Virus record (IMG/VR): IMGVR_UViG_3300033406_000021
Location: 1 to 38,251 of that record
Origin: a virus
Taxonomy: Duplodnaviria > Caudoviricetes
DNA: 38,251 nucleotides
Direction: 5' to 3' (one strand)
Position 1 is the first letter of the stretch, and every line of letters begins with the position of its first letter. Shown one piece after another: positions 1 to 38,251 of this stretch. A program made the position numbers and the translations under genes. The notes below the pieces were generated by a model. It was given only the letters and a program-made list of their open reading frames with translations, ran no database searches and was not told the origin of the DNA.

Positions 1-29
1 TTTGATATGTCGGGGGCTTGAGCTTCTGG

Positions 30-58
30 ATTCTGCATACCCGTCCCAGCCCTGTCAA
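30..58 (-). promoter_or_regulatory. Host sigma70-like promoter pointing out of the left end of the window
   Basis: Minus strand TTGACA (58-53), 17-bp spacer, CAGAAT (35-30); lies outside attL. Confidence 0.55.
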
Positions 59-100
59 TGCATTTGCATGCATAATTAGGGCCCCTGCGAGGCACCCTCT

Positions 101-166
101 ATGTACATTGTTGCAATCGGCTGGCTAACTGCAATGAAAAGTACACATTCCATAGCCATGGCATAA
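101..166 (+). pseudogene. 5' fragment of the host small membrane-protein gene interrupted by the prophage (MYIVAIGW, then read-through into phage DNA to TAA at 164-166)
   Basis: ATG TAC ATT GTT GCA ATC GGC TGG joins in frame to 38131 onward, giving MYIVAIGWLYVTLLVAANEPSIVAGIISFFFYGLLPCGLLLWISGSK, which is homologous to 37887..38105. Confidence 0.85.
107..146. other. attL: attL (host B arm + TG crossover + phage P' arm)
   Basis: Core GCTGGCT (120-126) is repeated at 38129-38135; arm 124-146 GCTAACTGCAATGAAAAGTACAC is the 20/23 reverse complement of 38108-38130. Confidence 0.88.
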
Positions 167-167
167 A

Positions 168-1808
168 ATGACCACCATGGCCAATGTATATAGCTACCTC
201 CGGTTCTCTTCCCTCAAGCAGGCTGCTGGCACCAGTATAGACCGCCAGCTCGACTATGCTCAACGCTGGGCCGCTGAGAACGGCCTCCCGCTCGATGAAT
301 CGCTCACCATGCGCGACGAGGGCTTGAGCGCCTATCACCAGCGGCATATCAAGACCGGCGCCCTCGGCGTGTTCCTCGAAGCAATCAATGAAGGACGCAT
401 CCCGCCTGGGTCGGTGCTCGTTGTCGAAGGGCTTGACCGCCTGTCGCGGGCAGAACCCATTCTCGCCCAGGCGCAACTGGCGCAGATCATCAACGCCGAG
501 ATTACCGTTGTCACCGCTTCCGACGGTAAGCGATACAACCGGGAACAGCTGAAGGCCAACCCGATGGACCTTGTCTATTCTCTGCTCGTCATGATCCGGG
601 CGCACGAGGAGTCGGAGACCAAGAGCAAGCGCGTCAAGGCGGCAATCCGGAAGCACTGCGAAGCATGGCAGACCGGCGGCACAATGACCATGGGTCGCAT
701 GGGACGGCCGCCGTCCTGGTTACAGTGGATCGATGACAAGTGGTCAATTATCGAAGAGCGCGCCGAAGGCATCCGGATTGCGCTTGACCTTTTCGCGCGC
801 GGCTGGGGGCATTTCAAGATCACCGAGGCCCTGATCGAACGCAAGCTCAATCTCGGCCAGGGTTCTCCCAATTCTAACCAGCTTTACCGCATCATCCGAA
901 ACCCAGCGCTCAAGGGCGTCAAAACACTTGAGCTCGATGGCGAAACCTACGAACTCGCCGACTACTACCCTGCCCTGGTCAGCGCCACTCAATGGGCAAC
1001 GCTTCAGGAAGCCATGGGCCGCCGTTCCCGCGCCTGCAGCAGCGGCCCAGGCAAGATTGTCGGCATGCTCACTGGCACCGGAATCGCGATCTGCGGCTAT
1101 TGCGGATCTGCAATGGTTGCGAACAATGTAACAACGCGTGCTCGTGCTGACGGATCGCTTTCTGATGGAAATCGGCGGCTGATTTGTTCCTCAAGTGCAA
1201 CCCGCAAACCCTGCCCGCTCCCGTCAAGCAGCAGCGCTGCCGCAATTGAACGCGCGATCATGGACTATTGCTCCGACCGCCTAAACCTACGCGCCCTGCT
1301 CATTAACAGCGGCGATCAATCCGATACGCTGCGCGGCCGCCTGGCGCAGTTGCGCAGCGAGGGGGCAAAGATTGGCGCGCAGATCGATCGGCTGACTGAT
1401 TTGCTACTGGCCACCGACGAGACCGACACGCCGGCCGCGCTGATCCGCAAGATGCGCGACCTCGAAGCTGCGCAGAAAGAATCCGAGAAAGCGACCCGGC
1501 ACCTTGAACAACAGCTGCTCGCGCTGGATTCGACGCCCACCCCAGCGGCCGCCGAGGCATGGGAAGCCTTGCGCCACGACGTCGAAGCGATGAACTACGA
1601 TGCCCGCATCAAGGCGCGCCAGCTGATTGCCGACACCTTCGAGCGCATTGTGGTTTTCTCGCGCGGCATGAGCCTTGACCCGCAAAGCCAGTCGATTGAC
1701 GTTTTGCTTGTCGCCAAGGGCGGCGGAAGCCGCTCCCTGTGCCTCGACCGAAAAACTGGCCGCCTACTCGATGGGCTAAGAATCGGCGAGGCAGTCACGG
1801 CTGGGTGA
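168..1808 (+). CDS. int: Large serine recombinase (phage integrase)
   Basis: YLRFSS catalytic Ser motif, LDRLSR, recombinase domain, Zn ribbon CGYCG...LICSS...CP, coiled coil; adjacent to attL; start may be 177. Confidence 0.95.
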   Translation: MTTMANVYSYLRFSSLKQAAGTSIDRQLDYAQRWAAENGLPLDESLTMRDEGLSAYHQRHIKTGALGVFLEAINEGRIPPGSVLVVEGLDRLSRAEPILAQAQLAQIINAEITVVTASDGKRYNREQLKANPMDLVYSLLVMIRAHEESETKSKRVKAAIRKHCEAWQTGGTMTMGRMGRPPSWLQWIDDKWSIIEERAEGIRIALDLFARGWGHFKITEALIERKLNLGQGSPNSNQLYRIIRNPALKGVKTLELDGETYELADYYPALVSATQWATLQEAMGRRSRACSSGPGKIVGMLTGTGIAICGYCGSAMVANNVTTRARADGSLSDGNRRLICSSSATRKPCPLPSSSSAAAIERAIMDYCSDRLNLRALLINSGDQSDTLRGRLAQLRSEGAKIGAQIDRLTDLLLATDETDTPAALIRKMRDLEAAQKESEKATRHLEQQLLALDSTPTPAAAEAWEALRHDVEAMNYDARIKARQLIADTFERIVVFSRGMSLDPQSQSIDVLLVAKGGGSRSLCLDRKTGRLLDGLRIGEAVTAG

Positions 1809-1826
1809 TCAGCGCGGCCGGCAGCG

Positions 1827-2474
1827 CTAAACCGGCCCGGCCTCGATCAGATCAACGGGCGGCGGCACGAACATAGATTTGATGTCGTCCGCGCTCCCGC
1901 GCAGCCAGCGCTCGACGTCATGCTGCTCGATTGCCACAGTGGAGCGCTTGTCCTGCTGGCCGAGCGGCAGTTTCGGATCCGGCTTGTGCATCCGGTTCAT
2001 GATCGGATGATCGTCGGCATTGACCGTCAGCATGGTGTAGCTCTCCACCACTTCGCCGGTCGCCCGATCGGTCCACGTATTCCACAAGCCGGCCAGCCCC
2101 CACGGCTGAGCATCCCGGCGCCGGAAGCGCCACCAGACGTTCTTGCCTGTCTCCCAGCACGGTTCATCGAACGATAGCGCCGGAATAATACAGCGCTGCC
2201 CCTTGTGCCAAACGTCACGAAATGTCGGCTTGAGTGCCGCCTCTTCAGATCGACAGTTACATGTCGAATATTTCAGGACGGAAGTTTTCGACCAATGGGG
2301 AATCAGGCTCCAAGTACCGACCACCAAGTCAAGCGTACCAGCCGACCCTTGGCGTAGAAATGGGCCAAGGGCACGGGGATGGAGATCACGCGCCCACTTT
2401 GGCTGGTTGTGGCGACCAATGTGCCACATGCGCTCAATGTCGGCCTGGTCAGGGGTGATGTAACGAGTGCACAT
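1827..2474 (-). CDS. SOS response-associated peptidase (SRAP/HMCES/YedK family, abasic-site protection)
   Basis: Start reassigned to MCTRY so the catalytic Cys is residue 2; PTFRDVW..GQRCIIPA..F.EP, GLAGLW, YTMLT.NAD.HP motifs; GGAG upstream. Confidence 0.92.
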   Translation of the reverse strand: MCTRYITPDQADIERMWHIGRHNQPKWARDLHPRALGPFLRQGSAGTLDLVVGTWSLIPHWSKTSVLKYSTCNCRSEEAALKPTFRDVWHKGQRCIIPALSFDEPCWETGKNVWWRFRRRDAQPWGLAGLWNTWTDRATGEVVESYTMLTVNADDHPIMNRMHKPDPKLPLGQQDKRSTVAIEQHDVERWLRGSADDIKSMFVPPPVDLIEAGPV

Positions 2475-2556
2475 GTCTGCACTGTACTCCTTGCAGCACG
2501 GCATTACGAAGCTGCCCGAGCACCTCTATCGCTTCCCCCTCGAGAACAAACAGAGC

Positions 2557-2585
2557 TTGAAAAAATACTGTACAGGCGTACAGTA
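2557..2585 (+). promoter_or_regulatory. LexA (SOS) box overlapping a sigma70 promoter
   Basis: TACTGTACAGGCGTACAGTA (2566-2585) = CTGT-N8-ACAG; TTGAAA (2557-2562), 16 bp, TACAGT (2579-2584). Confidence 0.85.
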
Positions 2586-2591
2586 CATTGC

Positions 2592-2903
2592 ATGATTGCA
2601 GACGTCTATACAGTCCGGCAAGCCGGCATCCTGATTCCCGAACGAGACAGCCGCGGCCAGGTTCCGTTGCATGGAAATCTATGCCTGCAGACTCACTGGA
2701 TCAGTGAAACAAGGTCGAAACCTGCGCTAATCCTGCACGAAACGAGCAACGTTACCGCTGCGGCAATTAAGGCCATTTTGTTTGAACCGAAGCTGGTTCA
2801 CATGGGGGATGCCTGGATGCGATTCCAGGGATGGGAAGTGCTGGAGCAACCCGGGCAGGGGCGGCAGATTGTCCTCCAGGAATGGAGGTGCCTACTCAAG
2901 TAG
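2592..2903 (+). CDS. SOS-regulated hypothetical protein (103 aa)
   Basis: ATG 7 nt after the -10 inside the LexA box; C-terminal LFEPKLV.M....MRFQGWE...VLQEW pattern resembles small prophage proteins I associate with SRAP neighbourhoods. Confidence 0.75.
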   Translation: MIADVYTVRQAGILIPERDSRGQVPLHGNLCLQTHWISETRSKPALILHETSNVTAAAIKAILFEPKLVHMGDAWMRFQGWEVLEQPGQGRQIVLQEWRCLLK

Positions 2904-2917
2904 GCACCTTCCAAGCT

Positions 2918-3430
2918 TCAAATCAGACCAACTCTTACTTCGTAGCGATCGCTACCCTCAATGAACGAGGTAAGCACTGCCTTGTCACCTTTTTTGAACA
3001 TGGCGGATCCACCACCGAAGTTCGTATCGTTTACTGGAAGATTAATATCTTTCGGCGCCCCACCTTCGATGACACGGACCTTCTGCGGGTCGGCAGCCCT
3101 TACCAGGGCATAACGCATTATGAGATTTGTCGACGGGTTTTCCTTCACCAGATCATGCCCAACAAAGATCGTGGCGTGAAAGCCAGGGGACAAATGATTT
3201 TTCTGCAGGAAGAAGCTGGGATCGCCAGACGGGAGGGGGCTCTTGTCAGCCGACGGGGAAACGATCAAGGGCTTATCGTACCCACAGGCACCGACGTGAC
3301 GCTCAAGTGTGACATCGTTTTTCACCAGCTCGACAACGCACTGGACAGGTATGACCTCGAAACTGAAAGCTGAATGAGCGAGGCCGAGCGACAGAAGAAA
3401 AGTTAGTGAGCCTTTTTGCAGAATTGTCAT
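2918..3430 (-). CDS. Exported hypothetical protein (moron-like)
   Basis: Signal-peptide-like N-terminus (LTFLLSLGLAHSAFS), AGGAG RBS, AT-rich upstream region, visibly lower GC than the flanks. Confidence 0.7.
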   Translation of the reverse strand: MTILQKGSLTFLLSLGLAHSAFSFEVIPVQCVVELVKNDVTLERHVGACGYDKPLIVSPSADKSPLPSGDPSFFLQKNHLSPGFHATIFVGHDLVKENPSTNLIMRYALVRAADPQKVRVIEGGAPKDINLPVNDTNFGGGSAMFKKGDKAVLTSFIEGSDRYEVRVGLI

Positions 3431-3549
3431 AGAGCGCTTTCTCCTAGTGGATTAAACAAAGACATTGATTCTGCATATTTCGCAAAAAAAATAAATGACC
3501 TAACCGAAAAATCGATCAGGCCGCATCGGCGAAGACGCTGACTAGGCGG

Positions 3550-3807
3550 TCATTCACCCTGGCCATGCTGCCTCGCATTGCCTGAGGTCGGCAAGGTGGC
3601 CGTCAGCTGCTCCTGCCAGGTCTCGATACGCTGCGCTGCACTCACCGAGTAAGCCTGCGGCGGCGACGGCTGCCTTGCGACAGGTTTCGACGGAGGCTTC
3701 GGACAGTCGACGTTGAAAGTCACTGGCTGCCCGGCGCAGGCGGCCATCAGCAGCAGCGGCAGCAGAGCGAGCGACCTCCAGCCGTATTTCCAGTTCAGTA
3801 CGTTCAT
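3550..3807 (-). CDS. Rz1: o-spanin lipoprotein (Rz1-like), nested in the i-spanin gene
   Basis: Lipobox LLMAA-C, Pro-rich CPKPPSKP, alternate frame overlapping the i-spanin. Confidence 0.8.
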   Translation of the reverse strand: MNVLNWKYGWRSLALLPLLLMAACAGQPVTFNVDCPKPPSKPVARQPSPPQAYSVSAAQRIETWQEQLTATLPTSGNARQHGQGE

Positions 3808-4027
3808 TTACCGCTCCTTTCCACTTTTCTTGCCAGTCGTTTTCCTTGTCGCGTGCTTGCTGATCGGCCTCAATCACGGCCTGGGCGAGCACGAGCTTTT
3901 CCTTGTCCCAGTCTGCAAGAACGGCTTCCGCACCGTTGTGTTTGCCGAGTAAGTACAGCCCGGCGACGATGGCCAGCACCGCAATAGCGCCAGCGAGCGC
4001 TCGGTAGGCTTCCTGGATCGGGTTCAT
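3554..4027 (-). CDS. Rz: i-spanin (Rz-like)
   Basis: Start MNPIQ at 4027 (ATGA overlap with the endolysin stop); single N-terminal TM then Ala-rich coiled coil. Confidence 0.82.
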   Translation of the reverse strand: MNPIQEAYRALAGAIAVLAIVAGLYLLGKHNGAEAVLADWDKEKLVLAQAVIEADQQARDKENDWQEKWKGAVNERTELEIRLEVARSAAAAADGRLRRAASDFQRRLSEASVETCRKAAVAAAGLLGECSAAYRDLAGAADGHLADLRQCEAAWPG

Positions 4028-4548
4028 GCCAGCACATCCTTTGCGCGCTTGAAGTAAGCAAGCCGCTCGCCGTAGGCGTTGAAGCCACCGTTGATGACGC
4101 GGGTGATTTTCCGGAAGTCGCCGACATCGGCGATGGTATTCAGGCCGTGCGACCACCAGAACCACGCAGCCGAGCGACAGGCCTGAACCACTCCCTCCAG
4201 CAGCTCGGGTTTTTCGAGCAGACGATCGTCACCATATAGCGCCCTGGAACAGGCGCGATAATTGGCACGGCCGGTGATTTGGATTAGCCCGCGCCCCTTG
4301 AATCGCGGCCCGTCGCCCGGGTCAGTATTGCCGAGGTCTGCGCGCCGTTCGTAAGCCTTGCCGTCGGCGATCTCGCGCACGTATCGCAGGCTTCCTGACT
4401 CGTGAGCAACCTGGGCCAGGAAAGCCGCCTGCCTGGCCGACGTATCGATACCGAACTCAGCCATGGCCTCAGTCATCGGAACCAAAAAGACGCCGGCTTT
4501 TGGGCCGGCGCAGGGGATGATCTTTTTCAGCTGCTGTAGGGTAATCAC
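4024..4548 (-). CDS. Endolysin, glycoside hydrolase family 19
   Basis: AAFLAQVAHESG, DLGNT..GDG.RFKGRGLIQITGRANY, ITRVINGG. Confidence 0.93.
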   Translation of the reverse strand: MITLQQLKKIIPCAGPKAGVFLVPMTEAMAEFGIDTSARQAAFLAQVAHESGSLRYVREIADGKAYERRADLGNTDPGDGPRFKGRGLIQITGRANYRACSRALYGDDRLLEKPELLEGVVQACRSAAWFWWSHGLNTIADVGDFRKITRVINGGFNAYGERLAYFKRAKDVLA

Positions 4549-4817
4549 GTTAGCCTCCGTCGATTACGGATCCCGCGCCGGCGGTCGGTGGCCATGACGG
4601 CAGCCGATGCGATCACGAAAAACACTAGCGCCTCCTGCAAGTGTTTTCCGGTAAGCGTGGCGCAAAACAGCCAGAGGGCGCTGATGGCTAGGCCAAGCCA
4701 GGCCAGTGCGAAAGCATTGCAAGTACAGCGGCTCATGCGGTCGACCACATCCACCGCCCGCCAGAACACAATCGCCGACCCAACGCACAGAGAAATCGAA
4801 ATCAAAAGCCCGATCAT
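4545..4817 (-). CDS. Holin-like/lysis membrane protein (90 aa, 3 predicted TMs)
   Basis: Start MIGLL at 4817 (ATGA overlap); three hydrophobic segments and a basic tail; directly upstream of the endolysin. Confidence 0.65.
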   Translation of the reverse strand: MIGLLISISLCVGSAIVFWRAVDVVDRMSRCTCNAFALAWLGLAISALWLFCATLTGKHLQEALVFFVIASAAVMATDRRRGIRNRRRLT

Positions 4818-5224
4818 GGCTTGCCCTCCTCGTTCGCCGGCGCGCCGCCCAATCGGGCAAACAGACTGGCGATGGTCCGGCCACCGGCAGGCAGGATCAC
4901 CGACTGGGCGTAGTAGCCCACCAGGAAGGAAATGAAGGTACGGCCGAGGCCGAGACCGGAAAATCCGGACGCACCCACCGCCGTGGCAATCGCCGGCAGG
5001 GTATCGACCACGAACCAGGTCGCAAACAGCGACATAAAGGCCACGCAGACAAGGCCAAGAAGAGCCCAGCCAGCCCCCTGCCGCTCCTGCGCACGAAGCG
5101 CAAGGAGCGCCCCGGCCACGCCGCCGAGCAGGGTCCAATAATCAAGTCCGGTCATGATTCCGAACAGCGTTGCTGCGCCGAGAGCCGGAAGGCCAAGGGC
5201 AGCGCTGCTAGTTGGTTCAGCCAT
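4814..5224 (-). CDS. Putative holin (136 aa)
   Basis: Start MAEPTSS at 5224 with GGAG RBS; several Gly/Ala-rich TM segments; first gene of the lysis cassette. Confidence 0.7.
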   Translation of the reverse strand: MAEPTSSAALGLPALGAATLFGIMTGLDYWTLLGGVAGALLALRAQERQGAGWALLGLVCVAFMSLFATWFVVDTLPAIATAVGASGFSGLGLGRTFISFLVGYYAQSVILPAGGRTIASLFARLGGAPANEEGKP

Positions 5225-5250
5225 TGTTATTCTCTCCCTTCGATTGGCTA

Positions 5251-5736
5251 TCAAAATGAAGAAGGCCGCACAGGGCGGCCTTCGACGTTGCTGCAGTAAG
5301 ACAGAGTTGGCGGCTCCGCCGGGGCCAGCATCCAGAGATGCTGCGGCGTAATACGATACGTAGCCTCAGGGCGATACAACGGCGACTCACCTTGCGCGAA
5401 GGCCCACGCCACCAGCTCTGAGCAGAACCAGCTATCGTCCTCCTGCCAGTCGCGGCGCACGAGCAATCCAAACAGCGCCGTCAGGTCGTAGGGCTTGCCC
5501 ACTTGAGAACGAGCAGCCTTGATGACCTTAGCCGGCGAGTGGCAGGGCAGATCGACAATGACGTGCGCAGAGTGCTTGGCGATGACCTCGGCGAGCGGAG
5601 CGACCCGCACGGCCGGCCAGGTTGCCTCGATTACTTCGTCACCATCCACCAGCGCCACGTGCGACCACTGCGACCAGGTCACGGCACGGATCAGCACCGC
5701 ACCGGGCAGCTTCGACGTGCAGAAGAGAACGCGCAT
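5251..5736 (-). CDS. Permuted papain-like amidase (YiiX/YebB-type NlpC/P60)
   Basis: WSHVAL, VIEA, GKPYD and WFCSELVAWA motifs in the permuted His-before-Cys order. Confidence 0.85.
   Translation of the reverse strand: MRVLFCTSKLPGAVLIRAVTWSQWSHVALVDGDEVIEATWPAVRVAPLAEVIAKHSAHVIVDLPCHSPAKVIKAARSQVGKPYDLTALFGLLVRRDWQEDDSWFCSELVAWAFAQGESPLYRPEATYRITPQHLWMLAPAEPPTLSYCSNVEGRPVRPSSF
5253..5283 (-). terminator. Hairpin/possible intrinsic terminator between tail and lysis genes
   Basis: GAAGGCCGC-N5-GCGGCCTTC followed on the minus strand by TTCATTTT; overlaps the last codons of the amidase ORF. Confidence 0.45.
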
Positions 5737-5741
5737 GGTAA

Positions 5742-6179
5742 TTACCCCTCGAAGGTTGCCGGCCAGCCGCCGGAGAAATCATAGGCCGACGGATCGGAAC
5801 TGGCTTCCATGGCCGCGTTGTGGGTTTCGGCCGCGGCGAAGATAGCCTGATCACTGGCGGCGCCGGCAGCAAGAATTTCCTGGGACAGTGTCGGCGTCAT
5901 GATGACGAAGGAGCCGTCCATGGACTTCCACTGGAGGCTCGCCGGGATGTTGGCACCGAGGAGCACCAGGCCAAGCTGCTGCGAGCGGCTCTTCTGGTCG
6001 GAGTGGAACCACTTTGTGCCGATCTTGAAGCCGCCATTTTCGGTGCGGCGGTCGCGTTCAGCCTTGATGTCGTTCCACTTAGCCCCTTTTGCCCATGCTG
6101 CGATTTCTTCTGCTGTTGCAGCCCGGTCGCCTATTTGGCAATCCCCTTGATAAAGACCGCCGTTTTTGTCAATCCACAT
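5742..6179 (-). CDS. Tail fiber assembly-associated protein (DUF4376-like)
   Basis: IKAERDRR..GG, WFHSD..SR, WK.MDGSFV pattern; follows the tail fiber. Confidence 0.7.
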   Translation of the reverse strand: MWIDKNGGLYQGDCQIGDRAATAEEIAAWAKGAKWNDIKAERDRRTENGGFKIGTKWFHSDQKSRSQQLGLVLLGANIPASLQWKSMDGSFVIMTPTLSQEILAAGAASDQAIFAAAETHNAAMEASSDPSAYDFSGGWPATFEG

Positions 6180-7210
6180 CAGAAAGCCCTCCTAGCGCGA
6201 ATGCGTCCATAGCCCGAAGTGATGCTGGTGCCGGTCGCCGAACTGCCGATAGGCGCCCCTGGGAAGGCGATAGAGGCCGAATTTCTTGAACTCACCCCAG
6301 GATGCCAGCCAGATGCCGAGGTCAGCGTGGTGTTATAGGTCGCCGATGCCGGCCGCTCGTTGGTGCCGGCGACATCGTCTGCCAGCGTGAAATCAAAGTT
6401 GAATGCAGCCGTCCCGAGGTTGTGGTTTTTCGTGTAGGTCGTATTGCCGGAAACCGCAAAAAGGCCGCTGTCGTAGCGCCCCTGAAGCGCGTAGGCCACA
6501 GTACTGGTGACAGTGCTGGCGTTGGTAACCGCCTCGCCGACGAAAACGCGATAGACCTGCGTAGCGCTGGCGCCGTTGCCGACCTTACCGACCATTCCGT
6601 TGTAGTTGAACGTAAACTGGCCGTTGGTCAGCACATCGGAACCACCTGGACGATACGTCGGTGCCAGGGCAGTACTTCCCGGCGTCAGGGAACCATTGGC
6701 AGCGACGTCGACATAGAGGTAGTTCGTTGCATTAGCCGTTAGCCCGGGCCAGGCCAGGTTTGTCGCACTACTCCCCACACGATCAACTGCTCCGGAGCTT
6801 CCAACCCCATTGGCCGCGGCCACCACAAAGGGATCCCCGGCAGCAATGTTCTGCGAAGTGATGGAGAGAGACGCCGAGTTTGCCGGAAGAAAACTCGGCA
6901 TCCCTGAGGTATCGACAGGCGCTCCAAGAACGCTCTGCCGGACTGGAATCCTCACCTGAGCCGGCAAAGCCGCATTAATGAGCGCTGCGATTGCCGCCGA
7001 TAGCTGTCCGAGATTCGCATGGTCAGGCGTGAGACCTGCGTCGGCGATTACTTTGCGCAGCTCCTCGGTGACCATGTGGTACCACCAGGCACCTGGCTTA
7101 GTAGCCGGCGTCCCTGTCCCGGGGTTCCCCGCAGTTGGATAGCCGATCGACGGGCTGGCCGGTACAGACGGAGCACTACCGGAACTACCGGATGCATATG
7201 CGCGATCCAT
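6179..7210 (-). CDS. Tail fiber / receptor-binding protein
   Basis: Mu-type fiber N-terminus (GNPGTGTPAT..GAWW.HMV.EEL..VI..AGLTPD..N..QL); Gly/Ser/Thr-rich body. Confidence 0.82.
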   Translation of the reverse strand: MDRAYASGSSGSAPSVPASPSIGYPTAGNPGTGTPATKPGAWWYHMVTEELRKVIADAGLTPDHANLGQLSAAIAALINAALPAQVRIPVRQSVLGAPVDTSGMPSFLPANSASLSITSQNIAAGDPFVVAAANGVGSSGAVDRVGSSATNLAWPGLTANATNYLYVDVAANGSLTPGSTALAPTYRPGGSDVLTNGQFTFNYNGMVGKVGNGASATQVYRVFVGEAVTNASTVTSTVAYALQGRYDSGLFAVSGNTTYTKNHNLGTAAFNFDFTLADDVAGTNERPASATYNTTLTSASGWHPGVSSRNSASIAFPGAPIGSSATGTSITSGYGRIRARRAF

Positions 7211-7219
7211 TATTTCTCC

Positions 7220-7810
7220 TTAGGTGTAACTGAACAGAACAGAGGTATGCGCCGGCTTCAAGCGCTTGATGACACACTCGAGCAGGGCATTTCCCCAGGC
7301 AGCAATCGGATCTTCCACCGCGCCGTCCACGGTGATTTCGGTGACAGTGTTGAGCGCCACATTGACCTGCCACGCGAAAATCCAGGCCACGTCATAAAGC
7401 GGGCACTCGACATCGTCATTGACGGTGTGCGCATGAAACTCGGTGATCGTGATGGCATAACCGAGTGCAGCGGCCAGGCCAATGAAGTAAGCCGGCGACT
7501 GACCGCCTAGCATCGTCAGGCGGCCAACTAGGGCGGCGCGACGCTGGGCCATCGTCTGATCACCGCCGAAGGCCTCGGCGCAGGCATCCGGCAGACCAGC
7601 GACCCGCTCGACATCAGCGAACAGTTCGCCGACGCTACGCGGATCCGCCTCTTCCAGTAGTTGCAGAGCACGCCCGTCGACGCGGGCCAGCTCGGCGGCC
7701 AGTGCGCCGAGCTGCCGCGACAGCAGCGCGGCGTCATCCGTCGGCCAGGCCGGCCCGGGCGGCAGCAGCGCCTGCAGCTGGCGCAGGTAGTCGGTGGCGG
7801 TCAGGCCCAT
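7220..7810 (-). CDS. Baseplate protein, Mu gp48/YmfQ (DUF2313)-like
   Basis: LQALLPPGPAW, GGQS.AYFI.LAA.LGY, LECVI.RLKPAHT. Confidence 0.9.
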   Translation of the reverse strand: MGLTATDYLRQLQALLPPGPAWPTDDAALLSRQLGALAAELARVDGRALQLLEEADPRSVGELFADVERVAGLPDACAEAFGGDQTMAQRRAALVGRLTMLGGQSPAYFIGLAAALGYAITITEFHAHTVNDDVECPLYDVAWIFAWQVNVALNTVTEITVDGAVEDPIAAWGNALLECVIKRLKPAHTSVLFSYT

Positions 7811-8853
7811 GTGATGGTTCCCAGAGTGGCCAGCTGGCCGACATCGTGCGTAATATTGGCCGTCGGGCTGCTCAGCGCATGGTCGGCTTCACCGGCGGCG
7901 ATGCTGATCGCTTCGCGCAAGCGGCTGATCAGGATCGTGCCGCCTGGTAACGCCTCACGGCGCAGCAGGTCGGTAACCTCCGCTTCGATGGCGGCGCGGA
8001 CGGCAGCCGTATCAGGCACTAGGCCGGTGATCGTCAGGTCGAGCGGCACAGCCACCGGCGCCATGACGGTGACTTGCGCCGTCACCGGCCGCAGCGCTTC
8101 GAGGTGCGCCTGCACCACGGCCACCTCGCCGGCATCCGGGATCAGGCTGGTATCGTCGTCACGCACGAAACGGATGGTCACCGTACCAAGGCCGAGTTCC
8201 TGAGGATAGACCCAAGCGCGGGTGACGCCTTCCACCTGCAGCGCCCAAGCCTCGTAGTCGTAGGCACAGCCACCCTGCGGCGGCTGTTGGATACGACTGA
8301 TGACGCGGCCACGCAGTGCCTCGTCGTCCTCGATATCAGAACCGCCGACCAGGCCTCCACTGGCGACGGTCGCCGCCGACTGCACGCCGGCGATTGGCGA
8401 CACCAGCGACAACGGCGTCCCGCCACCAAGATTACCAGCGGCGCCGGCGTCGACCGCAGATGCAGCGGCGCTGCCAGTGCCGGCGGCGAGCGTGACTTCA
8501 ACCGTGGTTGCCACCTGAACGCCGGCCGCGGTTTGCAGCACGGTGCCGGCTGGCACGACGCTGCCGCTGATGCCAGTAAAGTTCACCGCCCCGGTAGCCG
8601 CGGCGGTCGGCTTGCGCCCCTCCCTTAGCCACAATGATGCGTGGCGCTCGAGCCACTCAGCCTCCGAGGTGTCGGGCAGGATCTGGCGCGACAGCCAATC
8701 GATGTAGCCATAGAGGCCATGGGCAGCACCAGCCAGAACGCGCGCTATAACTTCGGCGTCGGCGCGGCGCAGCAGCTCGTCGGCGGACAGGCGCGACGTG
8801 GTGTCGGCCAGCGTTCGGTTGATCAGTTCGGCCAGGGTCGGGCGAGCGAACAT
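7801..8853 (-). CDS. Baseplate J / Mu gp47-like protein
   Basis: RPTLAELI, QILPDT, GG.D.EDDE.LR.R, PPQGG...DY..WA. Confidence 0.93.
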   Translation of the reverse strand: MFARPTLAELINRTLADTTSRLSADELLRRADAEVIARVLAGAAHGLYGYIDWLSRQILPDTSEAEWLERHASLWLREGRKPTAAATGAVNFTGISGSVVPAGTVLQTAAGVQVATTVEVTLAAGTGSAAASAVDAGAAGNLGGGTPLSLVSPIAGVQSAATVASGGLVGGSDIEDDEALRGRVISRIQQPPQGGCAYDYEAWALQVEGVTRAWVYPQELGLGTVTIRFVRDDDTSLIPDAGEVAVVQAHLEALRPVTAQVTVMAPVAVPLDLTITGLVPDTAAVRAAIEAEVTDLLRREALPGGTILISRLREAISIAAGEADHALSSPTANITHDVGQLATLGTITWA

Positions 8854-8864
8854 GCAAGCTCCTC

Positions 8865-9302
8865 TTACAGGTTATTCAGGCGCTGCCAGACATCGGCGAA
8901 GCGCAGTTCGGTGGTCTTGCCGGCGCGGGTCACCCTGACGACAAGGGCAAGGCCGGCCATGCCGTAGCGCTCGGCAGATACCTCGACAACCGAGGCCACC
9001 TGATCATCAATCAGCCACTGCAGCGACTCGCGGGCATATTCAGCGGCGCGGCTAAAGGTTTCTGGCAGCATCTTTTCGCGGCCAAGCAGCCACAGCCGCG
9101 AGCCGATCCGATCGCCATTGACGCCGGAAGCGGCATCGCCCCACCAGCCTTGCCTGCCGCCGTCGACCTGGTCGTCCGGATTGGCGCGGCGCCAGGTGAA
9201 GAGGCTGATGATCACCGCGCGGATCAGCGGGTCATCGTCGACCAGGGGCGAGCCGGCCACGCCATCGACGATGACGGACAGGTCTTGTACAAGTGCGGTC
9301 AT
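8865..9302 (-). CDS. Baseplate wedge protein, Mu gp46-like
   Basis: AVIISLFTWRRA, GWWGD, IGSRLWLL.REK. Confidence 0.92.
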   Translation of the reverse strand: MTALVQDLSVIVDGVAGSPLVDDDPLIRAVIISLFTWRRANPDDQVDGGRQGWWGDAASGVNGDRIGSRLWLLGREKMLPETFSRAAEYARESLQWLIDDQVASVVEVSAERYGMAGLALVVRVTRAGKTTELRFADVWQRLNNL

Positions 9303-9862
9303 TACATGTCCTGGTTCGGTTGATCGGTCGGACCACCGCTATCGTTTTCCGGATGATCGTGTCCGTTGTAGATATCCCGCATGCCGGCCATCGTTCGCCC
9401 GCCTTCATCGCAGCGATCCTTGATGTCGCCCGTACATTCGAGCAGCGGCACATCGAACCGCGCCTTCGGCGCGTTGGTCAGCAGGATCGGCAAGCCGGCG
9501 CCATCGATGACGATGCCGTCGCGCGTCAGATGAACCTTCTGCCCCTGGTCGTCGTAAATCGCCACCTCGCCGGCCGCCAGGCCGACCAGGCGAAAGCGCC
9601 GATCAGCCACCACCAGCGCGATGCCATGCGAACGGTCGCCCTCGACGAAGCCGACCGCCGCCTCGGCCCCGGGCAGCGCGTGCGCGGTGTAGCCGTAGGG
9701 CTCGAAGTGTTCGACGTTGTCCTTGCCCTCGCCGGCCAGAAGCTGGATCTGCACCGTCTGCATCTTGAGCCCGGCATTGACTGCCGAGACGACACCACGG
9801 CTGAACAGGTTCTGCAGCCCGCGCGCCAGCGGCGCCAGCACCCTGCTAAATCCACGGCTCAT
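9302..9862 (-). CDS. Baseplate spike, Mu gp45-like
   Basis: VEHFEPYG, DRRFR..GL..GEVAIYDDQG, C-terminal YN.HDH iron-binding motif. Confidence 0.92.
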   Translation of the reverse strand: MSRGFSRVLAPLARGLQNLFSRGVVSAVNAGLKMQTVQIQLLAGEGKDNVEHFEPYGYTAHALPGAEAAVGFVEGDRSHGIALVVADRRFRLVGLAAGEVAIYDDQGQKVHLTRDGIVIDGAGLPILLTNAPKARFDVPLLECTGDIKDRCDEGGRTMAGMRDIYNGHDHPENDSGGPTDQPNQDM

Positions 9863-10977
9863 TTCTTATCCCCCGGCCAGAAACTGACCCATTGATCGAC
9901 ACCGCCGATATCTGCACCGGCTGCCTTACGCTTCTTTTCAGCCGCCACTTCCGGCGGCTCGGCTTCGTAGCCTTCGGACGGGCCGACGCGCAGCGTGCAG
10001 GTCGTGCCGCTGTCGTCGAGTCGGTAGGTCACCTCGGCGATCAGCATGTCGCGATCCAGCCGCAGCAGGCTATCGCGCACGCGCACGATACGATTTGGCA
10101 ACCACAGCGAACCGTCACTCTGCCGCCAGCCCTGCACGGTGTAGGTTGTCTCGAGCGCCTTGGTCAGGCGCCTGGCGCGCTCGTAGGTCGCTCGCCGGCT
10201 GCAGCTACCGCCGTCGCTCTGCCCCTGCTGGCGTACCAACATCACCCGGCGGCGCGGGATGTTGGCGTCCTGCTCGTCGGCCACCGCACTGCAAGCCGGG
10301 CCATAGGCTTCGTCGGTACCTGCGCGCTGGCCCTTGACGCGGTACTGGCTGAACACATCCTTGAAGTCAAAGCCGGCATCGGCCTTGAGCAAGTTTTTCC
10401 CCAGTTCCAGCGCGTCAACCGCACGGGTTCGGCTGGGCGCGGTCAGCACCAGCCGGCCGTCTGCATCGTCGGTGGCCAGCACCTGGCGCAGCTTGAGCAG
10501 GCGGTCGAGCGATTCGAACGCCGTCTCGCCCTGCTGGATCTGGTGCTCGGCGATCGCCGCGCCGGTATTGGCTTCGGTGACGACCGCGATGCCGTATTCG
10601 CCAGCCAGCGCCTTGGCGATCGCCTCGAGGCGGAGGCCGCGCCACTGCCCGGGCTCGTTGATTGCCGCGCAATCGACCAGGTCGGCGGTGATGCTGCGCC
10701 CGGCAATCGACACCGACACCTGCTGATCGTCGTAGCTGACCGGAATAGCATCGACGCTGCCGGTCAGCACCTTGTCGTTGCCGATCCACACCTCGCAGCG
10801 GTCGAACGGCTTGATCCGCTGCACCAGCTCACCGGCCCCCGGCCAGCGGTCGGTCACGCTGAGCCGGAAATCACGCGCCACGCGCTCAACGCCGGCGGCG
10901 ATCTCGACCGATAGCCAGCCGCCGTAGTCGGTGCCGTTGATGCGCAGGCGCACCTGGTTGCGCGGATCGAGAGTCAT
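9859..10977 (-). CDS. Baseplate hub, Mu gp44 (P)-like
   Basis: YGGW.SV.I..G.E..AR.F, GRS.TADLVDC, GWRQ.DG.LW.PN. Confidence 0.9.
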   Translation of the reverse strand: MTLDPRNQVRLRINGTDYGGWLSVEIAAGVERVARDFRLSVTDRWPGAGELVQRIKPFDRCEVWIGNDKVLTGSVDAIPVSYDDQQVSVSIAGRSITADLVDCAAINEPGQWRGLRLEAIAKALAGEYGIAVVTEANTGAAIAEHQIQQGETAFESLDRLLKLRQVLATDDADGRLVLTAPSRTRAVDALELGKNLLKADAGFDFKDVFSQYRVKGQRAGTDEAYGPACSAVADEQDANIPRRRVMLVRQQGQSDGGSCSRRATYERARRLTKALETTYTVQGWRQSDGSLWLPNRIVRVRDSLLRLDRDMLIAEVTYRLDDSGTTCTLRVGPSEGYEAEPPEVAAEKKRKAAGADIGGVDQWVSFWPGDKK

Positions 10978-12179
10978 GCGGACAGCACCTTCAGCGGTTC
11001 GGCCGGCACGAAGCCGGGATGGTGAATCTTGTTGCGCGCCGTAATCTCACCGTCACGCGCCACGTCTTCGTACAGGTCGTAGGCCAGAACCAGGGCCGGC
11101 AGCGGTTCGGCTGGCGTCACCAGCTGCAGCCGCGCAGCGCCGTCCATACGCTCACCGATATCCTGATGCACGGCGGCACGGGTGTCCTGCAATACCGTAT
11201 AGAGCACGTCGTCGGCGGTCAGCGCCTCAGAGTCCAGTGCCTTAGCCAGGTCGCGGCGCAGCGCCACGGCGTCGTCATGAACCGGCAGCGGCATCGCCGC
11301 CACCATGCTTGTCGCCTGCACCAGAAGCCCCCGGCGCAGCAGTGCATTGACTGCGTCGGCGTTGTCGATCATCTGCTGCCGGGCCGGCGTAACCATGGCC
11401 ACCGGCTGCGCTGGCGGCGGGTAGCTCGCCACTGCGGCGACAGTGCCGGACACGGCGCGGTGATTGGCCGCATCGCCGTCGCCGAAGCGGCCGGCAACCG
11501 TAGCCACCAGCCCCTTTCCCAGGCTGAACAGATCCATGATCTGACCAGCCAGCGAGGACGGCGTGCGAACCAGCGAACCAAGCTCGCTCGACAGCCCGTC
11601 GACCGGGCTTTGCAGGATGCGCCCAACGCGACCGGCGATGCCATTGAGCTGACCGAGCCCACCGGAGAGTTTGGCCACTGCATCGTCCGAGACAAAGGAC
11701 GGCAGGCCATCGACGGAAAAGCGTTTGGCGAAATCGGCAATCGCCGACGTTTTCAGGTTGTCGGCAGCCAGGCCGGTCTTGACGCCTGGCGCCGCCTTCG
11801 AGGCCGGGAACTGCAGCTCGCCGGCCTCGACGAACACCAGCGAGAACCTGCACAGGCCGCCCTCGTCGTTGCTGTGCGCCACCCGCGCCGGCTTGGCGAT
11901 GACCTGCAGCGAGCCGTACCAGGGATGGACCAGCGTGCCGGGACCCGGCGCTTCGAGCGCGGCCAGCAGAGCATCGCGCCCCGCCATGTAATCCGGCCCG
12001 ATGATGAAGCCCGGGATGTTGATTTCCCGCGCGGCGCGGCCGAGATCCTCGGCGAACGGCTTGTCGCGTTGCGGGTACTCGAATACTTGCACCCGGCGAC
12101 CGACCGTCATGTCGTCGGACTCGACCTGGAACGGCACGCCACGGAACGAGGCCGGCCGCAGCTTGTCTTTCCATCCCAT
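10974..12179 (-). CDS. DNA circularization protein, Mu gp43 (N)-like
   Basis: W.D.LRPASFRGVPF, EYP.RD....EDLGR, GPGTLVHPWYG, C-terminal HPGFVP. Confidence 0.93.
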   Translation of the reverse strand: MGWKDKLRPASFRGVPFQVESDDMTVGRRVQVFEYPQRDKPFAEDLGRAAREINIPGFIIGPDYMAGRDALLAALEAPGPGTLVHPWYGSLQVIAKPARVAHSNDEGGLCRFSLVFVEAGELQFPASKAAPGVKTGLAADNLKTSAIADFAKRFSVDGLPSFVSDDAVAKLSGGLGQLNGIAGRVGRILQSPVDGLSSELGSLVRTPSSLAGQIMDLFSLGKGLVATVAGRFGDGDAANHRAVSGTVAAVASYPPPAQPVAMVTPARQQMIDNADAVNALLRRGLLVQATSMVAAMPLPVHDDAVALRRDLAKALDSEALTADDVLYTVLQDTRAAVHQDIGERMDGAARLQLVTPAEPLPALVLAYDLYEDVARDGEITARNKIHHPGFVPAEPLKVLSA

Positions 12180-13777
12180 CAATAAGCCCCTACGATTGCG
12201 TTGCTCGAATAGCCGACGTCGGGATTCATCGCCAGCCCAGGTTGATTGGTCTTGCCCGGCGCCACGCGCATGCCGGCCGGGGCGTTTTCGAAGCGGACCA
12301 GCATCTCGCCCTGGACATCGGTGCGCCCTGGTTGGCCGGCTATCTGCCGCAGGATCGACGGACGACCAGCGCCGCCCAGCAGAGCTGGCGCCGACGCCGC
12401 TCCGCCGACCTGCTGGGTAACATTTACCGCGCCGCCACCCAGCCAGTCAGGCACCAGAGACTTGAGCCAGCCTGCCATCTCGCGGATCTTGTCCGGCAGC
12501 CAGTTGAAGAAATCGACGAACCAGCCCTTGATCGCTTCCCAGTTGTCGTAGAGCAGCCAGCCGGCGGCAACGATGGCCGAGATCGCCAATCCGATCGGGT
12601 TGAGCAGGAACAGCCTGCCGACAATCGCGATGGCCTTGCCGACCCCCAGGATCGCGCCGCCGATTGCCGACCAGCCGCCGACTGCCGCAACCAAACTCAC
12701 ACCCAGCTTCAGCAGCGCCGCGCCGATCAAATACACCGGCGCCAGGATGTTGACCGCAAGGATGGCGCCGAAGGCGATGACCACCCCCTTGATGCCGCCG
12801 ATCGCCTCGACAACGGACTTGATGCCCACCGCCACCTCCTTGATGTCCTGCCAGACGCCCTTCCAGTCAACAGCCTCGACCCAGCTTTTCATTTCCCGGA
12901 AGGTGCCGACCAGCTCATCGGAGATGGTTTGTGCCAACGCTTTAAGGCTGCCGTCATCGGCCATCTGGTTGAGCCTTTCCAGCAGCCCGCCCAGTTCGGT
13001 CTTGAGGAAGCCGAACAGGCCGGCATCGCCAACCGACAGCAGGAAGCGGGCGACGCTGTCCTTGAGGTTGGAAAACATGCCGTCCCAGGTGCCGGCTAGC
13101 TTGTCCATGGCGCCGCCGTAGCGCTTGTTCCAGATGCCCTGCAGGGTGCTCTGGATCATGGCCTTGTTGTTGGCGTCCACCTTGGCGGCCATGGTCTTGC
13201 CATTTTCCGTCCAGGTATAGACGATCTTCTCGCCCACCTTGGCGGCCTTGATGCCGAACTCTTTGAGCCGTTCGTTCTCGCCGGTCATCGCATCTGCCAG
13301 CGCTTCGACGGCCTGCTCGAGCGGCTTTCCCATAGCCGCCGCAGCATCGCCGGCCGACTTGAGGGCGCCTTTTTGCGGATCGATGCCATAGGCCTTGAGC
13401 TTGACGAAGGCATCCGTCACTTCCTGCAGTTCGTAGGGCGTCTTGGTCGCGAAGTCGCTGACCCAGCCCATGCTGGCCTTGGCCTTTTCGCTGCTGCCTT
13501 CGATCGTCTCCAGAATGGTCTGGAACTTCTCGAACTGTGCAGACGTCTGCACCACCTTACCGACCAGCCCGCCGAAGCCGGCGGCCGCACCGAGGCCGAC
13601 CACGGCGCCGAGCGGCGCGACGATACCGCCCAACGTGTCGCGCAGCTGGGCGCCGGCGTTGCCGATCTCCGACACCGCCTTCTTGGTCGCCCGGCTGGCA
13701 CGATTGATGTTCTTCAACACCGGCGATAGCTTGTCGACCGCAGAGATCACGGCCTTGAGGTAGGCATTACCCGCCAT
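12179..13777 (-). CDS. Tail tape measure protein
   Basis: FA..TPYEL..VT.AF..L, A.ADA.TGE.ERLKEFGI, hydrophobic Gly/Ala segment; follows the tail chaperones. Confidence 0.9.
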   Translation of the reverse strand: MAGNAYLKAVISAVDKLSPVLKNINRASRATKKAVSEIGNAGAQLRDTLGGIVAPLGAVVGLGAAAGFGGLVGKVVQTSAQFEKFQTILETIEGSSEKAKASMGWVSDFATKTPYELQEVTDAFVKLKAYGIDPQKGALKSAGDAAAAMGKPLEQAVEALADAMTGENERLKEFGIKAAKVGEKIVYTWTENGKTMAAKVDANNKAMIQSTLQGIWNKRYGGAMDKLAGTWDGMFSNLKDSVARFLLSVGDAGLFGFLKTELGGLLERLNQMADDGSLKALAQTISDELVGTFREMKSWVEAVDWKGVWQDIKEVAVGIKSVVEAIGGIKGVVIAFGAILAVNILAPVYLIGAALLKLGVSLVAAVGGWSAIGGAILGVGKAIAIVGRLFLLNPIGLAISAIVAAGWLLYDNWEAIKGWFVDFFNWLPDKIREMAGWLKSLVPDWLGGGAVNVTQQVGGAASAPALLGGAGRPSILRQIAGQPGRTDVQGEMLVRFENAPAGMRVAPGKTNQPGLAMNPDVGYSSNAIVGAY

Positions 13778-13937
13778 CTTTCAGCTCCTTGTTGATGCGT
13801 TCGGCCTGCCGCTCCCAAGCCAGGAGGCGAGAGAGCGGCAGGGCCATGGTTTCCGCCGGGCTAGCCTTCCAGACGTAGGCCATATCGAAGGCGAGGTCGA
13901 TCAGTTCGTCGCCGGCGCGTCCGTACCGCCGAAAAAA
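13767..13937 (-). CDS. Frameshifted extension of the tail assembly chaperone (P2 gpE'/lambda gpT-like)
   Basis: -1 frame from T TTT TTC (13937-13931) gives ...DMAYVWKASPAETMALPLSRLLAWERQAERI, a P2 GpE-like pattern. Confidence 0.75.
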   Translation of the reverse strand, partial: FFRRYGRAGDELIDLAFDMAYVWKASPAETMALPLSRLLAWERQAERINKELKDGG

Positions 13938-14191
13938 CTGAGAACAGCCCCCATCGCCGCGTTGTAATCGGGCATGGATAGTTGCTTGACGGACGACGGC
14001 GGGATGCCGGACAAGCGGGCGATCAGCTTGCTGACCGCGGCGGCCTGCGGAATCACGCTGGCACCATTGATCGCCAGCGGATAGCCGCAGTGCTCGACGT
14101 CGCCGCCGTTCGGCTCGCGCAGGGTCAGCTGGTCGATTTCGGCACCATGCGCGGTGACCGGCTTTGTCAGGGGAATGGTCACCTCGCTCAT
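13901..14191 (-). CDS. Tail assembly chaperone (Mu gp41/gpE-like)
   Basis: Start MSEVTIPL at 14191; L.KP.TAHG.EI..L.LREP, LSGIPPSSV.QL...D. Confidence 0.88.
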   Translation of the reverse strand: MSEVTIPLTKPVTAHGAEIDQLTLREPNGGDVEHCGYPLAINGASVIPQAAAVSKLIARLSGIPPSSVKQLSMPDYNAAMGAVLSFFGGTDAPATN

Positions 14192-14547
14192 TGCCAGATT
14201 CCCTTCGTACCTTCGAACTGCAGCTCGATCGTGCCCTCTTCGCCATTGATGGCCGGCTCGCCGACCATGTAGGCGCCGGACAGCACGTAGGTGGTGCCGT
14301 TGGCCAGTTCGGCGGTGATCGTCATGTCGGTGGATTCGGCCAGCGTCTTGCGCGGGAAATCCGGCGTCACGATGGCCGTCAGCTTGATGTACGGGACGCG
14401 GGCAGTTTCCTTGTAGCCGGCTGGGCCGGCGCTGCCCATCACCGTTTCGCGGTTGGTATCGGAGGCGGGGCATTCGACCCCGCCCTGCACTTCCAGTTGG
14501 GCAGAATCCGCTTTCACGAAGCAGATCCCGGCGACACGTTTTGCCAT
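14188..14547 (-). CDS. Tail tube protein (Mu gpM-like)
   Basis: AGIC.VK.D..QL, GYKE...VPYI, TAELANG..YVL. Confidence 0.9.
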   Translation of the reverse strand: MAKRVAGICFVKADSAQLEVQGGVECPASDTNRETVMGSAGPAGYKETARVPYIKLTAIVTPDFPRKTLAESTDMTITAELANGTTYVLSGAYMVGEPAINGEEGTIELQFEGTKGIWQ

Positions 14548-14562
14548 GTTGATTGACTCCTA

Positions 14563-16056
14563 TCAGGCGGTGGCGGGGTATTGCAGGCGGAACTGGGCCA
14601 GCACGGCGAAGACGCGCAGCTGGTTGACCAGGTCGGGCGGGAACAGCACGTTCAGCCGGTTCGGGTTGTTGGCATCGCGCTCGACGATCAGGTTCTGGGC
14701 GAACAGGTCGGCGTTCTCGACGATGCCGTTGGCTTCCATCTCGGCATAGGCGGCGGCCAGCTCGGCGCGGATGACCTTGGGCGTGACGATGGCCTGGCCG
14801 GCGCCGAAGCGGGTGCCATCGTTGGCCAGCTTGTGGCGCGGGTACTTCTGCGTGATCCGGTAGCGGAGGTTGCGCAGCACATAGGCCAGCGTGTGCAGCG
14901 TCTCGCTGTCGAGGTAGCTGGGGTCCGGCTGGTTCCAGAGATTGACCTGGTAAGTGGTGATCGCCCGCTCGACGCGCACCGCACCACCACCGACATAGCT
15001 GGTGGCCGCACCGTTGGTCAGCAGGGTCTGGCGCTCCGAGATCAGGAACCGCTTTTCCTGCGGCGCCGGCAGGATGCCGATCAGCTCGCCGGTCTGCGTC
15101 GGCCGTGCCGGGTCGATGGCGATGAACTTAGCGTTGCGCGCACCGTAGGCGGCGGCGTACTCCCAGGGCGTGTTCGGCACCTCGGCTTCGTAGCCGGCGA
15201 TGGTGACGTGCTGGTCGTTGCGGGCGCTGGTCAGCGTGGTGATGGCGACCAGCGTGCCCGGCTTGGCGGTGTACACATGGCCGTATAGCTGCTTGGACCA
15301 GGACCAGCGACCGGTGGTGTCGTTCATCAGCGCGCCGAAGGCATCCAGCGTGCCGGTGTCGGTGTAGGGTTCGACGATGAAGTCGAACTCTTCGTCGCCC
15401 AGGGCCGCGAGCGCCGCCGTCAGGCTCGGATTGGTGGCGCCGGCGCTCATCGGGGTGAGCGCGACGGCCAGGCCGACCGGCGTCGATTCACCGCCCAAGT
15501 TGCCACGGTAGTTAAGCTGCAGGCGGATGGCGTTGCCAGCCTCGCCCTTGTGCCGGGCAGTAAGCGTGACGGTGCCGGCAGCCACGCCGGCGGTAACCGG
15601 CAGCTCGCCATTGGCGTTGATCACAGCGGCGAGCGCGGTGGCCACGGCGGCGGAGGTCTCGTTGGCGGCCACGGCCAGCTGCACGCGCTGGGCGCCGATG
15701 TACAGGTTCAGCGCACCGGCCGCGGTGGCGGTACCGGTGAGCACGACCGTGCCGGTCGCGGCGACACCGGCTGCGGCATCATCGAGGGCGACGCACCAGA
15801 TCTCGCCGAAGTCGTCGTTGGCACGATAGGCCTCGTGCATGCGTGCCAGCATAGAGCCCTGGCCGAACAGCGCGCGTGCTTCGTCGGTGCGCGAGACCAG
15901 CATCGGCACATTGGCGGCGGCGCTGCCGGCGGCCAGCTTCTGGCCGACCAGCAGGGTCTTGAGGTTCTGCTCGAAGTAGCCGGCCTGGGAGTTATCGACC
16001 TCGGCGTAGAACAAGGGGACCCGGATCGATGACGGGATGTTGTTGAAGCTGATCAT
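14563..16056 (-). CDS. Contractile tail sheath protein (Mu gpL-like)
   Basis: Start MISFNNIP at 16056; RVPLFYAE.DNS, FG.GSMLA.M, YPRHKLANDG, PPDLVNQLRVFA. Confidence 0.95.
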   Translation of the reverse strand: MISFNNIPSSIRVPLFYAEVDNSQAGYFEQNLKTLLVGQKLAAGSAAANVPMLVSRTDEARALFGQGSMLARMHEAYRANDDFGEIWCVALDDAAAGVAATGTVVLTGTATAAGALNLYIGAQRVQLAVAANETSAAVATALAAVINANGELPVTAGVAAGTVTLTARHKGEAGNAIRLQLNYRGNLGGESTPVGLAVALTPMSAGATNPSLTAALAALGDEEFDFIVEPYTDTGTLDAFGALMNDTTGRWSWSKQLYGHVYTAKPGTLVAITTLTSARNDQHVTIAGYEAEVPNTPWEYAAAYGARNAKFIAIDPARPTQTGELIGILPAPQEKRFLISERQTLLTNGAATSYVGGGAVRVERAITTYQVNLWNQPDPSYLDSETLHTLAYVLRNLRYRITQKYPRHKLANDGTRFGAGQAIVTPKVIRAELAAAYAEMEANGIVENADLFAQNLIVERDANNPNRLNVLFPPDLVNQLRVFAVLAQFRLQYPATA

Positions 16057-16232
16057 TTGGCTTTGCTCCCTTTGGCGGGCTTGGATTGCTGATCGACCGT
16101 GACGACATCGCCGTCGGCGATGCGGCGCAGCCAGTACTGGTCGAGGTCGGCAACGGGCCGACCTTCGGGCGGCAGGACGCCGCCCTTTTCGGGATCCGGC
16201 ACGCGCCGGCCCGAGATGGGCTTGATGAACAT
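16053..16232 (-). CDS. Small tail protein DUF2635 (Mu gp38-like), 59 aa, absent from the ORF track
   Basis: Hand translation MFIKPISGRRVPDPEKGGVLPPEGRPVADLDQYWLRRIADGDV...; AGGAG RBS; ATGA overlap with the sheath gene. Confidence 0.85.
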   Translation of the reverse strand: MFIKPISGRRVPDPEKGGVLPPEGRPVADLDQYWLRRIADGDVVTVDQQSKPAKGSKAK

Positions 16233-16246
16233 GAAAAAGCTCCTGG

Positions 16247-16837
16247 TTAGGGCGGGTCGAGCGTGATTCGCTGGCGGGCCGCGGTGCGACCATCCGGCGT
16301 CGGGTTCTCGGCGCTGATGCCGGCCGGGTTGGCGACGTCGTCGAGGTGTATTTCGGTCAGTGCCGGCAGCGCGGCCAGATCGATGGCCTGCCAGGTATCC
16401 GGATCGGCGGTGTCGTCACTGCCGATCTCGAAGGCGGCGGAGAACTCGAACTGGTACCAGAGGCGGGCGCGATCGAGGCCCAGCAGGTTGCCGCCGCCGT
16501 ATTCGATACCGTCATAGTCGTCGTTGATCTGCCAGCCGAGCAGCGCTTTCCACAATTCGCGGCGCAAGGCATGCACGGCGGTCGCCGCGCCCTGCCCGCG
16601 CTCGTCAGCGGTATTGCCAAGAGCGACGATGACTGCGAAGGCATCTGTAATGCGCTGCCGGTAGCCGGTGGCACTGCGGTTCTCGTCCGGGTTGTCGTCT
16701 AGCGGGATGACGTAGGCGCACGGCACCAGCAGGTTGGTCTTTTCCGACAGCAGCTGAAACTGGGCGGCGCCGGCGATGCGGCCAGCGAAGCTGGGGCAGC
16801 GTAGACGCAGGGCGGCGATGATCAGGTCGAGGTTCAT
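16247..16837 (-). CDS. Tail terminator / tail completion protein
   Basis: IIAALR.RCP.F..R.AGAA.F, R..LW.ALLGW, RARLWYQFEF; position between neck and sheath genes. Confidence 0.75.
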   Translation of the reverse strand: MNLDLIIAALRLRCPSFAGRIAGAAQFQLLSEKTNLLVPCAYVIPLDDNPDENRSATGYRQRITDAFAVIVALGNTADERGQGAATAVHALRRELWKALLGWQINDDYDGIEYGGGNLLGLDRARLWYQFEFSAAFEIGSDDTADPDTWQAIDLAALPALTEIHLDDVANPAGISAENPTPDGRTAARQRITLDPP

Positions 16838-17376
16838 TTGCGGGCGATCAGGGCATCTTGTAGGGCAGCGGCCAGCGCCTGGCGGGCGTTCGCCTTGCGT
16901 TCATCGAGGGACTCTTCCATGTAGTTGGCGCGCGGCGCGACACGCCATCCGCCGGCCGCCCGTGCTGTCGTTTCCTTCGCACGCTGGCCACGGCGCCGGC
17001 GATTGCTGACCCCGAGCCCCTCGCCCGGCGCCAATCGCTTCAACGCCGAACCTTGACGCACCCCGGCGGCAAGGAAGGCCGGGTAAAAATCCTTGCCCAT
17101 GGCTTCCGTTTTTTCCGGGCGGATGGCGACCAGCAGGCCGGACTTGCTGACGCGGTATTTGATCGCACGCTGCAGCGTGCCGGTCTGCTTACCCGGCACG
17201 TTGCCAGCTTTCGACACGGCCCGCCGGGCAACTTTCTTGCGGGCGACCTTGCGGATGTCGGCGCCGATCTGGCGCATGGCCTTGCGGATCTGGCGCCGGT
17301 CGAAATCAAGGTGACTATGACCTTCCCAGAAGACCGAGGCGGCGAAGTAGTTGCCGTTGTACTTGGTGCCGATCAT
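16834..17376 (-). CDS. Neck/tail completion protein (HK97 gp10-like position)
   Basis: Very basic; PG..TG.L.R.I, FYPAFL, APRAN.M motifs; synteny. Confidence 0.6.
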   Translation of the reverse strand: MIGTKYNGNYFAASVFWEGHSHLDFDRRQIRKAMRQIGADIRKVARKKVARRAVSKAGNVPGKQTGTLQRAIKYRVSKSGLLVAIRPEKTEAMGKDFYPAFLAAGVRQGSALKRLAPGEGLGVSNRRRRGQRAKETTARAAGGWRVAPRANYMEESLDERKANARQALAAALQDALIARK

Positions 17377-17723
17377 TCGATCACTCCCAGCGCCTCGACC
17401 TCAAGAACAAGAAAGCGGCGCTCACCGTTGAGATCGGACGCTCGCTTGACCCGGAAACGCTGGCCATCGTGCTCGGCCACATGCTCGCCGGTGATGGTGA
17501 TTTCGTTGATCGCTGACGTGCGGCGCACGGTGACGCGGTGCGTCACGCCGTTATCGATCTGCTGCGTACCCCAGAAAATCGCCGAGCCGACCGGCTCGAC
17601 GCTGGCCCAGACGGTGGCGCCGGCGTCGAACGTGGCATCGATTCCGAAGCCGGCGGCCGCCACGTCCTGCCACTTGCGCAGGGTGACGCGGCGGCTCAGG
17701 TCGCCGCTGCTTGGCATTTTCAT
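17373..17723 (-). CDS. Head closure / head-tail adaptor (SPP1 gp16-like)
   Basis: G.L..RVTL, TVWA.VEP, THRVT.R. Confidence 0.85.
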   Translation of the reverse strand: MKMPSSGDLSRRVTLRKWQDVAAAGFGIDATFDAGATVWASVEPVGSAIFWGTQQIDNGVTHRVTVRRTSAINEITITGEHVAEHDGQRFRVKRASDLNGERRFLVLEVEALGVIE

Positions 17724-18025
17724 ACCGGCTTAATCTCCATGACGAAGGTGCGATGCGGATCCAGCAAGCCATCCAGGTACAGGTTCTTCTGCGGATTGTT
17801 CCCGGAAGGCGAAACGGCCGCCTCCGGCGACGCCAGCCAGTGCGACACCTGCGCAGCGCACCACATTTGCACTGATCTCGGCATTTCGACCGTCGCGTAG
17901 TTGTGGCCGGTTTCATGGCTTGCACTAGCCGTGGCACTGGCAATCATGGCCGGCAGAATGGCGTCGAATTCATCGCCATCGATGCGGCACCAGGCCTTGA
18001 TGAAGTCGGTGCTCGGCTCGGCCAT
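17720..18025 (-). CDS. Head-tail connector (HK97 gp6-like)
   Basis: K.WCRID.DE.DA.L..MI.SA, LLDPHR; synteny. Confidence 0.75.
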   Translation of the reverse strand: MAEPSTDFIKAWCRIDGDEFDAILPAMIASATASASHETGHNYATVEMPRSVQMWCAAQVSHWLASPEAAVSPSGNNPQKNLYLDGLLDPHRTFVMEIKPV

Positions 18026-18031
18026 GATCGA

Positions 18032-18247
18032 TTACTCCGACTTGTTTTCCGGCGCCTTGCCGGCGTTCTTGTTTTCCGGGGCTCCGGCTTTCGCCTTGGA
18101 TTCCTTCGCCCACTTGTTCTTGATGGCGACATCGAACAGATCGTCATCAGCATCGATCACGTCGCCCGCCTTGTACTCGACGACATCACAGCCGCGATGC
18201 GCGAACTTGAAGTCTTGCGTGACTTCAATGGATTTCTTGGTTCCCAT
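18032..18247 (-). CDS. Small Lys-rich hypothetical virion-associated protein
   Basis: GGAG RBS; APENK repeated twice at the C-terminus; follows the capsid gene. Confidence 0.7.
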   Translation of the reverse strand: MGTKKSIEVTQDFKFAHRGCDVVEYKAGDVIDADDDLFDVAIKNKWAKESKAKAGAPENKNAGKAPENKSE

Positions 18248-18261
18248 TCATATCTCCAATG

Positions 18262-18287
18262 AAAACGGGCCGCCCGAAGGCGACCCG
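18262..18287 (-). terminator. Intrinsic terminator after the major capsid gene
   Basis: Minus strand CGGGTCGCC-TTCG-GGCGGCCCG-TTTT. Confidence 0.75.
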
Positions 18288-18306
18288 CTTGGGTTGCAAA
18301 CAACGA

Positions 18307-19659
18307 TCAGGCCGAGAACTTGAACAGCTTGATGGCGTTGGAATCGGCCAGGAAACCACCGACCCGCTTGGTCACGTAGAACCCGACAAACGGCTTGTTG
18401 GTGTAGGGGTCGCGCAGGATTCGGGTGCCGATGCGATCGACGATGGTGTAGCCGCGCTTGAAGTCACCGAAGGCGATGGACAGCGCATTTGCGGCTTTGG
18501 CCGGCATGTCTTCGTTCTCGGAGATACCGTAGCCCAGCAGAGTATCCGGCTGGCCGGCTTCCAGACCCGGACGCCAGATGTAGTTGCCGTCGACATCCTT
18601 GAGTTTGCGAACTTCGCCAAGCATGGTCTTCGAGGTCATCCAGCGCGCGTTGGTGCGATAGCCCTTCTTCAGCGCATAGACCACATCCAGCAGCTTGTCC
18701 TGCGGGTTGGCGGCTGCCCAGTCGGCGGCCGCGCCGGAGACGATATGCTGCAGGGTGCCGAAGGCGCGGGCGCCGTCGGCCGTGGCTGCGGTGGCGTAGG
18801 CCAGAAAACCCTTCGGCTTCTTGAGGCCGTCGCCGGTGGTGAATGCGGCGCCTTCCTTCTCGGCGAAAGTCTGCGCACATTCGCCTTCGATGAACTGTTC
18901 GGCGTTAAAGAAGACGTCATCCAGCATCTGCTGGGTGGCCTGGGGATAGGCATAGACCTCGCCCATGAACGGGGTGAGGATGGCCAATTGGCTGGGATCT
19001 GTGGCGGCGCGAGGGTCATCCTCATCCACCCATCCGCCGGTCGTGCCGCCCTTGTTGGCCAGCTTCTTGTAGTCAGAGCCACCAACGACGATGACGTTGG
19101 ATACCTCACGCATCGGCGAGATGTCGCGCATCAATTCGAGGATGTCGCGGTCCAGCTCTTCCGGCACGGCATAGCCGCCATCGGCGTCGGTGGTGATGTT
19201 GTAAGCCCTCTGCTGCAGCTCGCCCAGGCCATCATCGGCACCCTTGCGGATGAACTTGCCGAAGGCGGCCTTGTGCTCTGCCTTAGCCGGATCGACATCA
19301 CCGGTTGCGCCCGGGCGATTGAGCTTTTTCATAAGCGTGTCGAACTCGGACTTGATGTCGCCAATCTTGCTCAGCTCCTCGCTGATCTTCGACAGCTTTG
19401 CCTCGAAGCCTTCGACCGACTTGCCATCAGCCTTGGCCTGCAGGCGGGCGTCGTTGGTCTTCTTGAATTCCTCGAAAGTTTCCCCCTGCTTCTGCAGCAG
19501 TTCCTTCAGGGAGCCGAAATCGACCTCACCGAGCGCCATCGGCACCAGGCCGCCCGCCAAGGCGGCATCAGCGGTGATGAAACCGACAGCGTGAGCAGCA
19601 GTCGCCAAGAGGCCGACCGCCAAGGCGATGACGGCGCGGAACATGGATTTCTTGTTCAT
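18307..19659 (-). CDS. Major capsid protein, HK97 fold, with delta domain
   Basis: DGGYAVPEELD..I, P.ATQQMLDD, AF..GDG..KPKGFL, LKD.DGNYIW, FGDFKRGY.I.DR.G.R.LRDPYT.KP.V.FY..KRVGG. Confidence 0.96.
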   Translation of the reverse strand: MNKKSMFRAVIALAVGLLATAAHAVGFITADAALAGGLVPMALGEVDFGSLKELLQKQGETFEEFKKTNDARLQAKADGKSVEGFEAKLSKISEELSKIGDIKSEFDTLMKKLNRPGATGDVDPAKAEHKAAFGKFIRKGADDGLGELQQRAYNITTDADGGYAVPEELDRDILELMRDISPMREVSNVIVVGGSDYKKLANKGGTTGGWVDEDDPRAATDPSQLAILTPFMGEVYAYPQATQQMLDDVFFNAEQFIEGECAQTFAEKEGAAFTTGDGLKKPKGFLAYATAATADGARAFGTLQHIVSGAAADWAAANPQDKLLDVVYALKKGYRTNARWMTSKTMLGEVRKLKDVDGNYIWRPGLEAGQPDTLLGYGISENEDMPAKAANALSIAFGDFKRGYTIVDRIGTRILRDPYTNKPFVGFYVTKRVGGFLADSNAIKLFKFSA

Positions 19660-19672
19660 GAGAACAGTCCTT

Positions 19673-20305
19673 TTAGTGGGAAAAAACAGCGGTGTTGCGC
19701 TTCATCAGCGCGGCTAGTTCGCCCAACTCACCAGCATCGCGCTGGCCATGCAGGGACTTGATGCGGGCGACGAGCGCCAGCGCTTCACGACGCGAGAGCC
19801 CACCTGCATCGCGCAGGTATGCCTCGGCGTCAGAAAGGGAAGTGATCCGCTCGACGCCCTTAACGGATGAGACGCGTGCAGATTCATTAGCGGGAAAGGT
19901 CACCGGGGAGACCTCCCAGAGATCGACGGCTTTCAGGGAGCGAATGCCGGTGACTTTGTCGTAGCTGTCTTCCCGCGACACGAAGCCTATCGAGAGACCG
20001 TTGAGGGCATCCATCTTGAGCAGCTCGTAGGTTTCGGCGCCGCGCACGGTTTTGAGGGCCAACTTGCCCTCGACATAGAGGCCGACGCTGTCTTCCTTTA
20101 CCAGGGTATAGACACCAATCGGCTCGCTGCTGCGGTGCTGCCAGAGCATGGCCGGCCGACGCACCTTGAGGCTTTCAGCAAATGCGCCCGGCAGCACGAC
20201 TTCCTTATAGGAATCGACGACACCAAACACGGAACCATAGCCAGAAAAAAGGCCGTCTTCGGAGACGGCCTTGATCTTGAACGGGATGTCGAGATGGTCA
20301 CGCAT
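19673..20305 (-). CDS. HK97-family prohead protease
   Basis: F.GYGSVF...D, MLWQH, GLSIGF, LWEVS.VTFPAN. Confidence 0.95.
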   Translation of the reverse strand: MRDHLDIPFKIKAVSEDGLFSGYGSVFGVVDSYKEVVLPGAFAESLKVRRPAMLWQHRSSEPIGVYTLVKEDSVGLYVEGKLALKTVRGAETYELLKMDALNGLSIGFVSREDSYDKVTGIRSLKAVDLWEVSPVTFPANESARVSSVKGVERITSLSDAEAYLRDAGGLSRREALALVARIKSLHGQRDAGELGELAALMKRNTAVFSH

Positions 20306-21518
20306 TGGCGTTTCCTTCCTTCTGCGATGCCGCCAGCTCGGCGGACAGGTTGATCGGGGTCAGCGGCTTGTCGAGTTCGTCGAGCGGGTTGAGATCGAGC
20401 ATCTCCCGCGCTTCGTTGCGCGTCATGATTCCGATGCCAGCCAGCTTGTAGAGATACTCGGCGGTGTCCTTGAGGGCTCCACGAAGCAGCCCGCGCTCTT
20501 CGAGCTTCACGTAGTAGCCGGCATGGCGCTCGGCTTCGGTCAGCAACTGGCAGTCGAATGCCTGCTCGATCCGCTCGAACCACGGCCCAAGGGTATGCAC
20601 GACATGCGCCAGGAAGTTCTGCTCGGCGCCGGCGTAAGTGCTGGCCTTGTCGTTGCTGCTGACCATGATCGGCATCACGCGGAAAACGCGGCAGATCTCC
20701 TCGATCTGAAAGCGGCGCGTCTCCAGGTGCTGCGAGTCGACGCCGCTCATGGCCATGGGCACATACTTGGCTGAGCGGTCCAGGATCATCGTTCGGTAAG
20801 CGTTTTCACCGCCGACGTAGTTGTCTTCGATCCACTTGCGCAGTGCCTTGAACTGTGGCTCATCAAGCTTTCCTTCGACTGACAGCATGCCGCCCGCCCG
20901 GGCACCGTTTGAATGCAGCCGGGCGTGAGCCTCCTCGGTGGCAATTGCCAGGCCGATGGCTTCGCGCGCCTGTCGCACGACGTCCATGCCGACAACACCG
21001 CTCCAGCTCGGCCCTTGAATGTGCAGGATGGCCTCGGCCGGGAAGGCAATGGACCCACTCTTGCCGGTGATGACGTAGCGCGAAGGCTCGCCCATGATGT
21101 CGGACTTCTCGACCCGCACCGCGCCCGGCTCGATGTTGATCAGCTCGAGCACCCGGCCGCCGGCGCCGCGATTGATGAACGCGTAGCCGTTGCCGGTCAG
21201 CGCTGCATGCAGCACCAGCGTCTCGCGAAAAGCGAAGCTGGTCGTCACGTCGTTCGGCCGGCGATGCAGAATGCCCCATAGCGGATGGTCGAAGGCTTCC
21301 AGCTTGTTGCGGCCATCGCGACGCAGCAGCTTGAACGGTACCTGGGCAACGCCTTCCGCAATGACTCGAACGCAAGCCAGCACCGTCGCGACCCTGAGCG
21401 CATTGGCTACAGTGACCGACTGGCCGCTCTTGCTCGCCCCCAACTGCAGGATCTCGGCAGCCAGATCGAGCACCGTCGCTTCCTTGCGGCGGAACGGCCA
21501 AAGATTATTCAGCTTCAT
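20298..21518 (-). CDS. HK97-family portal protein
   Basis: V.ACV.VIAE.VAQ.P, HPL..IL..RPN, GN.YA, LETRRFQIEEICR.F, T.NEAR; start placed at ATG 21518. Confidence 0.95.
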   Translation of the reverse strand: MKLNNLWPFRRKEATVLDLAAEILQLGASKSGQSVTVANALRVATVLACVRVIAEGVAQVPFKLLRRDGRNKLEAFDHPLWGILHRRPNDVTTSFAFRETLVLHAALTGNGYAFINRGAGGRVLELINIEPGAVRVEKSDIMGEPSRYVITGKSGSIAFPAEAILHIQGPSWSGVVGMDVVRQAREAIGLAIATEEAHARLHSNGARAGGMLSVEGKLDEPQFKALRKWIEDNYVGGENAYRTMILDRSAKYVPMAMSGVDSQHLETRRFQIEEICRVFRVMPIMVSSNDKASTYAGAEQNFLAHVVHTLGPWFERIEQAFDCQLLTEAERHAGYYVKLEERGLLRGALKDTAEYLYKLAGIGIMTRNEAREMLDLNPLDELDKPLTPINLSAELAASQKEGNANA

Positions 21519-23334
21519 CAGTCGATTCCCAGAAGGATCCTTTGTCTTCAACATGCACCACAGCCCGGCTCAATGCCGTGACGATCGCTACGACCGGATC
21601 AATCCGGCCGTTTTTCTTGCTCTTTTTCTTGTCCGGCCGGAAGTTGTCGTTGCTGTCGAACAGCAAGGCGACGTTGCCGGCGGACCAGCGAAGGAGCGGG
21701 TTCGCGTTGTGCCGGAGGCGGCGGGAATACACCAGCTCCTCGAGCTTCTTGCTGCCCGGGTACATGCCGCCAGTGTTCTGCGGCACCTCGACCAGCGGGA
21801 TGTCCTCTTCGATCAACTCATTGATGATCTGCAGGGCGTTCCACTTGTCGAAGCCGATCTCCTGGACGTCGTAGTCGCGACAGACTTGGCGAATGGCGTC
21901 CATCACCGGCTTGTAGTCGGTGACGTCGCCTTCGGTGACGTTCAGCCAGCCTTCTTTTTCCCAGCGGTCGTAGGGTGCGGCGTCGTCTTCCTGAGCATCC
22001 ACCTTGGACCGCGGGCACCAGACCCAGACCAGCACATACCACTCGCCGCCGGGTTCGTCGGGCGGGAAGACCAAGGCCAGCGCAGTCAGGTCGCGCGTGC
22101 TGGCCAGGTCAAGGCCGCCGTAGCATTGCCGGCCGGCCAGCAGCGCCGGGTCGAACTTCTTCTTGCCCTTGTCCCAGACCTCTAGGTCGAACCACCCCTC
22201 CGCATCGTTGCACCAGATGTTGAGGTCTTTGGTCTTGAAGTTGGCCAGCGAACTGGGCAGCGCCTTGGCTTTTCGTGCCATCCCGCGCAGGTAGTCGATC
22301 GTTTTCGACTTGCCCAGGCCGGGATTCGCCTTGATCCAGTTGCGTTCGTCGAAGACGTCATCGTCCTCGTCGAGGGTGTACACGTAGCCGAAGACGTCGT
22401 CGTCTTCGCGCCGCCCTTCAAGCACCGACACCAGGTAGCCGCGGATTTCTGTGCAGATCCCGTCGAGTATGAAACCGGCCGTCGTGATCGCCGAGAGCAG
22501 TGGCTGCAGGCGAGCACCGAAGCCAGACTCCAGAACGTCCCACTGTTCCCGCGAGGCTTGCGCGTGCAGCTCGTCGAACATGACGGCAGACGGGTTGAAA
22601 CCGTCCTGCGCGTCGGCGTTGCTAGCCAGTGGCTTGAAGACCGAGGCGCCCGCCTCGATGCGTTCCTGATTCATCCCCTCGAAGATGCGGAAGCTGCGGG
22701 CGATGCCCGGCGAGCGTTTCCGCCACCGCTTGAAGTTCTCGAAGGCCGGTTTGAAAACCGTCATTGCCTGTTCGCGGGTGGTGGCCACCGCGTAGACTTC
22801 GGCGCCGGACTCGCCGTCCATCATGAACAGATAGGCGCCCTGCGGCCCTTTCCAGGTGCTTTTCCCGTTTTTACGGGCGACTTCCTCATATGCTCGGGTG
22901 AAACGCCGGCGACCATCCAGCCGGCGCCAGCCGTAGAGCACCGCCGTCCAAAACTTCTGCCACGGATCCAGCAGGATCGGCGTACCAGCTAGCGCCCCCT
23001 TGATATGAACAAAGAAGCGCTCGATGTACTCGATCACGTGCCAGGCATGCGCCGGACTGAACACAAGGCCGCGCTTGTGGGCCTCCTGCAGATCGCGGTA
23101 GTGACGCTCGATAGCCAGCAGCACCAGTCTGCCGACGACAATCTCGCCGAGCAGCACCGGTACGCCGTACGCGCGATCCCACTCCTGCCAGGTCTCTTCC
23201 GGCGGAATCAGGCGCTTACGCTTGGCCTGCCCTTTGCGTACTCGACCATGTCGCCGAACAGGTCGTCCTGTTGAGCGGTTCCGGTTTTGCTTTCCCGCAG
23301 CTTCGCCTCGATTGTCGACATCACCGTCAAACAC
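21505..23334 (-). CDS. terL: Terminase large subunit
   Basis: Walker A VARKNGKST, Walker B VMFDELH, ITTAG, W.KANP.LG, GLDLAS..DL, IDP; start codon uncertain. Confidence 0.95.
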   Translation of the reverse strand: MFDGDVDNRGEAAGKQNRNRSTGRPVRRHGRVRKGQAKRKRLIPPEETWQEWDRAYGVPVLLGEIVVGRLVLLAIERHYRDLQEAHKRGLVFSPAHAWHVIEYIERFFVHIKGALAGTPILLDPWQKFWTAVLYGWRRLDGRRRFTRAYEEVARKNGKSTWKGPQGAYLFMMDGESGAEVYAVATTREQAMTVFKPAFENFKRWRKRSPGIARSFRIFEGMNQERIEAGASVFKPLASNADAQDGFNPSAVMFDELHAQASREQWDVLESGFGARLQPLLSAITTAGFILDGICTEIRGYLVSVLEGRREDDDVFGYVYTLDEDDDVFDERNWIKANPGLGKSKTIDYLRGMARKAKALPSSLANFKTKDLNIWCNDAEGWFDLEVWDKGKKKFDPALLAGRQCYGGLDLASTRDLTALALVFPPDEPGGEWYVLVWVWCPRSKVDAQEDDAAPYDRWEKEGWLNVTEGDVTDYKPVMDAIRQVCRDYDVQEIGFDKWNALQIINELIEEDIPLVEVPQNTGGMYPGSKKLEELVYSRRLRHNANPLLRWSAGNVALLFDSNDNFRPDKKKSKKNGRIDPVVAIVTALSRAVVHVEDKGSFWESTDEAE

Positions 23335-23729
23335 GCTTCCGGAAGTTCCTTCTTGATTTCGGCGCGGGAGTTGCGCTCATTGAAGCTGTGCGGCAATTCG
23401 AAGCGGTTGCCCTTCTCGCTCGTGCCGTACCGACCTTCGGTGACACAGAGTTTCACGTCCTCGGACCACGACTGCAGAGAGTGGGCCAGCATCATCAGTT
23501 GGATTCCGGCCGCCTTGATGTTCCGGCCGTCCCGGATCAGCGCCTCGGCGATCCAGTCATACAGCCTCAACCCCTGCCGATCCAGGCCATGGCCCGGAGG
23601 CGGCGCCGGAACATCGACTCCGGCAATGACCTTACGAACCCAACCTTCACCGCCACCGGGAAGGGCAATAAATTTTCCCTTTTCATCGTCCACAGCGGCT
23701 CCAAAAACAGAAAAGCCCCGGAAAACCAT
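23208..23729 (-). CDS. terS: Probable terminase small subunit
   Basis: Position between HNH and terL; PAPPP..L and HS/DDLF features; low motif certainty. Confidence 0.6.
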   Translation of the reverse strand: MVFRGFSVFGAAVDDEKGKFIALPGGGEGWVRKVIAGVDVPAPPPGHGLDRQGLRLYDWIAEALIRDGRNIKAAGIQLMMLAHSLQSWSEDVKLCVTEGRYGTSEKGNRFELPHSFNERNSRAEIKKELPEACLTVMSTIEAKLRESKTGTAQQDDLFGDMVEYAKGRPSVSA

Positions 23730-23810
23730 TCCGAGGCTTGATTAAATCGAATACAGAGCAGGTTTTCTTACCCCTCCCCCCTCTGCCAAAACTTCCCCAT
23801 AAATTCGTGC

Positions 23811-24221
23811 CTAGGCGACCGGTCTAGAGGCATTTGGGGCTGGACTTTTAACCCCCCTCCCCTGCCCGCTCTTTTCTTCGGCCTGTTTGACCTTGTCGTG
23901 GTGCAGCTTGCACAGAGGCTGCCAGTTGTTGTCGGTGTCCCAGAACAGATCCTGGTCACCACGGTGAGGAATGATGTGGTCGACAATCGTAGCCGCAGTA
24001 ATCCGGCCTTCGTCCTCGCACATCTTGCAAAGCGGGCGGCGGCGGAGGAATGTTTCTCGCGCCTTCTGCCATCGGCTGTTGTAGCCACGCTGGCTCGAAG
24101 AGCCTCGCCGGGAGTCGTACTGCTTCTCGACTTCCTTGCGATGGGCATCGCAGTAAGCACCGCTTTTAACCAAGGCCTTGCAGCCGGGGTGCCGACACGG
24201 CTTAGGCGCTGATCGCGGCAT
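23811..24221 (-). CDS. HNH endonuclease, packaging-associated (HK97 gp74-like)
   Basis: Start MPRSAPKPC at 24221; RGY..RW..AR..FL, PLC..C, VDHIIPHRGD..LFWD..NWQPLC..HH. Confidence 0.92.
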   Translation of the reverse strand: MPRSAPKPCRHPGCKALVKSGAYCDAHRKEVEKQYDSRRGSSSQRGYNSRWQKARETFLRRRPLCKMCEDEGRITAATIVDHIIPHRGDQDLFWDTDNNWQPLCKLHHDKVKQAEEKSGQGRGVKSPAPNASRPVA

Positions 24222-24231
24222 GTCTTCCCCT

Positions 24232-24260
24232 GTACTTTTTAACCATACACCCTGTGTCAA
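24232..24260 (-). promoter_or_regulatory. Candidate late promoter
   Basis: Perfect TTGACA (24260-24255) upstream of the HNH start; no consensus -10 at 16-18 bp. Confidence 0.45.
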
Positions 24261-24287
24261 CCCCCCTCTTTGAAAAACCCATGTCGC

Positions 24288-24755
24288 TCACCCCCTCCGC
24301 AGCCGCGAGGCCAGCTGGCCTTCCATCATCAACTCTGCATCGCGCAGGCAATCGATGCCGATCGACACGGCGGCATTGCCCTTAGGGTCAGGCCGATGGC
24401 CGGTACCGCCGCACTTGCTGCACGGGAACTGCTCGACACCCGTCACACCTCGCCCGCCGCAAGCAAGGCAGCGGCTATCCTTCCAGAACTCGAAGGCTTT
24501 GAACGCCAGCTCCTTGACGCCATCGGCTGGCACTCCGCGCCGCTGCATCTCCTTCGCCAGGACAAGGACCACGCCCCACATACCCACCGCACTGGGCGGC
24601 TCGGCCAGGAAGCGGACAACGTAGAAGCCAAGCGGGTTATGCCGGCCAGAAATCCCCAGCGCGACAGCACACTCATGCGGCCACAAACCCCAGGTCAGGT
24701 TCCCCGACGCCGACGCAGTGACAGCACTTTCCACCCGGACATGATCAACTACCAT
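24288..24755 (-). CDS. Zn-finger late-gene regulator (Q-like position)
   Basis: CLACGGRG...CSKCGGTG; last gene before the late operon. Confidence 0.6.
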   Translation of the reverse strand: MVVDHVRVESAVTASASGNLTWGLWPHECAVALGISGRHNPLGFYVVRFLAEPPSAVGMWGVVLVLAKEMQRRGVPADGVKELAFKAFEFWKDSRCLACGGRGVTGVEQFPCSKCGGTGHRPDPKGNAAVSIGIDCLRDAELMMEGQLASRLRRG

Positions 24756-24943
24756 TTGCCATTCCCCTTCAATGCGCCAGCCTTGGCCAGCTTGGTCAGT
24801 CGGCGAATCCGCCGGGCCTTGCGCCGACGATCCTGCTCCCTCAATCGCTCCTCTTCAGCCGCCATCCGCGCCCGCATGCCGCGCAGGCGATCGATGATCA
24901 AGGCCGGGTCCTGGTACATCCAACCGAACGGCACGCACGTCAT
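24749..24943 (-). CDS. Hypothetical basic protein
   Basis: Translationally coupled (ATGA overlap); Y.DPA motif; Arg-rich helix. Confidence 0.6.
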   Translation of the reverse strand: MTCVPFGWMYQDPALIIDRLRGMRARMAAEEERLREQDRRRKARRIRRLTKLAKAGALKGNGKW

Positions 24944-25176
24944 TTCTTGGCTTTCTCCCTAGCGATGCTTTGACGAACGCGGGCGGTCACACCGCGCCGC
25001 AAATCCTGCTCGATGGCCTCGGCCATCGCACGCATGACAACCTCGAAGGCCCGGCCATCCACCTGGGAGGCGTACCGGAAAACATGGCTGTTCCACGTCA
25101 TGTCGATTCCGAAAAACCCGGTCACCGCCGTCAGATCTTTGGCTGTCTGCGGGGAAATCAGCACCGGCCCGCTCAT
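24940..25176 (-). CDS. Hypothetical protein
   Basis: ATGA overlaps on both sides within the replication operon. Confidence 0.65.
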   Translation of the reverse strand: MSGPVLISPQTAKDLTAVTGFFGIDMTWNSHVFRYASQVDGRAFEVVMRAMAEAIEQDLRRGVTARVRQSIAREKAKK

Positions 25177-25385
25177 AGCGCCACCATCCCGCCGTGGCAG
25201 TCATCGTCGAACGAGTCGTCGCCAGCCTCCAGATCACGGAAGTCCGGCCGCCGCACCCGCTTGGCCGGCCGGACGAACTTCTCGCCAAGCACCGCCTCGG
25301 CCATATCACGCATCGCCAACGACACGCCAGCCTCGCCGGCCTCATAGCGAGCCTTGACCTTCAGCCACGGCGTCAGATCGGGCAT
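25173..25385 (-). CDS. Hypothetical protein
   Basis: GGAGGTG RBS upstream; coupled to the next gene. Confidence 0.6.
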   Translation of the reverse strand: MPDLTPWLKVKARYEAGEAGVSLAMRDMAEAVLGEKFVRPAKRVRRPDFRDLEAGDDSFDDDCHGGMVAL

Positions 25386-26395
25386 AACTCACCTCCTCGC
25401 TTGCTCTGCACCGCCTTGCGGCGCTGCTTCTCGGCATCCTCGATGTGCATCAACGCCAGCTCGACGCGACCGCGCAGCCGAGCTATCGGCTCATCGGGCA
25501 AGCGATCGATGCCGACCGCCTTGCCCTTCGCGATGATTCCCGCCTCGCTGTTCCACCAAGCGGACCATGCCGGCTCAATCGCATTCCCCCTGCTGACCCT
25601 ACGGCCTGCGATCACGCGCTGAACGAAGATATCCAGGAACGGCAGGTTGATCGGGGCATGGTTTTGCGTACTCTCTCGATCGCTTTTAGCGAGGCTGTAA
25701 GCCTCGTGCAGTTCCTCGCCGGTCACGGCGAGGGCCACCCAACCGGCGACTTGCGCCGCTCGACTTGTCAGCCTGGCGGCGCAGCCGCGCTGGTGTTCGT
25801 GCAGACGTATCCACTCGACCATCTGCTCAGCCTGCAGCGGCACCAGCAGCAAATCCGGGTTATCCACAGGCGCTGTACATGCTGCTGCTGATGCTTGAAT
25901 AGAAGGATGGTTTACTCTTACTTCTGAGGTGTGCCCCTTTGTGGGGTTTTGGGGCTGCCCCATTGCGTGCCCCATATCACCCGCAAACCCTTGCGCCTGC
26001 TGGGTTTCACCATGCCCCAATGCATGCCCCTTTACCGTGCCCCTTTGATGCCCCTTTAGTTTTTCGCGAGCAGCACCAACACTCGCTTTCGGAAGCAAAA
26101 AAACAAGCACCTCGCCGTTCCCGCAAGGCTCGATCAAGCCATGCTTCTCCAGCTGCTGCAGCGCGCTACGCACCGCCTTCTTGGTCGGCGACCCTGACTC
26201 CGAGCGACCCGGTGCCGGCTCGATGTAGAGCTCTTCACACAAGCTCTGCAAGCTAATGCCGCGCACATCGCCAACACGCCGCGACGCCACGCTCATGTAC
26301 CAGCGGAGCACCACGTAGAGCCGGAACTGCATGTACGGCAAGCCCGCCAGGGCCTCCCATTCAGCATCGACGATGGAAATCGCCTTTTCGCTCAC
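25373..26395 (-). CDS. Replication initiator (lambda O-like position, winged-HTH N-terminus)
   Basis: GTG start at 26395 with GAGGGGG RBS; ISLQSLCEELY...KKAVRSALQQLEKHGLI; internal iteron array; follows cII. Confidence 0.75.
   Translation of the reverse strand: MSEKAISIVDAEWEALAGLPYMQFRLYVVLRWYMSVASRRVGDVRGISLQSLCEELYIEPAPGRSESGSPTKKAVRSALQQLEKHGLIEPCGNGEVLVFLLPKASVGAAREKLKGHQRGTVKGHALGHGETQQAQGFAGDMGHAMGQPQNPTKGHTSEVRVNHPSIQASAAACTAPVDNPDLLLVPLQAEQMVEWIRLHEHQRGCAARLTSRAAQVAGWVALAVTGEELHEAYSLAKSDRESTQNHAPINLPFLDIFVQRVIAGRRVSRGNAIEPAWSAWWNSEAGIIAKGKAVGIDRLPDEPIARLRGRVELALMHIEDAEKQRRKAVQSKRGGELCPI
25860..26057. repeat. Putative replication origin: 7 iterons TGCCCCWWW + AT-rich spacer + DnaA box
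   Basis: Copies start at 25932, 25956, 25968, 26013, 26025, 26038, 26049; TTATCCACA at 25860-25868. Confidence 0.8.
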
Positions 26396-26436
26396 ACGCC
26401 CCCTCAATGGTTGTTTTTATAGGTAAGCAAGAACGA

Positions 26437-26895
26437 CTATTCCGCCATGCCTTCCAGCCGCGCCAGCATCGCCATCAAGGTCTGCTGCTGCCGATAGATG
26501 GCCTGCCTGATCTTCGCGACCTCGGCGCGCTCGACGACATGATCGGCCAGAGCCTCATCAACCGCCCGGCCGACCTCGCCACCCGCCCGCCAGACGTGCG
26601 TGATCATCTCCAACACCGCCAGGTCGCCCGATGCCGCCTCAACATCCGGCATCTTGAGAAACACTCCACCGCGCTGCTGTGCTGCGGCATGCGCCAGCTC
26701 GTCCGAATCGCACAGATCGATGATCTCTTCGGTCCGATCAATCCCCAGCGAATGGCGCTCGTTTCCCACCAACTGATTGCGCAGGATCTGCGGTTTCACC
26801 TGGTGATCCGGCGACGACAGCGCCGCTGCCAGCGCCTCAATGCCGCCATTGAACGTCCGGGCGGCCCGATGGACCGCAATACGCAAATCACTCAT
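26437..26895 (-). CDS. CII-like phage regulatory protein
   Basis: A.H......GG.EALA......LRN.L......H.L pattern of the phage regulatory CII family; downstream of cro. Confidence 0.8.
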   Translation of the reverse strand: MSDLRIAVHRAARTFNGGIEALAAALSSPDHQVKPQILRNQLVGNERHSLGIDRTEEIIDLCDSDELAHAAAQQRGGVFLKMPDVEAASGDLAVLEMITHVWRAGGEVGRAVDEALADHVVERAEVAKIRQAIYRQQQTLMAMLARLEGMAE

Positions 26896-26969
26896 GTGTG
26901 TACACCCCTTTGTTCAAACGTTTGTCATAGCCATGACAGCACCTAAAGTCGCTTCAACGGCACCGGAAT

Positions 26970-26994
26970 AAAAAACCGGCGCCCGAAGGCACCG
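26970..26994 (-). terminator. tR1-like intrinsic terminator between cro and cII
   Basis: Minus strand CGGTGCC-TTCG-GGCGCCG-GTTTTTTATT. Confidence 0.8.
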
Positions 26995-27050
26995 AGAAAC
27001 GATCCACCAGGGAGGAGACAACAATGGACCGCAGAGGGAGATGGGGATCA

Positions 27051-27395
27051 TTAGCAACCTTCGATTCGGCGATCAGCCTTCCGCTGATCGGACCGGCGCC
27101 GGTCGATGCCGCGGCGTGGATCGCCGGAGGCGCATTCGACCGGAGCGGCCGGCGCTTCGGTAGAACGAACGATGCCGCCAGCAGGCAGCGCGTCGTCGGG
27201 ATTCGGGTAGATGTCCGGCCGCAGCATGTGCGGCGTCACTTGCCAGTGCGTTGCCACACACACGCCGATGACACGCTCCGGCGGAACACCGGCGCGACAC
27301 CACTTGCGGATCGCCTGATAGGTCACGCGCAACTGTTTCGCCAAGGGCTGCAGCCCGACTAACCGGATCGCCGTTTCGATAGGAAGCTCACTCAT
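27051..27395 (-). CDS. cro: Cro/YdaS-family HTH regulator
   Basis: AI..VG...LA..L.VT.QAI.KW...GVP..R, VT.H.LRPDIY; divergent from the repressor. Confidence 0.88.
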   Translation of the reverse strand: MSELPIETAIRLVGLQPLAKQLRVTYQAIRKWCRAGVPPERVIGVCVATHWQVTPHMLRPDIYPNPDDALPAGGIVRSTEAPAAPVECASGDPRRGIDRRRSDQRKADRRIEGC

Positions 27396-27402
27396 GCGCC
27401 CA

Positions 27403-27471
27403 AATATACAACCGAAAGCTATATTTTATCAACAACTGAAAGTTACGCGTCACGATGTAACAATCGGTTGT
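27403..27471. promoter_or_regulatory. oR: three operators plus pR and pRM
   Basis: ACAAC-CGAAA-GCTAT (27408), ACAAC-TGAAA-GTTAC (27432), GTAAC-AATCG-GTTGT (27457), spaced 24 and 25 bp; pR on the minus strand TTGATA-18-TATATT. Confidence 0.82.
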
Positions 27472-27906
27472 ATGACAGACGATCCAGAGCTGACCGCCTT
27501 TTCTCGCCGCCTCAACGAGGTCTGCGACGACATGGAAGTGCCGCCGAAAGGCAAAGCTAGACAGACCAACCTCGGAAAGCTTTTTGGCGTCACCCAGAAT
27601 GCAACACGGAAATGGCTAGAGGCCGAGGGCTATTGCTCGATCGCCATGGGCAAGCGCATCGCTGCCTGGGGCGGCGTCAGCTTCGACTGGCTAATGACCG
27701 GCGACGGCATCAAGCGGCCGGGCGGCGACAACCCCCTGCTGCTGCGCTATCACCAGGCCGACCCGGCTACCCGCACGCTAATCGACCTCGCCCTGGCACA
27801 ACCGGACGACCCGATTCCACCCGGCCTTTCACCCAGCCTGCGCACCCTCGTCGACATGGCCCGTACCGCGATCCGCAACGATCTCGAACCCCATGGCCGT
27901 TCCTAG
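27472..27906 (+). CDS. cI: Phage repressor, XRE HTH, no S24 peptidase domain (144 aa)
   Basis: Start MTDDPEL at 27472; F..RL, RQT.LGK.FGVTQNA.RKWL, VSFDWL.TG.G; the longer 27394 start would run across the operators. Confidence 0.85.
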   Translation: MTDDPELTAFSRRLNEVCDDMEVPPKGKARQTNLGKLFGVTQNATRKWLEAEGYCSIAMGKRIAAWGGVSFDWLMTGDGIKRPGGDNPLLLRYHQADPATRTLIDLALAQPDDPIPPGLSPSLRTLVDMARTAIRNDLEPHGRS

Positions 27907-28729
27907 CCCGGCATTCCTTGACGAGTCCGCTTACGGCCAGTTCACCGCCTGGCCAACCAGCCGAGGCTGGAACAGCTCGACCCACTTGGCACGTATCAAT
28001 TTCGGCCATGGCGACGAAAACGCCTACGTCAAGCTGATATTCACCGATGCATTCCCCGCCTTGGCCAATGAGGCTATCGGCTGGCAACTGGCTCATGCCT
28101 GCAACATCCCCGCCGCCAGCCGCGCCGCCATCATGATCGGCAGCGCCGAATTTTGGCGCGAAACGTTGGGCAGTCTGCCGAGTGGCTGCCCGACTACAGG
28201 CGACATTCCCGCCTGGTGCATCGCCAGTTGCGCCACGCTCGATCAGCATACCTGGATCAACATGGACAACGATGCGGCCGTGACCATGTTACTGAAGTGT
28301 CCACGCGGCCAGCAGATCGCCGCCTTCGGCACCTGGCTGCACCATCCGGACCAACACCCCGGCAACCTGCTACGAATTGGCAGCAACGACTGGGCCATCA
28401 TCGACCACGAACTGCTGTTCAATGGCGTGCTCGGCAATTGGCGCAAGCCACCGGCGCGGCGCGATTTCTCGACGCCGCCCTTCCTTCTCAAGCACCTGGA
28501 TAGCCTGGTTGCCCGTAGCCGGATCAGCCACAAGGTCGACAGTGACATCCGCTCGGCCATGATTCACTATGCCAGCCAGCACATCACAGCTATCGGCAAG
28601 GCCATGCCCTATCTGGCCGATGTCCTGGAAAAAGTAGAACCTCCCGCGACTGCCAAAAGTGTTCTACCATTGATCGTCGATCGAGCCTGGAATTTTTGGA
28701 TGCCCTCCACGGTCAATAAGCTCGCATGA
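27893..28729 (+). CDS. HipA-like Ser/Thr kinase
   Basis: YVK Lys, LANE.I...LA....IP, catalytic loop DQHPGNLL, Mg-binding IIDHE. Confidence 0.8.
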   Translation: MAVPSPAFLDESAYGQFTAWPTSRGWNSSTHLARINFGHGDENAYVKLIFTDAFPALANEAIGWQLAHACNIPAASRAAIMIGSAEFWRETLGSLPSGCPTTGDIPAWCIASCATLDQHTWINMDNDAAVTMLLKCPRGQQIAAFGTWLHHPDQHPGNLLRIGSNDWAIIDHELLFNGVLGNWRKPPARRDFSTPPFLLKHLDSLVARSRISHKVDSDIRSAMIHYASQHITAIGKAMPYLADVLEKVEPPATAKSVLPLIVDRAWNFWMPSTVNKLA

Positions 28730-29592
28730 ACTTCAACGCCCTCCGCCGTCATGCCGTCACCCAACCCCGCGAGGATGCCTTTACCGGCACCTGGCGCGTG
28801 GTGCAATGGCAACCCGACCTGTTCGGCCCGCAGCGCTTCGTTGTCGGCGTTCTGGTCGAGTCGTCCGTCGGTGATCGCGCCTACCGCATCATGGACCGAC
28901 CGGAACGAATTGAATGCTTTTTCCGGCCGCGCCCGATCCGGCGTGAGTTCTCGGGACTGATGTCCCTGCTTCGCAACAGCCTGGCCGAACCAGGCGCTGA
29001 CGCGGTGCAGTTGCCCTCCCCCAACTTTTCATTCAGCGAACCGTGCTTCGTTCGCGGCACATCAGCCCAGGCAGTCGCCGACCGAATCTTCGGCGACATG
29101 GTCACGGCTGCCGACCCACTACCGAATGAGGAAGAACGCGAAATCGGCCCAAACACCGAGGAAACGCGTAGGCAGGTCACCCGCTTCCTTAAGCAGATGA
29201 GCGACCTCGCCTTCGAGCGCATCGTCCGCGAGCAGGGACAAACCCTTTCCGAGCACTACCTCGACGTCACCCTCGCACCCGACCGTGGCGCCGGCAGCAT
29301 CGTCTCCGCCTGCTATCGTTCGCTGACCAGCATCGAACTCAAGCTGCTGCGTGCCGCCAACGACATCAACGCCTACGCCAGCGCCCAGAAGCGTGAGCGG
29401 AAAGCCATCTTCCTGCTCGAACCCGACGACGATGCTCCCATTTCACCGAAGGAACGCCGGTCGATGGACAACCTGATTGGTAACGAACTATGGAAGCTCG
29501 AACAGGCCGGCTTTGACACCCCGCGCAATACTGACTTCGGCGGCCTGGCCCGCGACATTCACGACTGGGCAATTCCTTTGCTAACCTCTTGA
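28726..29592 (+). CDS. DUF3037-like partner of the kinase
   Basis: N-terminal W.VVQW.PD....RF.VGVL matches my recollection of DUF3037; ATGA coupling to the kinase. Confidence 0.6.
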   Translation: MNFNALRRHAVTQPREDAFTGTWRVVQWQPDLFGPQRFVVGVLVESSVGDRAYRIMDRPERIECFFRPRPIRREFSGLMSLLRNSLAEPGADAVQLPSPNFSFSEPCFVRGTSAQAVADRIFGDMVTAADPLPNEEEREIGPNTEETRRQVTRFLKQMSDLAFERIVREQGQTLSEHYLDVTLAPDRGAGSIVSACYRSLTSIELKLLRAANDINAYASAQKRERKAIFLLEPDDDAPISPKERRSMDNLIGNELWKLEQAGFDTPRNTDFGGLARDIHDWAIPLLTS

Positions 29593-29604
29593 GTAACCGA
29601 CAGA

Positions 29605-29645
29605 AAATAACGACAGGTTATTTACCGTGTATAATCACGGGTTAA
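29605..29645 (+). promoter_or_regulatory. Internal promoter with two CI-operator-like sites
   Basis: AAATAAC-GACAG-GTTATTT (29605-29623) and ATAAT-CACGG-GTTAA (29631-29645), 24 bp apart; TATAAT at 29630-29635. Confidence 0.6.
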
Positions 29646-29685
29646 TTAAATCGCGATGATTACAAAATCATAATCGCACAACCGC

Positions 29686-29889
29686 ATGGGGATGACTTTG
29701 AAAACTCTGACCGACATCATGAGCGCCCTTCCCAAGGACGATCTGATTGATAACGCCTATGGAATTTTCAAGAACACGGACGAAAAGGCCGTCACCAAGA
29801 ACCTGACCGATCCGTCGATTGCGGAAGCCGCGTTTCGCGCTGTATTTTTCGATATTGAAGAGGCCCAGACTGCCCACCTAGGCTTCTGA
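29686..29889 (+). CDS. Hypothetical acidic protein (67 aa)
   Basis: ORF after the AT-rich promoter, 7 nt before the next gene; start may be 29692. Confidence 0.6.
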   Translation: MGMTLKTLTDIMSALPKDDLIDNAYGIFKNTDEKAVTKNLTDPSIAEAAFRAVFFDIEEAQTAHLGF

Positions 29890-29896
29890 ATCCGGA

Positions 29897-30505
29897 ATGG
29901 ACATCGCGTACCATTTCCCGGATGACATCCTGGGTGACAAGGCCAGCCAGGAACAAAAAGCGAAACGACTGAAAGAAATCGAATTCTGGTTCGACCGATA
30001 CGTTCAGGGTGTCCGCACCATCCAGGGCGGACTAGGCAAAGCCAACTACAAGAACCCAGGAAGTCTGGTTTTTGCGGATGATGCCGCCCTTCACGTCAAC
30101 GAGGTGTACTGGTACATCCTCGAACAGCGTGTCCGGCCACGCATCGTTTCGTGCAATGGCGACATCGAAGTTACCGTTGATCGACACAAGATCAGCTCGC
30201 TGACGGAAATCGTCATCGCCCTGACTGAACCGATCGAGCACGAGCACCTGCCAACGAAACGTCGGCTTAATGCCAGCCTGGGTTTCTATTGCGCCATGAA
30301 CATCATGGCGAACTGGAACCCCAAGATATCGAAAGAGATGTTCGTGAGTCGCCCGTTCTCGCAAGCTCACACCACGTGGCTGGAATACCTGCCGACCTCA
30401 ACCGAGGAACGCATGCCGATTTTCTCGAACGCCGCCAACTGGTACCTTGTCGAGACGCTGTTCGAAGAGCGGCATGACAAGAAGCTGCTGCGACCGGTCA
30501 ACTAG
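29897..30505 (+). CDS. Hypothetical protein (202 aa)
   Basis: Globular-looking ORF ending just before a terminator; no family recognised. Confidence 0.75.
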   Translation: MDIAYHFPDDILGDKASQEQKAKRLKEIEFWFDRYVQGVRTIQGGLGKANYKNPGSLVFADDAALHVNEVYWYILEQRVRPRIVSCNGDIEVTVDRHKISSLTEIVIALTEPIEHEHLPTKRRLNASLGFYCAMNIMANWNPKISKEMFVSRPFSQAHTTWLEYLPTSTEERMPIFSNAANWYLVETLFEERHDKKLLRPVN

Positions 30506-30525
30506 CCCCACCTACGCGAACAAGC

Positions 30526-30554
30526 AAACCCGCCTTGATGGCGGGTTTTTTATT
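30526..30554 (+). terminator. Intrinsic terminator
   Basis: AAACCCGCC-TTGAT-GGCGGGTTT-TTTATT. Confidence 0.85.
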
Positions 30555-30589
30555 ACCATGTCGTACTTTGGAACACCAAGGGGACCAAC

Positions 30590-31348
30590 ATGGAATTAAT
30601 CATTGCTCTGCTGCTCATCGGCCTTGCCGCCCATTACTGGAAAAAACACCAGCTTCAGGCCCGACCATCATTCATCGACGACTCGCTGGACTCGGTCAAC
30701 TGGGAGACCCCGGCCGATCTTGTGCCATCCAATCCGCGCCCGATTCAGGCCACCCTTCGCCTTTCCTATCGGGATACAGCCGGCGCCACCACCGAGCGGC
30801 ACGTCACCGTTCGGGAATGCGATACCACCAACCCGGCTGGCTATTTGATCGGCCATTGCCAGTTGCGCGACTCGATCCGCACCTTCCGCATGGATCGCAT
30901 CAAGCGTGCGGTCGATGTCGAGACGGGCGAGGTCATTGAAAACCTCAACTCGTACGCCGCGAAGAAGTATGCAGACTCGCCCATCGCTTCGCTGGACACG
31001 CTGTTCGCCGATTCTGCCGACTCGTTGCGCGCCCTCTTTTATATCGGTAAGGCCGACGGCCGTTTCACAGCCAAGGAAAAGCAGATTTTCCTCACGTACT
31101 GCCAGCAGGCGGCCAACGATGACCGGATCACGCTCAAGCAGATCGAGGATGCCTGTCGCTACATCCCGACGCCGACCATGCAGGCCTACAAGCTGATCTG
31201 CGGCCGGCTGGCCAAACTCGACGGGGCGAAGCGGGCGGCGATCCTGCAAGCGGCCGAAGCCATGATCGCCACCGAGAAAACAATCGCGGCCCAGGAAGAG
31301 GAGGCGCTGGCCTATATGCAGAAACGGTTCGCCGAGCCCACCAGATGA
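30590..31348 (+). CDS. Membrane-anchored WYL-domain / TerB-like protein
   Basis: N-terminal TM; WYL pattern Y.D..G..TER.V...YL.GHC.LR...RTFR.DRI; C-terminal ADG.F...EK...(A..MI.....I...E...L) TerB-like. Confidence 0.8.
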   Translation: MELIIALLLIGLAAHYWKKHQLQARPSFIDDSLDSVNWETPADLVPSNPRPIQATLRLSYRDTAGATTERHVTVRECDTTNPAGYLIGHCQLRDSIRTFRMDRIKRAVDVETGEVIENLNSYAAKKYADSPIASLDTLFADSADSLRALFYIGKADGRFTAKEKQIFLTYCQQAANDDRITLKQIEDACRYIPTPTMQAYKLICGRLAKLDGAKRAAILQAAEAMIATEKTIAAQEEEALAYMQKRFAEPTR

Positions 31349-31376
31349 GGGCGCGCCGCCAAGCTTGTAGATGAAT

Positions 31377-31398
31377 AACCGCCTTCGGGCGGTTTTTT
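31377..31398 (+). terminator. Intrinsic terminator closing the accessory cassette
   Basis: AACCGCC-TTCG-GGCGGTT-TTTT. Confidence 0.85.
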
Positions 31399-31439
31399 CA
31401 TTGCCTGCTCGCCCAGCCAAGGATGCACAAAACCGAAAT

Positions 31440-31482
31440 ACAACTTTAGGTGTTGACGTAAAATAACTTTGGGTTGTATTGT
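31440..31482 (+). promoter_or_regulatory. oL/pL: two operators and the early promoter
   Basis: ACAAC-TTTAG-GTGTT (31440), ATAAC-TTTGG-GTTGT (31463); TTGACG-18-TATTGT, same layout as pR. Confidence 0.82.
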
Positions 31483-31511
31483 GTTCGCACCAATTCAAAC
31501 CGGAGCGAACC

Positions 31512-31646
31512 ATGAAACTCACCCTCGGCGCCCTCAAAGTCCACCTCGCCTACTGCGCCGCTTACCCCAGCATCCGCCGCATTTTCGGCGTCATGTTCAC
31601 CGCCAGCAGCATCCCCAAAGTCGGCGCCCCGCCCGTTCGCCACTGA
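31512..31646 (+). CDS. First pL gene, 44-aa hypothetical protein (absent from the ORF track)
   Basis: GGAG RBS; MKLTLGALKVHLAYCAAYPSIRRIFGVMFTASSIPKVGAPPVRH; C-ending codon usage like its neighbours. Confidence 0.65.
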   Translation: MKLTLGALKVHLAYCAAYPSIRRIFGVMFTASSIPKVGAPPVRH

Positions 31647-31655
31647 GCGCGTTCC

Positions 31656-31853
31656 ATGGCCTGCGCCCGTAACCCACTCCAGGTGCTCAAGGAAGCCCGT
31701 CAGATCGCCTCTGACTACGACCTCACGATCATCGAAAAGGCCGGGCGCTTTCACGTCTACCGCAACACGCAAACCGGCCCCGCCTGGCAAGGCCAGTGCG
31801 GTCAACCGCAGGCGCTGCGCGCCTTGGTTTGCAAGCTGACCAATTTCGAGTGA
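31656..31853 (+). CDS. Hypothetical early protein
   Basis: Co-oriented ORF in the pL operon with typical codon usage. Confidence 0.7.
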   Translation: MACARNPLQVLKEARQIASDYDLTIIEKAGRFHVYRNTQTGPAWQGQCGQPQALRALVCKLTNFE

Positions 31854-31857
31854 GGTC

Positions 31858-32670
31858 ATGATGGCCACCAAATCATCATCACATCCCGTGCCAGTCGACT
31901 GCGAGGTCTGCCGGCACTACACCGGCACCGCCTACATCTTCCAGTTTGGCTGCGCCAAGGGCCAGTGCCAGGAGAAAACCTGGACGCTCAAGCGCGAGGC
32001 CTGCGCCGACTTCGCGCTCATGTCCCGCCAGGAGCAGATCCTCAAGCGCTTCGCGCACAGCGCCAAGCACTACGGCGAGCGCGATATCAAGAAGCACCGC
32101 GCCGAGGTACGCCGCATGGCCAGCGGGATGCAGAAGACGCTGGAGAGCTTCAGCCGCTTCATGACCATGGGGCAGATCGAGGCCATCAAGGCGGCATCCC
32201 TGCACCTCGCCGACCTGGGCGACGATCTGGAGCTGGCCGGCCGCCTGGCCAACACGGTGCAGAAAAACGCCGAAGCCGAGCGCCAGCGCCAGGAAAAGGC
32301 ACGGCGCGCCGCACTGGTCGAGAAACACTTCGGCGACATGACGCCGGCCGACTGCCTCGCCCTCTGCCAGGATCTGGTCGCCTTCGATAGCCGGGACGGT
32401 AGCGACTGGCTGCGCTGCTGGAAGCGCAACCCTGATGCTTTCGTCAATATCTTCGACAGCCACGTCATGGGGAACGCGCTGCTCTACCACGCCCGCGCCC
32501 CATCGCCGGCAACGCTGGCCGCCGTCAAGGAAGCCGCCTCCCTCTGCATCGATGACCTGAAGCAGCCGAAGCGCAGCCTCAGCTACGCAACGTGGGCGGA
32601 TTTCGAAACCTTCCGCGCCTGGCACCGCGATATCGCTGCCACCCTAGCCCGGATCGGTACGCCATGCTGA
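31858..32670 (+). CDS. Hypothetical early protein with N-terminal Cys cluster and coiled coil
   Basis: GAGG RBS; CEVCRH...C...C...C. Confidence 0.75.
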   Translation: MMATKSSSHPVPVDCEVCRHYTGTAYIFQFGCAKGQCQEKTWTLKREACADFALMSRQEQILKRFAHSAKHYGERDIKKHRAEVRRMASGMQKTLESFSRFMTMGQIEAIKAASLHLADLGDDLELAGRLANTVQKNAEAERQRQEKARRAALVEKHFGDMTPADCLALCQDLVAFDSRDGSDWLRCWKRNPDAFVNIFDSHVMGNALLYHARAPSPATLAAVKEAASLCIDDLKQPKRSLSYATWADFETFRAWHRDIAATLARIGTPC

Positions 32671-32870
32671 ACCTAACCAACATGCTCCGCGCCCCGATGC
32701 ACGACTACGAAGTGACCATGGACCGCAAGGCCTGCCTCAACGCCAACGAGAGCGCCCGCAAGTGCATCGCCTACGTGCGCGCCGTCAATGCCGCCGAAGC
32801 CAAGCAGGCAGCCGAGAAACTGCCGGGCAAGTCCGCCTTCAAGGCCATGTCTGCCAAGGAGGTCAAATGA
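32664..32870 (+). CDS. Hypothetical early protein
   Basis: Start MLNLT at 32664; V.A.NA.EA...A pattern; ATGA coupling to the next gene. Confidence 0.65.
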   Translation: MLNLTNMLRAPMHDYEVTMDRKACLNANESARKCIAYVRAVNAAEAKQAAEKLPGKSAFKAMSAKEVK

Positions 32871-33205
32871 CCCGCTTCGCCACCCGCTTTGGCGCCTTCG
32901 AGATCGACTCGCTGCCCGGCCAGTGCCAGGTCGCCGTCTGCCACAGCTTCGTTGTGCCGGAAGACCACCGCGGCAACGGCCACGGCCACCATCTCAAGGC
33001 CGAGCAGGAAGCCCTGCTTGATCACCATCACTACGACTTCGCCGTCTGCACCGTGGCCGCCGGCAACGAGCGCCAGAAACGCATCCTGGAAAAGTCCGGC
33101 TGGCGCCACCTGGCCAACTTCCGCAACCGCCGGTCCTGCGAAACCACCGAACTGTGGTGCCGGGGCGCGACGCCTTCCACTACCGAGGATAGCCACCATG
33201 AATGA
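32867..33205 (+). CDS. Minimal GNAT-family acetyltransferase (112 aa)
   Basis: Start MTRFA at 32867 with AAGGAGG RBS; motif A V.EDHRGNGHG..L; TV..GN..QKRILEK.GW. Confidence 0.75.
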   Translation: MTRFATRFGAFEIDSLPGQCQVAVCHSFVVPEDHRGNGHGHHLKAEQEALLDHHHYDFAVCTVAAGNERQKRILEKSGWRHLANFRNRRSCETTELWCRGATPSTTEDSHHE

Positions 33206-35633
33206 TATGACCGACGCAAAGCACATCGAGGCCGCCCAGCTCTGCCAGAGCCAGGCGCTGCGTATTGCCGAGATTCACCCCAGCCCGACCAACCCGCGCA
33301 AGACCTTCCCCGAAGACGAGATGGCAGAGATGGTGGCCAGCGTCAAGCGCCACGGCGTCATGTCGCCGATCCTGGTACGCCCCTGGCCGGCCGCCTACGC
33401 CTTTGAAGGCGACGCCCCAAAGTACGAGCTGATTGCCGGCGAGCGCCGCTACCGCGCCGCCAAAGCCGCCGGCCTGGAATACATCAGCGGTACCGTGCGC
33501 GATCTCGACGACCACGAAACCCTTGAGCTGCAGATCATCGAAAACCTGCACCGCAAAGACCTCAACGAGCTGGAAGAGGCCGAGGGTTACGAGATGATGA
33601 TCAAGCGCTACAGCTACACCGCCGAGCAGCTGGCGGAGAAGATCGAGAAGAGCAAGGCGTATATCTACGCCAGGCTGAAGCTCACCGCCTTGTGCGAAAA
33701 GGCACGCGAGGCTTTCCGCAATGGCCTGCTCGATGCATCGCGCGCCCTGCTGATCGCCCGAATCCCGCTGGCCGCACTCCAGGCACGGGCCACTGAGGAA
33801 ATTGCCCACGGCTGGCAAGGCCCCATGAGCTACCGTGGCGCAGCCGAGCACGTGCAGCGCACCTACATGCTCAAGCTGGCCAATGCCACTTTCCCAATCA
33901 GCGACGATAGCCTGGTGGCCGGCGCCGGCCAGTGCCAACCCTGCCCGAAGCGCACCGGCAACACCCCGGAGATCTACCAGGACGTAAAGAGTGCAGACAT
34001 CTGCACGGATCCGGAATGCTTCGCCGCCAAGAAAGCCGCCTGGCTTGAGCGGCAAAAGTCCGAGGCCGCATCGACTGGCAAGACCGTCATCACTGGCGAC
34101 GATGCCCGAAAGATTATGCCCTACGGGCCCGACACCGACCTGCAGCATTACATCGTCCTGGACCGCCCGAACTACGACGCTCCGAAGATCGACGGCGCCC
34201 CCCCAACGCACCGCCAGATGCTGGCCGAAGCCAAGGTCGAAACGATGATGGTTGAGGACTTCCGCTCCGGAAAACTGGTAGAGGTCGCCAAGCGCAGCGA
34301 GGTCAAGAAAGCCTTGGTGGCCGCCGGCATCACCGCGCCCACCAGCTCATCCGAACGGGAGAAGGAAGCCGAAGCTCAAGCCCGCGAAGAAGGCGAATTC
34401 CGCCGCCGCCTGCACCGCCAGGTGCGCAGCGCCTTCGCCACGGACATCAGCGAACACGACGCCGCGCTCGACGAAGACGACATGCGCCTGATCGCCCGCC
34501 AGTTCTGGTCCTGCACCTGGAATGAAAACCAAAAGCGCCTCGCGGCCATCTGGATCGAGAGCGAGGAGAAGCTCGAGGAACATGCACGCATCCGCATGCT
34601 GACGGAACGGATCAACACCATGACCCCGGCCGAGCTATGTCTGCTGCTGATCGACCTTTCGCTCGTTGGCCAGACGCACATTAATACCTATTCCCGCGAA
34701 AACACCCCGACTCACCTCCTGGACATGGCCAAGCGCCTCTGTGTTTCGCCCGACACCATCCGCCGCGAAATGCTGGTCGAGAAGGAGGAGAAGGCCGCCA
34801 AGAAGAAGGGCAAGGCGAGCAAGGGAGCGAAGCCAGCCGTCGGGGAGGAGCAAGCTTCCGCTGCAGATGTGCTGCCCGACCCCACTGGCAAGCCCGCTAT
34901 CCGGCCTTTCGCCCCAGAAGTAGGAGATCGAGTCCGGATCCGCGAGGATGCAGATGCAGCCTGCTTTACCGGGAGAGAGGGTTATATCACCCAAATCGAA
35001 AAGGACACGGTGATCATCCACCTCGACTCGTACAAGACGACCTTCCGTTTCGCTCGCGAGGAATTCGACGTGGTTCCCGAGCCTCACCTGGCGGCGGAGT
35101 CCGAGCAGCCAGGCGCCGCAGAAGTGCAGCCGGAAACTGCAAATGCCGGGCGGCAAACGTACCAAGTCGGCAACCGCGTGCGCTATGCAGATGAAGGGAC
35201 TCCCGAGGCCGACGCAATCGCGACCGTCCAAGCAATCCACGAAAACGGGAACATCGAGATCCTGACCCACTCCGGGAAACGCATCGTGCTCGCCTCTTGG
35301 GCCACTGACCGTTGGATGAAGCCAGCACCTCTCGAAGCCGAACAAGAGCCCGCCGAAGACCCCGAACCACCCACCCGCAAGCCCACCAGCAAGATCGAGA
35401 CCCTCTACTGCCACCCGGAAAACGCCGACCTCGCCTGGACCGGCCGCGGCCGCAAGCCGAAGTGGGTCGAGGCCTGGCTTGAAAAGGGCGGCACGCTCGA
35501 ACAGCTGCTCGCCAAGAAGCGCCCAGCCCATAAGCCCAAGGCCACCAAGGCGGCCGCTTGCGAGATCTCGACGCCGCGCTGCGACAAAACCCTTGAACTG
35601 GCCGGCCTCGACGTCGCCCAGCCCACCGCTTAA
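33198..35633 (+). CDS. ParB/Spo0J-family protein fused to SH3/KOW-like repeats and an H-NS-type DNA-binding domain (811 aa)
   Basis: Start MNDMT at 33198 (GAGG RBS); NPRK.F, PILVRP, IAGERRYRA, ENL.R.DL..LEEA; C-terminal Y.HPE....WTGRGRKPKWV. Confidence 0.88.
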   Translation: MNDMTDAKHIEAAQLCQSQALRIAEIHPSPTNPRKTFPEDEMAEMVASVKRHGVMSPILVRPWPAAYAFEGDAPKYELIAGERRYRAAKAAGLEYISGTVRDLDDHETLELQIIENLHRKDLNELEEAEGYEMMIKRYSYTAEQLAEKIEKSKAYIYARLKLTALCEKAREAFRNGLLDASRALLIARIPLAALQARATEEIAHGWQGPMSYRGAAEHVQRTYMLKLANATFPISDDSLVAGAGQCQPCPKRTGNTPEIYQDVKSADICTDPECFAAKKAAWLERQKSEAASTGKTVITGDDARKIMPYGPDTDLQHYIVLDRPNYDAPKIDGAPPTHRQMLAEAKVETMMVEDFRSGKLVEVAKRSEVKKALVAAGITAPTSSSEREKEAEAQAREEGEFRRRLHRQVRSAFATDISEHDAALDEDDMRLIARQFWSCTWNENQKRLAAIWIESEEKLEEHARIRMLTERINTMTPAELCLLLIDLSLVGQTHINTYSRENTPTHLLDMAKRLCVSPDTIRREMLVEKEEKAAKKKGKASKGAKPAVGEEQASAADVLPDPTGKPAIRPFAPEVGDRVRIREDADAACFTGREGYITQIEKDTVIIHLDSYKTTFRFAREEFDVVPEPHLAAESEQPGAAEVQPETANAGRQTYQVGNRVRYADEGTPEADAIATVQAIHENGNIEILTHSGKRIVLASWATDRWMKPAPLEAEQEPAEDPEPPTRKPTSKIETLYCHPENADLAWTGRGRKPKWVEAWLEKGGTLEQLLAKKRPAHKPKATKAAACEISTPRCDKTLELAGLDVAQPTA

Positions 35634-35645
35634 CCGGAGAACGCA

Positions 35646-36506
35646 ATGTCGTACAACATCAAGCCGCTTTGTATCTATCACCACGGCTGCGCCGACGGCG
35701 TTGCTGCTGCCTGGGCCGTGCTCGAGTATCACCGCGAGCGCGAAATCGAAGTAGATCTGCACCCCGGGATCTACGGCGAAGCACCGCCCGACGTCACTGA
35801 CCGCGATGTGATCATGGTCGACTTCAGCTACAAGCGCGACGTGCTGCTGCAGCTGGCCGAGCAGGCCCGCAGCATCCTGATCCTGGACCACCACAAAACG
35901 GTGCTGGAGGATCTGGCTCCATTGAGCACCTTGCCCACCAATATCGATATCGCCTTCGACCTCAACCGATCCGGCGCTATGATCGCCTGGCAGCAATTCC
36001 ACCCGGAGCGCCCCGCCCCGCTGCTCTTCGACCACATTCAGGATCGCGACCTGTGGCGCTTCGAACTGATCGGCACCCGCGAGATCACCGCCGCCGTGCA
36101 TTCCCACGAGCTCAATCCTAAAACCTTTGGCGAGCTCGTGTTCAACGGCTGCGGCCGCCTGCTTAACGAGGGCCGAGCCATCCTGCGCAAGCAAAACAGC
36201 GACGTCGCCGCCATCATCCGCAACGCACGGCGCACCATGAAGTTTGGCGAATGCATCGTACCCGCCGCCAACGTGCCCTGGATGTACGCCAGCGACGTCG
36301 CCGGCGAACTGGCCAAGGGCTACCCCTTCGCCGTCACCTACTATGACGACGCCGACGGCCGCCGCTTCTCGCTGCGCTCAACCCAGGACGGCGCCGACGT
36401 CTCGCAGATCGCCAAAGCACTGGGCGGCGGTGGCCACGAGCACGCCGCCGGCTTCCGCATGACGCGGGAAGAGGCGCTTGATTTTGAAGTTGCGGGAGGG
36501 GTTTGA
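35646..36506 (+). CDS. DHH/DHHA1 phosphoesterase
   Basis: YH..CADG..AA, VDFS, LDHHKT, DRDLW, FSLRS, GGGGH..AAGF. Confidence 0.9.
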   Translation: MSYNIKPLCIYHHGCADGVAAAWAVLEYHREREIEVDLHPGIYGEAPPDVTDRDVIMVDFSYKRDVLLQLAEQARSILILDHHKTVLEDLAPLSTLPTNIDIAFDLNRSGAMIAWQQFHPERPAPLLFDHIQDRDLWRFELIGTREITAAVHSHELNPKTFGELVFNGCGRLLNEGRAILRKQNSDVAAIIRNARRTMKFGECIVPAANVPWMYASDVAGELAKGYPFAVTYYDDADGRRFSLRSTQDGADVSQIAKALGGGGHEHAAGFRMTREEALDFEVAGGV

Positions 36507-37030
36507 GCATGACCTGGCTACTCACTGCCTCCGGGCGCCAGTTCGACCCGATCGACCCACAGCCGGACATGATCGACCTGGTAGACATCGCCACCGGCCT
36601 TTCGAACGAATGCCGCTTTGCCGGCCAGTGCAAGTTCTTCTACAGCGTCGCCCAGCACTCCGTCCTGGTCAGTCAGCATGTACCGCCCCAGCACGCCTGG
36701 GAGGCTCTGCTGCACGATGCGGCAGAAGCGTACATCAAGGACATCCCGGCACCGATCAAGCGCCTGCTACCCGACTACCGCGCCCTCGAGCACAAGATTG
36801 AGTCGGCGATCCGTGCCCGCTTCGGCTTGCCACCGATCCAGACGCCCAGCATCAAGCACGCCGACCTTATGCTGCTCGCTACAGAGCGCCGTGACCTGAT
36901 GCCGGACACCGGCGATGCCTGGCCGATGATCGAAGGCATTGCGCCGCTCGACAAACGCATTCGTGCGGTCCACTCGTCGCAGGCCAAGTCGCACTTCATG
37001 CAACGAGCGCTGGAGGTACTGCAGGCATGA
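36503..37030 (+). CDS. HD-domain phosphohydrolase (YfbR/5'-deoxynucleotidase-like)
   Basis: DIA..LS..CRF.G, YSVAQHS, ALLHDA.EAY, K.AD...L.TE.RDL. Confidence 0.9.
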   Translation: MSMTWLLTASGRQFDPIDPQPDMIDLVDIATGLSNECRFAGQCKFFYSVAQHSVLVSQHVPPQHAWEALLHDAAEAYIKDIPAPIKRLLPDYRALEHKIESAIRARFGLPPIQTPSIKHADLMLLATERRDLMPDTGDAWPMIEGIAPLDKRIRAVHSSQAKSHFMQRALEVLQA

Positions 37031-37299
37031 GGAAATACATCCCGAAGCTGCAGCGCGTACCGCTGCTGCCCCCAATCGATGCGCCTAACTGGTCTGAGCT
37101 GATGAACGAACTGCTACAGGCCGGCGTTCCGAGAACGCGCATTGCCATTAATTGCCGCATGGCGCGCGAAACAATCTACGCCGTAGCCAAGGGCACGGCT
37201 GAACCGAAATGGAGTCAAGGGCAAATGCTGCTGCAGCTCAAGCGCTACTTGGGCGCACAAACCCCAGGACGTCACCCAACTCAGGAGCTCGAATCATGA
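37027..37299 (+). CDS. Small HTH DNA-binding protein
   Basis: W..L...L...G.....IA......RETI.....G..EP....G..LL.L XRE-like pattern. Confidence 0.7.
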   Translation: MRKYIPKLQRVPLLPPIDAPNWSELMNELLQAGVPRTRIAINCRMARETIYAVAKGTAEPKWSQGQMLLQLKRYLGAQTPGRHPTQELES

Positions 37300-37544
37300 T
37301 CCTCGGCAACCTGCCAACCGGCACCCTGCAGCACGCCAAGCTGAGCGGCGTCTGCTTCGAACCCCTCAAGGCCCAGACAACGGACGGCCGCCCCGCCCGC
37401 CTGGCCATCATCGACGAAGACGGCAAGGTGATCGAATCCGGCGACGCTGTTTCCAGCGAGGTATGGAACCTTGTCCGCGGGGTCTGGAGAAACTACCTCC
37501 AGGGCAAAGGCCACATCCGGGTTATTTCCGGTGGCGATCAATAA
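37296..37544 (+). CDS. Hypothetical protein (82 aa)
   Basis: Start MILGN at 37296, AGGAG RBS, ATGA coupling. Confidence 0.7.
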   Translation: MILGNLPTGTLQHAKLSGVCFEPLKAQTTDGRPARLAIIDEDGKVIESGDAVSSEVWNLVRGVWRNYLQGKGHIRVISGGDQ

Positions 37545-37607
37545 GACATTAGCATCGAAATCAGTTACTCGAAAACTTCGAGCAACTGACAGCAAAGAAA
37601 AAGGATC

Positions 37608-37790
37608 GTGAGCAAAGCCAATGCTGGCGAATTCGTCGTGCGCTGCATCATGTGCAACAAGGAATTCCGCGTCGGTGATAAAGCCAAGTGTGGCGGCCTC
37701 TACAACGGCCAGCCGATTTGCAAGACAGGCGATATTCAGCGCGAACTTGATAGCCGTCTTCCGCCACAGAGCAAGTCTTATAACCCGTAG
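37608..37790 (+). CDS. Small Cys-rich (Zn-ribbon-like) hypothetical protein
   Basis: GTG start with AAGGA RBS; CIMC...C...C. Confidence 0.5.
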   Translation: MSKANAGEFVVRCIMCNKEFRVGDKAKCGGLYNGQPICKTGDIQRELDSRLPPQSKSYNP

Positions 37791-37833
37791 GAAAATGGTG
37801 GCATTCGGAAATCCGCCCACCACCAACGACATC

Positions 37834-37864
37834 ACGGCCAGCCTAGCGCTGGCCGTTTTCTTTT
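37834..37864 (+). terminator. Intrinsic terminator ending the early operon
   Basis: ACGGCCAGC-CTAGC-GCTGGCCGT-TTTCTTTT. Confidence 0.8.
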
Positions 37865-37886
37865 CCGCATGCACTAGAATGCGCGA

Positions 37887-38105
37887 ATGTCTCTCGTCCT
37901 GATCATCGTCATCGGCTGGCTCTATGTGACCGTGTTGGTTGCCGCCAATGAGCCGACCATCATTTCCGGCATCATCTCATTTGCCTTCTACGGCCTGTTG
38001 CCGTGCAGCCTGCTCATTTACTTCGCTGGATCGCGAGTTCGCAGAGAGCGCAAGCGTTTCAGAGAAATGAAGGCGGCCGAGTCGGCCCAAAAGACCAGCG
38101 AATAA
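37887..38105 (+). CDS. Phage-borne intact homolog of the interrupted host small membrane protein (72 aa, 2 TMs + basic tail)
   Basis: 31/42 identical residues (hand alignment) to the reconstituted host protein; TAGAAT 6 nt before the ATG. Confidence 0.88.
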   Translation: MSLVLIIVIGWLYVTVLVAANEPTIISGIISFAFYGLLPCSLLIYFAGSRVRRERKRFREMKAAESAQKTSE

Positions 38106-38107
38106 AC

Positions 38108-38147
38108 GTGTACTTGTCAGTGCATTTAGCTGGCTTTATGTAACATT
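38108..38147. other. attR: attR (phage P arm + TG crossover + host B' arm)
   Basis: GTGTACTTGTCAGTGCATTTAGC (38108-38130) is inverted to 124-146; shared core GCTGGCT. Confidence 0.88.
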
Positions 38148-38251
38148 GCTGGTTGCCGCCAACGAACCAAGCATCGTTGCCGGCATAATTTCATTCTTTT
38201 TTTATGGGCTGCTGCCCTGCGGACTGCTGCTCTGGATCAGTGGCAGCAAGG
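38131..38251 (+). pseudogene. 3' fragment of the interrupted host gene (runs off the window)
   Basis: WLYVTLLVAANEPSIVAGIISFFFYGLLPCGLLLWISGSK; no in-frame start between the upstream TGA (38068) and the crossover. Confidence 0.85.

What the first reader, a model, noticed from the sequence alone, without database searches (positions are those of the whole stretch)
37875..38251. Phage destroys a small host membrane-protein gene and carries its own full-length replacement allele
Seen: integration splits the host ORF at Trp8 (101-123 / 38131 onward). The last phage gene (37887..38105) ends 2 nt before the attP arm. It is a complete homolog (31/42 identical over the alignable part), sits behind a terminator and has its own TAGAAT -10. 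Established: phages that integrate inside genes usually restore them by duplicating one end inside attP; here the fusion is not restored and a separate diverged copy is supplied instead. Inference: this uncharacterised 2-TM microprotein matters to the host or the phage. The lysogen effectively swaps alleles, either as pure complementation or as lysogenic conversion such as an altered DNA-entry factor or superinfection exclusion, and excision would restore the host allele.
Basis: partly seen in the sequence, partly recalled or inferred. Interest (0 to 1): 0.85.

Follow-up and report, generated by a model that had tools for sequence, protein, structure and literature searches.

The report
Phage replacement gene displaces host original
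A virus of Dechloromonas (Azonexus) bacteria inserts into the eighth codon of a small conserved membrane-protein gene and carries an intact version of that gene beside its insertion site, likely to make up for the damage, and about a third of the species in this genus now hold the virus-type version instead of their own, likely left behind by viruses that were later lost.

Summary
The window is a 38 kb serine-integrase prophage inserted at the TG of Trp8 of a single-copy 76-aa two-helix membrane gene beside phaC; the flanks match Dechloromonas hortensis (125/126 and 121/121 nt). No in-frame start restores the host half. A full 72-aa homolog sits next to attP, under purifying selection (dN/dS 0.06-0.11). 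Five distinct phages, some with only 5-7% shared DNA, carry the same copy-beside-attP layout; sister integrases target rimO with ordinary 5'-end repair and lack the gene. New: 42 of 123 genus genomes carry the phage-type allele at the host locus. These alleles form one clade with the phage copies (99/89), yet need 11 changes on the host tree, and 21 of 35 keep a dead host start stub where the old ATG was, several ending at the crossover. Best reading: complementation cassette, repeatedly domesticated. The phage allele also lacks the attB left-arm motifs. Expression and protein function are untested; superinfection exclusion is unsupported. The scan noted the same pattern before on other DNA (spoVK, e1-6233658, unchecked).

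The parts
53..76 (+). Host promoter region of the target gene (TGTCAATG...CATAAT), divergent from phaC in relatives
   Evidence: Conserved 20, 31 or 48 nt before the ATG in host-type alleles; promoter role inferred
101..123 (+). 5' stub of the host gene (MYIVAIG-W); also the attB left arm
   Evidence: window 1-126 is 125/126 identical to D. hortensis L070
99..146 (.). attL: B arm, TG crossover at 122-123, P' arm ending in GTACAC (141-146)
   Evidence: same attL in prophage G001
168..1808 (+). Large serine integrase, 546 aa (probable start 177)
   Evidence: Pfam Resolvase, Recombinase, Zn_ribbon_recom above cut-off; PHROG 95; start inferred from alignment A2
1827..37790 (.). Prophage body: SRAP, lysis, Mu-like contractile tail, HK97-type head, terminase, CII/Cro/CI region, ParB-HNS fusion, DHH and HD phosphatases
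37834..37864 (+). Intrinsic terminator-like hairpin and T run that would insulate the copy from upstream phage transcription
   Evidence: hairpins at the same place in L083, L084, L086
37875..37880 (+). -10-like box TAGAAT, 6 nt before the ATG; predicted leaderless transcript
   Evidence: TA[CG]AAT 5-8 nt before the ATG in 5 of 5 phage copies; function inferred
37887..38105 (+). Full-length phage-lineage (S-type) allele of the target gene, 72 aa, predicted two membrane helices and a basic tail
38108..38155 (.). attR: P arm (GTGTAC at 38108, TGCA), TG crossover at 38131-38132, B' arm
38131..38251 (+). Start-less 3' remainder of the host gene, from Trp8
   Evidence: 121/121 nt identical to D. 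hortensis L070; 20 open codons upstream hold no ATG, GTG, TTG or CTG

Best explanation
A clade of serine integrases inserts its phages into codon 8 of a conserved single-copy membrane microprotein gene and travels with a complete copy of that gene next to attP, which likely complements the broken host gene and has likely been left behind many times as the permanent host allele. Shown: the split, the lack of fusion repair, the full copy, its recurrence on unrelated phage backbones, purifying selection, one gene clade scattered over the host tree, and dead host start stubs upstream of chromosomal phage-type alleles. Inferred: (1) the copy is transcribed in the lysogen as a leaderless mRNA from the -10 box behind the terminator; (2) the protein is an inner-membrane helical hairpin with a short periplasmic loop and a basic cytoplasmic helix, most likely an accessory subunit of a housekeeping envelope complex whose loss costs fitness (partner not identified); (3) excision would rejoin the host allele; (4) deletions that remove the prophage between the stub and the terminator, and remove or recombine with the host 3' half, leave the phage allele in place; (5) because the phage allele differs across the attB left arm, it would not be cut by its own integrase, and hosts that keep it would have lost the site.
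For: Layout repeats in 5 distinct phages: window, G001, G521 (attR forms), G522/L176 and G524/G525 (attP forms, copy directly upstream of attP and integrase); window shares 65% of its DNA with G001 but 5-7% with the others. One more relative has attL and attR contigs in run X1. 4 of 4 clade integrases with DNA target this gene; 0 of 43 records with sister integrases hold the family; 65 of 112 integrase loci with at least 150 nt upstream show a rimO-like 5' end instead (RimO confirmed for 2). dN/dS window vs G001 copy 0.055 (52 codons) and 0.107 (72 codons). Family found in 123/129 genus, 262/401 family and 122/251 order genomes, nearly always once. Gene tree without the N-terminus that defines the types: 35 chromosomal S alleles plus 5 phage copies are one clade, 99/89, nested in host-type alleles; 1 change on the protein tree, 4 on third positions alone. 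On the flanking-gene tree S needs 11 changes (shuffled mean 25.7) and monophyly is rejected, AU p 1e-95; 13 and 10 changes on left and right flanks. Stub at the ancestral ATG position in 21 of 35 S loci; match to the host consensus falls from 0.62 (nt 18-23) to 0.40 and 0.26 after the crossover; L013, L017, L018, L055 stubs run to the TG(G); 0 of 45 M loci have an upstream stub. 31 of 35 S loci have a stub or the phage-type -10 box. L026, L035, L061 are chimeras with a host-type tail overlapping the next gene. attB left-arm scores: M 5.8 and 6.3, S -2.2 and -6.6, phage -1.6 and -7.9.
Against: No expression or fitness data. 19 of the 23 rows of the integrase clade are protein-only, so their targets and cargo were not seen. 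No integrase of this clade in 129 genus genomes and no attP motif, so no intermediate (decayed prophage still holding the integrase) was caught. The L086/L087 phage copy lacks 8 residues of the loop, which argues against strict complementation there. 4 of 35 S loci show no scar (L012, L014, L058, L071). The -10 box is not phage-specific outside the genus: 2 of 3 host-type alleles read (L315, L319) have TATAAT before the ATG. The host tree is also rejected for host-type alleles alone (delta lnL 74, p 2e-4, against 469 with S), so ordinary recombination or short-gene noise contributes. With wider outgroups a long-branch host-type allele (L073) falls inside the S clade. The att-arm score matrix rests on 9 half-sites.
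Confidence: 0.74

Rival explanations
1. Lysogenic conversion: the phage allele has a changed function (superinfection exclusion, altered receptor or DNA-entry accessory), so breaking the host allele and supplying another is the point.
For: Consistent type-specific residues in the second helix and tail (for example Y in 32/35 S against W in 44/45 M); small two-helix shape like known exclusion proteins (recalled); repeated retention by hosts could reflect a benefit; loop deletion in the L086 copy.
Against: dN/dS of S alleles (median 0.23, 272 pairs) is like that of M alleles (0.21, 343 pairs), no sign of an arms race; the loop is nearly unchanged between types; no PHROG, PADLOC, Pfam or NCBIfam match for the phage protein; the gene is a single-copy chromosomal gene across the order.
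Confidence: 0.12
2. S is a host-lineage allele that spread between species by ordinary recombination after one old event; phages picked it up from such hosts.
For: Phage copies are interleaved with chromosomal S alleles, so direction is not fixed by the tree; no lysogen among 129 genus genomes; host tree rejected also among M alleles; L012 has the S reading frame directly under the host promoter.
Against: Scars differ in length (promoter to S start 68-332 nt) and the stub offset (20, 31, 47-49) follows the local host lineage, as expected of separate insertions; similarity to the host allele drops at the integrase crossover; S hosts lack the attB left arm a phage would need to sit there.
Confidence: 0.09
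3. The copy is a passive passenger captured by faulty excision and has no function for phage or host.
For: It lies at the prophage end, where such captures happen; one phage copy has an in-frame deletion.
Against: It is only 68% identical in DNA to the adjacent host half (82/121) and belongs to another clade; it is kept intact at synonymous distances above 0.5 on backbones that share 5-7% of their DNA.
Confidence: 0.03
4. The uninfected locus has two tandem paralogs and the crossover lies elsewhere, or the junctions are assembly artefacts.
For: None beyond the window being a metagenomic contig.
Against: Intact single gene in D. hortensis and D. denitrificans; same junctions in G001, G521 and run X1; free attP forms carry the copy.
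Confidence: 0.01

Closest known systems
Integrative elements that restore their target with a partial duplicate in attP (e14 in icd, dusA islands, the rimO-targeting sister integrases seen here)
   Same: Site-specific insertion inside a protein gene, with the function kept; stated as the usual rule in PMC10111431 (passages), for dusA in PMC4482086 (passages), for icd in PMC6379469 (passages). Sister integrases here rebuild the rimO 5' end.
   Different: No fusion is made: no in-frame start precedes the host half in 5 of 5 arms checked (one far CTG each in L084 and L086). A separate whole gene of its own lineage is carried.
Regulated gene integrity / active lysogeny (SPbeta in spsM, serine integrase SprA)
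   Same: Large serine integrase, very short core, target gene broken while integrated (PMC4191935 and PMC5499854, search listing and start of abstract only).
   Different: There the gene stays off until excision; here a full copy is supplied, so excision is not needed for function.
Helper-embedded PICIs with captured late genes
   Same: PMC10111431 (passage) proposes that a captured 'backup intact copy' may functionally replace the interrupted gene.
   Different: That concerns satellite and helper-phage late genes; here the target is a chromosomal gene, and the copy has replaced it in many species.
Streptomyces phage TG1 in dapC (recalled, not found in the library)
   Same: As I recall, a serine-integrase phage that inserts in dapC and has a dapC-like gene near attP.
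   Different: Unverified: searches found no paper, and PMC4111918 passages name TG1 without dapC. I recall no report of repeated fixation in host species.
Scan finding e1-6233658 (prophage with full spoVK copy in Bacillus)
   Same: By its AI note: a prophage splits a gene, carries an intact version, and that version has replaced the original in relatives.
   Different: Other phylum, gene and phage; unchecked here. The 12 of 16 passages shown from bioRxiv 2021.11.22.469490 describe integration in spoVK but no phage-borne copy.

Membership tests
Large serine recombinase prophage (phiC31/Bxb1 type) | Resolvase, Recombinase and zinc-ribbon domains in a ~500+ aa protein | tested here: met
   all three above Pfam cut-off
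Large serine recombinase prophage (phiC31/Bxb1 type) | ~50 bp att sites with a central dinucleotide and imperfect inverted arms; attB and attP forms exist | tested here: met
   attB in L070, attP in L084 and L086
Large serine recombinase prophage (phiC31/Bxb1 type) | Integrase recombines attP x attB; a directionality factor drives excision | not testable with these tools
   no directionality factor identified among the small ORFs
Target-restoring integration (icd, dusA, rimO type) | attP supplies an in-frame end that rebuilds the host gene | tested here: not met
   no ATG, GTG, TTG or CTG in the 20 open codons before Trp8 at attR
Regulated gene integrity (spsM, comK type) | Element carries no replacement for the broken gene | tested here: not met
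   full copy at 37887-38105 and in 4 other phages
Regulated gene integrity (spsM, comK type) | Host-programmed excision without lysis | not testable with these tools
   no RNA or induction data
Superinfection-exclusion membrane proteins | Sequence or fold match to a known exclusion family | tested here: inconclusive
   no PHROG, PADLOC, Pfam, NCBIfam or PDB match; best VIA Z 7.4 among generic helices
Superinfection-exclusion membrane proteins | Blocks DNA entry of a second phage when expressed | not testable with these tools
   needs a bench test
Moron (independently expressed prophage cargo) | Own promoter, insulated by a terminator, expressed in the lysogen | tested here: inconclusive
   terminator and -10 box present; no full promoter match; expression not seen
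Domesticated prophage gene | Phage-lineage allele fixed in chromosomes without the phage, under purifying selection, with integration scars | tested here: met
   direction (phage to host) is inferred from the scars

The most novel reading that the evidence does not exclude
The cassette is a self-closing allele converter: the phage copy is recoded across the attB left arm so that its own integrase cannot use it, and each host lineage that loses the prophage but keeps the copy ends up with a working gene and no attachment site. A phage allele has so ratcheted through about a third of a genus in some ten separate events, shrinking its own host range, with a second such lineage possibly in a neighbouring genus (L311-L314).
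Probability: 0.4. Interest if true: 0.82.

Novelty: new variant of a known kind. Interest (0 to 1): 0.68.

Why it matters
It shows a third outcome of integrating inside a gene, beside fusion repair and regulated disruption: whole-gene complementation, with a visible long-term result. A core gene in one third of a genus appears to be of phage descent, and scars mark the events at nucleotide resolution, which makes prophage domestication and gene displacement countable. It also marks an unnamed microprotein family, found in about half of the Burkholderiales genomes searched, as worth keeping by both phage and host, and supplies natural allele pairs, an integrase and att sites in cultured strains (D. 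hortensis and D. denitrificans host-type, D. agitata phage-type) for direct tests.

Tried and rejected
No RNA holder listed for 35600-38128: no evidence either way on expression. Family searches gave no name: Pfam, NCBIfam, PHROGs, PADLOC; a weak cardiolipin-synthase hit in 7 of 94 members (best E 1e-5) was not backed by Pfam and was dropped. Foldseek 0 matches, VIA only generic helices, PDB sequence search best E 0.37, Atlas only unnamed clusters. No match in 50,697 GenBank phages. A broader profile found no further viral contigs; attR and attL motif scans of viral contigs returned only G001. Five Rhodocyclaceae genomes with two matches and G803 hold host-type copies or fragments with no integrase hit nearby. 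Function from neighbours was rejected as weak: the gene is divergent from phaC or rimO and convergent with a ZIP transporter or pgeF, not in an operon. Capture from a rimO-adjacent locus was considered and not supported, since the S clade nests among alleles that lie beside phaC. In one search, 4 of 13 fetched loci (L307-L310) were missed by my pattern and left out; 2 of 80 loci (L029, L080) were dropped from the host tree for lack of markers. No complex prediction was run: no partner was well enough motivated. Literature: ten searches found no description of this site, gene or cassette; the TIGER paper was not held; 8 supplements of PMC10083194 hold no Dechloromonas, Azonexus or rimO; PMC12884075 main text does not name the genus, its supplements were not read; bioRxiv supplements are closed and may bear on the spoVK comparison.

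Full report
Observation. The window is a whole prophage record with 120 nt of host DNA at each end. A large serine integrase starts at 168. The host ORF MYIVAIGW at 101 resumes at 38131; GCTGGCT is shared at 120-126 and 38129-38135. Arms of five phages are symmetric about the TG of the Trp codon, with TGCA at -10 to -7 and GTGTAC at -23 to -18. The flanks are 125/126 and 121/121 identical to D. hortensis L070, where the gene is intact. The 20 open codons before Trp8 at attR contain no start codon, so the host gene is not rebuilt. The phage copy (37887-38105) is 29/40 identical to the 3' half and 3/7 to the stub; DNA identity is 82/121 with 21 of 39 differences at third positions.

The gene. 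It has no named family. AlphaFold gives helices 2-21 and 25-71, mean pLDDT 73, pTM 0.35; hydropathy shows two hydrophobic stretches followed by seven K/R in residues 50-62, which by the positive-inside rule (established knowledge) puts the tail in the cytoplasm. It was found in 123 of 129 genus, 262 of 401 family and 122 of 251 order genomes, nearly always once. In the genus it lies divergent from phaC and convergent with a ZIP transporter or pgeF-rluD; elsewhere phaC or rimO is the divergent neighbour. Outside the genus the alleles read start with the M[YHL]I[VI]..IxW pattern, so this M type is ancestral.

The cassette. The same layout occurs in G001 (integrase 82% identical, same host halves), G521 (attR only, a fragment), and in free attP form in G522/G523/L176 and G524/G525, where the copy lies directly upstream of attP and the integrase. 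The window shares 65% of its DNA with G001 and 5-7% with the others, so copy, attP and integrase move as a unit. In a tree of 165 integrases the four with DNA fall in one 23-row clade (support 100); the other 19 rows are protein-only. Of 112 integrase loci with at least 150 nt upstream, 9 (4 distinct integrases, one locus being the window's own record) show this gene and 65 show a rimO-like 5' end. None of 43 records with sister integrases holds the family. Run X1 has one contig across attL and one across copy and attR; contigs in X2 and X4 cover copy and P arm but reach fewer than 31 nt past the crossover. dN/dS between the window and G001 copies is 0.055-0.107; other phage pairs give 0.14-0.36 near saturation, one undefined.

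Displacement of the host allele. Of the best 80 of 90 genome loci (ranking favours the phage type), 45 are M type and 35 have the phage-type start (S). An unranked count gives 42 of 123 genus genomes matching from profile position 1, my proxy for S. S and M occupy the same locus, never both. A gene tree of 52 codons from the Trp on, which leaves out the defining N-terminus, joins all 35 S alleles and 5 phage copies (99/89) inside the M alleles; protein alone gives 1 change, third positions alone 4. On the tree of phaB, phaC, pgeF and rluD from 78 loci, S needs 11 changes and monophyly is rejected. A caution: the host topology is also rejected for M alleles alone, though by far less, and with wider outgroups one long M branch enters the clade, along with two alleles of another genus.

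Scars. In 21 of 35 S loci a decayed M-type start lies 20, 31 or 46-49 nt after the host promoter motif, where M alleles start; the ATG survives in 6. Match to the M consensus is 0.73 (nt 3-17, used to pick), 0.62 (18-23), then 0.40 and 0.26 beyond the crossover; L013 keeps a perfect MYIIAIGW stub that stops at TGG. No M locus (0 of 45) has an upstream stub or the TA[ACG]AAT box; 16 of 35 S loci have that box, 3 pass a strict terminator pattern; 31 of 35 have stub or box. M alleles overlap the convergent gene in 43 of 44 loci, S alleles in 6 of 33, of which L026, L035 and L061 have host-type tails, as expected from recombination between the copy and the host half. The box is not phage-specific outside the genus, so the stub is the stronger sign.

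attB. M alleles carry the arm motifs in the codons M-Y-I and A-I; S and phage alleles read L-I-I-V-I there and score negative on a matrix of 9 attP half-sites. A phage with a usable attB 200 bp from its attP would delete its own site (follows from serine-integrase directionality), so recoding is a plausible need. The consequence for hosts, loss of the site, is predicted and untested.

Mechanism and odds. Complementation with repeated domestication, 0.74. Changed function such as exclusion, 0.12: type-specific residues exist, but S alleles evolve no faster than M. Host-to-host spread with passive pick-up, 0.09. Passenger or artefact, 0.04 together. Weak points: no expression data, no lysogen or intermediate among 129 genus genomes, a loop deletion in one phage copy, and no known partner for the protein.

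Comparison. The usual rule, a partial duplicate in attP, and its exception, regulated gene integrity, are stated in PMC10111431 (passages), which also proposes backup intact copies for helper late genes; dusA and icd cases are in PMC4482086 and PMC6379469 (passages). PMC10083194 (passages and supplement search) treats serine-integrase targets as disrupted genes and does not name this genus. TG1/dapC is recalled only. Ten searches found no account of this system. The scan's own notes hold a like pattern for spoVK in Bacillus and for tRNA cassettes (unchecked), and nothing for this protein. Verdict: a real feature, a new variant of a known kind, interest 0.68.

Noticed in passing
L177, L185, L123 and others (65 of 112 loci): The sister serine integrases in Pseudomonas, Burkholderia and others target the 5' end of rimO and rebuild it; L177 holds both the restored gene and the displaced stub. 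In several Betaproteobacteria rimO is the divergent neighbour of the small gene.
   Followed up: partly
L311-L314, L316-L317: Other Rhodocyclaceae have N-terminally extended alleles at the phaC locus with a displaced host promoter; L316/L317 join the S clade, L311-L314 form a separate clade and may be a second replacement lineage.
   Followed up: partly
L086:833-1027 (also L087): This phage's copy lacks 8 residues spanning the periplasmic loop, in frame.
   Followed up: no
window 164-179 and L084, L086 integrase starts: The integrase also has a -10-like box 7-8 nt before its likely ATG, so it may be leaderless too.
   Followed up: no
window 32889-35633: 914-aa ParB-like protein fused to an H-NS C-terminal DNA-binding domain.
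   Followed up: no
window 27394-31348: Repressor followed by uncharacterised cargo genes and a WYL-domain protein; no defence-system match beyond WYL.
   Followed up: partly
L084:1-1230: A 341-aa ORF that looks like an integron-type tyrosine recombinase (by eye, not tested) lies just upstream of the copy in phage G522.
   Followed up: no
window 38152 in run X1, record 3: A relative prophage has 14 nt missing from the host 3' remainder, a possible early decay of the dead half; one contig at depth 5.6.
   Followed up: no
L295:2094-2190 (G803): A 5' fragment of the gene lies next to an IS605-type element, 350 kb from the intact copy.
   Followed up: partly
window 53-76: TGC/GCA-rich palindromes in the shared phaC / small-gene promoter region could be a PhaR site (recalled motif, not tested).
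   Followed up: no
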